Origin: an uncultured Bacteroidales bacterium
Lineage (GTDB): Bacteria; Bacteroidota; Bacteroidia; Bacteroidales; UBA7960
Direction: 5' to 3'
Length of the DNA stretch: 64,000 nt
Assembly (NCBI GenBank): GCA_964349365.1
Contig: CAYGFY010000005.1
Coordinates: forward strand, 22,561 to 86,560
In this document: piece after piece, positions 1 to 64,000 of the stretch
How positions within the stretch are numbered: the stretch's first letter is position 1
Layout of the letters: each line of letters begins with the position of its first letter
The notes under the pieces: model-generated
Database searches by the model: none
What the model was told of the DNA's origin: nothing
What the model saw: only the letters and a program-made list of their open reading frames with translations
Program-made: the position numbers and the translations under genes

Positions 1-101
1 ATGTTTACAGGACTTGCCGTTGCTGGCGTTTGGGCGTTGAGGGGGGTAGTAAAAACCCAAAGAGCGCCAATTAAAAAAAACAGCCTTGCCATTTTGTTCA
101 T
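1..101 (-). CDS. N-terminal fragment (signal peptide) of an outer-membrane protein, probably BamA; continues beyond the window
   Basis: ATG at 101 on the minus strand reads MNKMARLFFLIGALWVFTTPLNAQTPATASPVN, a cleavable signal peptide. It lies directly downstream of uppS, as in the conserved Bacteroidota uppS-bamA-ompH arrangement. The identity is inferred from synteny only. Confidence 0.4.
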   Translation of the reverse strand, partial: MNKMARLFFLIGALWVFTTPLNAQTPATASPVN

Positions 102-200
102 TTTTGATTTAAGATTGAAGGCCAAGCGGCATTGTGTATTCTGAGTATGCATAATTGTTGTTAGTGTATCTTGATTCGGGAACGGGCCGTTGATTTTTTT

Positions 201-929
201 TTAACAGACCCTTCCGAACCGTCTTTCTCGTTTTTGGTATTCCATGATGGCACCAAGAAAATCGTCCTTGCTGAAATCGGGCCACAGAACCTCGCTAAAA
301 ACTAGCTCTGAATAGGCTATTTGCCAAAGCAGGAAGTTGCTTATTCGAAGCTCGCCGCTGGTTCTAATCAGCAAGTCGGGGTCGGGTATTCCGACGGTTT
401 GTAGATGCTGTTCAAAAACAGAGTCATCGATTTTTTCAGGGTCAACCTCTCCCAACTTGGCCTTTTGAGCCAAGGTTCTTGCAGCTCGTGCAATTTCCCA
501 CTTGGAGCTGTAACTAAGTGCAAGAATAAGCTTTAGCTTTTCGTTTTTCGAAGTAATGGCAAGCGCTTCTTCAAGCTCTTTCTTGCAACTGACCGGCAAT
601 GATTCCACGTTGCCAATAACCAGTAGTTTTACTCCGTTCTTGTTGAGCTCGGGTGTTTCTTGCCTCACCGCCTTTACCAGCAATTGCATTAGCGTGTCAA
701 CCTCTTCTTTGGGCCGGTTCCAGTTTTCGCAAGAAAAGGCATAAAAAGTAAGGTATTCAACTCCAATCTCTATTGCTGCCTCCACGGTTTTTCTTATGGG
801 AGCAACCCCGTTTTCGTGTCCAAAAACCCTTTCCTTGCCCATCCTTCGAGCCCACCTTCCGTTACCGTCCATTATAACGGCAATGTGGCGGGGCACCTTG
901 TTGGGGTCAATCTTCACAGTATTGCTCAT
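201..929 (-). CDS. uppS: isoprenyl transferase / undecaprenyl-diphosphate synthase
   Basis: Motifs HIAVIMDGNGRWARR, FSCENWNRP and LIRTSGELRISNFLLWQIAYSEL. I prefer the internal ATG at 929 (MSNTVKID) over the ORF-track start at 965. Confidence 0.9.
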   Translation of the reverse strand: MSNTVKIDPNKVPRHIAVIMDGNGRWARRMGKERVFGHENGVAPIRKTVEAAIEIGVEYLTFYAFSCENWNRPKEEVDTLMQLLVKAVRQETPELNKNGVKLLVIGNVESLPVSCKKELEEALAITSKNEKLKLILALSYSSKWEIARAARTLAQKAKLGEVDPEKIDDSVFEQHLQTVGIPDPDLLIRTSGELRISNFLLWQIAYSELVFSEVLWPDFSKDDFLGAIMEYQKRERRFGRVC

Positions 930-1018
930 TTTGAATAGGTTTGTCATCCCATTTTGGGAGCACAAATTTCCGAAAATGTTTCGAGATATTTAAGAAAACC
1001 TTTAAAGTTTATGAAATT

Positions 1019-1936
1019 TTAAAAATAGGCAGGACACAGGAAGTCACGGCTGATTCGAAGTTTAACGGTAAGCAAAAACCCGAAAAAGGAGAATTTGTCC
1101 TTGGTGGTGGGATCTCCCCGCAGGAAACCAGTATTTCCAAATCTATTGTCAAGAGACCTGTCAGAGAAAAACCTCGCGTCGGCAGTGAGCCTTAAATTGT
1201 CGGGATAATAACCACTTACGTCATCTATAAAGTCGGTGCCAGTAAACCGTATGCCGTACTCCAGCCCTCCGGTTATATCTTTGCTTATGTTAAACTTAAA
1301 TCCAACCCCAAAAACAAAATTATTAGAAAAAAGACTGTAAGGTGCTAAACCCGGGTCTCCAAGCCATTGGCCCTCGGTTCCGAGGTTGCGCAAGGTTACA
1401 AGCTCGCCTTGATAGTTAAAGGCTCTCGGGTTATAGGCGAAGGCACCGGCTCCACCGAATAAATAAGGAGATATTGGGGTATATAGGTCCCCGAAAAGGA
1501 ATGGCAAGAAACTGACTTCAAATTGGGCGGAAAATTCAAGAATGGATGTCACGAAACTCAAATTTCTATTAACATTATATTCAATAATTGCATCGCTGCC
1601 TTCAAGCGTGGCAACAAGAGCATTAAGCCTAAGGGCAAAATGCCTGTCAAAGCTGTGACGCACGACCCCGCCTAACGAAATTCTGGTCATCGCAAAATGC
1701 TTTTCAGGATTTATATCCCCAATGTAATATGCCCCTCCAAAGAAACCACCGATCTCGGTAACTTGACCATTGACGCGATTAAACGGCAATTGGCATAATG
1801 CAACAAAAACGACAAGACGCAAAAAAGCTCTTGATATTGATACAGGCGAATTCAACTTTTTTCGAATATGATTGTTTTGTGCAAATCTAACAAAATTTAC
1901 TGAAAGCCGAAAAATTGCTCGTTTTAGCAAGGCCAA
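1019..1936 (-). CDS. outer-membrane beta-barrel protein, DUF6089-like
   Basis: Gly/aromatic-rich alternating beta-strand pattern with a C-terminal ...AYF. Its position between nadK and uppS matches the conserved Bacteroidota neighbourhood. There is no ATG in the N-terminal region (TTG at 1936, another TTG at 1855), so the start is uncertain. Confidence 0.6.
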   Translation of the reverse strand: MALLKRAIFRLSVNFVRFAQNNHIRKKLNSPVSISRAFLRLVVFVALCQLPFNRVNGQVTEIGGFFGGAYYIGDINPEKHFAMTRISLGGVVRHSFDRHFALRLNALVATLEGSDAIIEYNVNRNLSFVTSILEFSAQFEVSFLPFLFGDLYTPISPYLFGGAGAFAYNPRAFNYQGELVTLRNLGTEGQWLGDPGLAPYSLFSNNFVFGVGFKFNISKDITGGLEYGIRFTGTDFIDDVSGYYPDNLRLTADARFFSDRSLDNRFGNTGFLRGDPTTKDKFSFFGFLLTVKLRISRDFLCPAYF

Positions 1937-2028
1937 AGCGAATCGTTCAACTCATTTTCGAGTAATACATTGCAGGAATAACGAAAAATGGTGTTAAATA
2001 TTTTTTGTCGTAAACCAATGACCCATAC

Positions 2029-2907
2029 TTAGTTTCGTTTGTCCAAACCCCATGCAAGTTTGTTTCTTATGGTTCTGAAGAAGTCAAGGTGTTCAAGTGA
2101 AATCAAGTTAAGGTAAAAATCTTCTTTCTTTATGATTAGTTCAATACTTTCTGACATTGGCACCGATCGGGAGTCGAGCACTACCAGATAGTCCTGCAAA
2201 CGGCCGTTTATGGTTAGCCTTACCTCCGATGTATCGGGTATCACAACCGACCTTGCGGTGAGGTTGTGGGGTGCAATTGGTGTTATTACGAAACTTTGCG
2301 ATTTGGGCGAAATTATTGGCCCTCCACAGCTCAAGGAGTAACCCGTGGAGCCAGTAGGTGTTGCCACGATAAGACCGTCCGCCCAAAATGTGGCCAGGTA
2401 TTTGCCGTCAATGTGTGAGCTTATGGAAATCATTGACGAGGTGTCGCGCTTAACAACCGATAGTTCGTTAAGTGCAAAATTGTATTCTCCAAACAGATTT
2501 ATCGAAGTTTCGAGCCTGATAAGACTTCTTTTATCCAGCACGAATTGCTTGTTAATCAATGCGTTAACGGCCACATCAACTTCGTGGGTTGAAATTGCCG
2601 ACAAAAATCCAAGCCTGCCAGTATTTATTCCTAACACGGGAACGCCCGAATTTCCTATCAGCGTAATCGTATCGAGCAGTGTGCCATCGCCCCCAAAACT
2701 TACAAGGCAGTAAGTGTCCGAGGGTAATTGGTCTTTGTACTTGAAGGTTTTTACAGGTTTAGAAAACGAAAACCCCCTTGAAAGATGACGGTAGAAATCA
2801 TCAAATACGACAAACTGTGAAACCTCCCTTTCTAAACCTAAAAGCAGGGCACTTATCTGAGGGAAAAATTCTTGGTTGAATTCTCGCCCGAACAATGCGA
2901 TTTTCAT
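2029..2907 (-). CDS. nadK: NAD+ kinase
   Basis: Motifs GGDGTLL, NTGRLGFL and ADGLIVATPTGSTGYSLSCGGPI. ATG at 2907 (MKIALFG) is preferred over the extended ORF start at 3000, which overlaps rodA. Confidence 0.9.
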   Translation of the reverse strand: MKIALFGREFNQEFFPQISALLLGLEREVSQFVVFDDFYRHLSRGFSFSKPVKTFKYKDQLPSDTYCLVSFGGDGTLLDTITLIGNSGVPVLGINTGRLGFLSAISTHEVDVAVNALINKQFVLDKRSLIRLETSINLFGEYNFALNELSVVKRDTSSMISISSHIDGKYLATFWADGLIVATPTGSTGYSLSCGGPIISPKSQSFVITPIAPHNLTARSVVIPDTSEVRLTINGRLQDYLVVLDSRSVPMSESIELIIKKEDFYLNLISLEHLDFFRTIRNKLAWGLDKRN

Positions 2908-2971
2908 CTCTTTGTGGTTTTGGTGAATATCATTTTTGTTTTTTTCGAAGCAAGTAGTTGGAGATACTTGC

Positions 2972-4234
2972 TTACAAAACATCCATCCTTTGCATGTCAA
3001 GTTTTAGAAAAGTGAAAATCATTATTGAAAAGGCCAGTAAAGACGAACCGCCATAACTTAAAAGCGGCAGCGGGATGCCTATAACCGGCACCAATCCTAT
3101 TGTCATACCAATGTTCACTAAAAAATGGAAGAACAATATCGAAGCAATCGAATAGCCGTAAACTCTCGCGAAAACCGAACGTTGTCTTTCGGCCAACAAG
3201 ATGATTCGAGCTATAAGCCAAATGAAAAGGGTTATCACAGCAAAGGTTCCGAAAAACCCCCATTCTTCGCCCACGGTGCAAAAAATGAAATCGGTGCCTT
3301 GTGCGGGTACAAAATCGTAACGGGTTTGGGTGCCTTGGAGAAATCCCTTGCCAAACAACCCACCCGACCCAATTGCTATTTTGGATTGATGTAGGTTGTA
3401 GCCCGCACCCCTGAGGTCAACTTTTTCGTCGAGTAGGACTTCAATTCTTAGTTTTTGATGAGGTTGAAGAACATTGTCGTAAATGTAGTCAATTGAATAA
3501 ATATACGACGATAGCAGAACCAAAACCACAACAACTGCCTTCCAGGCATACCTCGTGTTTTTCAAAAAAAACATGACGAAAAGTGCAACAATGACAAGAG
3601 CCCCGATTATAATGAATCGGTCAAAAAGTAGCGAGAGCACGAAAAGGAAAACCATACTAATTACAAGTGCCACAACCCAGGCTTTAATGAAACCTTCGCG
3701 ATACAGAACAATTATAAAAGCACTAAAAACCAGTGCGGTTCCGGTATCATTTTGAAGTAGAATTAATGAAGCGGGAATTGAAAACAAAAGGGCTGCCAAA
3801 AGCTTGTTGTAAAAAACCAACTTGGTGGCGGAAACCACACCGAGGTATTTGGCAATAGCCAATGCCGTTGCGTATTTTGCAAATTCGGCAGGCTGGATTG
3901 CAATAGAGCCAATCTTGAACCATGATCTTGAGGCATTGACCACCGAACCAAAGAAAATCGTAAATACCAGAATCACAAGTAAGAAAACATATATAACCCA
4001 AGAAAAAGATGAAAAGAACCTTGCATCGAACAAAACTATTATTCCCCCGAGGGCCAATGAAATTCCTATGAAAATGGCTTGCCTCCCGTAGCTCTGGTTA
4101 AAATCAAAAATCGTTGCGTGGCCTTCTGGTATTGTAGCTGCCAAAATGTTAAGCCAGCCAAAAACGACCAATACCAAGAAAACAACCAGCAACTGCTTGT
4201 CGATTTTCGATGTTATTTTTTTTTGATCTACCAT
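2972..4234 (-). CDS. rodA: SEDS-family peptidoglycan glycosyltransferase RodA
   Basis: Polytopic membrane protein with IGSGGLFGKG, QGTDFIFCTVGEEWGF and GIPLPLLSYGGSS. It lies immediately downstream of PBP2, whose stop directly abuts the rodA ATG. Confidence 0.9.
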   Translation of the reverse strand: MVDQKKITSKIDKQLLVVFLVLVVFGWLNILAATIPEGHATIFDFNQSYGRQAIFIGISLALGGIIVLFDARFFSSFSWVIYVFLLVILVFTIFFGSVVNASRSWFKIGSIAIQPAEFAKYATALAIAKYLGVVSATKLVFYNKLLAALLFSIPASLILLQNDTGTALVFSAFIIVLYREGFIKAWVVALVISMVFLFVLSLLFDRFIIIGALVIVALFVMFFLKNTRYAWKAVVVVLVLLSSYIYSIDYIYDNVLQPHQKLRIEVLLDEKVDLRGAGYNLHQSKIAIGSGGLFGKGFLQGTQTRYDFVPAQGTDFIFCTVGEEWGFFGTFAVITLFIWLIARIILLAERQRSVFARVYGYSIASILFFHFLVNIGMTIGLVPVIGIPLPLLSYGGSSLLAFSIMIFTFLKLDMQRMDVL

Positions 4235-6061
4235 CTATTTGTCAAACTTAGCATCCAACATTCTTTTTTCAATTTGATCGCGCTTAACCTCACCGGTAAG
4301 ATATTTCTCAATCAGCAGGCTTGCAATTGGTGCCGCCCATGTTGATCCTCCACCTGAGTTTTCGACGATTACCGAAATCGCAATTTTGGGGTCGTTTACA
4401 GGGGCAAATGCCACGAAAACGCTATGGCTTTTGCCATGTGGATTTTGCACGGTACCCGTTTTTCCAGCCATTGAAATTCCCGGAATTAATGATGCGCGTG
4501 CCGTCCCTGCTATTACAACTTGCTCCATGGCGCCGGTCATAACCTCAAAATGGCGCTTTTCAACGGTGGTTGTAATTTCCTTTTGAAACCTTTCTTGCCT
4601 GCTATCAGGATCGCCAATGGCCCTAACCACGTGCGGAGGGTAGTAAAACCCTCGATTGGCAACAATTGCCATTAAGTTTGCAAGCTGCAGGGGAGTGGTG
4701 CCTAGTTCTCCCTGCCCGATGGCCAACGAGATTATTGTAAGCGAACTCCACCCCCTTTTGCCATATATTCGGTCGTAATAATCGCTTGATGGAACATTGC
4801 CCCTGAGCTCGTGGGCCAGGTCGCTGCCAAACCTCTGGCCAAATCCAAAACTGTTTACATGCCTTTTCCAGTTTTGGTAGCCCTCTTGAACATTGGCAAA
4901 CTTTTTTTGGTCAATTATCTTTCTGAACACGTTACAGCTATAAGAGTTGCAGCTCCACTGGATGCTACCAACAGCATTAACAGGCCCGGGATGGCTCCTG
5001 CATCTTACCGTAACTCCCCCTGCACTATAAGCCCCCCCGCACCCCAACAAAGTATGGGCCATAACCACCTCCTCCTGCATTGCAATAAGGGTATTCAAAA
5101 CCTTAAATGCAGACCCAGGTGGATAACTTGCCTGTAATGCCCGATTGAAAAACGGCCTTTGCCTATCGTTTAGCAACTTCAAGTAGTTATTGCCCCTAAT
5201 GCGGCCAACCAAAAGATTTGGGTCGAAGTTGGGCGATGATACCAACGTTAGAATTTCGCCCGTTGAGGGCTCAATGGCAACGATGCTGCCTCTTTTGTTT
5301 TTCATCAAACGCTCGCCGTATTCTTGCAGGGTGGCATCAATGGTGCAATATATGTCTTGGCCTGGAGTTGAAAGGGTGTCGAGCAAGCCACCTTGGTATG
5401 GCCCTATTACCCGGTTATGAACATCAACAAGCAATACCCTTACTCCTTTTAAACCCCTAATGTTTTCCTCGTAGGCTAGCTCGATTCCACTCTTGCCTAT
5501 GTAGTCGCCAGATTTATAGTACGGGTTTCGGTCAATCTCTCGCTGGTTAACCTCGCCAACGTCGCCAAGAATATGTGCCGCTATTGGAAGGGTATATTTT
5601 CTGAGGGTACGAGGCTGAACGAAGAATCCCGGAAAACGAAACATCTTCTCTTGCAAACTTGCATAGGTTTCCTTCGAAATTTGTTGGTCAAACAATGATG
5701 CCCTGAAACCCGAGTAAGCTCTGGCCCTGGAAAGTCTCTCAATAAATGTTTCCTTTGACATTCCGAGCAAATTGCATAGCTCGAGGGTGTCAATATTTTT
5801 AACCAACCTGGGCGTTACCATTAAATCGTAGTGAACCTCGTTGTAAACCAGAATTTTGCCATTGCGATCGTAGATCATACCCCTTACAGGGTAGTCGACT
5901 TCGTACCTAAAAGAATTGTTGCGAGAAAAAACCTTGTACTTAGAGTCAATAACCTGAATGTAAAACAGCCTAGCTAAAAAAAACAGCCCGATGACAACCA
6001 CGAAAATTACTATGTGGTTCTTCCTGTTCTTAAAGGCCTCCGTGTTTTGACGAACGTACAT
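4235..6061 (-). CDS. mrdA: penicillin-binding protein 2 (class B transpeptidase)
   Basis: N-terminal membrane anchor, then SxxK (GSAFKV), SxN (WSCNSY) and KTG (AGKTGTVQ) motifs. Paired with rodA. Confidence 0.9.
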   Translation of the reverse strand: MYVRQNTEAFKNRKNHIVIFVVVIGLFFLARLFYIQVIDSKYKVFSRNNSFRYEVDYPVRGMIYDRNGKILVYNEVHYDLMVTPRLVKNIDTLELCNLLGMSKETFIERLSRARAYSGFRASLFDQQISKETYASLQEKMFRFPGFFVQPRTLRKYTLPIAAHILGDVGEVNQREIDRNPYYKSGDYIGKSGIELAYEENIRGLKGVRVLLVDVHNRVIGPYQGGLLDTLSTPGQDIYCTIDATLQEYGERLMKNKRGSIVAIEPSTGEILTLVSSPNFDPNLLVGRIRGNNYLKLLNDRQRPFFNRALQASYPPGSAFKVLNTLIAMQEEVVMAHTLLGCGGAYSAGGVTVRCRSHPGPVNAVGSIQWSCNSYSCNVFRKIIDQKKFANVQEGYQNWKRHVNSFGFGQRFGSDLAHELRGNVPSSDYYDRIYGKRGWSSLTIISLAIGQGELGTTPLQLANLMAIVANRGFYYPPHVVRAIGDPDSRQERFQKEITTTVEKRHFEVMTGAMEQVVIAGTARASLIPGISMAGKTGTVQNPHGKSHSVFVAFAPVNDPKIAISVIVENSGGGSTWAAPIASLLIEKYLTGEVKRDQIEKRMLDAKFDK

Positions 6062-6253
6062 TAACTTTCAAGTAAATCACTGCAAAATATCCATGTCCAA
6101 ATGCGATTTACAACCAGTAAACCTCTGCAAAGTTAACTTAAATTGACCGGTTTTTTTGTTTTGGCGTAAAACTAAAATTTGTATTAAATTTGTGGGGCTT
6201 ATAAACCATTGATCTCACGCCTTGCAAAACATTAAATCTTTTAATCCTTTCTC

Positions 6254-7654
6254 ATGAATGGTATATTCAAGTTCGTTTTAATGCTATGGGCCACTATTAC
6301 GTTGGCATCCGGTTTTTCTCAAGTGCAGGTGCCCAACGGCAATTTGGAAGTTTGGGTTGGTAATAGGCCACAAAACTGGAACACTTCAAACGACTTGACT
6401 CAAATCCCGTTTGTGGGTTTTCAGTCGGTTTTTAGAAGCACCGAGGCTTATCAGGGTCAATTTGCCGCTCGCATACGTACAGGGACATTGCTGGGCAACA
6501 CGGTTCCGGGCTACATTACCATTGGAGTTTTGAACGTAAACATTCAAGCCCCGGAGCAATCAACCATTACCGGGGGTCATCCCTTTACCTCAAGGCCCCT
6601 GCTACTTAGAGGTCATTACAAGTACTCCACCTCCGCAAACGATACCGGGTTGGGTGCTGTTATTCTATGGAAATATAACCCCCAGTCGGGCCAGCGTGAT
6701 ACTATTGCAGCTGGCGGCGGTTTCTTTACCCCCCAAGAACAATATGTTCAGTTTTCAATGCCAATCGTCTACTTGTCTAATCAAGACCCCGATACCCTCA
6801 ACACATTGTTTATGTCATCAAACTTTGAAACCATCACTTCGGGCTCAACTCTTTTTGTTGACAGCCTCCATTTTGTGTATGGTCAGGTTTCTTACATAGA
6901 CCTTGGCCCCGATGCCTATTTGTGTCCTGGCAAATCCATTACATTGGACGCCGGGCCCGGTTTTCAATCATACAACTGGGTAAGTATTGATGGGCTTGAA
7001 CCAATTGGTCAGGGTCAACAGTTGGTTGTTACAAAGCCTGGCAGATATGCGGTCGTGGCTTTGGACAGTGAGGGCTTGCCGGTATCAGGGTCAATTAGAA
7101 TTTTCGGGGCGCCAAGTCCATGGGTGTTCAATGTTGGCGGTGGCGGACCGTTTGCACCCCCTGCATCTGGTTCGGAGGTTATCCTAAGCGGAAGCCAAAC
7201 AGGAACCCGATACCGGCTTTTGCGCAATGAATTGCATGTCATGGAGATACCAGGCACCGGCTCGGCCATTTCCTTTGGCTTGCAGCCGGAAGGCGCTTAC
7301 TCCGTTAAGGCCATAAACACCGATCAGCACCAGTGCGAAATGATGATGATGGGCTCGGTTATTGTAACAAACGCAACGGCCATAAATGAAACAGTTGATG
7401 CCGAAGGGTTAATAATTTTTCCTAATCCCGGCAGAGATGTATTTACAATTGATACCGGTTTTAGAGACTCAAGTGGCTGGTTTGCGGTTTTTGGGCTAGA
7501 TGGAAAAACAACCACAAAAGGAGAAATCGAAGCTTTCGGCAAGGGTAAGTTTACGATTTCCCTGCCAGCCGAAGCCAAGCCCGGAGTTTATTTCATTAAA
7601 GTGGGGCTTTCAAACGGGTCAGTCCTTTCTGGCAAGTTCGTTGTGGCGAGGTAA
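6254..7654 (+). CDS. secreted protein with PCMD-like N-terminal domain, Ig-like repeats and a T9SS type-A C-terminal sorting domain
   Basis: Signal peptide MNGIFKFVLMLWATITLASG. The C-terminus LIIFPNPGRDVFTI...GVYFIKV...GKFVV is typical of a Por/T9SS secretion tail. The N-terminal domain assignment is tentative. Confidence 0.75.
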   Translation: MNGIFKFVLMLWATITLASGFSQVQVPNGNLEVWVGNRPQNWNTSNDLTQIPFVGFQSVFRSTEAYQGQFAARIRTGTLLGNTVPGYITIGVLNVNIQAPEQSTITGGHPFTSRPLLLRGHYKYSTSANDTGLGAVILWKYNPQSGQRDTIAAGGGFFTPQEQYVQFSMPIVYLSNQDPDTLNTLFMSSNFETITSGSTLFVDSLHFVYGQVSYIDLGPDAYLCPGKSITLDAGPGFQSYNWVSIDGLEPIGQGQQLVVTKPGRYAVVALDSEGLPVSGSIRIFGAPSPWVFNVGGGGPFAPPASGSEVILSGSQTGTRYRLLRNELHVMEIPGTGSAISFGLQPEGAYSVKAINTDQHQCEMMMMGSVIVTNATAINETVDAEGLIIFPNPGRDVFTIDTGFRDSSGWFAVFGLDGKTTTKGEIEAFGKGKFTISLPAEAKPGVYFIKVGLSNGSVLSGKFVVAR

Positions 7655-7724
7655 GCGCAAGTATCCAAAAAGCAATTTTTCAATTTTTTTCAATCGTTTA
7701 TTGCATCCAATTAATTTCCTGCAA

Positions 7725-8855
7725 ATGAAAATTATCGTCTTAGGTGCAGGTATGGTGGGGAAAGCCATTGCCATTGACCTTTCGGCCAAACATGAAGTTA
7801 CCTCTGTTGACATTGACCAATCCGCGCTTGATTATTTGGCCAAAAACTACCGTATGGAAACCTTCAGGGCAAATCTAATTGAAAAAGACTCCGTTGAAAG
7901 CTTGGTTTCGCCATTTGACGTGGTGATTTCGGCCGTGCCGGGTTTCATGGGTTTCGAAACCCTGCGCAGGGTAATTGAATGTGGCAAAAACGTTGTTGAC
8001 ATTTCGTTCATGCCCGAAGATTTTTTTGAACTTGACGGGCTGTCAAGGTCAAATGACGTAACGGCAATTGTTGATTGCGGGGTTGCCCCGGGTATGCCCA
8101 ACCTTATCATGGGTCGTTATGATGCCGAAATGGAAATTGACGATTTCGAGTATTTTGTTGGTGGGCTGCCCTTCGAAAAAGTTTACCCGTTTTACTACAA
8201 GGCTCCCTTTTCGCCCATTGATGTCATTGAAGAATACACTCGTCCGGCACGCTTCGTGGTTGACGGGAAAATTGTTGAAAAACCTGCAATGTCGGATGTT
8301 GAGATGCAGCACTTCAATGGCGTTGGTACATTAGAGGGTTTTCTCACCGACGGGCTAAGGTCGCTTCTTAAAACCATGTCTCACGTGCCCAACATGCGCG
8401 AGAAAACCCTCAGGTATCCAGGCCACGTGCAACTGCTGCAAGCCTTGAGGAAGGTTGGTTTTTTCGAAAACCGACCCATTGAGGTTGATGGGGTAAAGGT
8501 TAGGCCAATGGATTTTACCTCCAAGCTACTAACCCAAAACTGGAAGCTAGACCCATCGGAGCGCGAATTTACCGTAATGAGAATTGTTTTCAGGGGGCGC
8601 AAAAATGACAAAAATGTTGAGGTGGTTTATGACCTTTTCGACCAGTACGATGATGTTGACAAACTCTCATCCATGGCCAGAACCACAGGGTTTACAGCCA
8701 CGGCTTGCGCCGAGTTAATTGCAAGCGAAGGGTTAAACCTTAAAGGGGTATTACCCCTGGAGTTGATTGGCAAGAATGCTAATTATTTCCGGTTTGTTAT
8801 GGATTACCTTGGTGTTCGAAACATTGTCTATAAAAAGCAAGAAAGAATCTTTTAA
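7725..8855 (+). CDS. saccharopine dehydrogenase family NAD(P)-binding protein
   Basis: ATG at 7725 gives MKIIVLGAGMVGKAIAIDL, a Rossmann GxGxxG right at the N-terminus. CGVAPGM and the C-terminal Sacchrp_dh-like region are present. The ORF-track extension back to 7500 overlaps the upstream gene and is rejected. Confidence 0.8.
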   Translation: MKIIVLGAGMVGKAIAIDLSAKHEVTSVDIDQSALDYLAKNYRMETFRANLIEKDSVESLVSPFDVVISAVPGFMGFETLRRVIECGKNVVDISFMPEDFFELDGLSRSNDVTAIVDCGVAPGMPNLIMGRYDAEMEIDDFEYFVGGLPFEKVYPFYYKAPFSPIDVIEEYTRPARFVVDGKIVEKPAMSDVEMQHFNGVGTLEGFLTDGLRSLLKTMSHVPNMREKTLRYPGHVQLLQALRKVGFFENRPIEVDGVKVRPMDFTSKLLTQNWKLDPSEREFTVMRIVFRGRKNDKNVEVVYDLFDQYDDVDKLSSMARTTGFTATACAELIASEGLNLKGVLPLELIGKNANYFRFVMDYLGVRNIVYKKQERIF

Positions 8856-8865
8856 AAAGTTGCTG

Positions 8866-10836
8866 ATGAAAAGCAAACAACAGGCACGGGCCAATTACCT
8901 TGCCACAATGAAAGAAATTGGCTACATGCAGCGCAAGAAAGCCACGCAAGCCGACTACGACCGTATTGGTTTCATGTCGGGGCTAGAGGTTCACCAGCAA
9001 CTTGATACTGCCCAAAAGCTCTTTTGCCGATGCCCAACGGGCATTTATCAGTCAAACTGCGATTTTGACGCAGAAGTAATTCGACACATGCGACCAACCC
9101 TTAGCGAGTTAGGCGAATACGATGGCACTGCCCTAATGGAATTCAAAACTCGTAAAGAAATTATTTACAGGTTGAAGAACCCATCTACATGTACTTACGA
9201 GGTTGACGACACGCCACCATTTCCCATAAACAAAGAGGCAGTCGAAATGGCGATAAAAATATCGCACCTTAAAAAACTCAACATTGTGGGCGAGCTCCAC
9301 ATAACGCGAAAGCAATACCTTGACGGAAGCATACCTACTGGTTTTCAACGAACAGGAATAATTGGAGTTGAGGGCGAAATTGAACTAAAGAACAAAAGGG
9401 TAAGGCTAATCCAACTTAGTCTGGAAGAGGATTCTTGCCGCGAGATTTCTGATATAGGGCACACTCGAATTTACAAAACCGACAGGCTTGGTATGCCCCT
9501 AATCGAAACCGTAACATATCCCGACATGGTAAACCCAAACGAAGTTGCGGAGGCCTGTCAGGTAATAAGGTTCTTAAACCGCAGCTCAGGTTTGGTTAGA
9601 ACCGGAATTGGTGCTGCCAGACAAGATGTAAATGTGAGTTGCCGCGGCGGAACTAGAGTTGAAATAAAAGGGGTAGCTCGTATTAAATGGATTCCAGAGC
9701 TTACACATAACGAGGCCTTCAGGCAATGGGCATTGCTCAATATTAGAGAAAAGTTGCTCAAGAAAATTAAAAAACCAACCCAGTGGCAAATCAATTTCGT
9801 AAAGATTGAACCCAGCTCAATTGATTTCAAGTCTCCCCTGAAAAAAATAGCAAAGGAAAACGGCTATGAAATATATGCAGCCTGTTTGCCTGGTTTCAAC
9901 GGCTTGTTGTCGCACTTTACCCAACCCGGAAAAACTTTTGCCGACGAGTTTAGCGACAGGCTCAAAGTGATTGCTTGCATCGAAAAACCAAACTTTACGT
10001 GCAGTGAATCGCTTAACCCGATCGAGAGCGACGATTTTTTTGCACGCCTTAAAAAAATAACGGGAGCAAGAGCCAACGATCCAATTGTGGCGTTTTGGGG
10101 TCCACCCCAAGATATGACCACCGCAAAGGAAACCATAGAGGAAAGATGCCGAATGGCTTTCGAGGGCGTTCCAAACGAAACCAGAAAGTCTTTTGCAGAT
10201 GGAACCACTATTTTCGAGAGGGTTTTGCCAGGAGCTGACCGAATGTACCCCGACACCGATTCGCCGCCAATACCGCTCCACGAAGAGCAAATCAGAAAAC
10301 TTGCCGAGAACCTGCCAGTGGAAACAATCAAGGCATACCGCCAAATGCAGCAATGGGGTATGCCCGAAGATACATTTACTTACATCTTGAGGAACAACCT
10401 TTTCCAAATTTTGAAACAATTGGTAGAGGTGCAAAAACTCAACCCTGTTTTTGCGGCAACATTGCTGGGGCATAAATTACGTTACGAAGAAGGGCAGCAG
10501 CCCGTTTCCAAGGCTTTTCGCCACGAACAAATAATTGACCTGGTAAAAGAATGCAAGGTTCGAAATATAGATTTGGAGATTCTGAAACCCCTTTTACCAC
10601 TATTGTTATCGCACCCCAACATGGATTTCGACTCGTTGCTTGTTAGCATTAACTTCAAGAGAATTAAACCCGAAGAGATATTTTCTGGAATTAAGTTCTT
10701 GAAAAACAAGTACCTTTCAATTGGAAGAAAACTCGACTCCAAATCATCTACCAACTGGATAATGGGACAACTTGGGCCAAAGGCCCTGGGTAATATTCAA
10801 CTGGCCACTTTAAGAAAAACCATTGAAGAAAAATAA
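8866..10836 (+). CDS. gatE: Glu-tRNA(Gln) amidotransferase subunit E (archaeal-type GatE)
   Basis: DYDRIGFMSGLEVHQQLDTAQKLFCRCP at the N-terminus, then RKQYLDGSIPTGFQRT, LSLEEDSCR, DRLGMPLIETVT, RQDVNVS..GTRVEIKG and ETRKSFADGTTIFERVLPGADRMYPDTDSPPIPL. These are collinear with archaeal GatE as I recall it. ATG at 8866 lies 10 nt after the upstream stop. Confidence 0.85.
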   Translation: MKSKQQARANYLATMKEIGYMQRKKATQADYDRIGFMSGLEVHQQLDTAQKLFCRCPTGIYQSNCDFDAEVIRHMRPTLSELGEYDGTALMEFKTRKEIIYRLKNPSTCTYEVDDTPPFPINKEAVEMAIKISHLKKLNIVGELHITRKQYLDGSIPTGFQRTGIIGVEGEIELKNKRVRLIQLSLEEDSCREISDIGHTRIYKTDRLGMPLIETVTYPDMVNPNEVAEACQVIRFLNRSSGLVRTGIGAARQDVNVSCRGGTRVEIKGVARIKWIPELTHNEAFRQWALLNIREKLLKKIKKPTQWQINFVKIEPSSIDFKSPLKKIAKENGYEIYAACLPGFNGLLSHFTQPGKTFADEFSDRLKVIACIEKPNFTCSESLNPIESDDFFARLKKITGARANDPIVAFWGPPQDMTTAKETIEERCRMAFEGVPNETRKSFADGTTIFERVLPGADRMYPDTDSPPIPLHEEQIRKLAENLPVETIKAYRQMQQWGMPEDTFTYILRNNLFQILKQLVEVQKLNPVFAATLLGHKLRYEEGQQPVSKAFRHEQIIDLVKECKVRNIDLEILKPLLPLLLSHPNMDFDSLLVSINFKRIKPEEIFSGIKFLKNKYLSIGRKLDSKSSTNWIMGQLGPKALGNIQLATLRKTIEEK

Positions 10837-11106
10837 ATCAGTTTTCGCATGCAAAAGCATTTTTTACTAACAACTTTAACACACCAAATTAAGTTCTTCT
10901 TTGTTTTTTGTTGCTTCTTTGGGCCTTACGCGCAATCAATAAAAGTTGCAGCACGGGATTTTTTGTATAATTTCACAAATTTAGCTTCATAAATCTTAAA
11001 AAGTTTCTACATGTATCTGCATTTCAACTTGCTGGCCAATTTGCGAAAGCTGAACACTTGGTTCCAAAAATTGAAACAATTCCGTCAACTCAATAAATAA
11101 AACAAA

Positions 11107-12492
11107 ATGAGCGAAGACTTTTTTCAGGGATACAAGGGCAAGGCACTGGAGGTGTTAAAAAAATACAATGTACGTGTTTGGGGACAAACAACCGTTGAAA
11201 CGACACGGGGCAAGTTTGTGGGGACAGTGCTGCCCAGATCCGAAAGCGATGATGACCGCCACATAGTTCTAAAGATCCCCACGGGTTACAACGTAGGGGT
11301 GGCAATTGATACCATTCTCGACATGAAGGAAACGGGATACAAGAAGGCTAACTACAAGATTCCCGAGAAAGAATTTCCCTACACCAAAGGGTTGCCTTCT
11401 GTAAAGTTAATCGGCACGGGAGGAACAATTGCCTCGAGACTCGATTACCGAACCGGTGCCGTTATTCCGGCATTTTCGCCCGGCGAACTTTATGGTGCAG
11501 TACCAGAACTTGCCGAAATTTGCAACCTTACCACCGAAAAGGTTTTTGCCGTTTTTAGCGAAAACATGGGTCCTTCGCAATACAAGAAGCTTGCGGTGGC
11601 AATAGGCCAGGAAATTGAAAACGGAATAAATGGAGTAGTAATCGGGCACGGTACCGATACCCTTCACCATACCGCTGCCGCGCTAACATACATGGTTCAA
11701 AACCCTCCTGTTCCTATCGTTCTGGTTGGTTCGCAAAGGTCATCAGACAGGCCGTCGAGCGATGCTGCACTTAACCTGATGCATGCATGCTATACTGCCG
11801 GACACGGCGATATTGCAGAAATAATGGTTTGCATGTTTGGTCCAACATCTGATGAGTATGCATTTCTGCATCGAGGAACCCGCGTTCGCAAAATGCACTC
11901 TTCATATCGCAGCACATTCAGAACCTTGGGCGAAACGCCCCTGGCAACCGTTACGAGGCAGGGATTGAAGCCAATCAAAAATAATTACAATCACAGACGC
12001 AAGGATCGTAATGTAATGATAATGCCGTACTTCGAAGAAAAGGTGGCCATGATTTATTACTATCCAAATATGATGCCCGATATGATTGACTCTCTTGTTG
12101 AAAACGGATATAAGGGCATAATCATTGCTGGCACCGGCCTTGGACACGTTAACAAACCATTGTATCCGGCACTCGAAAGGGCTAAAAAGGCTGGCGTTGC
12201 TGTTTATATGACCGTGCAAACACTTTGGGGTTACGTGCAAATGTTTGTTTACGAAACAGGACGCGAAATGATGGCTCTTGGCGTAATCCCAGGAGAGAAC
12301 CTATTGCCAGAGGTGGCCTACATAAAGTTAGGTTGGGCTCTTGGTCAAACAAACGATCTCGAAAAGGTAAAGGAAATTATGCTTAAACCAATTTGCGATG
12401 ACATAACCCCACGCGAGCCATACAACGGGTATCTTATTTACCAGGGGGGTGTACCAGAGGTTGAAGATTTTATTAAGAATTTCAGGAAATAG
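11107..12492 (+). CDS. gatD: Glu-tRNA(Gln) amidotransferase subunit D (archaeal-type GatD)
   Basis: GatD-type N-terminal beta domain (GKFVGTVLPRSESDDDRHIVLKIPTGYNVGVAID) followed by an asparaginase fold with GTGGTIASRLDYRTGAV and HGTDTLHHTAAAL. Confidence 0.85.
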   Translation: MSEDFFQGYKGKALEVLKKYNVRVWGQTTVETTRGKFVGTVLPRSESDDDRHIVLKIPTGYNVGVAIDTILDMKETGYKKANYKIPEKEFPYTKGLPSVKLIGTGGTIASRLDYRTGAVIPAFSPGELYGAVPELAEICNLTTEKVFAVFSENMGPSQYKKLAVAIGQEIENGINGVVIGHGTDTLHHTAAALTYMVQNPPVPIVLVGSQRSSDRPSSDAALNLMHACYTAGHGDIAEIMVCMFGPTSDEYAFLHRGTRVRKMHSSYRSTFRTLGETPLATVTRQGLKPIKNNYNHRRKDRNVMIMPYFEEKVAMIYYYPNMMPDMIDSLVENGYKGIIIAGTGLGHVNKPLYPALERAKKAGVAVYMTVQTLWGYVQMFVYETGREMMALGVIPGENLLPEVAYIKLGWALGQTNDLEKVKEIMLKPICDDITPREPYNGYLIYQGGVPEVEDFIKNFRK

Positions 12493-12582
12493 CGAGATAA
12501 TGTGGTGATTTGAGAATTTGAGAATGTGAAGATTAGCGAAATTGCCAGCCAGTTCAAGCGCCAAAATACGCCATTTAACAAT

Positions 12583-12615
12583 AAAAGGGAGCCATTCGCT
12601 CCTTTTATTTTTTTC
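12583..12615 (+). terminator. rho-independent terminator downstream of gatD
   Basis: aaaagGGAGCcattcGCTCCttttattttttt: a GC stem extended by A/T pairs and followed by a T-run. Confidence 0.6.
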
Positions 12616-12697
12616 AGGAAGGGTTATTGCTCCAATTTTGCACCGAAAACAGAATCAAAAAAGCAAAAATTTTAAATATCCCAAAAACCTTAGAAAA

Positions 12698-13156
12698 ATG
12701 AAAACAACAAGAATTTTTTTCACCGCCGCTGCTTTTGCAATTTCAAGTTTGGTTGCATTCTCTGCATCAAACAATCTTCAAGAAGGCTCAATCTACCCTG
12801 GTGCTTTTGCAAGCATCAGTAGTAAGGCTTACTTTGAAATTCCATTCACCCTGGTTTACGATCATTTTATGGTTGTAGTGGCAACAATAAATGGAGAAAG
12901 GCTCAACTTGGTTTTAGATGAAGGAGCTCTCGAAACGACATTAGATTGGAAAAAGGCTCAGCATCTCGGGCTTGGAAGAACTGCAAGTTTTTCCATTGGC
13001 GAACAAACGTTTAACGAGACACCCTCATTCGCTGAATTCGATGCAGTAAGAAACTCAGGGCTAATTATAGATGGTGTGGTGGGATCTTCAATTTTCGACA
13101 ACTACGATGTGGAGTACGATATGGTTAAAGGAGTAATAATATGCAGACCCTTTTGA
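12698..13156 (+). CDS. small secreted protein with a retropepsin-like (aspartyl protease) fold, non-canonical DEG in place of DTG
   Basis: Signal peptide MKTTRIFFTAAAFAISSLVAFSA. INGERLNLVLDEGALETTL and DGVVGSSIFDNYDVEYDMVKGVI resemble the bacterial retropepsin-like family pattern. ATG at 12698 is preferred over 12542. Confidence 0.55.
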   Translation: MKTTRIFFTAAAFAISSLVAFSASNNLQEGSIYPGAFASISSKAYFEIPFTLVYDHFMVVVATINGERLNLVLDEGALETTLDWKKAQHLGLGRTASFSIGEQTFNETPSFAEFDAVRNSGLIIDGVVGSSIFDNYDVEYDMVKGVIICRPF

Positions 13157-13392
13157 TAGGAGTTTTAAGTTTTAAAGTTGAAGGGTTTATAGGCATGTAA
13201 AAATATGAGTTGAGGAGTTGGGAGGTTGAGGAGTTTGGAAGGAATTAGAACAACCAACTTGTAAATCATAAACCACTAACAGCCCTAATTCTTGACCCAT
13301 AATAGATAAGCACACAAGTCTGATAATTATCGAATTTTCAAATTAACTAATTGCCTAGTTGTTTCTAATTAATCGCATCCCTCTGGATACCT

Positions 13393-15632
13393 ATGAAAAC
13401 AAAATCCATATATTTGCACCATAACAGAAACAACGGAGAAATGTTTGGTTTGAAAATTAGCATCAGCGATGTCGCTCTTGATCAAGAGCGGCTCAAAGGG
13501 GCAAGGTTGTCGGCAAACCTTAGGTGGGTTTTAATCGGAATTATTATTTCTCTTTTGGCCTTGCAATCCATAATGGGTCATTGGGATGTTTCGAAACATG
13601 CCCTCGTCTTCCTGACGGCCTACACTCTCTTCAATATCTTTTTGTGGATATCGGCAAGAAGGGGATACGACCCGAGGTATCTGAGGTTCCTGGCAGCCAC
13701 GCTTGATACGATTTTCATCACATTCCACATATTCGGGATGGCGGTTGTCCATGACCCAGTAGCCGCAACAGCAGCCTCAACAATCCTCTTTTTGCCGCTT
13801 TTCTTTTTGTTGCACACATTCAGGCTGGATAGAGGCTTGCTTGTTTACATAATAATTATTTCACTGGTAGGTTTCAATTTTACTTACTTTTTCCAGCATT
13901 CGCGAACTCCCGAAATATTAAACCAGTATTTATCATTGTCGCCAATTGCCCATGTTTTCAAATCGGTTTACATTGCATTCATTGGGCTTTTGTGCATTTA
14001 CCTTCAATATTCTATGCTTGTTTTCTTGCAGAAGCAACTTGATGAGGCCAGGGAAAAGGCAAGGCTTGACGTTGCAATAAACCTTGAGCAGGAAAAGAGC
14101 TTGATGAGCAAGCAGCTTTTTGAGAGAGAAAGGCAACAAAACATGGAACTTGCCGAAGAGATTCGCAAGAAAGACGAGTATGCCGATAAACTCAAAGAAG
14201 CACAAGCAATGGTAAACACCATAATGTCAAACCTTGTTGGAGCTGTTTCTCGCTGCTTGCACGATGACCGGTGGACAGCTAAGTTTTTAGTAAAAAAATT
14301 GAGGACATAACAGGGTATCCTTCAGCTGATTTCATAGACAATAAGGTTATAAGCTTCTCGGATATAATGCTTGATGAAGACAAGGAAAGAGTTAGGAATA
14401 GCATTGGCGAATCGGTTTTGTCTAAAAAACCATATTCCATCGAGTTTCGAATTAGGCATAGGGATGGCCGTATTATCTGGGTTAATGAAAACGGGCAACC
14501 TGTTTTTGACCACCAAGGTAACCTTGTTTATCTTGATGGAATAACAACCGATATAACCGAGAAAAAACATGCCGAACAATCGTTCAAGGAGCTTACCGAC
14601 TTCCTGCCCCAAACTGTATTCGAAACCGACAAAGAGGGGTACTTGCTTTTCCAGAACAATGCTGGTTTGGAATTCTTTGGCGAAGGCCAACCCGATGAAA
14701 GCGGGAGGATTCACACCTCCCAGTTTTTTGAGCAAAGTTTTAGGGATAGGACGCTCGAAAATATTAATAAGCCCGTAAGGTTTGAAGGTGACAAGATTTT
14801 TTCGGCCGAGGCTAACGCCATAAGGAAGGACGGATGCATTTGTCAGGTAATGATTTACAGTACAGCAATGGCACGCGATGGAAAGCTAATTGGCGAAAGG
14901 GGAATAATAGTTGACATAAGCAACATCAAGAATGCCGAAAAGGAACTGAAGATGGCAAAACAAGATCTTGAAAAACTCAACCAAGACCTTGAAAGGAAAA
15001 TTGAAGAGAGGACATTAGAACTAACAGAGGCCAACACTCAACTCTTGAACCTTCAAAAAGAAAACCTGCAATCGCAGTTCGAGGTTTTGAACCAACAAGT
15101 GAACCCGCATTTCTTGTTCAATAGCCTTAGTGTCCTAACATCATTGATAAAGGTTGACCCCGATCTGGCCGAAACGTTTACCGAAAGGCTTTCAAAGGTT
15201 TACAGGTACGTTTTGGAAAACAAGGACAAGGATTTTGTTTCAATCGAAACCGAAATGGAATTCTTGAGGGCTTACATATTCCTTTTGAGAATTAGATTCT
15301 CAAGCAAGGTTGTAGTGGACATTGATTTTGACGAAAAAAAAATGGATGCATACGTTGCTCCCCTTGCATTGCAATTGCTTATCGAAAATGCAATCAAGCA
15401 CAACACTTTCAGCCGCAAAAGTCCCTTAATTGTTAAGATGTTTGTTGACAGCGAAAACTATCTAAATGTCATTAACAATTTACAAAGTAGGGAAACCAGA
15501 ATGAACTCTACTGGAATTGGGCTTGTAAACATTACTAAAAGATACGCGCTTTTATCAGAAATGCAACCTGAATTCGAGATTACCGAAAATGAATTCATAG
15601 CTCGAATTCCTCTTATTAACAAGAATATTTGA
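13393..15632 (+). pseudogene. LytS/YehU-family sensor histidine kinase (membrane domain, coiled coil, 2 PAS, His_kinase, HATPase) interrupted by a frameshift
   Basis: ORF 13393..14310 ends ...GAVSRCLHDDRWTAKF(LVKKLRT*). The next frame continues from 14283 as (V)FSKKIEDITGYPSADFIDNKVISFSDIMLDEDKERV...EFRIRHRDGRIIWV, so a single PAS domain is split at the T5 run 14284..14288. Downstream, QVNPHFLFNSL and the HATPase region identify the LytS type. Confidence 0.8.
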
Positions 15633-15653
15633 TAAGTTTTACTAATTTCAATC

Positions 15654-16544
15654 ATGAAAGTAGTGATAATAGAAGACGAATCATTGACCTCCGAAGGGCT
15701 GAAGAAGATGATAGTGTCGCACGACAACGGAATAGAGGTAGTGGCTCAGCTAGAATCGGTTGAAGAGTCGGTTGAGTGGTTTAAAAACAACCCACATCCC
15801 GAGTTGACCTTTTTGGACATCCATCTTGAAGACGACCTTAGCTTCGCCATTTTTGACAAGGTAAAGGTGGGCAGTTCCATTATTTTCACAACTGCATTTG
15901 ACGAGTACGCCATCAATGCTTTCAAGCTCAAAAGCATTGACTACTTGCTAAAGCCCATAGTGCAAGAGGAACTTGATGCCGCATTGAACAAATGTCGCGA
16001 CTTGAAATCGGAAGGTGGCTCAAACAAGGACCTACACCTGCTTTACGATCTGATTGTAAAAAAGAACGAAGCTTACAAGGAACGGTTTCCTGTGCGAGTT
16101 GGTCAAAAGATAAAAACTTTCACTACATCCGAAATAGCTTACTTTGCCCCCGATAGCGGGTTCACGTCGGCGCACCTTTACGGTGGTCGAAGCCATTACA
16201 TCGATTCAAGTTTGGATGCCCTTGCCATGGAAATTGATCCTGCCAGGTTTTTCAGGATTAACAGGCAAATGACTGTTTCAATTGATTCCGTAAAGGAAGC
16301 ACACATTTATTCTGCCAATAGGTTAAAGCTAGACCTTAACCCGGCTTGTGGCGATATGGTTCTTGTTAGCATTGACAAGGCCACAAAATTTAAAAACTGG
16401 CTGGAGGGTCTGGTTTGGGTTTTCGGCACCAAGTATCCCATTGTTTTATTCAAAAGACACTTAAACTCAGTGAGTAAAGGTTTTTTATGTCCAGACCTTG
16501 TCCAAAAGGTTAATACAAAATCAAGATTCCACAAATTAAGTTAA
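15654..16544 (+). CDS. LytTR-family response regulator
   Basis: Receiver domain (MKVVIIEDE...FLDIHL...LLKP) plus a LytTR DNA-binding domain (FFRINRQMTVSIDSV). It is about 40 aa longer at the C-terminus than is usual for the family. It follows the LytS-type kinase. Confidence 0.85.
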   Translation: MKVVIIEDESLTSEGLKKMIVSHDNGIEVVAQLESVEESVEWFKNNPHPELTFLDIHLEDDLSFAIFDKVKVGSSIIFTTAFDEYAINAFKLKSIDYLLKPIVQEELDAALNKCRDLKSEGGSNKDLHLLYDLIVKKNEAYKERFPVRVGQKIKTFTTSEIAYFAPDSGFTSAHLYGGRSHYIDSSLDALAMEIDPARFFRINRQMTVSIDSVKEAHIYSANRLKLDLNPACGDMVLVSIDKATKFKNWLEGLVWVFGTKYPIVLFKRHLNSVSKGFLCPDLVQKVNTKSRFHKLS

Positions 16545-16583
16545 ACCACGCAAACGTCCATTTTTTATCCTAAAATTTTTTCC

Positions 16584-16907
16584 ATGAAAACAAAAATCGT
16601 ACTTATCGGACTAATTATGTCAGTTGCAACTTTTAGCTGCAGCATTTCTAGAGTGGCTCGTCTTTCTGATTCTGAAAACAATGGCATTGAGCTTTTTACC
16701 ACAAAAATTCCAGAAAGGAGTTATGCCGAAATAGGCTACATTCAAACTGAAGGAGGAGCATGGAGCACTCCGCAAACTCTTATGAATGGATTAAAGAGAA
16801 AAGCAATTCAGCTTGATGCTGACGCAATAATTAACATCCGTTACGACTTTAGGGGAGAGGCTCCTGTAGTTTCTGGCACTGCCATAAAGTACACTGACAA
16901 AGATTAA
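16584..16907 (+). CDS. small lipoprotein, YbjQ/UPF0145-like (heavy-metal-binding-domain family)
   Basis: Lipobox LIMSVATFSC. The C-terminal LDADAIINIRYDF....VSGTAIKY resembles the YbjQ family. The product call is tentative. Confidence 0.5.
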   Translation: MKTKIVLIGLIMSVATFSCSISRVARLSDSENNGIELFTTKIPERSYAEIGYIQTEGGAWSTPQTLMNGLKRKAIQLDADAIINIRYDFRGEAPVVSGTAIKYTDKD

Positions 16908-16921
16908 ATGGAATAAGTAGG

Positions 16922-16951
16922 TTTTGGCCTGTCAGATTTGGCAGGCCAAAA
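16922..16951. terminator. bidirectional terminator hairpin between convergent genes
   Basis: TTTTGGCCTG-tcagatttgg-CAGGCCAAAA: a 10-bp perfect stem with A/T runs forming part of the arms. Confidence 0.7.
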
Positions 16952-16999
16952 CAACTGATTGACTTTAAATGTCTTGAAAGTGTTGAGCTAGAATTTACG

Positions 17000-17929
17000 C
17001 TAGTCTAACAACCTTCCCACCAAAATCCCCTTGACGTTTCGCGATGGTTTGATATATTCGACCAATGGCACTGGGCTTATTTCGACCTGATTGCTTTTGG
17101 TGGATGCATGAAGCAAGAAAAGTCTTCCGCTTTGTTGCAATGCAATGCCGGTGTGCGAAACATCCAAACCCTCAATGGAGGTGGCAAAAGCAATCATGTC
17201 GCCATCTTTTATTAAGTGCTCAACCGACCGAAGATTTTCTTTAGGAATGAAGTTCATTTTAATCGCTGAAATATTGGCTTCAATTTTTGCCATTTCTTGA
17301 AGGTAGGCTTCGTTTTTTAGTTGCTTGTAAAGGTGATGCCTCAAGGTCATGAACCCAACCTTAGTGTTATGGGGTTTGCTGCCCCTTAAATTGTTTAACA
17401 TTTCTATTAATCCTGCCTCCTGTTTCTCGAAAAGCCATTCGGTGAAGTAATGCAAGCGGCTCGGGTAGCCATCAATAATTCCACCACGGTAGCGATTACA
17501 AATCAAGAAACGGGCAAAATCTTCAAAACTACCATTACCCTTTTTTGTGGAAAGGGCAATTGCAAGGGAATATTCCAAGAGAGTAACGCAATCAACACCT
17601 TGCAGGTTTACAACCAACTTTTCAGCGTCGTTCACTTCGAGGGTGTTAGAAACGTAAGGCGTGCTCAAAAAAGCCTTTGCAGCATCAATGAAAAGTTCTG
17701 AAATGCCTTTGGATTCAATACTCGCTTCGTTTAGCTTACCTGCAATAGAGTAAAACTTTAGAGAATCAGCTTTTGTTGTTATAATCTCGTCAAAGCCTAT
17801 TTCAACACACCAATTTGATTGCGATTCGGCTTTACAAGTTGTTTCATTTTCCTTTGCTGTCCCTGCATTGCAAGAAAATGAAAGAAATATTATTGTTATA
17901 AAATGGCTTAAAGCGGAGGCACTTTTCAT
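17000..17929 (-). CDS. DUF1460 (N-acetylmuramoyl-L-alanine amidase-like) domain protein
   Basis: Signal peptide, then TPYVSNTLEVNDAEKLVVNLQGVDCVTLLEYSLAIAL, which matches my recollection of the DUF1460 family core. Confidence 0.6.
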   Translation of the reverse strand: MKSASALSHFITIIFLSFSCNAGTAKENETTCKAESQSNWCVEIGFDEIITTKADSLKFYSIAGKLNEASIESKGISELFIDAAKAFLSTPYVSNTLEVNDAEKLVVNLQGVDCVTLLEYSLAIALSTKKGNGSFEDFARFLICNRYRGGIIDGYPSRLHYFTEWLFEKQEAGLIEMLNNLRGSKPHNTKVGFMTLRHHLYKQLKNEAYLQEMAKIEANISAIKMNFIPKENLRSVEHLIKDGDMIAFATSIEGLDVSHTGIALQQSGRLFLLHASTKSNQVEISPVPLVEYIKPSRNVKGILVGRLLD

Positions 17930-18160
17930 TAAGTTGAGAGTTAGAGGGATTTAATCAATTCGTTTTAACCGCAAAGTTCGCAATGATTTCTCAGAGTGTG
18001 CCAATACTGTTTGATTATTGCTGAAAATTTAATGTTGATTGGTAAGCCATTATGCTTCTGAACTTCGAATTCGATCAGTATTGGCAGGCTAAGCCCGACC
18101 TGTCCGGTCACCCCGAGCGTAGTCGAAGGGTAACGATGAAAGATTACCCGAGACTTTATG

Positions 18161-18200
18161 CAAAAACTAACGGGGGTACGATAAACATCGCACCCCCGTT
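18161..18200 (-). terminator. rho-independent terminator after the tRNA-Gly/tRNA-Leu pair
   Basis: Read on the minus strand: AACGGGGGT-gcgatgtttatcgt-ACCCCCGTT followed by aGTTTTTg, beginning 10 nt after the tRNA-Leu 3' end. Confidence 0.75.
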
Positions 18201-18209
18201 ACAAAAGAG

Positions 18210-18294
18210 TACCCGGAGCCGGGCTCGAACCGGCACGGCCGCAATGGCCACAGGATTTTAAGTCCTGGGTGTCTACCAATTCCACCATCCGGGC
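18210..18294 (-). tRNA. tRNA-Leu (anticodon TAA), type II with long variable arm
   Basis: Hand-folded sequence: GCCCGGA-TG-GTGGAATTGGTAGACAC-CCAGGA CTTAAAA TCCTG-TGGCCATTGCGGCCGTG-CCGGTTCGAGCCCGG-CTCCGGGT-A. Anticodon loop is C-T-TAA-A-A. No encoded CCA. Confidence 0.9.
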
Positions 18295-18362
18295 ACTTGT
18301 TGCAAAAAACCGACTACCATTTACAAAAAAACCTCTTTTTTATCAGAGGCTTGGTAGTGTAG

Positions 18363-18435
<73 letters not shown>

Positions 18436-18802
18436 ATTTTTTGGTTTTGTGGCTGCAAAGATACATGCAAATTTTTAACTTGGGAAAATTTTGAGCAAAA
18501 ATTTTTTCCGTATTCATTTTTTGAGATCAAGCATTTTATTGATGGGCTAGCAGCAAGCATGGCTCGAGGGTTTGGATGTTTTGCGCTCTTGTCGCGAACC
18601 TGTAATCATTACTTTTACGCCTCAAAACAAAATCGGCAAATCAACCCATTTATTCAAAGCTTTTCCACGTTTAACCCTCAAAACATTCTTAAATGTTGTT
18701 AAGAAAACCTAAGGGTCATTAAGAAAAAATAGTTTGGCATGGTTTTTATAACTAATTTTGCCAGCCAAATTATTTAATAACTAACAAAGCAACTATTTTA
18801 CA

Positions 18803-19312
18803 ATGAAGAAGTCATTTTTAATTCCGGTAATCGTGTTTTTGATGGTTGGACTTGCCGTCTCAGCACAACAGCCCAAGTTTGCATTGATTAACTTGAATGA
18901 ACTTATCCAGGTTATGCCAGGCCGACAAGAGGCCCGCACGGTGTTGCAAACCCATGCCCAAACTCTTCAGGCCCAGTTTGAGAAAATGCAAACCGAACTT
19001 CAAAACAAGTACCAGGAGTTCATTGACAACCAAGCAACGTTTTCAGAGCTTATTAGAACTGTTAAGCAACGCGAGCTTGTAAGCCTTCAAAATAACATTC
19101 AAGATTTTGGCGAAAAGGCCCAGGAAGAACTCGGCAGGAAGGAGGTAGAAATCCTTACTCCCATTATTGATTCTGCAAAAAATGCCATCAAGGCAGTAGC
19201 TCAAGAAAATGGTTACGCCTACGTGTTCGACCTCAGTTCCGGAGCTTTGATTCATTTTCCCGAAGGCGATGATATTTTCGAAAAAGTTAAGGCAAAATTA
19301 GGTATTCAATAG
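18803..19312 (+). CDS. OmpH/Skp-family periplasmic chaperone
   Basis: Signal peptide, then a long Q/E/K-rich coiled-coil region and a C-terminal NGYAYVFDLSSG motif typical of OmpH. Confidence 0.8.
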   Translation: MKKSFLIPVIVFLMVGLAVSAQQPKFALINLNELIQVMPGRQEARTVLQTHAQTLQAQFEKMQTELQNKYQEFIDNQATFSELIRTVKQRELVSLQNNIQDFGEKAQEELGRKEVEILTPIIDSAKNAIKAVAQENGYAYVFDLSSGALIHFPEGDDIFEKVKAKLGIQ

Positions 19313-19325
19313 CAAAATGCCACTA

Positions 19326-19356
19326 ACAAAAAAACCGCCCGAGGGCGGTTTTTTTG
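19326..19356. terminator. bidirectional rho-independent terminator (ompH / lepA, convergent)
   Basis: acAAAAAAACCGCCCgagGGCGGTTTTTTTgt: a GC stem flanked by an A-run and a T-run. Confidence 0.85.
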
Positions 19357-21147
19357 TTAGTCATCGAGCTTGAGCACTGCCATAAAGGCTTGCTGCGGCA
19401 CTTCAACGTTTCCAACTTGCCTCATTCTCTTTTTACCCTTCTTTTGCTTTTCTAGTAGTTTGCGCTTACGGGTAATGTCGCCACCATAACATTTTGCCGT
19501 AACGTCCTTTCGAAGTGCCTTCACTGTTTCGCGGGCAATTACCTTTGAGCCTATGCCAGCTTGAATTGCTATGTCGAATTGCTGCCTTGGTATCAATTGC
19601 CGCAACTTTTCGCAAATTCTCTTTCCGAAATTATAGGAGTTTTCGCGGTGAATGAGTGCTGACAGGGCATCAACGTGTTCGCCGTTCAACAAAATATCAA
19701 GTTTAACCAGATCTGATTGTTTGTAATCACTTGGGTGGTAATCAAATGAAGCATACCCTCTCGAAATGGTTTTTAACCTATCGTAAAAATCGAAAACTAT
19801 CTCGGCCAAGGGCATCTCGAAGGTCATTTCAACCCTATCGGTTGTAAGGTAAACCTGATTCAAAATTCGTCCGCGCTTGTCGAGGCAAAGAGACATGATA
19901 ACTCCAATATACTCCGACTTGGTTATAATCTGTGCCTTTATGTATGGCTCTTCGATGTAGTCGAGTACGTTTGGCCCGGGCAGATCGCTGGGATTGTTTA
20001 CAACCTTTTTTTCACCCTTGGTTGTGTAAGCCAAGTACGAAACGTTGGGTACGGTGGTAATAACGGTCATGTCAAACTCTCTCTCGAGGCGTTCCTGCAC
20101 AATTTCCATGTGCAACATTCCCAAGAAACCACACCTGAAACCAAAACCCAAAGCCGCCGATGATTCGGGCTCGTAAGTTAGCGAGGCATCGTTTAGTTGT
20201 AGTTTTTCCATTGACGACCTCAGCTCCTCAAAGTCGTCGTTCTCAACAGGATAAATACCGGCGAAAACCATTGGCTTAACATCTTCGAAGCCCTTTATTG
20301 CCTCGGGTGCTGGCCTCTTAACGTGGGTTATGGTGTCGCCAACCTTAACCTCGCGGGCATCCTTGATGCCAGAAATTATGTATCCAACATCGCCTGCCGA
20401 TATTTCGGGCTTTGAAATTTGCGAAAGGCGCAGAACACCAATCTCGTCGGCAAGGTATTCGTGCTTGGTGTTCATGAATTTTACGTGCTCGCCGGTTCTT
20501 AGCGTGCCGTTGTAAACCCTGAAATATGCAATTACGCCCCTGAACGAGTTGTAAACCGAGTCAAAAATCAACGCCTCAAGCGGCTTTTCCGGGTCGCCCT
20601 CCGGGGGCGGAATCTTTTCAATTATGGCCTCCAGTATTTGGTCAACCCCGAATCCAGTCTTGCCGCTGGCCGGAATTATTTCATCGTAGTTGCAGCCGAT
20701 AAGATCTACAATTTGATCGGAAACATCTTCGGGCATTGCACCGGGGAGATCCATTTTGTTGAGCACCGGAATAATCACCAAATCGTGTTCGAGAGCAAGG
20801 TAAAGGTTGGAAATGGTTTGGGCCTCAATGCCCTGTGAGGCGTCAACAATAAGCAGGGCTCCCTCGCAGGCAGCAATTGAACGCGAAACCTCGTAGCTGA
20901 AATCCACATGTCCGGGCGTGTCAATAAGGTTGAGCTTGTATCTCTCACCATTAAGCTCGTAGTCCATCTGAACCGCATGACTCTTGATGGTGATACCCCT
21001 TTCGCGCTCCAGGTCCATGTTGTCCAAAAGTTGATCCTTGAACTCCCTGTCGCTTATAGTGTTGGTGGTTTGCAACAACCTGTCTGCCAACGTGCTCTTG
21101 CCATGGTCAATATGGGCTATTATGCAAAAATTCCGTATGTTCTTCAT
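19357..21147 (-). CDS. lepA: translation elongation factor 4
   Basis: [28 protein letters not shown] and NKMDLP, plus the LepA-specific C-terminal domain (...[32 protein letters not shown]). ATG at 21147 (MKNIRNF) is preferred. Confidence 0.95.
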
Positions 21148-21417
21148 TAAGATTAATTTCGTAATCGTTTTGAAAATGCCAGACAACCATGGCCAAAAAA
21201 AATCCAAAGAAAAAGTATTGAAAAAAATTTTTCGATTTTGGCGACATTTCGTTTATAGGGCAAAAGACTGCATTTTTCAAACCACAAAAATACAACTAAA
21301 AAACCATATTTTATTAGTACTTTTGAAATTGGTTTCCAAACGAAATAAAAGCCTCGTTTTTTCGTATTTCAATCTAGTGCTTTTGTTGTTTTGGGGCATT
21401 TTACAACCTTATTTTAT

Positions 21418-23487
21418 ATGTATCATTTGAATCAACTCTTATCCGTCGCCTTTGTTTTTGTTGCCATCATAGCCCAAGGGCAAGTTTATCCAATAAGCAA
21501 CCACTCGGGACAAACACTTAGCACCTGTACGGGTACCTTTACCGATAGTGGTGGGAGCTTTCAGTTGCCTTACCAGCCTAACGAAAATTATTCCGTTTCC
21601 TTTTGCAGCAACAACCAGGGCAAACCGGTGGTGGTTTTGCATTTCGAGAAATTTCAGCTTGGTGCAGGAGATGTTCTGCGGGTTTTCGATGGTGACAACC
21701 CTTTTGCGCCTCTTCTTTGGGAAGCCACTGGCTCCCAACTTCAGGGCAAGAGTATTTATGCATCAACCGGCTGCTTGCACTTTGTTTTCATTTCGTCACC
21801 ATCAGAGCAAGGGTTTGGCTGGGAAACCCAAATTAGCTGCCAGTCCATTTGCGAAACCTTTAGGGTTGACATTCAGCCGCAAGGTGGAAAGTTTGATTTC
21901 TGTCCAGGTGTGGGCAACGTGTTTTTCACTGCTACTGCCTATTACCTTGCTCAAAACATACAGTTTGCGCCACCAAACGACACCTTTTCCTGGAACATTA
22001 GTGGCACCAATTATCAAGGTAGGAATCAAACCCATTCGTTTACCGAAACTGGCATTTACCCCGTAAGAGTATCGGTTACAGACCCTGTTTTCAATTGCAC
22101 CGCGCAGTCTGATAGATTTGTAAGGCTTGGTACCGTGCCCAATTTCAAAGGCACGAGGCCTTTGGTTAACGAAGTTTGCGTCAAGGAGCCATTCGTCCTT
22201 TCAGGAAGGGCAAACCCTACCATCTTGACATCTTTCCCGTCATCTCATCAAGGATTGCAGGCAATTCCTGATGGAAACGGATTGGTTTACCAATCGGGCA
22301 TAACCTTTAATGGGTTTGATACGGGAGCCACAATTACTCCCTCCGCCGGTATTAGCAAGGTTTGCGTAGACATGGAGCATGCAAGGCACGGGCAGGTACA
22401 GATTCAGCTCGAATGCCCTCAAGGAAACAGGACCATGCTCAAGAACTTTAGCACGGCCCAGGCCAATCTAGGCGAACCCGTGGTTTGGAATAACATCACA
22501 CCTGGGCTGCCTTATCGTTATTGCTTTACCAACGATGCTCCCAGAACCATAAACACAACTACCCCCTCGTTTCACTCATACGTTGACCAAGCCGGAAACT
22601 TTTACGCCAACGCCGCGTTCATACCTGAAGGAAACTACAGGCCCGACCAAGCGTTCCAAAACCTTCAAGGCTGCCAGCTCAATGGTGAGTGGAAACTTAT
22701 AATTACCGATAACCTTCCCGGCAATAACGGTTTCGTTTTCGGATGGAGAATGTACTTTGACGAGGCCCTTTACCCCCCGGGACAAATCAACTACCCGCGA
22801 GTTGTTGATAGAAGATGGTTTAGTGGAACAACCCAATTGCAAGGAAACCCCGCAACACATTCGGTAGCCCAACAAGGCAACCACAATTTCAGGTTTGTTA
22901 CCACCGATAGTTACGGATGCTCTTACGATACCATTGTTTCCATTTTTGCAAGGAAACTTCCCGAGGCCGAGTTCATACTTCCCACCGGAAGGGAACTCCC
23001 GGTTTGTCGTGGCGATTCAATTTTGCTTACACTCGCGCCAATCAATATTGTAAATCCAAACTGGTCGTACCAATGGGTTGTGGGTGCAACGCCTATACCC
23101 GGAGAAACTACCCCGACGAAAATGGCAAAAACTCCGGGTACATATAGAATAAGGGTAACTGACAATGTTACTGGTTGCATTGGGTTTTTCGAAATTGTTG
23201 TAACCGACCAAGATTGCCAACTCGAAATACCAAACGTCTTCACCCCCGATGGTAACGGTATCAATGACCGCTTTGAAATACGAAACTTGGAACACTTCAA
23301 GGGATCAATAGTCATTTACAACCGATGGGGAAGGGTTGTTTACGAGCACCCAGACTATTACAACAATTGGTGGGACGGTAAAGGAGCCCCAGATGGCACC
23401 TACTTTTACGTGCTCACTTACGACCGAGATGGCAAGGTGGAGCGAGTCAATGGATCCGTAACGATTATCAGGGCTAACCAAAACTAG
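21418..23487 (+). CDS. large secreted protein: CUB-like, PKD, proprotein-convertase P-domain, Ig-like, then T9SS type-B (gliding-motility-associated) C-terminal domain
   Basis: The C-terminus IPNVFTPDGNGINDRFEI....IYNRWGRVVYE...WDGK...DGTYFYVL matches the type-B CTD. GEWKLIITDNLPGNNGFVFGWRMYF is P-domain-like. ATG at 21418 gives a signal peptide. Confidence 0.8.
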   Translation: MYHLNQLLSVAFVFVAIIAQGQVYPISNHSGQTLSTCTGTFTDSGGSFQLPYQPNENYSVSFCSNNQGKPVVVLHFEKFQLGAGDVLRVFDGDNPFAPLLWEATGSQLQGKSIYASTGCLHFVFISSPSEQGFGWETQISCQSICETFRVDIQPQGGKFDFCPGVGNVFFTATAYYLAQNIQFAPPNDTFSWNISGTNYQGRNQTHSFTETGIYPVRVSVTDPVFNCTAQSDRFVRLGTVPNFKGTRPLVNEVCVKEPFVLSGRANPTILTSFPSSHQGLQAIPDGNGLVYQSGITFNGFDTGATITPSAGISKVCVDMEHARHGQVQIQLECPQGNRTMLKNFSTAQANLGEPVVWNNITPGLPYRYCFTNDAPRTINTTTPSFHSYVDQAGNFYANAAFIPEGNYRPDQAFQNLQGCQLNGEWKLIITDNLPGNNGFVFGWRMYFDEALYPPGQINYPRVVDRRWFSGTTQLQGNPATHSVAQQGNHNFRFVTTDSYGCSYDTIVSIFARKLPEAEFILPTGRELPVCRGDSILLTLAPINIVNPNWSYQWVVGATPIPGETTPTKMAKTPGTYRIRVTDNVTGCIGFFEIVVTDQDCQLEIPNVFTPDGNGINDRFEIRNLEHFKGSIVIYNRWGRVVYEHPDYYNNWWDGKGAPDGTYFYVLTYDRDGKVERVNGSVTIIRANQN

Positions 23488-23507
23488 CCCAAGTTCTTTT
23501 TAAAAAT

Positions 23508-25724
23508 ATGGCTCCCGTAAACAATAGCACCGAGTACAGAACAATAGTGCGCCAACTGCATTCGCAACAGTTGATTGACGCAATTGAAAACTTGAGGCTT
23601 CTGGTAAAAAAATCAAGCAAGGAATACTTTTTAGACAGGGTCGAAAACCTCGAACTCACGTACAAGAATTTTCTAAAACACACATTTTCGGAAATTAAAG
23701 ACCCCGAACGCGAAAAGGTTTACGTGTACTTGGTCAAAAACTTACTCGAATTGGCCGACGAGCTTAACGAAACCATTCTTACCCAAGGCCAGGCAAGCGC
23801 AACCTACAGGCTTAAAAGCGATTTGGCTCGATTGCCCCGTTTGGAAAAGGCCGATGTGCCAGCCATTATTGGAAACCTTACCTTTGATGAAAAGCTCACC
23901 AAAACCCTCGAAGAACTAAACCTTGCCCCAAGCAAGGAAGCAAACGACCGCCAACGCACCCTTGTAAGGGTTTTCAGAATAATTTGGCTAACCGATAAGT
24001 TTGGCGATGCCGAAAACGAGCTCCTCCAAACCATTTGCGAATCCAAAGTTCTGCCCTGGCATGACAAGGCCTTGTTCGTGAGCGCCCTAACAATAGGATT
24101 GCTTAGGTATTTTGACCTTAATAAGTTTACTGCCCTGTTCAACTTCGTGGAGGCACGCCAAGAAACGGTCTGGCAAAGAGCCATCATTGGGTTGTTCGTG
24201 GCATTCTTGAAATACAACGAACGCGCTTACCTGTACCCAACTCTTCATCAAAACATAAAAAAGCTTGCCCGGGCCAACGATGTTGAGCGAAATATCGAAG
24301 CCATTTCCATTCAGTTTATTAAGGCCAAGGAAACAGATGCAATCAAGCACAGATGGGAAGAAGAGGTGGTGCCCGAAATGATGAAAATGCAACCTCGCAT
24401 AGAGGAAAAACTCAAGCTCGACGAAATCTTCAAGGATGAATTTGGCGAGGAAAAAAACCCCGACTGGGAAACAGTTTTCGAAGACTCGCCCGGACTCCTT
24501 GACAAGCTCGCCGAGTTTACTGAAATGCAAATGGAGGGTATGGATGTTTTCATTAGCGCGTTTGGCAAGTTGAAGAATTTTCCCTTTTTTGACGAAATCA
24601 GCAATTGGTTGGTTCCGTTTTATATAGAGAACGAGTCCATTGCATTCCTTCGCCCAATACAGCCTGGTCAAACTGACATGACACCCCTTGTCGAGAAATT
24701 GGAGAAAACATTCTTCATGTGCAACGGCGACAAGTATTCATTCTGCCTTAACCTGTCAATGGTGCCCGAAAACCAAAAGGCAATGATGATGAATATGATG
24801 AAAAACGAAATTGCCAATTTTGAAGAAGTAGAAGGAAACGAAAAGATGCTCGACAACCTCGTGGCCACCAAAAAAATCTACACTCAATATTTTCAGGATT
24901 TATACCGGTTTTTCAAGCTCCACCCTTGGCGCAATGAATTTGATGATTTTTTTTCGTTGGATTTAGACCTATACGAAAATGCTTTTACAAAGCACCTTAT
25001 TTCTGACCCAAAGGTAATAAGGAACATCGGGGAGTTGTTTTTCGTCAAGAAGTTTTACTCTAACGCTCTTCAAGTATTCTTGTCGGTTTTGGAAAACGAG
25101 AAAAGCAACATCGAGCTGTTCGAGAAGGTGGCCTTTTGTTACGAGAAAACTGGCAACCTGCATAAGGCTTTCGACTTTTACCTCAAAGCCGACTTGATTG
25201 AATCAGACCGCCCCTGGATTTTGCGCAAGCTGGCATTTTGTTGCAAGTACCTAAACAAGTGGGAAGAGGCATTGAAGTATTTCAGGGCCGTGGAAAAGTT
25301 GGAGCCCGATGACTTGAAGGTTCAGGCCAATATTGGCCAGTGCTTGGTACACGTGGAAGATTACCAGCAAGCCTTAGACTATTACTTCAAGATTGAGGTG
25401 CTGGCCCCTGAAAACCAGCAAATTCGCCGCCCGTTAGCCTGGTGCTCTTTTGTTCTGGGAAAGTTTGATGTTGCAAAGGATTACCTCAACAGGTTGATGG
25501 CCTCCGAACTCAATAACCCTCACGACCTGATTAACCTTGGACATGTGTACTGGTGCACTGGTAAGCCCATCAAAGCCCTTGAATTGTACAAGAAAAGCCT
25601 CAACAACCTCAAAGATTTCAACCTTTTTAAAGAATCATTCACGGCAGATAGGCCCCATCTTTTCAAACACGGTGTGTCTGAAAGAGAAATGAATCTAATG
25701 CTCGATTTTGTTAGAATTGACTAA
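23508..25724 (+). CDS. tetratricopeptide-repeat protein with a long N-terminal region I cannot assign
   Basis: Uninterrupted 738-aa ORF. The C-terminal roughly 230 aa show TPR periodicity (ALKYFRAVEKLEPDD, ALDYYFKIEVLAPEN, ALELYKKSL). Confidence 0.7.
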   Translation: MAPVNNSTEYRTIVRQLHSQQLIDAIENLRLLVKKSSKEYFLDRVENLELTYKNFLKHTFSEIKDPEREKVYVYLVKNLLELADELNETILTQGQASATYRLKSDLARLPRLEKADVPAIIGNLTFDEKLTKTLEELNLAPSKEANDRQRTLVRVFRIIWLTDKFGDAENELLQTICESKVLPWHDKALFVSALTIGLLRYFDLNKFTALFNFVEARQETVWQRAIIGLFVAFLKYNERAYLYPTLHQNIKKLARANDVERNIEAISIQFIKAKETDAIKHRWEEEVVPEMMKMQPRIEEKLKLDEIFKDEFGEEKNPDWETVFEDSPGLLDKLAEFTEMQMEGMDVFISAFGKLKNFPFFDEISNWLVPFYIENESIAFLRPIQPGQTDMTPLVEKLEKTFFMCNGDKYSFCLNLSMVPENQKAMMMNMMKNEIANFEEVEGNEKMLDNLVATKKIYTQYFQDLYRFFKLHPWRNEFDDFFSLDLDLYENAFTKHLISDPKVIRNIGELFFVKKFYSNALQVFLSVLENEKSNIELFEKVAFCYEKTGNLHKAFDFYLKADLIESDRPWILRKLAFCCKYLNKWEEALKYFRAVEKLEPDDLKVQANIGQCLVHVEDYQQALDYYFKIEVLAPENQQIRRPLAWCSFVLGKFDVAKDYLNRLMASELNNPHDLINLGHVYWCTGKPIKALELYKKSLNNLKDFNLFKESFTADRPHLFKHGVSEREMNLMLDFVRID

Positions 25725-26045
25725 ATCCTTAAATTTGGACTTACCAATTCATGCTATTGTGTGAGGTGAAATGAGATTATTTTTGAAAAACCGATTCTCT
25801 TTCTTTCAGGGCATTTTTATTTTAATTGGAATTTGTTAAATATTTGGCACAAAATTTGATGGTATAGAACCCGTGTCTTGGAATTGTAAATCGAGGGTTG
25901 CTGTGCATTTCTTTGTTGTTAACATTGCGCAGATTTTCAGGCGATGTACTCTGCCAAACAAGAAAAACCATATTATTAAAACTAAACAGGCGATGCCGAA
26001 AACCTGAGGCAAACGAGTAGGCGATAAACTTAACAATTGAAAAAA

Positions 26046-26921
26046 ATGAGCAGGAAAATTAATTTTCTGATGGTGTTGGGAGTCTCGTTACTCCTTTTGG
26101 GTTCGTGTGTTCCAAAGAAGAAGTTTATTGAAATGGAGAAAAGTTACCTTAGGGCCGATGAGGCTTTGGCTAGGGCAACCCTCGAACTGAACCGGTGTCA
26201 AACAGATCTCAACCGTAGTCAAGAAGCACTTACGGGAAAAGAAAGGTTAACCGCGCGTGATGAAGCTGAGATTAAAGCCCTACGCGACCAAAACAGGGAG
26301 CTTATTAATCGCATTGGCGATTTAACCCAAATGTCGAGGCAAGAAGCACAAAACATGCAATTTACTCTCCAAAGCATGAGAGAAAGGGACATAAAAATCA
26401 ATAGCCTCAGGGAAGCCTTAACCAGAAGGGACTCGATAAACTTTGCCCTGGTTAATAGCCTCAAGGGTGTTATTGGCCTCGATGATCCAGATATTGAGAT
26501 TAATGTAGAGAAAGGTGTTGTTTTCATTTCAATTTCTGATAAGTTCTTGTTTGCTACTGGAAGGTGGGAGGTAATGCCAAGGGCCAGGGAAGTTCTAGGA
26601 AGGGTTGCTCGCGTAATCAACAACCAACCACACCTCGAAGTTATGGTTGAAGGACACACCGACAACGTACCTTTCCGCAGGGGCGACCTACTTGACAACT
26701 GGGATTTGAGCGTTAAGCGTGCAACATCTATTGTTAGAATACTGCAAGAAAACCACAGGGTAGCTCCAAACAGAATGATCGCAGCTGGTAGGGGCGAATA
26801 CGTGCCAGTCGACACCAACCTTACTCCAACCGGAAGAGCAGCCAACCGCAGGACTCGCATTATCATACTGCCAAAACTCGAAGAGTTTGTTGATATGATT
26901 AAAAAGGGTCTTGGAGAATAA
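26046..26921 (+). CDS. OmpA/MotB-domain lipoprotein with coiled-coil N-terminal half
   Basis: Lipobox LLLLGSC. C-terminal OmpA-like motifs VEGHTDNVP, NWDLSVKRA and NRRTRIIILP. Confidence 0.85.
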   Translation: MSRKINFLMVLGVSLLLLGSCVPKKKFIEMEKSYLRADEALARATLELNRCQTDLNRSQEALTGKERLTARDEAEIKALRDQNRELINRIGDLTQMSRQEAQNMQFTLQSMRERDIKINSLREALTRRDSINFALVNSLKGVIGLDDPDIEINVEKGVVFISISDKFLFATGRWEVMPRAREVLGRVARVINNQPHLEVMVEGHTDNVPFRRGDLLDNWDLSVKRATSIVRILQENHRVAPNRMIAAGRGEYVPVDTNLTPTGRAANRRTRIIILPKLEEFVDMIKKGLGE

Positions 26922-26935
26922 CAAAAACAATCTTG

Positions 26936-26974
26936 CAAAAAAGCGAGGCAAATTTGCTTCGCTTTTTTTTTTTT
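26936..26974. terminator. bidirectional terminator (ompA-like / GH13, convergent)
   Basis: aaaaaAGCGAGGCAaatTTGCTTCGCTttttttttttt: an imperfect 10-bp stem plus a T11 run. Confidence 0.7.
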
Positions 26975-26979
26975 GAGCA

Positions 26980-28365
26980 TTACTTCTCGAAAATTTTGTA
27001 AGCCCAAGGCTCAAGGCTCATTTTAGTATCTTTGACAAATGACTTTGTGCTTCCTGAAAACACCTCCGTATATGAACCCAGGTGCATGTTGCCTTTGAAA
27101 TAAATCTCAAGCTGTTGTCCCGAAAGGTTCAACACAACAAAAACCTTGTCGTTGTCTTTTTCTCTTACAAAAGAAAAAACAAACATGTCGTGGTTTGTGT
27201 TAACCCTTTCGATAGGACCGCCAGAGAGGCCGTTCCACAACGCCTTGTTGCGTCTTTTCAAAGAAAGCAGGTTCTTGTAAAACTCGTGATACTTCAAGTT
27301 GTTCCAATCTATCTGGTCTTTTTCGAAAAACTTCAACATTCGGTCAAACCCTGCTTCCTGGCCGCTGTAAATCAAAATCGTTCCCGGGATCGTGGCCGTG
27401 AAAACGGCAAAAGCCTCCACTGCTTCACCTAAACGGGTAAACTCAGTTCCAGCCCAGGAGTTCTCGTCGTGGTTAGTAATAAAATGCATTTTGAATGATC
27501 CCAGAGGAAAGTTTCCGGCATTGTCAATAAAAAAGTATTGGTCAAGAGCAGAAACGTCTTCCCTGCCGGCTGCTATAGAGTTCATTAGGTGGTGCATTCT
27601 CCAACCGTAGCCAGCCTCGAAGTCGTGAAGGTGCAATTCGGGGGTTTCAGCTTCGGCGAGCATGAAAATTGGCCTTGTTGCCCTAAGTTCGCTAATGGCT
27701 TTATTCCAAAATTCAGTTGGTACCATGTAGGCAACATCGCACCTGAAACCATCAATTCCAATCTCTTCAACCCAAAACCTCATTTCGCCAATCATTGCAT
27801 CCCACAGTTCTTTGTTTTCAAAGTTAAGGTCAATTACATCAGACCAATCGGCAACAGGTGGTAAAAAGTTACCCTTTTCATCACGGGTGTAAAATTCGGG
27901 GTTTGATAGGGTCCAAGGATGATCCCAGGCTGTATGGTTTGCAACCCAGTCGAGCATTACGTACATTCCCCTGGAATGGATTTCGGCAACCAATTTTTTA
28001 AAATCGTCAATGGTGCCAAATTCGGGGTTTATTCCCGTGTAGTCCTTTATTGAATAATAGCTTCCCAGCGAACCCTTTCGGTTTAACTCACCAATGGGCG
28101 AAATAGGCATGAACCACAAGATGTCAACTCCCATTTCCTTGAGCCTGTCAAGGTGCTCGGCAAATGCTGCAAATGTTCCCTCCGGGGTGTATTGCCTAAC
28201 GTTTACCTCGTAAATGTTGGCATTTTTGCTCCACTCTGGGTGGTTAACCGTGGTGGTGGGCAAGCTATGGCCGGTTGTATTTGCTTGTTTGCTTCCGCAT
28301 GACGATGCAATTAAGCCCAAGATCACAAATAAAGCCAGAATCAAGTTCAATTTGTTAGTTTGCAT
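26980..28365 (-). CDS. GH13 alpha-amylase family lipoprotein
   Basis: Lipobox LIASSCGS. GH13 conserved regions DWVANH, GIDGFRCDVAYMVP, FMLAEAET and HFITNHDEN. Confidence 0.85.
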   Translation of the reverse strand: MQTNKLNLILALFVILGLIASSCGSKQANTTGHSLPTTTVNHPEWSKNANIYEVNVRQYTPEGTFAAFAEHLDRLKEMGVDILWFMPISPIGELNRKGSLGSYYSIKDYTGINPEFGTIDDFKKLVAEIHSRGMYVMLDWVANHTAWDHPWTLSNPEFYTRDEKGNFLPPVADWSDVIDLNFENKELWDAMIGEMRFWVEEIGIDGFRCDVAYMVPTEFWNKAISELRATRPIFMLAEAETPELHLHDFEAGYGWRMHHLMNSIAAGREDVSALDQYFFIDNAGNFPLGSFKMHFITNHDENSWAGTEFTRLGEAVEAFAVFTATIPGTILIYSGQEAGFDRMLKFFEKDQIDWNNLKYHEFYKNLLSLKRRNKALWNGLSGGPIERVNTNHDMFVFSFVREKDNDKVFVVLNLSGQQLEIYFKGNMHLGSYTEVFSGSTKSFVKDTKMSLEPWAYKIFEK

Positions 28366-28377
28366 TTTCTTTTTGGT

Positions 28378-28857
28378 TTAGATTAGATAATTAGGACGAA
28401 TTTTCCTGTTAATGTAATAGTCTAAATTCATCGGGGTAATGTTGTATTCTTGATCAAACAAAAGCGACGAAATTAGGAAGTCGGCCGTTGACCTGTTGCA
28501 CGCGGTTGGTATGTTATAAAGCACCGTGATACGCAAAAGCGCCTTAACATCAACGTCATGGGCTTGAGGTTGCATCGGGTCCCAGAAGAAAACCATCATG
28601 TTAATTTTTCCCTCTGCTATCAAGGCTCCCAACTGCTGGTCGCCTCCAAGGGGGCCCGATTTTAGTTTGGTAATGGTTATGGATTCTTCCAATTGGCGGG
28701 TTTCTGAGTTTTTCAGGGCTTCCTCCACTAGCATACCAGTTGTTCCGGTGCAAAACAAATCCATGTTCTTAAAAGACTGACGATTGTATTTTAGCCAATC
28801 AATCAAATCTTGTTTTCGGTTGTCATGTGCAACAAGCGCTATTCTCTTTCTGGTCAT
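28378..28857 (-). CDS. mgsA: methylglyoxal synthase
   Basis: IALVAHDNRKQDL, CTGTTG, GPLGGDQQLGALI and FFWDP...AHDVDVKALLRI..YNIP.ACN. Confidence 0.9.
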   Translation of the reverse strand: MTRKRIALVAHDNRKQDLIDWLKYNRQSFKNMDLFCTGTTGMLVEEALKNSETRQLEESITITKLKSGPLGGDQQLGALIAEGKINMMVFFWDPMQPQAHDVDVKALLRITVLYNIPTACNRSTADFLISSLLFDQEYNITPMNLDYYINRKIRPNYLI

Positions 28858-28877
28858 TTTTTCAAATCCAATTAAAA

Positions 28878-31256
28878 TTATCTTGCCAATAAAACTTCAA
28901 AAGTATTGGGTTGGAGGGTAGCGGTGAGTTTTTCGCCGGAAATTTCGAAAAACGAATCGAAAATACCGGCGAATTTCTTGTCTGCCAAATGTTTTGGCAA
29001 ATCGATAACTACAGAAATTGGCTGGCGGCTTTTGTTGAATAAAACCACTGCCGAGTTATTGAAATACGTGCGCGAGTATGCCCAAAAACCATCTGACACC
29101 GATAAGGTTTTAAAGTCGCCAAAAATAAAAGCAAGGTTTTCTTTCCTGAGGTTAGTTAGTTTTGTTGTAGTATTGAGCAACCACCTTTGCCTTTTGGTGA
29201 GATTGTCGAATATCATTGGACGACGACTATCCGGGTCGCTTGCCCCGGGTATTCCAATCTCATCGCCATAGTAAATAACAGGCACCCCTGGTATTGTCAT
29301 TATGAAAGCCGTGAGCGAGGCCAGCTTGTTGTATCCCAATGAATCGCCAACCCCCACTTCTCTTGCCCATCCTGCCTCAATCTGGTTTTCGTCAAAACGC
29401 AAGCCGCCACCTGCAAGGCTGATGAACCGCGCCATGTCATGGTTGCCGGTAATATTACCCATCATGTTTTGAAATCCGTACTGGCTCAAGCTTTGATGGA
29501 GCGAAGCATTTAGTATTTGAAATGAAGTTTTATCAATTGCAAAAACCGTTCGTGAGTCAAAATAAAGGTTGAAGTCAAACTGCCCATCTAGCAAACCGCT
29601 CCCCACGTAACTCCCAATTAGCTCTCTGTTTCCAAAAGTTTCACCAATTTGAAAAAGCCTTTTGCCGTTGGGAATCATGTATTCCTCTTTCAGCTTTGCG
29701 GTAAGGGCCCTCCAAAATTCATGAGGCACGTGTTTGGTGGCATCGTGTCTGAAACCGTCAAGGTTGTATTCTGTTATCCAGAAAAACGCACTGTCAACCA
29801 TTGTTTTTATTACTTCCGGGTTAGAAAAATCGAGGCTGGGCAGAAAATCATCAAACCAGGTTGTTAGCCTTTGCTCGTCCCACAGCCTGATGTTTTTACG
29901 ACCGTCGGGGAGGTCAAGGGTTGTTGCATAATGCGGATTGTTTACAATAAGCGGATTGTTTTTGTGAACGTGGTTAGACACGAAATCGAGCATAACGCTC
30001 ATGTTGTTGGCGTGGGCTGTTTCAACCATGCGGCGCATGGCAGCGTCACTGCCAAATCTATGGTCAACCTTGGTTAAGGCAATTGGCCAGTAGCCGTGGT
30101 ATCCGGTAAATTTTCTTTTTGGCTCCGGAAACTCGATGTAGGCTTCAAGTGGGTTCTGCGCAATTGGCGAAAGCCATATTGTGTTTATGCCAAGCCTTTG
30201 AAAATAACCATCTTCAATTTTTTTTGTTATACCTTCAATATCTCCACCCCAAAAGTTTACCCGGTCTGCCACTTCGGGGTCTTTTACCGGATTGTCGTTG
30301 TTGGGGTTTCCGTTCTTGAACCTATCAACCATCATGAAATACAACATGGTTGCCTCCTTGTCTTGGCGAGTGAGTTGATCAGGGCAATTTACGGGCTTGC
30401 CTTTTTGAATTGGAATAAGCAGGTCGTTTGAAGGCCCATCTTGGTTTTGTGCAAATACCCTTATGTAGCTCCTGTGGAGTTTTCTTGCATCGGCCGGAAT
30501 GGTAATTTTAATGGTTCCATCGTCCTTTTTCGATATGCTCGATTCGGGGAGTTGGAAGTTTTGCCAAAGGGCCATGATTTCTGTAGGGTTGTTGGTTGAA
30601 GAAACCTCAATCTTGCTGCCCGATTGTGATTTTGGAGTGAGGTGTGGTGTTAGTTGGCGGTTAATTCCAGGTATTGACAATAGCGAGTTAACCCCGCCAA
30701 TGTTGTTGTCAACTGTTTCGGGGTTGTTTGGGTCGGTAATTTCGCGGCCATCAACAACCAGCTTGTAATGGTAATAACCCGGGGTGAGGTTTAGGCGAAC
30801 CATCCATTGCCCGTCAACAAGATGCAATGGCACAGAAGACCAATTGCTCATATCTCCTCTCATGAAAACCGACGAGTATCTGTTTGCCCCTTGGTCGAAG
30901 ATAAAATCGTGGCGTACCTTTTGGCTCCTTTGCAAAAGCAGGCTGTAACTATTGTCTCCCAACCAAACGTTTATCAACGAAACAAAAGGTGGTGTATTTT
31001 CTCTCCGGAAAATTTTTAATGAAGTTTTATCTTCAGAAAGCCAAAAAACAAGCTCGGGAGTACCGGTTACCGAATCAATTTTTTGCAAACTCGAGGGCCT
31101 GAAATAGTCTGCAAGCTCCAACACGGTCGTGTCGCCCTGGAGGGTAATGGGCGAGGCAAGTCCGAAAACATCCCCACCGTCATTAAAAATTGGCCTGCTG
31201 CACCCAAAGGCAATCAACCCGAGGAGAAGCGCTGTTAGCAAGGTTAATCTTTTCAT
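28878..31256 (-). CDS. large secreted GH13 enzyme (alpha-amylase/neopullulanase-like) with N-terminal carbohydrate-binding/E-set domains
   Basis: Signal/lipobox LIAFGCS. An AMPK-beta/CBM48-like segment (YHYKLVVDGREITDPNN). GH13 regions DFVSNH, NLDGFRHDATKHVP, FQIGETFG and ITGNHDMARF. Confidence 0.85.
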   Translation of the reverse strand: MKRLTLLTALLLGLIAFGCSRPIFNDGGDVFGLASPITLQGDTTVLELADYFRPSSLQKIDSVTGTPELVFWLSEDKTSLKIFRRENTPPFVSLINVWLGDNSYSLLLQRSQKVRHDFIFDQGANRYSSVFMRGDMSNWSSVPLHLVDGQWMVRLNLTPGYYHYKLVVDGREITDPNNPETVDNNIGGVNSLLSIPGINRQLTPHLTPKSQSGSKIEVSSTNNPTEIMALWQNFQLPESSISKKDDGTIKITIPADARKLHRSYIRVFAQNQDGPSNDLLIPIQKGKPVNCPDQLTRQDKEATMLYFMMVDRFKNGNPNNDNPVKDPEVADRVNFWGGDIEGITKKIEDGYFQRLGINTIWLSPIAQNPLEAYIEFPEPKRKFTGYHGYWPIALTKVDHRFGSDAAMRRMVETAHANNMSVMLDFVSNHVHKNNPLIVNNPHYATTLDLPDGRKNIRLWDEQRLTTWFDDFLPSLDFSNPEVIKTMVDSAFFWITEYNLDGFRHDATKHVPHEFWRALTAKLKEEYMIPNGKRLFQIGETFGNRELIGSYVGSGLLDGQFDFNLYFDSRTVFAIDKTSFQILNASLHQSLSQYGFQNMMGNITGNHDMARFISLAGGGLRFDENQIEAGWAREVGVGDSLGYNKLASLTAFIMTIPGVPVIYYGDEIGIPGASDPDSRRPMIFDNLTKRQRWLLNTTTKLTNLRKENLAFIFGDFKTLSVSDGFWAYSRTYFNNSAVVLFNKSRQPISVVIDLPKHLADKKFAGIFDSFFEISGEKLTATLQPNTFEVLLAR

Positions 31257-31341
31257 TGTTTCTTGAAATTAGAAATGTTAAATCAGTTACCAGAAATGTT
31301 TTGACTGTCGGCCAAGGGGATAACTCGGGCAAAAATTTAGT

Positions 31342-32613
31342 TTAAGATTCTTTAAGAACCGTAACAAGGACCTTTTCAATTAGTTTCTTGCTTACCTGCG
31401 AAATTCTGAACCGCAAGCCTTCAATGGTTATTTCTTGCCCTTTTTTGGGTATGGTTTCGAGGTGGTTCAAAATAAACCCGCCAAGGGTGTTGTATTCATC
31501 CGATTCCGGAATCTGAAAACTATACTTCTCGTTGAGGTAATCTATTTCGAGGCGCGCTGAAAGTATGTATTCGCCCTGGCCTAATTCCCTTTCAAGGAGG
31601 CTTTCAAAATCGTGCTCGTCGTCTATCTCGCCAAAGATTTCCTCCATGATATCTTCAATGGTAATGATTCCAGAGGTTCCACCAAACTCGTCAACCACCA
31701 CTGCAATGCTTTTCTTTTGCTTTATTAGCCTGTCAAAAAGTTTTTTGATCAACATTGTTTCGGGAACAAGTGCCAGTGGTTTGATTATCTCCGCTATTTC
31801 TTTAGGCTTCTTGAACAAATCGTATACATGCAGGTAGCCAATGATGTTGTCAATGGAATTTTTGTAAACCAACACCTTTGAATGGCCCGTTTTGGAAAGT
31901 ACCTGGCGAATTTTTTCTGGCTTCTCGGTATGTGCCACGGCCACTATTTCGGTGCGGGGCGTCATGCATTCGCGCACTTTTATGTCGGGAAACTCAATTG
32001 CATTTTTAAAAAGCTGCAGGTCCCTGGCTTCATCGTTGGGGGTGCCTGAAGCTTCGCCGTATTCTCTCAAAAAATTATCAATGTCAACAAAATCAAACCC
32101 CCTTTTTTGGTCATCGATGTCCATTTGGAAGAATAGTTTGAGAAAAAACCGCGATATTCCAATTGTTATAACAACCAAAGGGTACGTTGCCAAATATACA
32201 ATGTAAACCGGAAAAGAAAAAATCCCGAACAAGCGATTTGGGTTTATCCTGAATAATACCTTGGGCAAGAACTCGGCAAAAACCAAAATAATCGTTGACG
32301 AAATTATTGTTTGCCCCAAGAAAACCGAAAATTCGGTATTTACCCCAACAGGCAATACCCTATGCAGAAATGGTTCGAGAATTATGGCTATTGATAAACC
32401 GTAAACTACCAGGGCAAGGTTGTTTCCAACGAGCATCGCGGAAATGAAATTCGAATCGGAGTGCACAATTCTTGCAAGAAGGCGTGAGGAGAACCCACCC
32501 GTTTTCTTGTCAACCTCAAACTTTAACTTGTTGGCCGAAACAAAAGCAATTTCCATACCCGAAAAAAAGGCGGAAAGCAAAAGAGCCAAAAGTATAAGAT
32601 GGTATTCGTTCAC
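31342..32613 (-). CDS. CNNM/hemolysin-family membrane protein (DUF21, 2xCBS, CorC_HlyC), GldE-like
   Basis: Four N-terminal TM helices, a CBS pair and a C-terminal transporter-associated domain. This is the same architecture as Bacteroidota GldE. No gldD is adjacent, so it is not named gldE. Confidence 0.8.
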   Translation of the reverse strand: MNEYHLILLALLLSAFFSGMEIAFVSANKLKFEVDKKTGGFSSRLLARIVHSDSNFISAMLVGNNLALVVYGLSIAIILEPFLHRVLPVGVNTEFSVFLGQTIISSTIILVFAEFLPKVLFRINPNRLFGIFSFPVYIVYLATYPLVVITIGISRFFLKLFFQMDIDDQKRGFDFVDIDNFLREYGEASGTPNDEARDLQLFKNAIEFPDIKVRECMTPRTEIVAVAHTEKPEKIRQVLSKTGHSKVLVYKNSIDNIIGYLHVYDLFKKPKEIAEIIKPLALVPETMLIKKLFDRLIKQKKSIAVVVDEFGGTSGIITIEDIMEEIFGEIDDEHDFESLLERELGQGEYILSARLEIDYLNEKYSFQIPESDEYNTLGGFILNHLETIPKKGQEITIEGLRFRISQVSKKLIEKVLVTVLKES

Positions 32614-32883
32614 TTTTTGTTTTTTGCAAAATTAGTTTTTTTTGACATATCCAGTAAGGTTTTAGGGTTTGTAGCCCCGGTAAGTTTACAAGTTGGGTTC
32701 CCGGCATTAATTGTCCAAATCAACAATCGTTAGTCGTTAATCAATCGGCTTTTTTTTCTACTTTTGCTCTTCGCAAAAAGCCTGACTTTTTGTGTAATGC
32801 CAAATGGCGGCGAGTGCCTAAATAAAAGTAAGTTTGGTTCGTTTGGAAATGCCAAATGAATGGTTTGTTCAAATAATTTAAAC

Positions 32884-35346
32884 ATGAAAATTTCGTACTC
32901 TTGGCTTAAAAGATACGCCGATATTACAGAAACCCCTTTAGAACTCGCCAAAATCCTTACCGATTGTGGGCTTGAGGTTGAAAGCATCGAACAATTTGAT
33001 AGCGTAAAGGGTGGGCTCAACGGAGTTTTTGTTGGCGAGGTTATTTCTTGTTGCAAGCACCCCGATGCCGATAAACTGTTTGTGACAAGAGTCGATATAG
33101 GGACTGGCAAACTATTGCCCATGGTGTGCGGTGCATCCAACGTGGCGAAAGGGCAAAAAGTGCTGGTTGCCACGGTGGGCACAACTGTAAACACCAATTC
33201 GGGGCCTGTCGAGCTCAAAAAAGTTAAGATAAGGGGCGAGGTATCCGAAGGCATGATTTGTGCCGAAGACGAGCTGGGGTTAGGAAACTCACACGAAGGA
33301 ATAATGGTTTTGCCACCAGACGCTCCCGTTGGTCAAGAAGCATCAAAATACTTCAACGTAACTACCGATTACGTTTTCGAAATAGGCCTCACACCCAACC
33401 GTATTGATGCAGCGTGCCACATCGGGGCTGCCAGGGATATAGTGGCATCTGTAAACCAATCGAAAGGAAAAGGAACCCTGAAACTAAAATATCCTTCGGT
33501 CGATGGGTTTAAACCCGACAATAACCACCTTCCAATTCAGGTAAAGGTTGAAGATACAGATGCATGTCCGCGATATAGTGGCGTGACCATTTCTGGCTTA
33601 GAGGTTAAAGAATCGCCACAATGGTTAAAATCAAAATTGCTTGGCATCGGTCAAAAACCCATAAACAACGTCGTTGATGTAACCAATTTCGTTCTTCACG
33701 AAACCGGCCAACCATTGCATGCATTTGATGCGAAGCAGGTAAAGGGCAGCAAGGTGGTTGTCCGAAAAGCCCCAGCGGGTGCTCCATTCGTAACCCTCGA
33801 CGGTGTGGAAAGACAACTTACCGGGCATGATCTCATGATTTGCAACGCAGAAGATTTTATGTGCATTGGAGGTATTTTGGGAGGAATGTTTTCGGGGGTT
33901 ACTGCCCAAACAACTGCCATATTTTTGGAAAGCGCCCATTTCAACCCGGTTACCATTCGCAAATCATCAAAGCACCACGGCCTAAAAACCGATGCTTCCT
34001 TCAGGTTCGAGAGGGGCTCCGACCCCGAAGCTACAGTTTACGCACTAAAAAGGGCGGCAATGTTGATAAAAGAAGTTGCCGGTGGCGAAATTTCGTCCGA
34101 AATTGTTGACGAGTACCCCGTACCAGCTCATCCTGCTGTTGTTGAGTTTAACATTGATAGGGCAGCGGTATTAATTGGAAAGAAAATCTCTCACGTTGAG
34201 GTTCTGGAAATTTTCGAAAACCTCGACATAAAGGTTCTCGAAAAAAGGGGCGATGTTTTGATCCTTTCCATACCAACCTACCGCGTTGACGTAACCCGCC
34301 AGGCCGATGTCATTGAAGAGATTCTGCGCATTTACGGCTTCAATAGCGTTGAGGTGCCCGAAAGGTTGATGTCATCGGTGGTGGCAACGCCAAAGCCTGA
34401 CAAGGAGCAATTGCAAAACATTGTTTCGGACTTGCTTGCAGCCAGGGGCTTCAACGAAATAATTAACAACTCCTTGACCAAAAGCGAGTATTTCACGAAA
34501 AATGGATTTAGCAATGATGCTTCCATAAAGATTCTTAACCCTTTGAGCCAAGACCTAAATGTGTTGCGGCAATCGCTTCTGTTTGGCGGACTCGAAACAA
34601 TACTATACAATCAGAATAGGAAAGAACTCAACTTGAAGCTCTTCGAATTCGGGAAGATTTACCAAAAAGACAACTCCGTGGAGGCACCTGCCCACCCGCT
34701 TGAGCCTTTCAAGGAGAATATGCAGTTGTCAATTTTTGTTACAGGAAACAAGATGCCCGAAACTTGGAGCGTGAAGGAGACCAAAAGCGATTTCTTTGAC
34801 ATTAAGTCAGAGGTCCTTGCCGTGCTCGCCAAGTTGGGATTTGAAGGGCAAGAAATAAAACTAAAGGATGACGAGCTGGACCCGATTTTCGAATACGGCG
34901 CCAACCTTTTCCTTGAAAAGAAAAAAATAGCATCGTTGGGGTTGGTCAAGAAATCTATTACCAAGGAGGCTGACATCAAGAATCAAGTTTTTCATGCAAT
35001 CATGCATTGGGAAACCATTGTTGAGGCCAAGGCAAGCAGCGAAATTCAATACAAGGAAATTCCAAAGTTCCCTGAGGTTAGGCGCGATTTGGCCCTCTTG
35101 ATTGACAATTCGGTTAAGTTTTCTGAAATTGAAAAAATCGCCTTCGAAGTTGAAGGATTTTTGCTCAAAAACGTGGGGCTTTTCGACATTTACCACGACA
35201 AGAGCCTAGGCGAAAACAAAAAGTCGTATGCCGTGAGCTTCACCCTGTTGGATGCCGAAAAAACCCTCACCGACAAGGTAATTGACAAAACCATGGAAAA
35301 GTTGATCGAAAGTTACAAAAAGCGCCTGGGAGCGGAGATACGGTAG
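32884..35346 (+). CDS. pheT: phenylalanine--tRNA ligase beta subunit
   Basis: MKISYSWLKRY start, tRNA-binding domain (KHPDADKL.V..VD.G), B3/4, B5 and C-terminal FDX-ACB domains. 820 aa. Confidence 0.95.
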   Translation: MKISYSWLKRYADITETPLELAKILTDCGLEVESIEQFDSVKGGLNGVFVGEVISCCKHPDADKLFVTRVDIGTGKLLPMVCGASNVAKGQKVLVATVGTTVNTNSGPVELKKVKIRGEVSEGMICAEDELGLGNSHEGIMVLPPDAPVGQEASKYFNVTTDYVFEIGLTPNRIDAACHIGAARDIVASVNQSKGKGTLKLKYPSVDGFKPDNNHLPIQVKVEDTDACPRYSGVTISGLEVKESPQWLKSKLLGIGQKPINNVVDVTNFVLHETGQPLHAFDAKQVKGSKVVVRKAPAGAPFVTLDGVERQLTGHDLMICNAEDFMCIGGILGGMFSGVTAQTTAIFLESAHFNPVTIRKSSKHHGLKTDASFRFERGSDPEATVYALKRAAMLIKEVAGGEISSEIVDEYPVPAHPAVVEFNIDRAAVLIGKKISHVEVLEIFENLDIKVLEKRGDVLILSIPTYRVDVTRQADVIEEILRIYGFNSVEVPERLMSSVVATPKPDKEQLQNIVSDLLAARGFNEIINNSLTKSEYFTKNGFSNDASIKILNPLSQDLNVLRQSLLFGGLETILYNQNRKELNLKLFEFGKIYQKDNSVEAPAHPLEPFKENMQLSIFVTGNKMPETWSVKETKSDFFDIKSEVLAVLAKLGFEGQEIKLKDDELDPIFEYGANLFLEKKKIASLGLVKKSITKEADIKNQVFHAIMHWETIVEAKASSEIQYKEIPKFPEVRRDLALLIDNSVKFSEIEKIAFEVEGFLLKNVGLFDIYHDKSLGENKKSYAVSFTLLDAEKTLTDKVIDKTMEKLIESYKKRLGAEIR

Positions 35347-35624
35347 GTTTCAGTGAATAGTGTACAGTGAACAGTTAAGAACTAAGAGTGAATAGTGAAT
35401 AATTGACACTGGACAATTGACAATTAAAAATTACGAACCTGGCGAAGCGATCTCACGACCAGAGGGAGTAATTACGAATTACGAAAAAAAAGTTTGAGAA
35501 TTACAATTAATGACAACCAATGACGGCGAAGCCAAATGACCAAAAATGACCCTTAACTAACCCTCTCAACAACTCAACCCGAAACTTCTTAAACTTTTTA
35601 AACTTTTCAACTTCTAATTTTCTC
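35347..35624. repeat. AT-rich stuttering word-repeat spacer (chains of locally duplicated 6-12-mers)
   Basis: Seen directly: cagtgaatagtg/tacagtgaacag/gagtgaatagtgaat; ttgacactggacaattgacaatt; aattacgaa...aattacgaattacgaa; aattaatgacaaccaatgac...aaatgaccaaaaatgaccc; aaacttcttaaactttttaaacttttcaacttc. Confidence 0.7.
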
Positions 35625-36392
35625 ATGTTCTGGATAGACACACACACGCATTTGTTTTTGGAGGAGTTTGACGCCGACCGTACCGAGGTGGTGCAAAGGG
35701 CGATAAGCGCTGGCGTGGATGTGATGATTATGCCAAACGTGGATGTTTCTACCGTTGATTCCCTTCTGAAGACCGCGAGCAGCTTCCCGAATAACTGTTT
35801 GCCAATGATGGGGCTGCACCCAACATCCGTAAAGGAAGACTACAAAGAACAACTTGAAGAAATAGAAGAATTGCTCCGAACCAAGAAGTTCATCGCCGTT
35901 GGCGAAACCGGGATAGACCTATACTGGGACAAGTCATTTTTCAAGCAACAAGTTGAGTCATTTAAAATGCAAATAGAACTTGCGCTTGAACTTTCGCTGC
36001 CAATTGTTGTACATTCGCGCGAGTCGCTGCAAGAAATTTTCGACGTGCTTGAACCATACGAGGGAAGAGGCCTGACAGGTGTCTTTCACTGCTTCCCTGG
36101 CAACATACAACAAGCCGAAAAGGTATTAGATATGGGCTTTGTGCTTGGTATTGGTGGTGTGGTTACATTCAAAAATAGTATGATGGGCAAGGTTGTGAAA
36201 CACGTTGGCCTGGAGCATTTGGTGCTAGAAACCGACTCGCCCTACCTGGCACCTGTTCCCCACAGGGGCAAGCGCAATCAAAGTGCCTACATACCGCTTG
36301 TAGGACAAAAAGTTGCAGAAATAGCTGGGCAATCGGTGGCAAAAGTTGCCGAGGTTACGACCAATAATGCGAGGCAGGTTTTTGGTATTTGA
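35625..36392 (+). CDS. TatD-family metal-dependent hydrolase
   Basis: IDTHTHL, GETGIDLYW, VVHSRES, FHCF and LETDSPYLAP. Confidence 0.9.
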   Translation: MFWIDTHTHLFLEEFDADRTEVVQRAISAGVDVMIMPNVDVSTVDSLLKTASSFPNNCLPMMGLHPTSVKEDYKEQLEEIEELLRTKKFIAVGETGIDLYWDKSFFKQQVESFKMQIELALELSLPIVVHSRESLQEIFDVLEPYEGRGLTGVFHCFPGNIQQAEKVLDMGFVLGIGGVVTFKNSMMGKVVKHVGLEHLVLETDSPYLAPVPHRGKRNQSAYIPLVGQKVAEIAGQSVAKVAEVTTNNARQVFGI

Positions 36393-36440
36393 AAAAGCCC
36401 TATTTTTGAGCAATGTTTTCACAAGGAAAAACCATTTTCT

Positions 36441-37511
36441 ATGAGAGCCATCATCTTTACATTTTTTTTTGCTACAACGATTATCCTAAATGGGCAGACC
36501 TCATACCAACCAGGTTTTTTTGTTGACAACCAAGGTAATAGAACCGAAGGCTTTGTTTTTAACCAAGACTGGAGAAGGAATCCTACCTGGTTTTATTTCA
36601 AGGCAACCGATGACTCGCCATCTCAAAGAATGGAAATGCACGGTGTTAGTGAGTTTGGTGTTTACAATTTTTTCAGGTATGTAAGGGCTACTGTTGATTG
36701 CGATACTTCTCCAATCGAGTTCCAAAATCTTTCTGCTGAGGCTGATCCTGTGTGGGCATCGGGTACGTTTTTCTTGAAAGTTGAGGTTGAAGGACCTGCC
36801 TCGCTTTATTCCCTTCAAGGTAACTCTTTTTTGTTCTTCTTTTCAACCGCCGACAATCCCATTACCCAATTGGTTTACCAGCAATACCACGTTGGTAGTG
36901 ATGCTGCTGCAAGAATTGTGGCATCCAACCGCTCATTCTTCCGACAGCCTTACAGCTACGTAAATTGCAACAATCACGATGTTTCGTGCTTTCACCAACT
37001 CGACTACAGCATTTCGCAATTGAGTCGGGTATTTGAGGAACATAATAACTGTCTCGGCGAAGGCTCCATAGTTTACTCGAATTTATCCAATAAGAAGCGA
37101 AAGGTTTTTTCTCTGTTGGCATCTGCAGGTTTTATTCACCCTTCAGTAACCGTAAATCACCCCTTTTCTCAAGCACGTACTGCTGATTTCGGCTCTCAAA
37201 CCAGTCTTTCTTTCAAAGTTGAAGGCGAATTTCTTCTCCCTTTTCATGTGAACGCCTGGAGTGTACCTTTTGGGGTTTTCAACACAAAATACGAGGCAGA
37301 GGTAACTGAGGGTTGTCATTTAAAAAGAATTAGTTTGAATTCAACTGCCGCATTGTTGGGTTTTAGGCGTTACTTTTTCATTAACCCAAACCTAAATCTT
37401 TACGCAAATGTTTTTTTTAACTTTTATCCCACAAAACCCTCTTCTTCATATCTCTTTGTTTCCGAAGCTCTCGGCCAAGAATTTCTAGTTTCAGGTAATT
37501 TTTCTTTTTGA
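36441..37511 (+). CDS. hypothetical secreted/outer-membrane protein
   Basis: Signal peptide MRAIIFTFFFATTIILNGQ. The C-terminal third has alternating beta-strand character and ends ...GNFSF (terminal Phe). I recognise no family. Confidence 0.6.
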   Translation: MRAIIFTFFFATTIILNGQTSYQPGFFVDNQGNRTEGFVFNQDWRRNPTWFYFKATDDSPSQRMEMHGVSEFGVYNFFRYVRATVDCDTSPIEFQNLSAEADPVWASGTFFLKVEVEGPASLYSLQGNSFLFFFSTADNPITQLVYQQYHVGSDAAARIVASNRSFFRQPYSYVNCNNHDVSCFHQLDYSISQLSRVFEEHNNCLGEGSIVYSNLSNKKRKVFSLLASAGFIHPSVTVNHPFSQARTADFGSQTSLSFKVEGEFLLPFHVNAWSVPFGVFNTKYEAEVTEGCHLKRISLNSTAALLGFRRYFFINPNLNLYANVFFNFYPTKPSSSYLFVSEALGQEFLVSGNFSF

Positions 37512-37668
37512 GTTGGCATAAATGTATTGAGGTTTAATTTGGAGCCAAGGTTTTTTTCAAAAAGAGTTCATCGCGGTGGGGCCGAGGGTAGGTAAAAAAT
37601 GTTTTCTGTTTTTGCTGGGGTAAGGCTTTTTTAAACCAAGTTTGAATTGGATTTGCATTTTTCTTTTT

Positions 37669-38721
37669 ATGACAAAAAACCAACCATCCATCCTAATCAT
37701 TTACACCGGCGGCACCATTGGTATGGTCGAAGACAGTGCCACTGGAGTTTTGAGCCCTTTTGATTTCGAACATCTAACCGATGCAATACCGGAGCTCAAG
37801 CGTTTCAAGTGCAACCTCGAAAGCATTTCCTTCGATCCGGTTATTGACTCCAGTAACATGACTCCCAAAGTGTGGGTAAAGCTGGCACGAATAATCGAAG
37901 AAAGTTACGACAGGTTCGACGGTTTCGTAATATTGCACGGTTCCGACACCATGTCTTACACGGCCTCGGCCTTGAGCTTTATGCTCGAGAATTTGTCAAA
38001 GCCCGTTATACTTACTGGCTCGCAATTGCCCATAGGTGTGATTCGCACCGATGGCAAGGAAAACTTTATCACTTCCGTGGAAATTGCCTCCGCAAGAATC
38101 AACGGCAAGCCCATAGTACCCGAAGTTTGCATTTATTTTGAATACCAGCTTTACCGGGGTAATCGAACGCATAAATTCAACGCCGAGCACTTCGAGGCTT
38201 TCCGCTCGGTAAACTACCCTGTACTTGCCAGGGCGGGTGTTTCAATCAAGTACGATTTCTCTGCTATTCATCATGCCAAAGATCAAGAATTCCGGATTTT
38301 CACCAATCTCGACACCAATGTTGCAATACTTAAAATATTTCCCGGCATTTCGGAAGCCGTTGTAAGGGCAACCCTAAATATTGCAGGCCTCAAAGCGCTT
38401 GTCTTCGAAACCTACGGCGCCGGTAATGCCCCTACTCAGCCTTGGCTTATCAATTTGCTCGGCGATTCGATTAAAAACGGCCTGATAGTTTGTAATGTTA
38501 CCCAGTGTAGGGGAGGAGCGGTAGAAATGTCTAAATACGAAACGGGTAGAGCCCTGGAAAAAATCGGTATGGTAAGCGGCCGAGATATAACCACCGAGGC
38601 AGCTATTACAAAGTTGATGTACCTGCTCGGAAACAACTACTCAATAGAGAAGGTTAAACAATACTTTCAAAAACCACTGCGCGGCGAAATGGCAATGGCA
38701 GGGCGATTTGACTTGGTGTAG
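37669..38721 (+). CDS. ansA: type I (cytoplasmic) L-asparaginase
   Basis: ILIIYTGGTIGM and ILHGSDTMSYTASAL, with asparaginase C-terminal domain organisation. ATG at 37669 is preferred over TTG at 37642. Confidence 0.85.
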   Translation: MTKNQPSILIIYTGGTIGMVEDSATGVLSPFDFEHLTDAIPELKRFKCNLESISFDPVIDSSNMTPKVWVKLARIIEESYDRFDGFVILHGSDTMSYTASALSFMLENLSKPVILTGSQLPIGVIRTDGKENFITSVEIASARINGKPIVPEVCIYFEYQLYRGNRTHKFNAEHFEAFRSVNYPVLARAGVSIKYDFSAIHHAKDQEFRIFTNLDTNVAILKIFPGISEAVVRATLNIAGLKALVFETYGAGNAPTQPWLINLLGDSIKNGLIVCNVTQCRGGAVEMSKYETGRALEKIGMVSGRDITTEAAITKLMYLLGNNYSIEKVKQYFQKPLRGEMAMAGRFDLV

Positions 38722-38745
38722 GTTAAGTAGAGGGCTTGGCTCTAC

Positions 38746-39183
38746 CTACTCTTCGTCAATAACCTCGATTTGGTCAATAACAATATACGACCCCGGAAAT
38801 TCGTGTGAAATATGGTTCAAAAAACGTTGGGCGTCGATGCGGGTTTTAAAGTTACCTACCCTTAGTTTAAAGTCAGGAGCATCGTAGGTAACGTAAGATT
38901 TAACATTTGGATATCTTGAATTGAAAGCTGATTGCCTTCCAAAAATCCTTTGCCTCGACTGGGCCCCACCTTCGGAGGTGATTTGAATCCTAAAGCCCCT
39001 AATGCCGTCCTTTCTCTCCACAACCTCGCGGTGCGCGCAAAGCAACAGCTCTATTGCTGGATCTTGCATAACCTTAACTCTAAGCCTAATTTGGTTATTG
39101 CAGGCCGAGAAATGAGTGTTTTGAGCGAAGCTAGTACCCGCCGTGACGATTAAAACCAAAAAAGCAAACAAGATCTGCTTCAT
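38746..39183 (-). CDS. SPOR domain-containing protein
   Basis: Signal peptide, then GFRIQITSEGG...YDAPDFKLRVGNFKTRIDAQRFLNHI, which fits the SPOR fold pattern. Confidence 0.75.
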   Translation of the reverse strand: MKQILFAFLVLIVTAGTSFAQNTHFSACNNQIRLRVKVMQDPAIELLLCAHREVVERKDGIRGFRIQITSEGGAQSRQRIFGRQSAFNSRYPNVKSYVTYDAPDFKLRVGNFKTRIDAQRFLNHISHEFPGSYIVIDQIEVIDEE

Positions 39184-39282
39184 AAAGCATGATTTTCACA
39201 AAAGTAAGAAAAAATCACGTCAGTACCAAAAACCTTTCGCCGTTTTTTCTAAGAAAATCAATATTGGCTTAATGTGTGTGGT

Positions 39283-40758
39283 CTAATATGCTCTTGCAAA
39301 AACAACTCTTTGGGTGGAAGGCTTGCCTGAAAAAATGCAGTTTCCTTCTTCCTTGTCGTTATTAAGCGGTATGCACCTGATGGTTGCCTTGGTTGCATCC
39401 TTGATCTTTTGCTCGGTTTCGGCTGTGCCATCCCAATGCGCAAGGACGAACCCCCCTTGATCGTCAAGTATTTCAACAAACTCCTCCAAACTGTTGGCAA
39501 CCCTGGTGTTTTCCTCCCTGAATTTTAACGCTTTTTGAAACAGGTTATTTTGTATTTGGTCGAGCAACGAAACCACGTGGTCGCCAATATTGGCAAATGG
39601 GCAGAGCTCCTTTTGAAGGGTGTCGCGCCTTGCTATTTCCAAGGTGTTGTTTTCAACATCACGAGGGCCAATTGCTATGCGTACGGGCACACCCTTGAAC
39701 TCGAATTCAGAAAACTTCCAGCCGGGTTTGTAAGTGTCCCTGTCGTCAAATTTTACCGAAATTCCTTTTTCGGCGAGTTTTTTTCTTGCCAAATCACATC
39801 TCTCGAATACAAGGGCCTTTTCGTCATCGTTGCGGTAAATGGGCACTATTGCAACTTGTATCGGGGCAAGTTTAGGCGGCAATACTAGGCCGTGGTCGTC
39901 GGAGTGGGCCATTATTAGTGCCCCCACAAGCCTTGTTGATACGCCCCATGATGTTGCCCAAACGTGTTCAAGCTTTCCTTCGCTACTGGTGAACTTTACA
40001 TCAAAAGCCTTGGCAAAATTTTGCCCCAAAAAGTGAGATGTTCCTGCTTGCAATGCCTTTCCATCTTGCATCAAGGCTTCAATACAATACGTTTCAACCG
40101 CACCGGCAAAACGTTCGTTGGCCGATTTGGTGCCTTTCAAAACAGGTATTGCCATAAAGTTTTCGGCAAAATCTGCATAAACCTCCAGCATTCTTTCGGT
40201 TTCTTCAATGGCTTCTTGTTCGGTGGCATGGGCGGTGTGCCCCTCTTGCCAGAGGAACTCCGAAGTGCGCAAAAACATTCTGGTGCGCATTTCCCATCTC
40301 ACCACGTTGGCCCATTGGTTTATGAGTATGGGTAAATCGCGGTATGACTGAATCCATTTTCTGTACGTGTCCCAAATAATGGTTTCGGATGTTGGCCTGA
40401 TAATCAACTCCTCCTCGAGCTTGGCAGTTTCATCAACCACAACACCCTTGCCGTTGGGGTCGTTCTTTAGCCTGTAGTGTGTAACCACGGCACACTCTTT
40501 GGCAAATCCTTCAACGTGGTCGGCCTCCTTGCTCAAGAATGATTTCGGAATGAATAACGGGAAGTAGGCATTTGAGTGCCCGGTGTCCTTAAACATCTTG
40601 TCAAGTGCAGCTTGAATCTTTTCCCATATGGCATACCCGTAAGGCTTAATGACCATACAACCCCTAACTGCCGAATTCTCGGCCAAACCAGCCCTTTGAA
40701 CTATGTCGTTGTACCATTTTGAATAATTTTCCTCGCGCGTCGAAAAATCTTTTGCCAT
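39283..40758 (-). CDS. proS: proline--tRNA ligase (archaeal/eukaryotic-like type, usual in Bacteroidota)
   Basis: 491 aa with no bacterial-type insertion domain. [12 protein letters not shown] and FRPTSETI-like class II motifs, and a C-terminal ...QRVVFARAY. Confidence 0.9.
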
Positions 40759-40883
40759 AACCCTGTTTTTGGTATAGAATTTGCAATCAAAATACTGAAA
40801 ATCGGCGCAAAATTACTAAAATTATGCCACTTAAGAATTTTTACTAACTTTGTTTGATAAACAAAAACCATGGAGGATTTGTC

Positions 40884-42470
40884 ATGAAAACCATTTTTAA
40901 ACTGACTTTTGTGGTACTCCTGGCTCTGGCAGGATGTTCTACATCGTATTACTCCACCCGAACCATTGATGATGTGTACTACACACCCAGACAAACAAGG
41001 GTAACCACGGTAGTTACAGAAACCAAAACAATCCAATATGCTGAACCAGCAACCCAATTGGTTTATGCAGAGGAAACCGAAGATTATTATTACAACGATG
41101 AAGATTCGGCAACCTACTACGATGATGGTGAACTAGAATACGTTAACCAACCCGTTACTAAGAATTTTTACGATTATTCATACTCCGCACGTATCCGAAG
41201 GTTTCACCGCCCGAACAACAATTGGTCGTATTACGATCCTTGGTACACGAATATGTACTGGTATTCACACAATCCTCACTACTATGGTGTTAGCATTTAT
41301 ATGGGTTACGGCTCACTGGGCTATCACTATCCCGGATTTTCGGTTTTTCATCCAACCTTTTCGTGGCACAACTGGCACACCCCGTTTTTCTACAGCTATC
41401 ACAGGCCTTGGCACTCGTGGGGCAGTTGGAGCCGTTGGAACTCTTGGTTTAGATGGAACCACTGGGCTGGACATCATCATTGGGGACATTGGAGCCACAA
41501 TTTTTGGAGCGGATATCACCTAGGTTTTAACCAAGGGTTTCACGCTGGTTTGCACCATGGTTGGTGGTCCCCCTACACCTTTCAATACAACTATAACAGT
41601 TTTGACCGTAGCAACTATTTTTATGGCCACAGGGATGCCACAGGAGGTAGGATTAATTTAGGCAGGGATGGATCCGGAAAGGGCTTGTTTGCTTCAGAAT
41701 TTGAGCGGGCAAGGATTGAAAGGCCATCTGAATTTCGCCACAACAGGGAAGGAAGGACGGAACGTGGAGGTCGCGATTCCAATTCGCGCGATGAAAGAAC
41801 AGGCACTTCTACCCGCGCCGAACGTCCGGAAGCGGCCCGTGAGACCCGTCCCGAAACTCGCCCCGAGCGTCAGGAATCAACCCGTGATGACAGAACCGGT
41901 ACCTCGACTCGCACCGAGCGCCCCGAAGCTCGCCCGGTTGCCCGCCCCGAGCGTCAGGAATCAACCCGTGATGATAGAACCGGTACCTCGAACCGCCCCG
42001 AGGCTGCCCGCGAGGCGCGGCCCGCAACCAGGCCCCAAGCCCCTGAAGCACCCCGCCCCGAGCGCCCCAGCGTAGAAAGAGAGGATAATAACATTCAACA
42101 ACAAAGAATTGAAAGGCCACTTAACACACCTGCACGAACCAGTGAACCTCCTCAAAGAGAGAGGCCAAGGACTTACACGCCACCACAACAGCAACAGCCC
42201 TCGAGCAACAGAGAGTATAGCAGGCCGCAAACCGAAAGGCAGCCTACAGCAAGCCCTCCCAGCCAAGCAGCCCCTTCAAGAACCGAAAAAAGACAAAGTG
42301 AACCTCCTAGATCGGCAGCACCTAATTACACACCCAGTAGCACCCCGCAGAGGTCATCACCCAGTTATACCCCGAGCAGCAGCCCCTCCAGAGAGTCTTC
42401 AACCCCGTCAAGGTCAAGCGGTAGTTCTTCCTCGTCGAGCGAAAGGGGAGGAAGCGGAAGGAGGGAATAG
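40884..42470 (+). CDS. low-complexity lipoprotein: Tyr/Asp-rich, then Trp/His-rich block, then Arg/Glu/Pro/Thr-rich repeats, then Ser/Pro-rich tail
   Basis: Lipobox LLALAGCS after ATG 40884. One uninterrupted frame runs to 42470 and is followed by a strong terminator. Other frames are also open here because of compositional bias. Confidence 0.7.
   Translation: MKTIFKLTFVVLLALAGCSTSYYSTRTIDDVYYTPRQTRVTTVVTETKTIQYAEPATQLVYAEETEDYYYNDEDSATYYDDGELEYVNQPVTKNFYDYSYSARIRRFHRPNNNWSYYDPWYTNMYWYSHNPHYYGVSIYMGYGSLGYHYPGFSVFHPTFSWHNWHTPFFYSYHRPWHSWGSWSRWNSWFRWNHWAGHHHWGHWSHNFWSGYHLGFNQGFHAGLHHGWWSPYTFQYNYNSFDRSNYFYGHRDATGGRINLGRDGSGKGLFASEFERARIERPSEFRHNREGRTERGGRDSNSRDERTGTSTRAERPEAARETRPETRPERQESTRDDRTGTSTRTERPEARPVARPERQESTRDDRTGTSNRPEAAREARPATRPQAPEAPRPERPSVEREDNNIQQQRIERPLNTPARTSEPPQRERPRTYTPPQQQQPSSNREYSRPQTERQPTASPPSQAAPSRTEKRQSEPPRSAAPNYTPSSTPQRSSPSYTPSSSPSRESSTPSRSSGSSSSSSERGGSGRRE
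41788..42030 (+). repeat. in-frame tandem repeats (84-nt / 28-aa period) inside the low-complexity gene
   Basis: ccccgagcgtcaggaatcaacccgtgatga[c/t]agaaccggtacctcga occurs at 41861 and again at 41945. Protein units are RPERQESTRDDRTGTS(T/N)R..., preceded by a degenerate unit RDERTGTSTRAERPEAARETRPET. Confidence 0.8.
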
Positions 42471-42499
42471 TATTCTTTATTCTGCTCGCCTAACACAAT

Positions 42500-42532
42500 A
42501 CCTCCCAATGTTGTTTTTCGGGAGGTTTTTTT
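42500..42532 (+). terminator. rho-independent terminator
   Basis: aCCTCCCaatgttgtttttcGGGAGGttttttt. Confidence 0.75.
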
Positions 42533-42626
42533 AAACCAAAACTCATCAAATTTGAGTATTTCAAAGCAACATTACAGGCAAAGGATAAAATCAGTATTGC
42601 TTCAAACAAACTAAAATATTGGCACG

Positions 42627-44084
42627 ATGAAAAAGATAATTTTGGCACTTGCGGGTTTCGTCATGTTTACCATGCTTGGCATGGCTCAAAACGAGGCCGA
42701 TGCTTTAAGGTACTCACACCTCTTGCATGGTGGAACCGCACGCTTTATTGGCCTAGGAGGTGCATTTGGCGCCCTTGGCGGGGATTTTTCAACCATTTCG
42801 GCCAACCCCGCTGGACTTGGAATATATAGGAGGCAGTTGGAAGTTTCAATTACACCTGCATTTGAAATGCAAAACGTTGAAGCCAACTTTTATGGCACGA
42901 GCGTTGATGACTCTAAAAACAAACTCAGGATTGGTAGCTTGGGGCTTGTATATAGCGCTCCGGTGGCCAACCGCGACTGGAGGAGTTTTACTTTTGGCGT
43001 GGGAATTAACCAGTTGGCCAGTTTTGACAGACGTCAAACAATTCAAGGCTCCAATAGCCGAAGTTCGCTCATGACTGACTTCTTGCACCGGGCCAACCAA
43101 CAGGGTAATGTTGCAAATCTAAGCGATTTTAACACGGGTCTTGCCTATGATACATGGTTGCTTGGCCGAAATGCCGGTGGTTTCTTCATAGATCTTGACA
43201 ACTTCTTTTTTGCTAACGGAGGTTCGGTGTTTCAAAGGCAAAGGATAATTAGCTCGGGATACCTTAATGAATTTGCAATGGCCGTAGCCGGTAATTACAG
43301 AGACAGGTTGTTTATTGGAGCTACCGTTGGGATTCCAATAATCAGTTACAACGAATCGTCAACTTTTTTCGAAAAGTACGAAAAGGGACCCGATGATATC
43401 TTCAATTCACTAACCTACACCAACTCGCTTGACGCAAGAGGAACTGGAATAAACCTCAAGTTAGGTGCAATTTATCGAGTTTCGGACATGATTAGGCTTG
43501 GTGCCTCGTTACATACCCCCACTTTGTTTAGCATTGAGGAAACCTACAACGCAAGCATGAGGTCGGACCTGAATATCAACGACCCTAGTTATAAAAAGTT
43601 TGCCGAGCCAGACAAACCGGGTCGGTTTAACTACGAACTTACCACTCCCTTAAAGGCCTCCGCTAGTTTGGGATTAGTGTTTGGCAGTTATGGGTTGTTG
43701 AGCTTTGATTATGAGTTTGTAAATTTTTCAGGCACGAAACTAAGATCCGACAACTACAGTTTTTCGATTGAAAACAATATTATAAGCCAAACTTTTACCA
43801 AACAGCATAATTTACGTGTTGGTGGCGAAGTCAATCTTTTCCCACTTGTTTTGCGCGGAGGCGTGGCCTACTACTCCAGTCCTCTGAACAACGGGCAGAT
43901 TTCTGACCAAATGGTCTTATCGGGCGGGCTTGGGTTTAGGTCCGAAAATTATTTCATTGACTTTGCCTTCAGTAGAAGTGTTTTTGATCAAAATTTTTTC
44001 ATTTACGATTCAAAATTCGTAAATTCTGCCAAGTTGGATAACACAAGCGGAAGAATTGTTTTGACCGTTGGCTACAGACTTTAA
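42627..44084 (+). CDS. outer-membrane beta-barrel protein, FadL/TodX-like
   Basis: Signal peptide, then GTARFIGLGGAFGALGGDFSTISANPAGLG, which resembles the N-terminal hatch region of FadL-like transporters. Beta-strand periodicity runs throughout. The family call is tentative. Confidence 0.6.
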   Translation: MKKIILALAGFVMFTMLGMAQNEADALRYSHLLHGGTARFIGLGGAFGALGGDFSTISANPAGLGIYRRQLEVSITPAFEMQNVEANFYGTSVDDSKNKLRIGSLGLVYSAPVANRDWRSFTFGVGINQLASFDRRQTIQGSNSRSSLMTDFLHRANQQGNVANLSDFNTGLAYDTWLLGRNAGGFFIDLDNFFFANGGSVFQRQRIISSGYLNEFAMAVAGNYRDRLFIGATVGIPIISYNESSTFFEKYEKGPDDIFNSLTYTNSLDARGTGINLKLGAIYRVSDMIRLGASLHTPTLFSIEETYNASMRSDLNINDPSYKKFAEPDKPGRFNYELTTPLKASASLGLVFGSYGLLSFDYEFVNFSGTKLRSDNYSFSIENNIISQTFTKQHNLRVGGEVNLFPLVLRGGVAYYSSPLNNGQISDQMVLSGGLGFRSENYFIDFAFSRSVFDQNFFIYDSKFVNSAKLDNTSGRIVLTVGYRL

Positions 44085-44186
44085 TTATGGGAATTTGTTG
44101 CAGCACCAATCTTTTTATAGTTGCACGTTTGTTTTATTGGGTAACTTCGCAGCAAAAAGCATCGCTCCACAATTCGCTAAAGGTAA

Positions 44187-45215
44187 ATGAGCCATAATGG
44201 GGTTGCAATAGTTATACTTAACTGGAACGGCAGGAGTTTCTTGCAGAAGTTCTTGCCGTTGGTTATTTTACACTCTCCAAAATGGGTGAGCATCGTGGTG
44301 GCCGACAACGGCTCCACCGACGATTCAGTAGGTTTATTAAAGAGCCAGTACCCGAAAGTTAGAATCATTGAACTCGAAAAAAACCAAGGCTACTCCGGAG
44401 GTTACAACATGGCCCTGCAACAGGTTGAGGCCGAATACTATGTTTTGCTCAATTCTGACCTGGAGCTCACCCAAAATTGGCTTGAACCACTTATTGATTA
44501 CCTGGAAAACAACAAACAAACTGCTGCGGTACAACCTAAAATACTGTCGTGGCACGAAAGAGAATATTTCGAGTATGCCGGGGCATCAGGTGGATTTATT
44601 GATCTTTTTGGATTTCCATTTTGCAGGGGACGAATTTTAAATATTCTGGAAAAAGATAATGGCCAATACGACGATTCCTCTGAGGTGCTATGGGCCACGG
44701 GTGCCTGTCTGGTTGTTCGGTCAGAAGCATTTTGGCAGGGAAATGGGTTTGACGAGAGATTTTTTGCCCACTTCGAAGAAATTGACCTTTGCTGGAGGTT
44801 GAAAAATATGGGGTACAGTGTCGTGGCAGTGCCTCAATCGGTGGTTTACCACGTTGGAGGAGGTACACTTCCGAATATTAACCCCTTAAAAACATTCCTA
44901 AACTTTCGAAACAGCCTGTGGTGCATCACCAAGAACCTCCCAGGCAGATTTTATTATCCCTTGCTGCCAATTCGACTTTCGATGGATGTTGTCGCTGCCT
45001 TTGTGTTCCTTTTTAAAGGGCAGACACGAGACTTCTTGGCCGTTTTCAAAGCCCATTTCGCCTTTTTTGCCAACTTCATGAAATTGCGGAGGGAAAGCCA
45101 AGGTAGGCCGAGCAAACTTACCAAGGGCATACTTCGCGGAAGTATAGTTTTTTGCAGGTTTTTTGGAGGCAAAAAAGTGTTTTCCAAACTTAACATACAA
45201 AAAATGGGGTTTTAA
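44187..45215 (+). CDS. family 2 glycosyltransferase
   Basis: VAIVILNWNG, VVADNGSTDDS, NQGYSGGYN, LLNSDLE and WATGACLVV, which follow the GT2 (rhamnosyltransferase-like) pattern. Confidence 0.85.
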   Translation: MSHNGVAIVILNWNGRSFLQKFLPLVILHSPKWVSIVVADNGSTDDSVGLLKSQYPKVRIIELEKNQGYSGGYNMALQQVEAEYYVLLNSDLELTQNWLEPLIDYLENNKQTAAVQPKILSWHEREYFEYAGASGGFIDLFGFPFCRGRILNILEKDNGQYDDSSEVLWATGACLVVRSEAFWQGNGFDERFFAHFEEIDLCWRLKNMGYSVVAVPQSVVYHVGGGTLPNINPLKTFLNFRNSLWCITKNLPGRFYYPLLPIRLSMDVVAAFVFLFKGQTRDFLAVFKAHFAFFANFMKLRRESQGRPSKLTKGILRGSIVFCRFFGGKKVFSKLNIQKMGF

Positions 45216-45557
45216 TTTTTGTTAAAGTCATTGGGGGGGGTCAATAACAACCATATTTGGCCAACAACCCAGACCTAAACGAGCAAAATGTTGATCTAAA
45301 TCCGATCCCGTTTACACCCCACTAGGTAATTGGCAAAACAAGAAACCTAAAGGCACAATAAATGTAAATCATTGCTTGTTTCATGTAAATCGTTAACTCG
45401 GTACTTGATTTGCCTGACTTCTCGCCTACTTCACCATGTAGGTTCTCAACCTTCTGAAATACAAAACAATAATTTGCCGTAAAAGCCTCCAAGGGCAATT
45501 TTATTAGTTAGAATGATTTTAAATTAGGAGCAACTGTTTAAAAATGGAGCAAAACTG

Positions 45558-45588
45558 TTTGTCAAGTAAAAATATATGAATATTTTTG
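45558..45588 (+). promoter_or_regulatory. candidate Bacteroidota sigma-A promoter for the hyd operon (-33 TTTG / -7 TAnnTTTG)
   Basis: TTTG at 45558..45561 and TATTTTTG at 45581..45588, with a 19-nt spacer, about 50 nt upstream of ATG 45639. This is a motif match only. Confidence 0.35.
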
Positions 45589-45638
45589 GTGCCCTAAATT
45601 TCAACTATCCCCTTTTAATAAATCAAAACCAAAAAACT

Positions 45639-46103
45639 ATGGTAGAAACAAAAGACCTCGTTCGGGAAATTGCTGCCAAGTACGGCAACACCAAAGAAAG
45701 CCTGTTGCCTATCTTGCAGGAAATAGTAGCCCGAAACCGTTTTATCACCGACAACGACATTGTTGACATTGCCAACGTGCTCGATTTATCGGCTGCCGAA
45801 ATTTATGGGACAGCCTCTTTTTTCACCTTTCTGGACACGGAGAAGAGAGGCAGGTTAGTTATAAGGGTTTGCAGGTCAATTATAGCAGTGATGAAGGGCA
45901 AGCAGGAAATAGTTAGCGCAATTTCTGACATGCTTAAAATCAAAGTTGGCGAAACTACTCCCGATGGTATGTTTACACTTCTCGAAACCAACGACATTGG
46001 TTGGAGCGACCAAGAACCAAGCATGCTCATCAACGATGACGTTTATACCAATCTTACCCCCGAAAAGACCATGGAAATAATCAAGTCGTACATGCAAGGG
46101 TAG
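45639..46103 (+). CDS. hydC: NuoE/HydC-like thioredoxin-fold subunit lacking most [2Fe-2S] ligands
   Basis: NuoE-like N-terminal helices (ESLLPILQEIV...AEIYGTASFFTFL). The cluster-binding positions read VCRSIIAV and NDIGWSDQEP instead of C-x4-C and C-x3-C. Alternative upstream ATG at 45576. Confidence 0.7.
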   Translation: MVETKDLVREIAAKYGNTKESLLPILQEIVARNRFITDNDIVDIANVLDLSAAEIYGTASFFTFLDTEKRGRLVIRVCRSIIAVMKGKQEIVSAISDMLKIKVGETTPDGMFTLLETNDIGWSDQEPSMLINDDVYTNLTPEKTMEIIKSYMQG

Positions 46104-46139
46104 TTTTTTCCAGTTCAAATCCTGAAAAACAAAGATATT

Positions 46140-47306
46140 ATGAGCGAAAATAAAAAAATAAAAAAGGTTGACTACATCTTTGCCAAAGATACCCCGAGCA
46201 TGGACATTCTGGCATCGACCCTCAAAAGAGACAAAGATCAGTTTATTAACGAGTTGATAAGTTCAGGCTTGAGGGGTCGCGGGGGAGCTGGATTTCCAAC
46301 CGGATTGAAGTGGAAGTTCACCAAAGGTATTACCGGCTCCGAAAAGTACGTAATTTGCAATGCCGACGAAGGTGAGCCCGGCACTTTCAAGGATAGAGTG
46401 ATATTGCAAGAAGTACCTTGCAAGGTTATTGCCGGTATGGCATTGTGCGGGCACATGATTGGATCGAAGCAGGGATTCATTTACCTCAGGGGCGAATATA
46501 CGTGGATGAGGGCACACTTGCAGAATAAAATTGACGAGATGCACGAAGAGTTTAAGAAACTAAACCTTGACTTCACCGTGGAAATAAGGATGGGTAGCGG
46601 TGCCTACGTTTGTGGTGAGGAAACCGCCCTAATCGAGTCAATGGAGGGCAAGAGGGGCGAGCCAAGAAACAAACCGCCGTTTCCGGTGGTGTCTGGGTTT
46701 AGAAACAAACCAACTGTCGTAAACAACGTCGAAACCCTGGTTTATGCCTTGATCATTGCAAGTATTGGAGCCAAGCAGTTCAAGTCTTTGGGTACCGCAG
46801 ATTCTGCCGGGTCAAAACTGCTTTCCGTATCAGGCGATACCCACAAGCCTGGAGTTTACGAACTCGAGCTTGGAATGAAACTATCAGACTTCGTTGATGA
46901 ATTTGGCGATGGCGACACCAAGGCAGTTCAGGTTGGAGGGGCATCCGGGTTTTGTGTACCACGAAGGAAGTTTAAAGAAACAATCATTGGCTTCGAAGGT
47001 ATTCCCACGGGTGGCTCAATGATGCTGTTTAACAGTCATAGGTCAATGTACAACGTGCTGCACAATTATCTCGAGTTCTTCAACGAAGAAAGTTGCGGAC
47101 AATGCACCCCGTGCAGGGTTGGCTGCCAGCAGCTAATTCATGGAATAGAGGCAATAAAGAATAAGAAAAAGCCACCAAGGTATCTCAGCGATTTGGTAAG
47201 GCTCTCGGAAACCATGCGTATTTCGTCAAAATGCGGTTTGGGGCAATCAGTGGGCAACGGCTTCAAGTCTATCGTTGAGGAGTTTAAGGAAGAAATAATT
47301 TACTAA
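46140..47306 (+). CDS. hydB: NuoF-like flavoprotein subunit of [FeFe]-hydrogenase (FMN/NAD(P)H site plus one [4Fe-4S])
   Basis: GLRGRGGAGFPTGLKW, NADEGEPGTFKDR, YVCGEETALIESMEG and ESCGQCTPCR...SKCGLG. It is only 388 aa, with no extra ferredoxin-like or [2Fe-2S] domains. Confidence 0.85.
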   Translation: MSENKKIKKVDYIFAKDTPSMDILASTLKRDKDQFINELISSGLRGRGGAGFPTGLKWKFTKGITGSEKYVICNADEGEPGTFKDRVILQEVPCKVIAGMALCGHMIGSKQGFIYLRGEYTWMRAHLQNKIDEMHEEFKKLNLDFTVEIRMGSGAYVCGEETALIESMEGKRGEPRNKPPFPVVSGFRNKPTVVNNVETLVYALIIASIGAKQFKSLGTADSAGSKLLSVSGDTHKPGVYELELGMKLSDFVDEFGDGDTKAVQVGGASGFCVPRRKFKETIIGFEGIPTGGSMMLFNSHRSMYNVLHNYLEFFNEESCGQCTPCRVGCQQLIHGIEAIKNKKKPPRYLSDLVRLSETMRISSKCGLGQSVGNGFKSIVEEFKEEIIY

Positions 47307-47324
47307 ACCATAAACCACATTGAC

Positions 47325-49106
47325 ATGATTAACCTAAAGATAAATAATATTCCTGTAAGCGTTGAGGAGGGCACCACCATTTTAGATGCCGCCAAGAAGC
47401 TTAATTTCAGGATTCCCACTCTTTGTCATCACGAAGATTTGTGCGTTGCCGGAAACTGCCGTGTTTGTGTTGTAGAGCTCAAAGGGGTAAGAAACCTTCA
47501 GGCGGCCTGTGCTGCTTTGGTTTATGACGGCATGGAGATATTTACCAACAGCGAAAATGTTCGCAGGGTCAGGAAGCACATTGTAGAGTTGCTGCTCACC
47601 GAACACAATTCTGATTGCACCAAGTGTTACAAGAACGGAAAGTGCGAACTCCAAAACATGGCATCGGAATATGCCGTGGGCGACCATCCTTTCCTTGACT
47701 TGTTGCAGTTTCACAATTACAAGATCGACTATTCGTCGCCATCAATTGTCAAGGATGACAGCAAGTGCATTAGGTGCCAGCGCTGCGTTAGGGTTTGCAC
47801 CGAGCTTCAGGAAGTATCGGCGATTGCAGTTGCAAACAAGGGCTTCGAGCAGAAGATTTCTACCTTTTTCGACAAGCCAATGTCAAACGTGGTTTGTACC
47901 AATTGCGGACAGTGCATAAATCGCTGTCCTACTGGGGCACTTATTGAGAGAAATTACATCGACGACGTTTTCGATGCCCTTTACGATCCTGGCAAACATG
48001 TGGTTGTGCAAACAGCTCCTGCCGTCCGGGTTGCCTTGGGCGAAGACCTTGGTATTGATGTTGGCACACGTGTTACGGGGAAAATGGTAACTGCACTCAA
48101 GAGGCTTGGCTTCGATGCGGTGCTTGACACCGACTTCACTGCCGACCTTACAATTATGGAAGAGGGCTCCGAGCTTTTGGACAGGTTAAAGAGGGCCTTG
48201 GTGGATGGCCAAACCGACATTGCCCTGCCAATGACAACCTCTTGCTCGCCCGGTTGGGTTAAGTTTATTGAGCACAAGTTTCCAGAGTTCTTGCCAAATG
48301 TTTCCACGTGCAAGTCGCCCCAGCAGATGTTTGGCGCCCTTGCAAAAACATACTATGCACAAAAAAAGAACATAGATCCTTCAAAGATTGTTTCGGTTTC
48401 AATAATGCCTTGCACGGCTAAAAAATTCGAGGCAGACCGCCCCGAAATGCGCGACAGTGGCTACAAGGATGTTGACTACGTGCTTACAACCAGGGAGTTG
48501 GCTCGAATGATCAAGCAAGCTGGCCTCGACCTGCAAAGCCTCGAAGACGGCAAGTTTGACAGCCTTATGGGCGACTCTACCGGTGCTGCCGTGATTTTTG
48601 GCGTAACAGGCGGGGTAATGGAGGCTGCATTGCGCACAGCCTGGGAAATAATAACCGGCCGCGAAATTCCATTCCAAAACCTTAACGTGGGCCCGGTAAG
48701 GGGTATGGAAGGTGTTAAGGCTGCAACCATAAGAATTGAAGGCTGCCTTGAAGAGTGGAAATTCCTCGAAGGAGTTGAGCTAAAAGTTGCCATAGCCCAC
48801 GGCTTGGTCAACGCCAACGAGCTAATGAAGTCAGTTAAGGAGGGGAAGGCCGAGTACCACTTTATCGAAGTGATGGCTTGTCCAGGCGGGTGCTTAGGAG
48901 GCGGGGGGCAACCTTATCCTACCAATGCAGAAATAAGGAAAAAGCGAGCAAGTGCCATTTACGACGAGGACGAAGCGATGGTGATAAGAAAATCGCACGA
49001 GAATCCAGAGGTAATTCAAATTTACAAGGAGTTCCTCGGAAAACCTCTCGGACATAAATCGCACGAATTGCTACACACCCATTACGTTCAACGCCAAGGG
49101 TACTAA
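47325..49106 (+). CDS. hydA: [FeFe]-hydrogenase catalytic subunit, M3-type domain layout (2Fe-2S, His-ligated 4Fe-4S, 2x 4Fe-4S, H-domain)
   Basis: CHHEDLCVAGNCRVC; HNSDCTKCYKNGKCELQ; CIRCQRCVRVC; CTNCGQCINRCP. H-cluster motifs: L1 TSCSPGW (non-canonical), L2 MPCTAKKFE, L3 EVMACPGGCLGGGGQP. Confidence 0.9.
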   Translation: MINLKINNIPVSVEEGTTILDAAKKLNFRIPTLCHHEDLCVAGNCRVCVVELKGVRNLQAACAALVYDGMEIFTNSENVRRVRKHIVELLLTEHNSDCTKCYKNGKCELQNMASEYAVGDHPFLDLLQFHNYKIDYSSPSIVKDDSKCIRCQRCVRVCTELQEVSAIAVANKGFEQKISTFFDKPMSNVVCTNCGQCINRCPTGALIERNYIDDVFDALYDPGKHVVVQTAPAVRVALGEDLGIDVGTRVTGKMVTALKRLGFDAVLDTDFTADLTIMEEGSELLDRLKRALVDGQTDIALPMTTSCSPGWVKFIEHKFPEFLPNVSTCKSPQQMFGALAKTYYAQKKNIDPSKIVSVSIMPCTAKKFEADRPEMRDSGYKDVDYVLTTRELARMIKQAGLDLQSLEDGKFDSLMGDSTGAAVIFGVTGGVMEAALRTAWEIITGREIPFQNLNVGPVRGMEGVKAATIRIEGCLEEWKFLEGVELKVAIAHGLVNANELMKSVKEGKAEYHFIEVMACPGGCLGGGGQPYPTNAEIRKKRASAIYDEDEAMVIRKSHENPEVIQIYKEFLGKPLGHKSHELLHTHYVQRQGY

Positions 49107-49121
49107 TTCAATCGTGGTTAA

Positions 49122-49554
49122 TTAAACAAGAGCGTACTGCAAGCGACCTAATTCTCCTTGAAGGACGTTGCTTTTAAGTGCCCCCATACCCGCCAATACT
49201 AGGATTCTTTTAGAAGATATTTTTGTGTATTGCAAACCCTTATCGGTTATGACCGAGTCATGTGGCAGCCAGCCACCAAAGTCACTTCCGGGCAGGCCAA
49301 GCGGAAATCCGAAAAAAATCGGCATTTGTTAAGAAACCAGTGGTGTTAACGACACCATCAAAAATTGAAAATCGTTCGAAAAAAGCCAGAAATAGGGTAA
49401 ATCGTTTATTTTCAATAAATTTGGCAACCCCCTCCATCAATGACTCGTGTTTTAATAACACGCCCTGGTTTGTAGTAAGGTCGCCCCTTTGAGGCTCCAA
49501 GGTTGGGGGGGGGTATTTTTTTTTAACACATAGCCGTTGCTTCGCATTGACCAA
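49122..49554 (-). pseudogene. possible decayed gene remnant (two overlapping ORF fragments in different frames)
   Basis: ORFs 49282..49554 and 49122..49325 (minus) abut at an A7/T7 run (49312..49318). A 1-nt shift there would join ...TGFLTNADFF to GFPLGLPGSDFGGWLPHD.... There is no recognisable family and no good start. Confidence 0.25.
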
Positions 49555-49963
49555 GGCTAAAATATTTTGCCCTTAAGGGCGAGAAGCCAAAAGCAACAAT
49601 TGATATTTAATGACCACAAATAACAAATAGGCCATACGACAACAATGGATAATTTAAATCGACAATAAAAACCCACCCCCGCTTCAGCTTACAACCCATA
49701 ACTCCGCCTGCCTTGTATTTTACTCGGCAACTGGCGGACAAGTTACAGATTGCAACCCCAATAAACATCATAAATATCACAAACCCCGTAAGCTCGATAA
49801 GCCAAACATGCAAGCTCCCAAGCTTTATTCAACCTCCAACGCATAAAAATATTTGGGATACAAAATACCCCATTAAACTTGTCGCTATTTTCACTAACTT
49901 TGGTGGTTAAAAATGCCGTGCAAGAAAAACTGCAAAGCTGCAAGTCTTTAAAATGATGCTCAA

Positions 49964-51397
49964 ATGAAATTCACACCCGAAAAATACAAGATCCCCGACG
50001 CGCCAATGGTGCCGTTTATCGACAATGGTGAAATTGAAGACTACCTTGCAACAGCAAGGCCCGACAAGGCAATGGTGCGCGATGTAATTCAAAAATCGCT
50101 TTCGAAAAATAGGTTATCATTGCATGAAACCGGCATACTGCTCAATACAAGCGATCCAGACCTTATCGATGAAATAAAGGAAGGTGCCACCACGCTCAAA
50201 AACCAAGTTTACGGAAACAGAATAGTTTTGTTTGCGCCACTTTACATTGGAAACAAATGCTCTAACAATTGTACTTACTGTGGCTTCAGGTCTTCAAACA
50301 AGGATGCGGTTAGGAAAACCCTCAACTTAGAAGAAATAATTCAAGAAATTGAAGCCCTCGAAGACAATGGCCAAAAGCGATTGATACTTGTTTTTGGCGA
50401 GCATGCACAATATCATCCCGAGTACATTGCAGATTCTGTCAGGGTTGCCTACCAGGTTAAGAAGGGACGCGGCGAAATAAGGCGGGTCAACATTAATGCA
50501 GCACCACTCGACATTGAAGGATTTAGGATTGTAAAGGAAGCAGGTATAGGAACATACCAGGTTTTCCAAGAAACCTACCACTCGGAGGCTTACAAAACTT
50601 ATCACATAAGGGGCAAAAAGGCCGATTTCAACTACAGGCTAACCTCGCTTGACAGGGCGCAGGAAGCTGGCCTCGACGATGTTGGCATTGGGGTTTTGTT
50701 TGGGTTGTACGATTGGAGGTTCGAGATTCTTGGATTGGTAAGGCACACCAATCACCTCGAGGCTTGTTACAACGTTGGTCCCCACACAATTTCTTTCCCG
50801 AGGATTAAGGATGCATCAATGCTTTCGGTTGGCAACCAGTATTTCGTAAATGACGATGACTTCGCGCGCATGATTGCCATTTTGCGCCTTGCCGTGCCAT
50901 ACACGGGACTAATTCTCACCGCGAGAGAATCGGAGCAATTGCGCAACCAGATTTTGAAGTTCGGTGTTTCGCAAATTGATGGTGGCACCAAACTCGAACT
51001 GGGCAGTTATTCAAAAGAAAAAAGCCTCAACGAGGAGCAAAACCTCAACAAGGGGCAATTCAGGATTAACGACAACCGATCGCTAAACGAAATAATAAAC
51101 GAGTTGTTAGAGCAAAACATGCTGCCTTCGTTTTGTACCGCTTGTTACAGGACTGGAAGAACCGGCGAGCACTTCATGGAATTTTCCGTTCCAGGTTTCA
51201 TAAAAAGATTTTGCACTCCAAATGCCATACTCACTCTTGCCGAATACTTGCACGATTACGCCCCCCAGGACACTCGGGAAAGAGGCTGGGATGTTATTGA
51301 AAAAAACATTAAGGATATTGGCAACGAAAAAACCGAAGCCCGTTTACGCGAAAAACTTGAGTTGATGAAAAACGGGCAAAGGGATTTGTATTTTTAA
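49964..51397 (+). CDS. hydG: [FeFe]-hydrogenase H-cluster radical SAM maturase HydG
   Basis: Radical SAM CSNNCTYCGF, ThiH-like core, and C-terminal CTAC-x22-C (CTACYRTGRTGEHFMEFSVPGFIKRFC). Confidence 0.9.
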   Translation: MKFTPEKYKIPDAPMVPFIDNGEIEDYLATARPDKAMVRDVIQKSLSKNRLSLHETGILLNTSDPDLIDEIKEGATTLKNQVYGNRIVLFAPLYIGNKCSNNCTYCGFRSSNKDAVRKTLNLEEIIQEIEALEDNGQKRLILVFGEHAQYHPEYIADSVRVAYQVKKGRGEIRRVNINAAPLDIEGFRIVKEAGIGTYQVFQETYHSEAYKTYHIRGKKADFNYRLTSLDRAQEAGLDDVGIGVLFGLYDWRFEILGLVRHTNHLEACYNVGPHTISFPRIKDASMLSVGNQYFVNDDDFARMIAILRLAVPYTGLILTARESEQLRNQILKFGVSQIDGGTKLELGSYSKEKSLNEEQNLNKGQFRINDNRSLNEIINELLEQNMLPSFCTACYRTGRTGEHFMEFSVPGFIKRFCTPNAILTLAEYLHDYAPQDTRERGWDVIEKNIKDIGNEKTEARLREKLELMKNGQRDLYF

Positions 51398-51705
51398 GGT
51401 TTTATAATTTTTCGATATTGAAGCTGGTTTTTAATTAGAACGCTGTTGTTGCAGATAACCCAAACGGCGAAACGCTAATGGTCGCTGATTTTAACATCAT
51501 TGCTTTGTGAAACCTTGTTATAAAACCTTGAAAAACCTTGTGCTACAGTTTTTTAACCATACCACATGACACCCTGAGAAGAAAAAAAACGCCAAAACAG
51601 CCCTTTGTTTACACACAGATTTATTTCCCAAACTTTTATGCTTGCAAAAGTGAGACCTGAATTCTAAACCTGTTTTTTGTTACACCGAATAAAGCAATTT
51701 GATTA

Positions 51706-52905
51706 ATGAAAGGAAGAGACCTTAAGCCCCATGTTGGTATTTTTGGCCGACGCAACAGCGGGAAGAGTTCGTTGATTAATTACCTAACGGGGCAAACCAC
51801 TGCCATCGTGGCCGATGAACCCGGAACCACGACCGATCCGGTTAAAAAATCGGTGGAAATATTTGGCGTGGGGCCAGCTATTGTTGTTGACACCGCCGGA
51901 ATTGACGATTCGGGAAAAGTGGGAAAACTGCGAGTTGAAAAGGCCCTGAAAATCATACCAACAATTGATATGGCCATACTCGTAATTGCCGAAAACCAAT
52001 TTGGCCAGTGCGAGGAACAATTGGTAAGGCTCTTCGAAAATTACTCGGTGCCATTCGTGGTTATTCACAACAAGGCCGATGTTGTTGCATTAATGCCTAC
52101 ACTGGCAAGTGAACTGAAGAAAAAATTTGGCGTTGATGTCCTAGACTTCTCAACCAAAAATCCGGAAAACAAGGGGCCGTTAATTGAACTCCTGAAAACC
52201 AATATTCCGAAAACTGCCTATACCAATGTTTCGTTATTCAAGGGTATTGTCAAACCCAAAGAAGTGGTTTTGCTCGTTACTCCAATCGACTCTGCAGCGC
52301 CCGAAGGAAGGATGATATTGCCACAAGTTATGGCCTGGCGCGATATTTTGGACAACGACTGCATTTGCATTTCGGCAAAAGAAAGCGAGCTCGAAGATTT
52401 TTTCAAGTTGGGAATAAAACCAAGTTTGGTTGTTACAGATAGCCAGGCGTTTGAATTGGTTTCAAGCATCGTTCCGCATGATGTTGCGCTTACTGGATTT
52501 AGCGTGATTTTTGCTCGGTACAGGGGCGATTTTGAAAAATATCTTGAAGGGACACCGTCAATTGACCAACTGCAAGATGGCGATAGGGTTCTTATTCTCG
52601 AGTCTTGCACCCATCAGGTTAGCTGCGATGATATTGGAAGGTTCAAAATTCCAAGATGGCTAGAAAAATATACGGGCAAAAAGCTCCATTTCGATATGGT
52701 TGCCGGATTTTCGGACTTGCTTTCCGAGCCCGGGAGTTACAAGCTGGCGATTCAGTGCGGCGGGTGCGTGGTTACTGCCAAGCAATTAAAGGGAAGGCTC
52801 AAGCCATTTGTCGATGCAGGGATACCCGTTACGAATTATGGCCTCGCAATTGCATACGTAAATGGAATATTTGATAGAATTACCGAACCCTTTAAAAATC
52901 ATTAA
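51706..52905 (+). CDS. hydF: [FeFe]-hydrogenase H-cluster maturation GTPase HydF
   Basis: P-loop GRRNSGKSSLIN, DTAG and NKAD. C-terminal cluster motif ESCTH-x46-QCGGC. Confidence 0.9.
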   Translation: MKGRDLKPHVGIFGRRNSGKSSLINYLTGQTTAIVADEPGTTTDPVKKSVEIFGVGPAIVVDTAGIDDSGKVGKLRVEKALKIIPTIDMAILVIAENQFGQCEEQLVRLFENYSVPFVVIHNKADVVALMPTLASELKKKFGVDVLDFSTKNPENKGPLIELLKTNIPKTAYTNVSLFKGIVKPKEVVLLVTPIDSAAPEGRMILPQVMAWRDILDNDCICISAKESELEDFFKLGIKPSLVVTDSQAFELVSSIVPHDVALTGFSVIFARYRGDFEKYLEGTPSIDQLQDGDRVLILESCTHQVSCDDIGRFKIPRWLEKYTGKKLHFDMVAGFSDLLSEPGSYKLAIQCGGCVVTAKQLKGRLKPFVDAGIPVTNYGLAIAYVNGIFDRITEPFKNH

Positions 52906-52916
52906 AATTGCTCGCG

Positions 52917-54005
52917 ATGATTGGAAGTTTGTTAAAAAAGGAAAGCCTTGACAAGGCTGATATTTGTTACCTGCTTAAGGCAAAGGGTGACGAACAAAAA
53001 GCATTATTCAAACATTCGGCAGAGGTAAAGAGAAAAACCATTGGCAACAAGGTTTACCTCAGGGGCTTGATTGAGCTGTCGAACATTTGCGCCAAGAATT
53101 GTTATTATTGCGGCATCAGAAAGGATAATACCAATGTTGACAGGTATAGCCTGACTGACGAAGAGGTTCTGGATGCAGCTCGATTTGCTCATGAATCGCG
53201 ATATGGCTCTGTTGTAATGCAATCGGGCGAGTTGCAAGGCGAAGGCTTTGGCCTTAGGGTTGAAAGACTTTTGAAAAAGATAAATGAGCTCTCTAGCGGC
53301 AAGCTTGGCGTAACCCTTTCGTGCGGAGAACAAACGGAGGATGTTTACAAACGGTGGTTCGAGGCCGGAGCCCACAGGTATCTGTTGCGCATAGAGTCTT
53401 CAAGCCCTGAGTTATACGCCAGATTGCACCCCAACGATTCTCTTCATGATTTCGAAAAAAGATTAGAATGCCTCAACCTGCTTCGCAAAATCGGCTATCA
53501 GGTAGGAACCGGGGTTATGATAGGGCTGCCATTCCAAACTGTTGAACATCTTGCCGACGACCTCTTGTTCATGAAAAAAATGGACATAGATATGTGCGGG
53601 ATGGGGCCTTACATCGAGCACAACCAAACCCCGCTAATAGAGCACGCCGGAGGATTGCCACCCCTCGAGGAAAGGTTGCAGCTAACCCTAAAAATGATTG
53701 CCGTGCTAAGAATGATGATGCCAACAATAAATATGGCTTCAACCACGGCCCTACAGGCCATTGACAAGATTGGACGCGAAAAGGCAATTAAGATTGGCGC
53801 AAATATCTTAATGCCAAACATTACTCCCGGATTGTATCGCGACAGCTACGCACTCTACGAAAACAAACCCTGCACCGATGAAAGTGCCGAAGATTGCAAG
53901 AATTGCATCGATATCAGGGTAAAAATGGCAGGTTCGGTCGTGGCTTACGGCGAATGGGGCGATTCGCTGCACTTTAAAGAGGCAAAAGACAGGCCGAAAC
54001 TTTAA
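52917..54005 (+). CDS. hydE: [FeFe]-hydrogenase H-cluster radical SAM maturase HydE
   Basis: CAKNCYYCGIR, a BioB-like core, and a position directly after hydF. Start is ATG 52917 or TTG 52908. Confidence 0.85.
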   Translation: MIGSLLKKESLDKADICYLLKAKGDEQKALFKHSAEVKRKTIGNKVYLRGLIELSNICAKNCYYCGIRKDNTNVDRYSLTDEEVLDAARFAHESRYGSVVMQSGELQGEGFGLRVERLLKKINELSSGKLGVTLSCGEQTEDVYKRWFEAGAHRYLLRIESSSPELYARLHPNDSLHDFEKRLECLNLLRKIGYQVGTGVMIGLPFQTVEHLADDLLFMKKMDIDMCGMGPYIEHNQTPLIEHAGGLPPLEERLQLTLKMIAVLRMMMPTINMASTTALQAIDKIGREKAIKIGANILMPNITPGLYRDSYALYENKPCTDESAEDCKNCIDIRVKMAGSVVAYGEWGDSLHFKEAKDRPKL

Positions 54006-54022
54006 GCTTTGGCCTGTCTTTT
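53985..54022 (+). terminator. terminator-like hairpin at the end of hydE
   Basis: AAAGACAGGCC-gaaactttaagcttt-GGCCTGTCTTT-t: an 11-bp perfect stem whose 5' arm lies in the last hydE codons. The T-tract is short. Confidence 0.5.
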
Positions 54023-54389
54023 GCCCGTGAGCTGTTTGCTTTTGGCTACCGGCTATTGCTCATTAGTGCTTGGTAATTGGCAGCCATTAACATGGTGTTC
54101 CATGCGGTAAAAAACACCAAAGCCGCGCCCTGTTTGCCAACTGACTCAGGCCGCCTAATGTTTGCTGTCAACTTCATTGAAATTCCTCTTTCGTTCTAAC
54201 TCATAATCTTCTTCCGCTCCCTTGCATTCATTGGTTGGGTTCTTATATCTCTCTTGTGCCCGCCCGTTTGTACGCTTTTTTGCCAAAATAACGCCAAGCA
54301 AAAATCATCATGACCCAATGGAGTTTTCATTAACAGTTTGTAATGAACCAATATTTGGTTCTTGGCACTCAACTGTTTGCCATGCACAG

Positions 54390-55526
54390 TTAACTGCCTT
54401 CAATACCTTTTTTAATGCTTTGCCACATTAATTCGGCAGTTTTTTCCCATGAAAACTTTTGTCGAACAATTCTAGCCTTCCCAACAAGTGATTCTCTTAA
54501 TTGTGGTTGGCTGACAATCTGTTTCATGGCCTCTGCAATTTCTTCAACCGAATGAGGATTTACAATCAACCCGGCATCTCCTGCTACCTCGGGCAGGCTT
54601 GTCACGTTCGATGTAATTACGGGAACATCGCAATTAAATGCCTCTATCAATGGAATTCCAAAACCTTCGAAAAACGAGACCAAAACGAGAGCCTCGGAAG
54701 CCCCAACTACTAAGGCAAGATCTTCATTATCGAGTCTTCCGGTAAAAATCACATCTTGTTTGTACTTCAGGGCGTTTAAGGTTTTTTCAATGCCATTTTT
54801 TCCAAAAAGATAATTTCCAACAACAACAAGCCTACAATCAGTAACGTGGGTTGATTTGAACCTGTCAAAGGCCACCAGCGTGTTTCCTATGTTTTTGCGT
54901 TTGTGAAGCGACCCCACGTAAACCAAATATTTTTTTCCTCCCGTGAATTTATTTCTAACTCCTTTAGCAGTTTCAGCATCAAGTGGCATGAAGATTTCGT
55001 TGGCACCGTTGTGAACCACGTCAATTATTTCATGGGATAAACCAAGTGTTTGCATCAAGTCAATTTTGGAATATTCCGAAACGGTTGCCACTCTCCTTGC
55101 TGTTTTGGCCCATCTCGGAAAGAAGTACCGGTAATACCACCTTGTCGAAAAAGGCAGGTCGGCAGGGCGATGCATGAAATTTAGGTCGTGAATTACCGGA
55201 ATTTGCCTGCCCTTGTATTTTAATGACATGAATCCATCGGTCGAAACGAAAATATCAGGCTTGAGTTGGTTAAGATATTTGGTTACCGATTTTTCAAAAA
55301 ACCAGTAATACAAAATAGGATGTCGTGCTTGGGGCCACAACACCACCGGTTTAACGTTGGGCGGAAAATTTAGCTCTCGCGAAGGCTCTCGGTCAAAGAT
55401 AAATCGGAAATCAACATCAGGATTGTTGCGAGCAATCCTCCAGAAAGTTTGGTATGAAAACCAGCCTATCCCATCGAGCTTTCCCGGGATAACCAATCTA
55501 GTATTAACAACAACCATAATTTTCAT
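54390..55526 (-). CDS. family 4 glycosyltransferase
   Basis: GT-B fold with GSLHKRKN and the EX7E region VSFFEGFGIPLIEAFNCDVPVITSN. Confidence 0.85.
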   Translation of the reverse strand: MKIMVVVNTRLVIPGKLDGIGWFSYQTFWRIARNNPDVDFRFIFDREPSRELNFPPNVKPVVLWPQARHPILYYWFFEKSVTKYLNQLKPDIFVSTDGFMSLKYKGRQIPVIHDLNFMHRPADLPFSTRWYYRYFFPRWAKTARRVATVSEYSKIDLMQTLGLSHEIIDVVHNGANEIFMPLDAETAKGVRNKFTGGKKYLVYVGSLHKRKNIGNTLVAFDRFKSTHVTDCRLVVVGNYLFGKNGIEKTLNALKYKQDVIFTGRLDNEDLALVVGASEALVLVSFFEGFGIPLIEAFNCDVPVITSNVTSLPEVAGDAGLIVNPHSVEEIAEAMKQIVSQPQLRESLVGKARIVRQKFSWEKTAELMWQSIKKGIEGS

Positions 55527-55635
55527 TTACTCAAGCAAAGTTACCCCAAAATTACCCTTTCATTTTTAAAAATGGCCAAAACCTTGATGTTTTTTATTAA
55601 TTTTGGGTGCTTTTTCAATTTTAAAAAACAGAATC

Positions 55636-56715
55636 ATGTCATCAAACCTATTAAAACACATAGAACCCGGAGTGGTTACTGGAAAGGATGTGCAAGAAAT
55701 TTTCAGGATATCCAAAGAACACAGCTTTGCCCTTCCTGCCATTAACGTGATTGGCACCAACTCAATTAACGCGGTTTTGGAAGTGGCCCGCGATGTTAAT
55801 TCACCCGTAATAATTCAGTTTTCAAACGGCGGAGCCCATTTTTATGCCGGCAAGACCCTTTCAAACGAAAACCAAAAGGCCGCCATTGCAGGAGCGGTTT
55901 CGGGAGCCAAGCACGTTGATATAATGGCCAAGCAATATGGCGTCAGGGTTATCTTGCACACCGACCACGCCGCAAAAAAACTACTGCCTTGGATTGACGG
56001 GCTGCTCGATGCCAGTGAAGAAAACTTCGCAAAATTTGGCAAACCCCTTTTTAGCTCGCACATGCTTGACCTTTCGGAAGAAAGCCTCGAAGAGAATATT
56101 GAAACTTGCAAGGCGTACTTGCAAAGAATGAATAAAACCGGCATTACTCTCGAAGTCGAACTTGGCGTAACAGGCGGCGAGGAAGACGGCGTTGATAACA
56201 CGGGGGTTGAAAGCTCCAAACTATACACCCAGCCTGAGGAAGTTGCCAAAATGTACCAGAGGTTGATGGAGGTTTCGGATCAGTTTACAATTGCTGCCTC
56301 CTTCGGAAACGTTCATGGCGTTTACAAGCCGGGTAATGTAAAACTTGAACCCATCATTTTGAAAAAATCGCAAGAATACATTCAAGAAAAATTCAACACA
56401 GGCCACAACGAGGTTAGTTTTGTATTTCATGGGGGTAGCGGCTCCACACGTGAAGAGATCAGGGAATCGATTGGTTATGGGGTTATTAAAATGAACATCG
56501 ATACCGACACCCAATGGGCTTTTTGGGATGGAATCAAAACATTCTACCAGAAAAACGAGGGTTACCTTCAGAGCCAAATTGGCAACCCTGATGGCGATGA
56601 CAAGCCCAACAAGAAATATTACGACCCAAGGGTTTGGTTGCGCAAGGGCGAAGAGGCAATGCGCGACAGACTTAAAATTGCTTACGAAGACCTGAATTCT
56701 CTTAACCGAAACTAG
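55636..56715 (+). CDS. fbaA: class II fructose-bisphosphate aldolase
   Basis: FALPAINV, ILHTDHAAK, GVTGGEEDGVDN, FGNVHGVYKPGNV and FVFHGGSGS. ATG at 55636 gives a 359-aa product. Confidence 0.9.
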   Translation: MSSNLLKHIEPGVVTGKDVQEIFRISKEHSFALPAINVIGTNSINAVLEVARDVNSPVIIQFSNGGAHFYAGKTLSNENQKAAIAGAVSGAKHVDIMAKQYGVRVILHTDHAAKKLLPWIDGLLDASEENFAKFGKPLFSSHMLDLSEESLEENIETCKAYLQRMNKTGITLEVELGVTGGEEDGVDNTGVESSKLYTQPEEVAKMYQRLMEVSDQFTIAASFGNVHGVYKPGNVKLEPIILKKSQEYIQEKFNTGHNEVSFVFHGGSGSTREEIRESIGYGVIKMNIDTDTQWAFWDGIKTFYQKNEGYLQSQIGNPDGDDKPNKKYYDPRVWLRKGEEAMRDRLKIAYEDLNSLNRN

Positions 56716-56789
56716 CCTGGCAACCAACTCAACAATAAAGCCCCCGCGAGGGCATTATTTTTGGGAAAAAAGAAGACAAAACGAGGTGT

Positions 56790-58016
56790 TTAATTGAGCA
56801 GCTTTTCGTAAAAGCCCAACAGTCTTTTTGACCGTTTGCTAATCATTATAAGACCAGAGTTTATTATTATGCTGAAAAGAACGGCTGCAAAGGTGATGTT
56901 TTGTATTAAATCGCCCCCGGGGATTCCTATTTTAGCAGGAAGGGAGGCAAGAACAGCAGCGGCAAGCCCTTTTGGTACCATCATTGACATTATTACCCTA
57001 TCGGTAACGGGAGAGGTACTGCTTACTGCAATCCTAACAATGAAAATCCTTATGCCAAAGATTAAAACGGTAATTACCAGACCTACTAAAAGCGAGTAAG
57101 TGTCGGTAAGAATTATGTTAATGCCAAGGTAAACGAAGAAAAAGGTTTTGAGCAAGAATACAATTTCGGCAAAAAAAATTCTTTCGGTTTCATTTATTGC
57201 TTGCAATCTAACTTTGGCTTTTCTGAGTAGGGGCCTAACAGGAACTAAGTCGGTGTTTGCAAGGGCCACTCCAAACATAAGTGCTGCAATAATCCCGCTA
57301 AAACCCATCAATTCCGTGACGCCGTAAACCAAGAAAACAAAAGCGGGAGTTGTAAAGATTGAGTTTTGCAGGTTGCGCACCCAATTAAGCAATGCCGCCC
57401 AAGTGAGTCCTCCGACTATCCCTATCACCGACGAAACAAAAAAACCTGCAAAAACCTGCCAAATTAGATTGCTGGCCTTAAACTGACCCAATTTAAATGT
57501 TTCAATTAGTCCGAGCGCAACAACCACGCAAAGGACGTCGGTAACCGCCGACTCCAAAATTAGAATGGTTCTTGATTTTTCTTCCATTTGCAATACCTTA
57601 ACCATTGGAATAACAATTGCCGAGGCGGTACCACCCAGGAAAGCACCAAGCATAAACGCCCTGATGGGATCAAAATCAAAAATCACCAAAGAGCAAAGTC
57701 CGCATATTATCGACGTAACCAGAAATCCCACAAAAGTAAGGCTCAAGGTACCCTTCCAAGCCGACCGTAATACGCTAATCTTAAGGTATGAACCTCCCTC
57801 GAAAAGTATCACCACCAAGGTTATGCTCGCAAAAACACCACCAAGATCGCCAAAAAAACTCGTGTCAACAATTCCAAAAATGGGCCCAATCAAAAGCCCA
57901 ATAATAATTAGCAGCAAAACGTCGGGTATTAGCTTGGTGCGGAATAGCCCTGCAAACATATGGGCGGCAAACACCAATAATCCAAAAGATATTACAACTA
58001 TTACCGTAGTATTCAT
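56790..58016 (-). CDS. cation:proton antiporter (Na+/H+ exchanger family)
   Basis: About 12 predicted TM helices across 408 aa, with sodium/hydrogen-exchanger-family composition. I verified no specific motif. Confidence 0.7.
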   Translation of the reverse strand: MNTTVIVVISFGLLVFAAHMFAGLFRTKLIPDVLLLIIIGLLIGPIFGIVDTSFFGDLGGVFASITLVVILFEGGSYLKISVLRSAWKGTLSLTFVGFLVTSIICGLCSLVIFDFDPIRAFMLGAFLGGTASAIVIPMVKVLQMEEKSRTILILESAVTDVLCVVVALGLIETFKLGQFKASNLIWQVFAGFFVSSVIGIVGGLTWAALLNWVRNLQNSIFTTPAFVFLVYGVTELMGFSGIIAALMFGVALANTDLVPVRPLLRKAKVRLQAINETERIFFAEIVFLLKTFFFVYLGINIILTDTYSLLVGLVITVLIFGIRIFIVRIAVSSTSPVTDRVIMSMMVPKGLAAAVLASLPAKIGIPGGDLIQNITFAAVLFSIIINSGLIMISKRSKRLLGFYEKLLN

Positions 58017-58196
58017 GCTGCCTTTAGTTTGTTTGCAAAGTTAGGCTTTTTCCTCGATTTTTTATTAGCCTGAATGTTTTTTCCAATTTAGCCAACGCCG
58101 ATCTTTATACCAATATTTTAATTTATTTTCTACCTTCATGGTGTTTTTCGAAAAAAAAGTTTTAGGCAACCATTATTCAACAAACACTTTATTTTT

Positions 58197-58958
58197 ATGA
58201 AAAAACTCGTTTACATCGTGTCTGTTTTCGGGCTGATTCTGATAGCAACAGCTCTATTTAGATTAATTTTCATTTCCGTAACACCAGCTAACGCTTCAAA
58301 AATGACCGAGAAAGCTGAAATGAACCCGCCAAATTTTTCGGATCAAAAGCCCGGTGAGACAATTGCCTTGGTTTTACCCGACACCGAAGGTGGAATGCCT
58401 CTGGGCAAGGCCCTTAGTTTGAGGCGGTCGAATAGAAGGTACGAAGCCCAACCCCTAAGCATTAGGGAGCTTTCACAGTTGCTGTGGTCGGGGCAGGGAG
58501 TCACCAACCAAAGGGGCTTTCGCACCGCTCCCTCTGCCGGGGCCACATTCCCGCTCGACCTTTACGTTGTGGTAAACAATGTTAATGGACTTTCAAAGGG
58601 TCTTTATCAGTACCTGCACAACAGCCACGAACTAAAAATGATTAGCAACACGATTAATGTTGATATGCTTGCACGGGCTTGCCTTGGTCAAAGGATGATT
58701 AGCGAGGCAGGCGCGGTAATTGTTTTCTCTGCCGTTTTCGAAAGAACCACAACCAGGTACGGTGAAAGGGGCGAGCGCTACGTTCACAACGAAGTTGGGC
58801 ACGCCTCGCAAAACATACATCTTATGGCGGCCTCGCTAAATTTGGGCACGGTGGTGGTTGGAGCCTACCGCGACCAAGAGGTTGAAAGCCTCCTGAATTT
58901 GGGAGAAGGAGTCAGGGTTCTTTATCTTATGCCAGTTGGGAAAATCAAAAGTCAATAA
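58197..58958 (+). CDS. SagB/ThcOx-type nitroreductase-fold dehydrogenase with N-terminal membrane anchor
   Basis: RRSNRRY...LSQLLWSGQG...FRTAPSAGATFPLDLYVVV..V.GLSKGLYQY...HASQNIHLMA, the SagB-type dehydrogenase pattern. Confidence 0.75.
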   Translation: MKKLVYIVSVFGLILIATALFRLIFISVTPANASKMTEKAEMNPPNFSDQKPGETIALVLPDTEGGMPLGKALSLRRSNRRYEAQPLSIRELSQLLWSGQGVTNQRGFRTAPSAGATFPLDLYVVVNNVNGLSKGLYQYLHNSHELKMISNTINVDMLARACLGQRMISEAGAVIVFSAVFERTTTRYGERGERYVHNEVGHASQNIHLMAASLNLGTVVVGAYRDQEVESLLNLGEGVRVLYLMPVGKIKSQ

Positions 58959-60309
58959 TCACACCCGTGTTTATCGAGTACTTGAACGGCGATGCAGGAG
59001 CGAAACTCTCAGACTCTTCAAACATTGCCCTCATGTACTTCCTAAAAGTGGGCTCGATGAAAAAACGAAAAGAGTTGTTGATTTTGTAATCAAATTTAAC
59101 CGAGCCCGAGGAGAAGATACTCACCTTGCTAATTCCCCGGGTTTTTCCTATTGAAGAAGAAAAGGCGCTCTTGCCGAGAAAGACCTGGTTTTGTATCAGA
59201 TATCCAAAACCACCACCACCCTTGATGCTAAAGCTAGTGTTTCCGAGGCTCAAGAGTTTTAAGTCCAACATTACAGGAACATCAAGGAAGGTTAATTTCT
59301 GGCTTAGCCCGAGGTCATCCTTGCCCATACGCCTTAAATTGGTGTTGGCGAAAAAGTCGAAATTTGATTTTATTCTTTGCCCCCTGAGGTCGGTAAAGAT
59401 TAATGATTCGGTTGTAAAAGTAATGTGTCCAAACGATGTTACAAGCATTTGGGGATGACCAGCTCGAGTGCTTTGGTTTATTTCGAATGAAGGGAAATGC
59501 GGTTGATGAAGAACCGATGCAATATTTTCGATAAACTGGCCAAGAGAGCTATATTCAATCCCAATTTGAAAGCTTAACCCTTGAGCCACCTTAAAGCGAG
59601 CATAGGCTCCTGCGCTGTACGTTAGAAGGGGTTTCTCAAGATCGTTGAAAGGGGTGTTGGAAAGAAAGGAAATGTCAACCGACCTGAATGAAAACTGTGG
59701 GGAAAAATGGATGCCAACCGAGAAAGCGCTCATTGTTTCCGTTGGGGTTGGAAAATCTGCCAGCAAATCTTCAGCCATTGTTGGTTCGGGAGGGTTTTGT
59801 AAATTGAGCTTGCGAAGAGGTAGAATTGCTTTTTCCGAAACCAAAACACCCGAAGTCAAAAAATCCAATCGCGAGAAAGTTTTATCGCCAATAGTTTGGC
59901 GATAGTTACTCTTTTCTTCTATTGTTATCTGGCTTAATTCAATTGGATGGGTAGTTGCAGCGGGCTTGATGCCAGGATAGGTCATGTCAGTGCCGATGGT
60001 TGCATTAAAATCACCTTTTTCAAAGGTCAAAGTGGTGCTTTTCAGTTCTTTAGAATCTGTCATTAACACCGAGTCATCGGCTGTTGGAATGTTTTTGTCG
60101 TTAAAAGCCAGCCAAGCGGTAATTGAGGTTCCCAAGAGAATTGCAATACCTGCTGCAATACGAATCCACAATGGAATTAGTGGTTTTGGTTTTTGGGAGG
60201 CTGAAAGATGAGAGGCAATAGAACTCCAAACCCCCGGGTTTGGCGCCACTTCGAAATCAGAAAAGGCTTTCTTGACTTCTTTGTCAAACAAGTAATCTTT
60301 TATTCCCAT
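58945..60309 (-). CDS. putative anti-sigma factor: short cytoplasmic N-terminus, one TM, large beta-strand-rich C-terminal domain
   Basis: It lies immediately downstream of the ECF sigma gene (a 7-nt gap if ATG 60309 is used). TM segment LWIRIAAGIAILLGTSITAWLAF. The C-terminus ends ...NTGVIIDF. Its 3' end overlaps the SagB-like gene by 14 nt. Confidence 0.6.
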   Translation of the reverse strand: MGIKDYLFDKEVKKAFSDFEVAPNPGVWSSIASHLSASQKPKPLIPLWIRIAAGIAILLGTSITAWLAFNDKNIPTADDSVLMTDSKELKSTTLTFEKGDFNATIGTDMTYPGIKPAATTHPIELSQITIEEKSNYRQTIGDKTFSRLDFLTSGVLVSEKAILPLRKLNLQNPPEPTMAEDLLADFPTPTETMSAFSVGIHFSPQFSFRSVDISFLSNTPFNDLEKPLLTYSAGAYARFKVAQGLSFQIGIEYSSLGQFIENIASVLHQPHFPSFEINQSTRAGHPQMLVTSFGHITFTTESLIFTDLRGQRIKSNFDFFANTNLRRMGKDDLGLSQKLTFLDVPVMLDLKLLSLGNTSFSIKGGGGFGYLIQNQVFLGKSAFSSSIGKTRGISKVSIFSSGSVKFDYKINNSFRFFIEPTFRKYMRAMFEESESFAPASPFKYSINTGVIIDF

Positions 60310-60316
60310 GATTGTT

Positions 60317-60904
60317 CTAAATTGCTTTTCCCACAACCGAGGTTCTTTCTTTTAAAAATTTTTGCAACAACGACCTTGCCCGTGTAAGGTTTGACCTTGA
60401 CGATGACTCTGCGATATCCAGCATCTGGGCAATTTCCTTGTGGTCAAAACCTTCTATTGCCGCAAGGTTGAACACCAATCTGTATCTCTCCGGGAGCCGC
60501 TGAATCATCTTCAATAACTCAAATATCTCAACATTACCCGGACCAAGGTTTTCGTAATTGCTGCTTCCATTCTCGCCAAATTCATCAATAGGAAAGAAAT
60601 GGACTCGCTGGCGAATTTTCTCAACGGCAGTATTAACCATTATTCTAGTTATCCAGCCTTCAAAACTGCCCTGCCAGCGAAAGGAGTCGAGTTTTTCGAA
60701 AACCTTTATGAACCCTTCTTGCAAAAAATCATTGGCCTCATCCTCGTTCAAGGCATACCTCAGGCATATTCCGTACATTTTCTTGGAGAAAAGGGAATAA
60801 AGCCTGTATTGGTCAGACCTGTTGTTGTTGATACAACCCGCAATTATTTCCTTAAGTGAGTCCACGAAAAGTTTTCGATGAACCACAAAGTTAATAATTT
60901 TCAA
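60317..60904 (-). CDS. ECF-type sigma-70 family RNA polymerase sigma factor
   Basis: Region 2 (EDEANDFLQEGFIKVFEKLDSF) and region 4 (LPERYRLVFNLAAIEGFDHKEIAQMLDIAESSSRSNLTRAR). There is no N-terminal ATG. Candidate starts are TTG 60904 or downstream GTGs, so the start is uncertain. Confidence 0.8.
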   Translation of the reverse strand: MKIINFVVHRKLFVDSLKEIIAGCINNNRSDQYRLYSLFSKKMYGICLRYALNEDEANDFLQEGFIKVFEKLDSFRWQGSFEGWITRIMVNTAVEKIRQRVHFFPIDEFGENGSSNYENLGPGNVEIFELLKMIQRLPERYRLVFNLAAIEGFDHKEIAQMLDIAESSSRSNLTRARSLLQKFLKERTSVVGKAI

Positions 60905-61517
60905 AAGAAAAAGACCAAATTCAACTTTTTAGAAATTCTCAATGAAAAGCAAAAAATAAAGAATAAGTTAAGGGGTTAAAGGAGTATGGCCGACGCCTCC
61001 TAATAAGGCGGGAGATGGTTGTTGTTAGGTTAGTTGATTGGTTATTTGGTGTTGTTGTTTTGCAAACCTAAAACTGGCAAGCCCGAGTTTCGCGGCCATA
61101 ACCTGGCCCCTAAACTTAACGAAACCAAGTTGTTGGTATCATGTTAATCACAAGTTTGGTGTCGTATTTATTATCATTAAGCAAAGATCGCTGGCGCCGC
61201 AAGAATTGCCACAAATGTAAGATGTAAAAAACAGGCCAAACGCTGCGTCAGGTTTGCTTTTTTTTTTAAGTTGGAAAATTTTATTGGTTTGTTTTTCATT
61301 CATGAATTTTGGGGCTGTTGTAGAGGCAGAAGAAATCAAACTTGCATGAAAACACCAATACAGGAAAATACACAAAGGCTTGATTATAAATATGCCTTGG
61401 CATGCGATGTTATGTGTTTTTGTGTCTTGGCCTGTGTGCTGAAACGGTTTGTTGCCCCTTATAAGTCAATTTCACACGGCATCCTGCTGCTATAAACCGA
61501 CCTCTGTTCTTGGCCTC

Positions 61518-62708
61518 TTAGCCATTTTGGCTTCTAATAGCGGTATATGCCAATAGCCCCGAACCAATTTCAAGTGCATGTTCGTCAATATCGAAGGTTG
61601 GGGTATGGACCCCGGAGATAATTCCTTTTTCGGCATTTGCCACACCGAGCCTGTAGAGGCAAGCGGGTATAACGTGCGAGTAAAACGCGAAGTCTTCTGC
61701 AGTCATTGAGGTTTCAATGTCAACAACCTTTCCGGGGCCAAGGTAACTTTCGGCCCACTGCCTGAAATTGTTTGTTAGTTCGGCATTGTTTATCAAAAAC
61801 GGGAAGCCTCTTTCGATTCTTACCTCGCAGGTTCCGCCAAACCGTTTTGCCGTTTCTTGTGCAAGCTTTTTTATGGTTTCGTGGGCCAGGTTGCGCCAAT
61901 CTTCGTCAAAGGTTCTGAATGTACCATCAATTGTTACCTCGTTTGGTATTACGTTCATCCGTCCATCGCCAAAAATGCGCCCAAATGCCAATACCGTGGG
62001 TACATCGGGGTTTTGGTTGAGTTTTGGAATCTGCTGCAGTGCAACCAAAACGTGAGCAGAGATGGCCACTGGGTCAACAACCAGGTGTGGCATAGCGGCG
62101 TGGCCTCCCTTACCCTTCACGGTAATGTAAACTTCATCTGTAGATGCCATGTACTTTCCGGGCCGCACTCCAATTGAGCCAACCGGCAGTTGCGGAAAAA
62201 CATGCTGGCCAATTATACCTACTGGAATCGGGTTTTGAAGCACTCCCTCGTCAATCATGGTCTTTGCACCGCTGGGATAGCTTTCTTCCGATGGTTGGAA
62301 TATTAGCCTTATGGTTCCTTCAAAACTATGTTTCAGCCTATTGAGGATTTTGGCTGCGCCAAGCAGACAAGCCATGTGCACATCATGGCCGCAAGCGTGC
62401 ATAACACCATGATTTTTCGATTTGTAATCGCAGGTATTAGCTTCTTGAATGGGCAGGGCATCCATGTCGGCGCGAAGCGCAATGGTTTTGGAGGTTGGGT
62501 TGTTGCCTTCGATAAAAGCAACGATGCCGATTTTTGCAACTCCTCGCTTAAACCCTACTCCCTCCTCTTCCAGCTTGGCTGCTATGAAATCGGATGTTCC
62601 AAACTCCTGCCACGAGAGCTCAGGGTTTGCGTGTAGGTATCGCCTAATATCCCTAATCTCTTCAAAAATCTCTTGGGCAAGTTCTTTTATTCGCGACTGT
62701 AATTCCAT
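61518..62708 (-). CDS. M20-family amidohydrolase (N-acyl-L-amino acid amidohydrolase / hippurate hydrolase-like)
   Basis: MHACGHDVHM, QPSEE and GKGGHAAMPHL. Confidence 0.85.
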   Translation of the reverse strand: MELQSRIKELAQEIFEEIRDIRRYLHANPELSWQEFGTSDFIAAKLEEEGVGFKRGVAKIGIVAFIEGNNPTSKTIALRADMDALPIQEANTCDYKSKNHGVMHACGHDVHMACLLGAAKILNRLKHSFEGTIRLIFQPSEESYPSGAKTMIDEGVLQNPIPVGIIGQHVFPQLPVGSIGVRPGKYMASTDEVYITVKGKGGHAAMPHLVVDPVAISAHVLVALQQIPKLNQNPDVPTVLAFGRIFGDGRMNVIPNEVTIDGTFRTFDEDWRNLAHETIKKLAQETAKRFGGTCEVRIERGFPFLINNAELTNNFRQWAESYLGPGKVVDIETSMTAEDFAFYSHVIPACLYRLGVANAEKGIISGVHTPTFDIDEHALEIGSGLLAYTAIRSQNG

Positions 62709-62764
62709 CGAAAAAATTTGAATGTCAAAGTTAGTTTTTTTTATGGATGGTTAAAATGAAGACA

Positions 62765-62806
62765 TAAAAAACAAGCAGGGTGGGCGATAATCGCTCGCAC
62801 CCTGCT
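62765..62806 (-). terminator. rho-independent terminator after the small OMP gene
   Basis: Read on the minus strand: AGCAGGGTGcgaGCGAttaTCGCcCACCCTGCT followed by tGTTTTTT. Confidence 0.7.
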
Positions 62807-62826
62807 GATACAAATGATGAAAAAGT

Positions 62827-63348
62827 TTATAGGTTGTACTTGAGCTTTAAACCAAGGGTCAAACCACCACCAGTCGGGAAAATGGCTTCTAGTCCGAAAG
62901 AAGGTTCAAAAATCCAACGATCGGAAATGTTCCAATCTTTGCTTATTTTCGCAATTATCCCCATGCTTGCCCCACCAATTTGGGGGGTTGGTTTTTCACC
63001 TGCCACCTCGGTCATTGCAGCAACGGAAGCACCTGCCGAGAGATTGACAAAATTGGTTTTTAACTTGAAAATTACCGGTACGGAAGCATAACGATAGAGA
63101 GCTTTCTGGTTATCAGTTGTTAGAGATTTCAGAACAAAGCCCGTTTCGGAAAAAAAGAAGTCAAAAATCCTGATGTCGAGGCTAATACCCTTCGAACTAA
63201 TTGCCGAAACATCATTACCTCCACCACCAAATACACTCCAACCAGCCGAACATTTAGCACCCGCGTAAAAACGACTTTGAGCCGAGGCAGCCGAGTTAGC
63301 CCAAAACGACACGACAAAAACTAGAATTATAACTTTTGATTTTTTCAT
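62827..63348 (-). CDS. small outer-membrane beta-barrel (OmpW/porin-family-like) protein
   Basis: Signal peptide MKKSKVIILVFVVSFWANSAASAQ and alternating amphipathic beta-strands over 173 aa. Confidence 0.7.
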   Translation of the reverse strand: MKKSKVIILVFVVSFWANSAASAQSRFYAGAKCSAGWSVFGGGGNDVSAISSKGISLDIRIFDFFFSETGFVLKSLTTDNQKALYRYASVPVIFKLKTNFVNLSAGASVAAMTEVAGEKPTPQIGGASMGIIAKISKDWNISDRWIFEPSFGLEAIFPTGGGLTLGLKLKYNL

Positions 63349-64000
63349 GGATAAAATTTTTTAGTTTGGATTTTCGGAAATGAATGACAGAAATGCTAAA
63401 GAAAATTTGGCAGTTAGATTTAAACCTGATTTATTCATTTCTGTTGTAATTAGGGCTTCGTAAAATCCAACCCTTTCCTGGTGGGGTGCGGGCAAAGGCT
63501 GCCATAACTTCCTGCTGCCAGCCACCACGGTAGTAAGGGTGCCTTGCAATCTCACAATCATTCGAAGCCCTGATAGTTCTGCAAAAAACTTCTTGGTTTA
63601 CCCCCTTGTCAACGAGCACCGAAAATGGCAAGGGGTTTGTGTGTTCAAGTTGTTATTGCGTGGCTTCCATATATCTAAATCGGCAAATGATAACTCGCCA
63701 AGGCGAGTTATATAAGATTTTACCTGTGTATCCCGTGGGGTTTTTTGGTGAAAAACGTTGCGAGGAGGGGGTAATGGTACGATATTGAGCGCATTACAAA
63801 TCAAGGCATCGATAAAGAAGCTCAAATTGAAAACTCCAAACTTGTATGGATGCAATGGTTGCAGGGTTTTCTTCTATAATAAACTGCTGATTTGGCGACA
63901 TAATGGCAGAAAGAATTTTTTGCCATTATCAGTTGGACTTATATTTGGTTATTTTTTTGTACCGGATAAACCAACGGTTAGTTATGTAGCCAAATTTTGA

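Follow-up and report, generated by a model that had tools for sequence, protein, structure and literature searches.

Two amidotransferases and one hydrolase are the points of comparison for the genes described here. Bacterial GatCAB and archaeal GatDE work by the same chemistry, in which a tRNA-dependent kinase and a glutaminase are joined by an ammonia tunnel (PMC2330236). GatB is a paralogue of GatE and shares its cradle domain, Mg2+ ligands, and YqeY-like tail. In M. thermautotrophicus GatE the ligands are H15, E157, and E184, mutation of which inactivates GatDE, and a threonine nucleophile and a Thr-Lys-Asp triad have been described in GatD (PMC2330236). Type I L-asparaginase (AnsA) has its fold and catalytic residues in common with GatD, which carries an extra GatD_N domain and is always paired with gatE. 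GatDE has been termed archaea-only, an "archaeal signature protein" (PMC2330236, PMC9499178), and the statement persists in reviews of 2021 and 2022 (PMC8007984, PMC9499178). For the archaeal enzyme, tRNA(Gln) must carry the archaeal A1-U72 pair (PMC2330236), and reviews argue from the restriction to archaea that the enzyme co-evolved with this peculiar tRNA, blocking the acquisition of GlnRS by archaea (PMC2330236, PMC8007984, PMC9499178). I found no discussion in the literature of a bacterial GatDE group; such labels as exist in the databases are automatic only.

The pair considered here lies on a contig of an uncultured Bacteroidales bacterium (CAYGFY010000005.1, assembly GCA_964349365.1), of which a stretch of 64,000 nt, henceforth the window, was analyzed. 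The gene for the kinase/transamidase subunit, gatE, occupies positions 8866 to 10836 of the forward strand and encodes 656 amino acids counted from its ATG. The gene for the asparaginase-fold glutaminase subunit, gatD, follows on the same strand at 11107 to 12492 and encodes 461 amino acids, including the GatD-specific N-terminal domain. The open frame of gatE extends upstream to a TTG at 8767; gene callers likewise pick the ATG. Inspection of both translations turned up no internal stop or frameshift and confirmed the motifs GLEVHQQLDT..KLFCRC, RKQYLDGSIPTGFQRT, and ETRKSFADGTT..RMYPDTDSPPIPL in GatE and GTGGTIAS and HGTDT in GatD. The genes nearby are bacterial and Bacteroidota-like: BamA, UppS, NAD kinase, RodA, PBP2, OmpH, LepA, a PAS histidine kinase with a LytTR regulator, a protein with a T9SS type B sorting domain, a GldE-like protein, and a bacterial-type PheT. 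The original prediction, that an intact GatE-GatD pair resides in a bacterial genome, holds, positions included.

That the first open reading frame is a true GatE and not GatB is confirmed from several directions. Against the NCBIfam model TIGR00134 it scores 395.4 bits (cutoff 319.55, E = 3.6e-118), covering profile positions 3-620 of 622, and against PRK04028 (NF003107) it scores 455.1, 0.9 bit short of the cutoff of 456. All GatB models fall far below their cutoffs (best 135.6 bits, cutoff 314.8), and the neighboring gene is gatD, not gatA or gatC, so that a GatB identity can be set aside. A search of PDB sequences aligns the protein full-length to 2d6f_C (307 bits, running to residue 616 of 619), while GatB chains reach at most 63 bits and match the cradle domain alone. 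Pfam detects GatB_N. It places GatB_Yqey below threshold and leaves GAD (PF02938) undetected in the window protein, the former being present in many members of the clade described below and the latter recorded in several.

The AlphaFold2 model (pLDDT 83.4, pTM 0.80) shows a catalytic cradle, an AspRS/GAD-like insertion, a helical domain, and a YqeY-like tail, preceded by an extra 29-aa helix at the N-terminus that is absent from M. thermautotrophicus GatE. The insertion domain, at about residues 300-435, aligns to both 2d6f_C and 1zq1_C and is modeled with high confidence; the helical tail, residues 473-655, has a pLDDT of about 90, and the YqeY-like C-terminal portion is evident both in the alignment to 2d6f_C and in the model. 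Foldseek, given this model, returns 1zq1_C (E = 1.6e-40, TM 0.78) and 2d6f on top, GatB chains next at 1e-20, and weak matches to AspRS besides. The Mg2+ ligands are found as H43, E187, and E214, matching H15, E157, and E184 of M. thermautotrophicus, and they are kept in 65 or 66 of the 67 bacterial-clade sequences and in archaeal sequences as well.

The second open reading frame is equally clear. GatD scores 490.4 bits against NF003217 (cutoff 310) and 488.4 against TIGR02153 (cutoff 324). It also passes the cutoff of TIGR00519, the L-asparaginase subfamily (369.8 bits, cutoff 260.5), but the GatD-specific models lie about 120 bits higher. Pfam finds GatD_N (42.1 bits against a threshold of 25.7), Asparaginase, and Asparaginase_C, and in the PDB the protein matches 2d6f_A with 385 bits, plain asparaginases with at most 129. 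A stand-alone AnsA is ruled out by the GatD_N domain and the adjoining gatE. The residues of M. thermautotrophicus GatD that I take to be the nucleophile and the triad, T101, T177, D178, and K254, have their counterparts in T107, T183, D184, and K262, and all four are identical in the 11 aligned sequences (10 bacterial plus the M. thermautotrophicus reference). The profile comparison bears out the view that this is a genuine GatE/GatD pair, both subunits scoring far better with their own equivalog models than with those for GatB and asparaginase.

How does the pair compare with described systems? It has the same two subunits, domain order, and gene adjacency as archaeal GatDE (M. thermautotrophicus 2D6F, Pyrococcus abyssi 1ZQ1), with full-length structure alignment, the same predicted fold, and identical Mg2+ ligands and Thr/Thr-Asp-Lys residues. 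It differs in its bacterial host and in sequence: GatE is just ~31-34% identical in structural alignments, and GatD is 46% identical to that of M. thermautotrophicus. Bacteria and archaea share 63 near-invariant GatE columns, while six positions in the cradle domain (75, 88, 110, 115, 191, and 205 in the window protein) separate bacterial from archaeal sequences. From GatCAB the pair departs in the insertion domain of GatE, which GatB lacks, in having the asparaginase-fold GatD as its glutaminase instead of the amidase-fold GatA, and in having no GatC; GatCAB additionally makes Asn-tRNA(Asn).

The closest relatives are other bacteria. There are more than 120 clusters of GatE at 62-85% identity to the window protein, many of them named as GatE by NCBI in MAGs of Bacteroidales, Bacteroidia, and Bacteroidota. 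Those named by NCBI or IMG (e.g. P0011, P0012, P0038, P0108) belong to the same orthologous group; their gatE adjoins gatD, and the closest lineages carry the same flanking genes. The wider clade takes in MAGs of Ignavibacteria, Zixibacteria, Calditrichia, KSB1, Latescibacteria, Krumholzibacteria, Aminicenantes, and Desulfobacterota, and its full-length members among the best 150 sequences fall into 33 or more clusters at 50% identity. The spread across bacteria is patchy, mostly within the FCB superphylum with scattered other phyla. With a bacterial host and a whole bacterial clade in view, GatE is not restricted to archaea. Nor is this locus the unusual event it was first taken to be: GatDE orthologues are common and vertically inherited in its own bacterial lineage, which belongs to a broader clade of many phyla, and the window holds an ordinary, already auto-annotated member. 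It is the clade that is of interest rather than the locus.

Within the clade the two genes travel together. Each of the 11 distinct loci that were read has gatD immediately after gatE; the identities of the two proteins, taken pairwise, are tightly correlated (r = 0.95 over 45 pairs from 10 aligned loci); and one member, P0165, is a single GatE-GatD fusion protein of 943 amino acids. The genes are co-inherited, and they are under strong purifying selection, dN/dS against the 85%-identical relative L017 being 0.065 for gatE and 0.033 for gatD. The supposition that selection maintains the pair was therefore sound.

No catalytic residue and no tRNA-binding domain has been lost, and this favors the canonical reaction over a recruited paralogue, the second of two possibilities initially raised for the pair and one that is conceivable but unsupported. 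Its likeliest function is transamidation of Glu-tRNA(Gln), the activity, the tRNA substrate, and the physiological role being those to which homology points. Taking all this together, I consider it probable that the two genes give a Bacteroidales-like anaerobe a working tRNA-dependent amidotransferase of the GatDE type, inherited vertically within the Bacteroidia and derived from an ancient, Asgard-related transfer.

By homology to archaeal GatDE, the reaction would proceed as follows. The T107 nucleophile of GatD, with the T183/D184/K262 triad, would hydrolyze glutamine or asparagine to release ammonia. The cradle, insertion, helical, and YqeY-like tail domains of GatE would bind Glu-tRNA(Gln), and at the Mg2+ site (H43, E187, E214) GatE and ATP would phosphorylate the gamma-carboxyl of the tRNA-bound glutamate. 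Channeled ammonia would then amidate the activated intermediate on GatE, giving Gln-tRNA(Gln). One feature sets this scheme apart from its archaeal model. The tRNA(Gln) partner is presumably bacterial, and bacterial tRNA(Gln) typically has U1-A72 in place of the A1-U72 that archaeal GatDE requires, so either recognition differs or the tRNA of the host is unusual. Other points also tell against the scheme: cultured Bacteroidota normally possess GlnRS, beside which GatDE would be redundant; six cradle-domain positions differ from archaea; the PRK04028 score falls just short; and Pfam does not detect GatB_Yqey in the window protein.

It is conceivable, though unlikely, that the bacterial enzyme, while still a tRNA-dependent or otherwise carboxylate-activating amidotransferase, has changed its specificity, its substrate being Asp-tRNA(Asn), with or without Glu-tRNA(Gln), or something other than tRNA. 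A long branch does set the bacterial clade apart from archaea, as do the six cradle-domain positions with fixed differences. The surroundings lend the idea something too: neither in the window nor in the related loci that it scanned did ARAGORN find a tRNA-Gln, there was no glnS or gatB among the larger window ORFs scanned, and about 200 kb of flanks of related loci contained no glnS, gatCAB, or tRNA-Gln linked to the pair. Furthermore, U1-A72 is common to bacterial tRNA(Gln) and tRNA(Asn), and GatCAB reads U1-A72 on tRNA(Gln) and similar elements on tRNA(Asn) (PMC2330236); an enzyme adapted to U1-A72 might take either tRNA. Yet the Mg2+ site of the kinase and the 63 near-invariant positions are retained, and so are the insertion domain and the tail with which the tRNA D-loop is bound. 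The insertion domain of GatE has been modeled as clashing with AspRS in the transamidosome (PMC2330236), and no new domain or conserved new neighbor suggests another pathway. Transamidation of Glu-tRNA(Gln) remains the better account.

Then there is the matter of where the pair came from. In bootstrapped neighbor-joining trees, the only kind built, with archaeal sampling biased towards the sequences nearest the query and with a distant outgroup, bacterial GatE forms one clade (bootstrap 80-95%) adjoining Asgard-like sequences. Its position suggests, as to both direction and age, one ancient transfer from an archaeon to a bacterium, the donor being related to Asgard archaea. One could suppose instead that the function is the same but that bacterial GatDE descends vertically from LUCA and was lost in most bacteria. 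A LUCA equipped with both GatCAB and GatDE has been proposed, and reviews report the idea for GatDE (PMC9499178). When the tree is midpoint-rooted, it falls into a clean bacterial half and a clean archaeal half, with every named member in place, and the diversity within the bacterial clade, counted above in clusters, is deep. Against this, archaea are monophyletic in only 1-2% of neighbor-joining bootstrap replicates when three GatB sequences serve as outgroup, though fast-evolving archaeal sequences drawn to that outgroup could counterfeit such paraphyly. Of the replicates in which bacteria are monophyletic, the sister group consists solely of Asgard-like sequences in 89 of 95 and in 75 of 80 (again by neighbor joining). 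The patchy distribution, with branching inside the clade that departs from the relationships of the phyla, likewise fits poorly with descent from LUCA, which I regard as quite improbable.

Whatever its ultimate source, the pair, to judge by its composition and setting, has been inherited vertically within its Bacteroidia lineage and is not a recent import. Its GC content (gatE 0.441, gatD 0.464) is close to the window mean of 0.448, and when the 38 window genes are ranked by codon-usage distance the pair takes places 9 and 23. The comparison with the flanks thus gives no sign of import. Contigs with an identical protein number 11 and stem from different samples and sources, the same contig having been assembled repeatedly, with the same flanking genes where these were compared, which tells against a chimeric assembly. 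Gene order is conserved in L006 and L007 (66-67% identity) and in L017 (85%), and no mobile-element genes were found in the flanks of gatE and gatD. It is too much to suppose, solely on the textbook view of GatDE as archaeal, that the locus is a chimera, archaeal contamination, a recent transfer, or a decaying remnant, when the same protein recurs across samples, relatives keep its gene order, its composition is native, and its reading frames are intact, selected (dN/dS 0.03-0.07), and free of flanking mobile elements: as far as sequence data reach, such readings are refuted. Of the inter-domain transfer originally envisaged, then, an ancient event fits the placement of bacterial GatE beside Asgard-like sequences, while an isolated or recent one is at odds with native composition and synteny.

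I would tentatively go further, to a view that is possible rather than probable as a whole: that GatDE is no archaeal signature enzyme, and that a large, old bacterial clade, comprising much of FCB together with Aminicenantes, Desulfobacterota, and others, makes Gln-tRNA(Gln) mainly or solely through it, with GatE re-tuned to the bacterial tRNA(Gln) or the tRNA co-adapted, all from a single ancient Asgard-related origin. If true, the transfer would have a parallel in FCB bacteria, from which lipid genes of archaeal type have been reported before (PMC7852524). The conservation of GatDE in many bacterial lineages amounts to a natural experiment on the ideas of archaeal co-evolution and of a block to GlnRS. 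It becomes testable how GatE reads bacterial tRNA(Gln), whether GatDE coexists with GlnRS or GatCAB or replaces them, and whether the enzyme goes back to Asgard-like archaea or to LUCA.

The only real difference between the window's pair and other bacterial MAG pairs lies between the genes. The spacer, positions 10837 to 11106, is AT-rich (32% GC) and unusually long at 270 bp; it is 300 bp in L017, and nine further loci have values between -68 and +44 bp. It has no Rfam match and no second copy inside the window, and it may contain a putative internal promoter. Downstream of gatD, an intergenic hairpin followed by a T-run (12584 to 12606, forward strand) resembles a terminator by consensus match only, and the transcription unit probably ends there. 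Upstream, a gene of the saccharopine-dehydrogenase family (7725 to 8855, forward strand; Pfam Sacchrp_dh_NADP and Sacchrp_dh_C) has its stop 10 bp before the ATG of gatE and may be co-transcribed with it. The gene was not found 5' of gatE in L001, L002, L005, L009, L010, L011, or L012. It occupies that position in the window, L006, L007, and L017, and is a lineage-specific neighbor, not a conserved enzyme partner.

The gene pair of interest lies on the forward strand of the window: gatE (8866-10836, + strand) encodes 656 amino acids from its ATG and gatD (11107-12492, + strand) encodes 461. The gatE frame is already open from a TTG at 8767, and independent gene calls start at the ATG. The original prediction described two intact archaeal-type genes recognizable by their motifs, and so they are: every motif it quoted was found and neither ORF contains an internal stop. 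Profile searches also separate the two proteins from their bacterial paralogues. Window GatE scores 395.4 bits on the TIGR00134 equivalog (cutoff 319.55), spanning profile positions 3-620 of 622, and falls 0.9 bit under the cutoff of NF003107, while the best model of GatB, the paralogous kinase subunit of bacterial GatCAB, gives 135.6 bits (cutoff 314.8). Window GatD passes two GatD equivalogs with 490 and 488 bits (cutoffs 310 and 324), and a GatD_N domain precedes both of its asparaginase domains. Among solved structures, both proteins match archaeal GatDE best, in its two entries 2D6F (M. thermautotrophicus) and 1ZQ1 (Pyrococcus abyssi). GatE aligns with 2d6f_C at 307 bits, reaching residue 616 of 619, against at most 63 bits for GatB chains, which match in the cradle domain only; GatD aligns with 2d6f_A at 385 bits, against at most 129 for plain asparaginases. 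Judged by profile, then, GatE and GatD are clearly set apart from their bacterial paralogues, and the reading of the pair as GatB plus an ordinary asparaginase is rejected on these scores and structural matches.

The residues expected of a working enzyme are in place. In window GatD, the catalytic residues T107, T183, D184 and K262 are the counterparts of M. thermautotrophicus T101, T177, D178 and K254, and all four are identical in 11 of 11 aligned sequences (10 bacterial GatD and the M. thermautotrophicus reference). In M. thermautotrophicus GatE the Mg2+ ligands are H15, E157 and E184, and mutating any one of them abolishes both kinase and transamidase activity (PMC2330236). Their counterparts in the window, H43, E187 and E214, are kept in 65-66 of 67 bacterial sequences, and 63 further GatE columns are near-invariant in bacteria and archaea. 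An AlphaFold2 model of window GatE (pLDDT 83.4, pTM 0.80) contains a cradle domain, an alpha/beta insertion domain and a long helical C-terminal part (pLDDT about 90). Foldseek places 1zq1_C (E = 1.6e-40, TM 0.78) and 2d6f at the top with this model, GatB chains all at 1e-20 or weaker; AspRS is matched weakly, as expected for the GAD-like insertion of GatE. The reading with most support is the canonical GatDE reaction, with activity, substrate and physiological role taken from homology: GatD would free ammonia from Gln or Asn, and GatE would phosphorylate tRNA-bound Glu and then amidate it, giving Gln-tRNA(Gln).

Structural alignments put window GatE at about 31-34% identity to the archaeal GatDE structures, and window GatD is 46% identical to that of M. 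thermautotrophicus. Compared with GatE of M. thermautotrophicus, window GatE has an additional N-terminal helix of 29 aa, and six cradle-domain positions (window 75, 88, 110, 115, 191 and 205) are fixed differently in archaeal and bacterial GatE. On archaeal tRNA(Gln), archaeal GatDE reads the A1-U72 pair and the D-loop. GatCAB of S. aureus reads U1-A72 on tRNA(Gln), and bacteria with the indirect pathways are reported to conserve these elements (PMC2330236). It follows that either recognition by bacterial GatE has changed or the tRNA(Gln) of its hosts is unusual. Neither the scanned ORFs of the window nor the flanks of related loci contained glnS, gatCAB, gltX, asnS or tRNA-Gln.

How widespread is such a pair in bacteria? 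A word-indexed protein search with window GatE returned at least 8000 proteins. The best 120 of them are full length and 62-100% identical to the query, their organism names are without exception Bacteroidales, Bacteroidia, Bacteroidota or Bacteroides MAGs, and their named entries carry the NCBI label 'Glu-tRNA(Gln) amidotransferase subunit GatE'. An exhaustive search of 50%-identity representatives gave 593 clusters at E <= 1e-30. The window's own cluster is followed by a band of full-length clusters, about 30 in number and 41-54% identical, whose named members and contexts are bacterial throughout; a Deltaproteobacteria MAG and a CSSED10-310 bacterium are among them. When the band was searched by profile, it gained Calditrichia, KSB1, Aminicenantes, Candidatus Desulfaltia, Latescibacteria, Krumholzibacteria, one Clostridiales MAG and unclassified 'bacterium' entries. 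Three of its neighbourhoods carry sigma-54 activators, RND/OEP efflux genes, HPr kinase with PTS genes, Lnt, Mur ligases and MraZ/RsmH. Assemblies in which the clade is represented are GCA_034521425.1 (on a 4.09 Mb contig), GCA_964624065.1, GCA_964654725.1 and the one with contig CAYJKI010000001.1. The named members of the remaining sequences are archaeal only (Heimdall-, Thor- and Lokiarchaeota, Diapherotrites, Thermoprotei and unclassified 'archaeon').

A search of genome contigs with six exact peptide patterns from GatE found two loci, L001 and L002, in an Ignavibacteria MAG and a Zixibacteria MAG, with GatE 55-56% identical to that of the window. Their GatE sequences are nearly identical to each other, and they share the gene order methyltransferase, gatE, gatD, a 340-aa ORF and a CstA-like gene; one of the two was probably binned or classified wrongly. 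A scan of metagenome contigs found no GatE locus, only four weak matches (23-36% identical), mostly on short contigs.

The two genes travel together. In all 11 distinct loci that were read, gatD lies directly 3' of gatE, and the pairwise identities of GatE and GatD are correlated at r = 0.95 (ten loci aligned). Across the bacterial clade there are no conserved neighbours other than gatD. Among the proteins from the exhaustive search, P0165 (943 aa) joins the catalytic and insertion part of GatE (residues about 17-473) to a complete GatD (511-907, with GatD_N and both asparaginase domains), the helical and tail region of GatE apparently missing; GatE and GatD are either naturally fused here or joined by an artefact of assembly or deletion. 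P0189 (781 aa), from the same search, contains a GatE that scores in the archaeal range, 35% identical to that of the window, with an additional kinase-like domain (AAA_18/AAA_17, about 165 aa) at its N-terminus. A 987-kb haloarchaeal replicon, Natrinema thermotolerans plasmid CP031304.1, has a GatE-like region (2501-3804 of the locus L016 taken from it) in two pieces that match only residues 27-469 of window GatE. No gene is listed there; the region may be a pseudogene or may just be missing from the PLSDB gene table.

Automatic annotation has already given the bacterial genes the names GatE and GatD. A full-text search whose coverage lies largely outside subscription journals found no paper on bacterial GatDE. 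The interest is in a bacterial GatDE clade, apparently undiscussed, that makes tRNA recognition and pathway redundancy testable.

Where did this clade come from? A neighbor-joining tree was built from Kimura-corrected distances among 160 GatE and GatB sequences, with three GatB from annotated plasmid records as outgroup and a GatE-like ORF of Natrinema added to the archaeal set. It was bootstrapped with 100 replicates on each of two column sets, one of 623 columns and one of the 441 that align to GatB. The window groups with Bacteroidota-like, Ignavibacteria and Zixibacteria sequences at 100%, and all 67 bacterial sequences are monophyletic at 95% (623 columns) and 80% (441 columns). Archaeal sequences are monophyletic in only 1-2% of replicates. 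Where the bacteria are monophyletic, their sister falls solely within a set of ten sequences, including Heimdall-, Thor- and Loki-named ones, in 89 of 95 and 75 of 80 replicates. Bacterial monophyly, an Asgard-named sister set and archaeal paraphyly together favour a single ancient transfer from an archaeon to a bacterium, after which the genes would have descended vertically and spread to some extent between bacteria. Bacteria of the FCB superphylum are known to have archaeal-type genes of another kind, those of ether lipid synthesis (PMC7852524).

A rival is that bacterial GatDE derives from LUCA. I retain it because neighbor joining is a simple method, only clusters ranking highest in similarity to the query represent the archaea, the root shifted between the two column sets, and fast-evolving archaeal sequences pulled to the outgroup could mimic the archaeal paraphyly that favours transfer.

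Of the inter-domain transfer proposed in the original prediction, an ancient event is plausible on these trees; a recent import is rejected. The GC content of gatE (0.441) and gatD (0.464) lies close to the window gene mean of 0.448 (sd 0.026), and in codon-usage distance to the window mean they rank 9 and 23 among 38 genes. A chimeric assembly and contamination are rejected as well. Identical GatE occurs on 11 contigs (ENA, Logan, NCBI), with neighbouring genes common to the places compared, and the gene order of the window is kept in three related loci: L017 (GatE 85% identical), L007 (67%) and L006 (66%). The flanks are bacterial and Bacteroidota-like, as had been supposed: BamA, UppS, DUF6089, NAD kinase, RodA, PBP2, OmpH, LepA, a PAS histidine kinase and a LytTR regulator, and farther along a T9SS type B sorting domain protein, a GldE-like protein, bacterial PheT and ProRS. 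A pair of tRNA genes, tRNA-Leu(TAA) and tRNA-Gly(GCC), at 18209-18435 (- strand) also lies downstream of gatD in L006 and L007, supporting vertical inheritance of the whole region. That the genes are pseudogenes is rejected by their lack of internal stops and by dN/dS against L017 of 0.065 for gatE and 0.033 for gatD (0.14 for the upstream neighbour), ratios that are approximate since dS is 0.9-1.3, near saturation.

The original interpretation thus holds in part. The pair is a true GatDE under selection, on profiles and dN/dS, but within its lineage the locus is not exceptional, since it belongs to a large bacterial GatDE clade and has been inherited vertically.

The spacer between gatE and gatD is unusual: 270 bp in the window (10837-11106) and 300 bp in L017 (8044-8343), where nine other loci have gaps of -68 to +44 bp. 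The window spacer is AT-rich (32% GC). An Rfam scan of 7400-13200, spacer included, gave no match, and when it was compared by BLAST with the window and the loci, nothing matched except the copies of it in L003 and L004. An internal promoter or a regulatory region specific to the lineage may lie here. Upstream, a saccharopine-dehydrogenase-family gene (7725-8855) ends 10 bp before gatE and scores well under the carboxynorspermidine synthase cutoff. It is also found upstream of gatE in L006, L007 and L017; its absence from 7 of 11 loci rejects it as a conserved functional partner.

Elsewhere in the window, ProRS (39283-40758, - strand) scores 567 bits on proS_fam_I (TIGR00408), a family of the archaeal/eukaryote-like type, and at most 135 bits on other proline--tRNA ligase models. 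GatDE would then not be the sole archaeal-looking translation enzyme in the genome. Pfam gave no match for ORFs at 40854-42470 (538 aa), 58945-60336 (- strand, 463 aa) and 13393-14310 (305 aa); the first, also without a match in an NCBIfam scan, exceeds all others of the window in GC (0.513). The organism ferments anaerobically. An [FeFe]-hydrogenase cluster at 46140-54005 comprises a NuoF-like flavoprotein, a group A6 NADH-dependent hydrogenase (894 bits), HydF, a radical-SAM/BATS protein (HydG-like) and a second radical-SAM protein (HydE-like).

What the first reader, a model, noticed from the sequence alone, without database searches (positions are those of the whole stretch)
48234..48257. 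HydA L1 H-cluster motif reads TSCSPGW, with Ser at the second Cys position of TSCCPxW
Seen in sequence: the codons are aca acc tct tgc tcg ccc ggt tgg, giving T-T-S-C-S-P-G-W. TCG is not one substitution away from a Cys codon, so a single-base substitution or miscall does not explain it. L2 (MPCTAKKFE) and L3 (EVMACPGGCLGGGGQP) are canonical. Established knowledge: in CpI numbering the first Cys of TSCCP (C299) is the proton relay and the second (C300) ligates the [4Fe-4S] subcluster. A gap-free alignment anchored on P-G-W therefore puts Ser at the ligand position. All three maturases are intact, which argues that the enzyme is still made. Natural L1 variants are associated with atypical or putatively sensory hydrogenases, but I cannot place this exact variant from memory.
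Basis: partly seen in the sequence, partly recalled or inferred. Interest (0 to 1): 0.6.

Follow-up and report, generated by a model that had tools for sequence, protein, structure and literature searches.

The report
Known serine variant of hydrogenase motif
The hydrogen-producing enzyme in this window really does have a serine where textbooks show an iron-binding cysteine, but about one in five such enzymes have the same change, including a well-studied active one with a solved structure, so the finding is real but ordinary.

Summary
Window 48234-48257 encodes T-T-S-C-S-P-G-W in a 593-aa HydA (47325-49106). Ser308 (TCG, 48246-48248) aligns without gaps to CpI Cys300, the L1 ligand of the H-cluster [4Fe-4S]. 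It is not an error: 12 contigs encode the identical protein, all 120 nearest cluster representatives read SCSPG, and relatives use all four TCN Ser codons.

It is not new. Kertess et al. 2017 (citing Winkler 2013) say Ser occupies this position in about 20% of sequences. My independent tally is 24 of 121. The cryo-EM structure of A. woodii HydABC (7Q4V) has HydA1 51.5% identical with the same TSCSPGW. It shows Ser301 replacing the Cys ligand, with normal FTIR signatures and activity (Katsyv 2023).

All other H-cluster, proton-pathway and accessory-cluster residues are canonical, and HydE/F/G are intact. The enzyme is a catalytic group A hydrogenase, not a sensory one. Its short HydB meets all four published criteria for non-bifurcating NADH-dependent enzymes. 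Ser occurs with both HydB types and with both TCN and AGY codons, so it arose more than once.

Seen in passing: the HydC subunit has lost three of its four [2Fe-2S] cysteines, and this is conserved across a Bacteroidales subclade.

The parts
48234..48257 (+). L1 (P1) H-cluster motif T-T-S-C-S-P-G-W. Cys307 (48243-48245) is at the proton-relay position (CpI C299). Ser308 (48246-48248, TCG) is at the [4Fe-4S]H ligand position (CpI C300 = A. woodii S301 = T. kivui C299).
47325..49106 (+). hydA: 593-aa, 65.7-kDa M3-type group A [FeFe]-hydrogenase. Domains: Fer2_4, NADH-G_4Fe-4S_3, 2x[4Fe-4S] ferredoxin, Fe_hyd_lg_C, Fe_hyd_SSU.
   Evidence: Pfam. NCBIfam NF040763 at 894 bits against a cut-off of 765. 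PDB 7q4v_A E=5e-182.
48405..48431 (+). L2 motif MPCTAKKFE (Cys363 = CpI C355; Lys366 = K358), canonical
48867..48914 (+). L3 motif EVMACPGGCLGGGGQP (Cys519 and Cys523 = CpI C499 and C503), canonical
46140..47306 (+). hydB: 388-aa, 42.9-kDa NuoF-like FMN/NADH subunit with one [4Fe-4S]. It has no N-terminal [2Fe-2S] domain and no C-terminal 2x[4Fe-4S] domain. Signatures: EPGTFKDR, GSGAYVCGE, GGASG.
   Evidence: criteria from PMC7311640
45639..46103 (+). hydC: NuoE-like thioredoxin-fold subunit. It is 154 aa from Met22; the mechanical ORF starts at 45576. The four [2Fe-2S] ligand positions read C-A-D-S instead of C-C-C-C.
49964..51397 (+). hydG maturase (radical SAM)
   Evidence: TIGR03955 at 504.8 bits, cut-off 312
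51706..52905 (+). hydF maturase GTPase
   Evidence: TIGR03918 at 457.6 bits, cut-off 326
52908..54005 (+). hydE maturase (radical SAM)
   Evidence: TIGR03956 at 347.5 bits, cut-off 255

Best explanation
Ser308 is a natural, selected replacement of the L1 cysteine that normally ligates the [4Fe-4S] part of the H-cluster, in a fully functional catalytic group A [FeFe]-hydrogenase. The neighbouring Cys307 keeps its role as the proton relay to the di-iron site. By analogy with A. woodii HydA1, the Ser oxygen takes the place of the thiolate at one cluster iron (inferred). HydE, HydF and HydG mature the enzyme normally. The hydrogenase works in a three-subunit HydCBA complex of an uncultured Bacteroidales bacterium. 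The flavin subunit of that complex is of the type that couples H2 directly to NAD(H) without ferredoxin-dependent bifurcation (inferred from sequence criteria). Shown here: the residue, its register, its conservation, the integrity of every other catalytic residue, and the HydB and HydC sequence types. Inferred: O-ligation of iron, activity, and NADH-only coupling.
For: Register: S308 aligns gap-free to CpI C300, A. woodii S301 and T. kivui C299. Precedent: Katsyv et al. 2023 report for A. woodii HydABC (7Q4V) that a Cys ligand of cluster A1 'is replaced by a serine residue (Ser301Aw)'. [quoted passage not shown] The window's HydA is 51.5% identical to that protein and has the same LPMxTSCSPGWxKFIE. 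Frequency: Ser in about 20% of sequences according to Kertess 2017. I counted 24 [TS]SCSP against 97 [TS]SCCP among the 150 best 50%-cluster representatives. Selection: 120 of 120 nearest relatives keep Ser, and synonymous TCN codons vary. Integrity: C299, E279, E282, R286, S319, M353, C355, K358, M497, C499, C503 and all accessory-cluster ligands are conserved, and the maturases pass their equivalog cut-offs. Family: NCBIfam 'NADH-dependent [FeFe] hydrogenase, group A6' at 894 bits against 765. HydB: T and K in EPGTFKDR, Y in GAYVCGE, GGASG instead of GGPSG, and no extra Fe-S domains, which matches all four non-bifurcating criteria of Losey 2020. The same operon type occurs in 47 related loci. 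HydC lacks the [2Fe-2S] that gates bifurcation in the Katsyv model.
Against: No biochemical data exist for this protein. Engineered Cys-to-Ser at the same position in C. reinhardtii HydA1 (C115S in that paper's numbering) largely lost the cluster and all activity. Ser is therefore not tolerated in every scaffold, and I found no covarying residue that explains the tolerance here. Fe-O ligation in A. woodii rests on a cryo-EM model whose coordinates I could not inspect. The non-bifurcating assignment rests on sequence criteria derived from few characterised enzymes, and 'group A6' is used inconsistently in the literature.
Confidence: 0.8

Rival explanations
1. Register shift. Cys307 moves over to ligate the [4Fe-4S] cluster, and the proton-relay role is lost or taken by Ser308 or water. 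The enzyme would then be slow or functionally altered.
For: [quoted passage not shown] Serine ligation of natural [4Fe-4S] clusters was described as unknown in 2017.
Against: The flanks T-S and P-G-W are invariant and gap-free on both sides, which leaves no slack for a one-residue shift. A. woodii HydABC has the same motif, is fully active, shows canonical FTIR states including Hhyd, and its authors model Ser301 as the ligand. The rest of the proton pathway that feeds the relay Cys (E279, S319, E282, R286) is conserved. That conservation would be pointless if the relay were lost.
Confidence: 0.07
2. The complex is an electron-bifurcating (confurcating) HydABC like those of A. woodii and T. maritima, using NADH plus reduced ferredoxin, despite its short HydB.
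For: The best structural matches of HydA are the bifurcating A. woodii and T. kivui enzymes, at E about 1e-181. Many annotation schemes call any HydA with a NuoF neighbour 'group A3, bifurcating'. 21-22 related Ser-type HydAs do sit next to bifurcating-type HydBs.
Against: The window's HydB lacks the C-terminal 2x[4Fe-4S] ferredoxin-binding module and the N-terminal [2Fe-2S] domain. It carries T/K, Y and GGASG where bifurcating enzymes have A/M, F and GGPSG. Its best PDB match is the non-bifurcating NAD-reducing NiFe hydrogenase subunit 5xf9_A. Deleting the HydB C-terminus gave low bifurcation activity in T. kivui. HydC lacks the C1 cluster.
Confidence: 0.12
3. Sequencing or assembly error, or a decaying pseudogene: the true or ancestral codon is TGY and the enzyme is dead.
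For: None beyond the deviation from the textbook motif.
Against: TCG is two changes from TGY. The identical protein is on 12 contigs. 120 of 120 relatives have Ser. The ORF, all other catalytic residues and the maturases are intact.
Confidence: 0.01
4. A sensory or regulatory [FeFe]-hydrogenase (group C/D-like) whose altered L1 motif tunes it for H2 sensing rather than turnover.
Against: No PAS or other signalling domain: the architecture is M3 plus a small-subunit domain. The relay Cys and the full proton pathway are kept. The gene is co-operonic with NuoE/NuoF-like subunits and the maturases. It scores above the cut-off for a catalytic group A model.
Confidence: 0.02

Closest known systems
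Acetobacterium woodii HydA1 in HydABC (PDB 7Q4V, 7Q4W, 8A5E; Katsyv et al. 2023, PMC10021017)
   Same: Identical L1 motif TSCSPGW, with Ser at the ligand position (S301 there, S308 here). Same M3 domain architecture. 51.5% identity over 567 aligned residues. All other H-cluster and proton-path residues are the same.
   Different: The A. woodii partner HydB is 599 aa, of the bifurcating type (DPGAFMDR, GAFVCGE, GGPSG, C-terminal ferredoxin module), and its paper describes the HydC subunit of HydABC as harbouring a [2Fe-2S] cluster. Here HydB is 388 aa and of the non-bifurcating type, and HydC has lost three ligands.
Syntrophomonas wolfei Hyd1ABC and Syntrophus aciditrophicus HydAB, non-bifurcating NADH-dependent [FeFe]-hydrogenases (Losey et al. 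2017 and 2020; PMC5626996, PMC7311640)
   Same: Subunit pattern of 63/43.9/17.5 kDa against 65.7/42.9/about 17-20 kDa here. HydB lacks the extra Fe-S centres, and all four HydB sequence criteria match.
   Different: [quoted passage not shown] S. wolfei is predicted to hold two [2Fe-2S] clusters, so its HydC keeps its cluster; the window's HydC does not.
Engineered C. reinhardtii HydA1 C115S (Kertess et al. 2017, PMC5855289; C115 in their numbering is the L1 ligand, next to relay C114)
   Same: The same Cys-to-Ser exchange at the same ligand position.
   Different: The engineered variant loses most of the [4Fe-4S] cluster, takes up no [2Fe] and has no activity. The natural Ser enzymes are conserved, and A. 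woodii's is active. What makes the difference remains unexplained.
Clostridium pasteurianum CpI (canonical TSCCPGW)
   Same: M3 architecture, 43% identity, and every catalytic and cluster ligand except C300.
   Different: Cys at position 300; monomeric and ferredoxin-dependent, with no NuoE/F partners.

Membership tests
Group A catalytic [FeFe]-hydrogenase (HydA, M3 type) | H-domain (Fe_hyd_lg_C) with a small-subunit-like C-terminus and N-terminal F-cluster domains | tested here: met
   Pfam PF02906 1e-99, PF02256 8e-28, PF13510, PF10588, Fer4. TIGR02512 at 531 bits against 406, and NF040763 at 894 against 765.
Group A catalytic [FeFe]-hydrogenase (HydA, M3 type) | L1 motif TSC[C/S]PxW with the proton-relay Cys. 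Structurally characterised members have Cys (CpI, T. kivui) or Ser (A. woodii) at the following ligand position. | tested here: met
   TSCSPGW, with C307 at the relay position and S308 at the ligand position. The strict textbook TSCCPxW is not matched, but Ser is documented inside the family.
Group A catalytic [FeFe]-hydrogenase (HydA, M3 type) | L2 MPCxxKxxE and L3 ExMxCxxGCxxG with their three Cys ligands | tested here: met
   MPCTAKKFE and EVMACPGGCLGG; C363, C519, C523
Group A catalytic [FeFe]-hydrogenase (HydA, M3 type) | Proton-transfer pathway residues (CpI C299, E279, S319, E282, R286) | tested here: met
   C307, E280, S327, E283, R287
Group A catalytic [FeFe]-hydrogenase (HydA, M3 type) | H2 turnover with an assembled H-cluster | not testable with these tools
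   Needs expression, FTIR/EPR and activity assays
Ser-ligated H-cluster subgroup (A. woodii HydA1 type) | Ser at the CpI-300 position in a gap-free alignment | tested here: met
Ser-ligated H-cluster subgroup (A. woodii HydA1 type) | Actual Fe-O(Ser) coordination of the [4Fe-4S] subcluster | not testable with these tools
   Cofactors cannot be modelled here. The claim rests on the A. woodii cryo-EM description.
Non-bifurcating NADH-dependent HydABC (S. wolfei type; Losey 2020 criteria) | HydB without the additional Fe-S cluster domains | tested here: met
   388 aa with only Complex1_51K and NADH_4Fe-4S; the alignment ends where A. woodii HydB continues into its ferredoxin module
Non-bifurcating NADH-dependent HydABC (S. 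wolfei type; Losey 2020 criteria) | T/S and K/S/A at T. maritima HydB positions 232/234; Tyr at 367; no GGPSG at 427-431 | tested here: met
   EPGTFKDR, GSGAYVCGE and GGASG, against DPGAFMDR, GAGAFVCGE and GGPSG in A. woodii HydB
Non-bifurcating NADH-dependent HydABC (S. wolfei type; Losey 2020 criteria) | Ferredoxin-independent NADH:H+ / H2:NAD+ activity | not testable with these tools
   Biochemical assay needed
Electron-bifurcating HydABC (group A3; T. maritima, A. woodii, T. kivui) | HydB with a C-terminal 2x[4Fe-4S] ferredoxin-type module and the bifurcating-type signatures (A/E-x-M, Phe, GGPSG) | tested here: not met
Electron-bifurcating HydABC (group A3; T. maritima, A. woodii, T. kivui) | HydC carrying the [2Fe-2S] cluster C1 | tested here: not met
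   Ligand positions read C-A-D-S
Sensory [FeFe]-hydrogenases (groups C/D) | PAS or other signalling domain and/or loss of the relay Cys and proton pathway | tested here: not met
   No such domain; relay Cys and pathway retained

The most novel reading that the evidence does not exclude
The Cys-to-Ser exchange at the [4Fe-4S]H ligand may be a recurrently selected tuning of the H-cluster (redox potential, catalytic bias, or tolerance to CO/O2), not a neutral polymorphism. It is encoded by both TCN and AGY codons. It flips between Cys and Ser among enzymes only about 27-30% diverged. It is fixed in whole clades. In this Bacteroidales lineage it is combined with a stripped-down NADH module: a short HydB and a HydC that has lost its [2Fe-2S]. 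Natural scaffolds must also contain as yet unidentified features that make Ser ligation stable, because the same change destroys C. reinhardtii HydA1.
Probability: 0.25. Interest if true: 0.45.

Novelty: already known. Interest (0 to 1): 0.15.

Why it matters
For this window it matters little. The motif should not be flagged as a defect, a pseudogene signal or a marker of a sensory enzyme, and annotation pipelines that demand TSCCPxW would wrongly reject about a fifth of genuine group A hydrogenases. The wider open question already exists in the field: why do natural enzymes tolerate a serine ligand that wrecks the algal enzyme, and what does it do to the cluster's potential? This locus offers only another test case, from Bacteroidales, in a probably NADH-only complex. 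The cluster-less HydC noticed in passing is the less expected feature of the locus. It would be a natural probe of what the off-pathway N1a/C1-type cluster is for.

Tried and rejected
1. A literal full-text search for 'TSCSP' returned 29 papers. Only one was relevant: Di Rienzi 2013, which notes TSCSPGW in Melainabacteria hydrogenases.
2. I scanned for residues that covary with Ser versus Cys at the ligand position, using 19 Ser and 94 Cys 50%-cluster representatives. The best associations were F296, A362, A498 and G302 in CpI numbering, at p = 7.5e-5 to 5.7e-4. These are uncorrected for hundreds of tests and for phylogeny. I found no clean compensating position and rejected this as an explanation.
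3. Both the window and A. woodii have a Cys at CpI A321, which looked like a possible substitute ligand. It is equally common in Cys-type enzymes (14/19 against 53/94, p = 0.2), so I rejected it.
4. The NJ tree of 133 H-domains shows Ser-type sequences scattered among Cys-type ones, but it is star-like and unreliable at depth. I did not use it to count events. I relied instead on codon families and on the closest Cys/Ser pairs.
5. The genome-collection scan used TSCSPGW itself as one search pattern, so its Ser:Cys ratio is biased. I did not use it for frequency.
6. Rfam found nothing in or near the operon. Promoter and terminator scans were at background level, and sigma-70 consensus does not suit Bacteroidota anyway.
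7. Relatives L085 and L086 have a Rex-like gene between hydA and hydG. The window's 857-bp gap holds no remnant of it and has no similarity to the gap of the 94% relative.
8. Winkler et al. 2013, the source of the 20% figure, is not held in the library.
9. The review PMC8924675 contains no motif discussion.
10. I did not run structure prediction. Cofactors cannot be modelled with the tools, and an experimental structure exists of a 51.5%-identical homologue with the same residue.
11. I could not obtain the S. wolfei or S. aciditrophicus HydA sequences to check their L1 motifs.
Full report
**1. Observation**

The bases at 48234-48257 are aca acc tct tgc tcg ccc ggt tgg. They lie in frame in a 593-aa ORF at 47325..49106 (+) that reads ...DIALPMTTSCSPGWVKFIEHKF.... 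The Ser codon is TCG at 48246-48248 (residue 308). L2 (MPCTAKKFE) and L3 (EVMACPGGCLGGGGQP) are canonical.

**2. What the gene is**

- Pfam gives the full M3 architecture: a [2Fe-2S] Fer2_4 domain, the His-ligated NADH-G_4Fe-4S_3 domain, a 2x[4Fe-4S] ferredoxin domain, Fe_hyd_lg_C (1e-99) and Fe_hyd_SSU.
- NCBIfam places the protein above the curated cut-off of NF040763, 'NADH-dependent [FeFe] hydrogenase, group A6' (894 bits against 765), and of TIGR02512, group A.
- The gene is the third of a tight hydC-hydB-hydA operon, with 36-bp and 18-bp spacers.
- After an 857-bp gap come hydG, hydF and hydE. All three pass their NCBIfam equivalog cut-offs.
- The identical protein is called on 12 metagenome contigs with the same gene order.
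- The nearest named relatives are Bacteroidales MAGs.

**3. Register of the serine**

HMMER alignments to solved structures are gap-free across P-M-x-T-S-C-[C/S]-P-[G/S]-W-x-x-x-x-E. So is a four-way MAFFT alignment with CpI, A. woodii HydA1 and T. kivui HydA1. The nearest indel is a 7-residue insertion that ends before LPM.

Ser308 corresponds to CpI C300, and Cys307 to CpI C299. It is established knowledge that C299 is the proton relay and that C300, C355, C499 and C503 bind the [4Fe-4S] subcluster. My numbering also reproduces the Ser301(Aw) and Cys299(Tk) used in the HydABC structure paper.

The following are all conserved:
- the proton-pathway residues E279, E282, R286 and S319;
- M353, K358 and M497;
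- the three remaining ligand Cys;
- every accessory-cluster ligand.

**4. It is a known variant**

- The best PDB match is A. woodii HydA1 (7q4v_A, E = 5e-182, 51.5% identity). It carries the same TSCSPGW.
- Katsyv et al. [quoted passage not shown] - Kertess et al. 2017 exchanged each ligand in C. reinhardtii HydA1. In their numbering the L1 ligand is C115, next to C114. They found that C115S loses the cluster and all activity. [quoted passage not shown] 2013.
- Di Rienzi et al. 2013 also noted TSCSPGW in Melainabacteria hydrogenases.

**5. Independent measure of spread**

- All 120 nearest 90%-cluster representatives (75-100% identity) read SCSPG.
- Among the 150 best representatives of a library clustered at 50% identity, 24 have [TS]SCSP and 97 have [TS]SCCP. 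That is about 20%, which matches the published figure.
The 80 loci kept come from Bacteroidota, Ignavibacteriota, Chlorobi-like, Verrucomicrobiota, Planctomycetota, Armatimonadota, Spirochaetes, Bacillota, Syntrophus/Smithella and other deltaproteobacteria, Actinomycetota, Acidobacteriota, Fusobacteria and others. One of the search patterns was TSCSPGW itself, so this set shows range, not frequency.

**6. Evolution of the site**

- In those loci the Ser codon is TCT (22), TCG (21), TCA (18), TCC (4), AGC (13) or AGT (4).
- TCN and AGY codons cannot interconvert in one step while staying Ser, but each family is one step from TGY. At least two independent Cys-to-Ser events, or passages back through Cys, are therefore needed.
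- Cys-type enzymes lie only 27-30% from Ser-type ones. One example is a Melioribacteraceae TSCCPGW enzyme that is 72-73% identical in the H-domain to TSCSPGW enzymes from another Melioribacteraceae MAG and a Bacteroidetes MAG.
- A neighbour-joining tree also scatters Ser-type sequences among Cys-type ones, but it is poorly resolved.
- Within Bacteroidota all four TCN codons occur while Ser is invariant. This is the signature of purifying selection for Ser.

**7. Context: which kind of complex**

Losey et al. 2020 give four features that separate bifurcating from non-bifurcating NADH-dependent beta subunits:
- extra Fe-S domains;
- A/E and M against T/S and K/S/A at T. maritima HydB positions 232/234;
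- Phe against Tyr at position 367;
- GGPSG at positions 427-431.

The window's HydB is 388 aa and has only the FMN and single [4Fe-4S] domains. It reads EPGTFKDR, GSGAYVCGE and GGASG. A. woodii HydB in the same alignment reads DPGAFMDR, GAGAFVCGE and GGPSG, and continues into a ferredoxin module. The best PDB match of the window's HydB is the NAD-reducing NiFe hydrogenase subunit 5xf9_A.

The subunit masses of 65.7, 42.9 and about 17-20 kDa mirror S. wolfei Hyd1ABC (63, 43.9 and 17.5 kDa). That enzyme makes H2 from NADH without ferredoxin.

Across the 80 loci, Ser-type HydA sits next to non-bifurcating-type HydB in 47 cases and next to bifurcating-type HydB in 21-22. The Ser ligand is therefore not linked to bifurcation.

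**8. Mechanism, with basis**

- Shown: the residue, its register, its conservation, the intact catalytic apparatus and the partner types.
- Inferred from the A. woodii precedent: Ser308 supplies an oxygen ligand to one iron of [4Fe-4S]H, Cys307 relays protons, and the enzyme turns over normally.
- Inferred from the HydB and HydC sequence features: electrons pass between the H-cluster and FMN/NAD(H) through the HydA F-clusters and the single HydB cluster, without a ferredoxin branch.

Rivals:
- A one-residue register shift that makes Cys307 the ligand. This is unlikely given the invariant flanks, the conserved proton path and the activity of A. woodii.
- A bifurcating complex. This is contradicted by HydB and HydC.
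- Sequencing error or pseudogene. This is refuted.
- A sensory hydrogenase. There is no signalling domain, and the relay and proton pathway are kept.

**9. What stays unexplained**

The engineered Ser fails in the algal enzyme while natural Ser enzymes thrive. I looked for covarying positions and for a substitute Cys and found none that stands up. This is an existing open question, and the window does not make it newly testable.

**10. Seen in passing**

HydC has a single cysteine. Against T. kivui HydC and complex I NuoE, the four [2Fe-2S] ligand positions read C-A-D-S (RVCRSIIAVMKG ... NDIGWSDQEPS).
- The same pattern is invariant in the closest relatives (HydA identity 94, 83, 81 and 80%), while the rest of HydC diverges to 64%.
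- It occurs in 76 of the 120 nearest HydC cluster representatives.
- Every species-representative locus at 76% HydA identity or less where a HydC next to the HydB was recovered keeps C-C-C-C there.
- A NuoE-like module without the N1a cluster has precedent in the NAD-reducing NiFe hydrogenase HoxF of R. eutropha.
- Its loss fits a non-bifurcating enzyme, because in the Katsyv model reduction of that cluster gates bifurcation.

**11. Verdict**

This is a real feature, correctly read and correctly assigned to the ligand position. It is already described in the literature, common, and present in a characterised active enzyme. Interest is low (0.15) and the novelty rating is 'already known'.

Noticed in passing
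window 45576..46103 (+); probable true start 45639: The NuoE-like HydC subunit has only one cysteine. The four [2Fe-2S] ligand positions read C-A-D-S instead of C-C-C-C, while the thioredoxin-like fold still scores 130 bits in Pfam. The pattern is invariant in relatives at 80-94% HydA identity and in 76 of the 120 nearest HydC clusters (all named ones are Bacteroidales). More distant relatives keep all four Cys. The precedent is R. eutropha HoxF, which lacks N1a (PMC3189943).
   Followed up: yes
window 46140..47306 (+): HydB is a minimal 388-aa NuoF-like subunit with no N-terminal [2Fe-2S] domain and no C-terminal 2x[4Fe-4S] domain. It meets all four Losey 2020 criteria for non-bifurcating NADH-dependent hydrogenases. 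Simple neighbour-based schemes would label the complex as bifurcating group A3.
   Followed up: yes
window 49107..49963: An 857-bp gap between hydA and hydG has no convincing ORF, no Rfam match, and no similarity to the equivalent gap of the 94%-identical relative (L082). Relatives L085 and L086 carry a Rex-like gene here (CoA_binding in L085, Put_DNA-bind_N in L086). The window holds no remnant of it.
   Followed up: partly
P0121; P0122; loci L055, L063, L066, L065: One database protein of 4122 aa contains seven H-domain repeats. P0122 (1104 aa) matches HydA only in its C-terminal 590 residues, so it looks like a fusion. Several deltaproteobacterial and Armatimonadota loci carry two Ser-type hydA genes at the same locus, in three of them on either side of a reading frame of about 1000 aa that contains a HydB-like region.
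   Followed up: no
/ representatives (e.g. P0167, P0231, P0237, P0252, P0258, P0266): Other natural L1 variants appear among more distant relatives. Some have Ser at the relay position with Cys kept at the ligand position ('SC'). Single cases read CA, CT, WC, GC, AC and SS.
   Followed up: no
PMC10021017 text against the alignment: The HydABC paper names Cys354(Tk)/Cys356(Aw) as the Cys bridging to the di-iron site. In my alignment these correspond to CpI C355 (L2). In CpI the bridging Cys is conventionally C503 (L3). This is possibly a labelling slip in the paper, and it does not affect the Ser finding.
   Followed up: no
window 18210..18435 (-): Two tRNA genes are the only Rfam matches at gathering threshold in the 64-kb window.
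   Followed up: no
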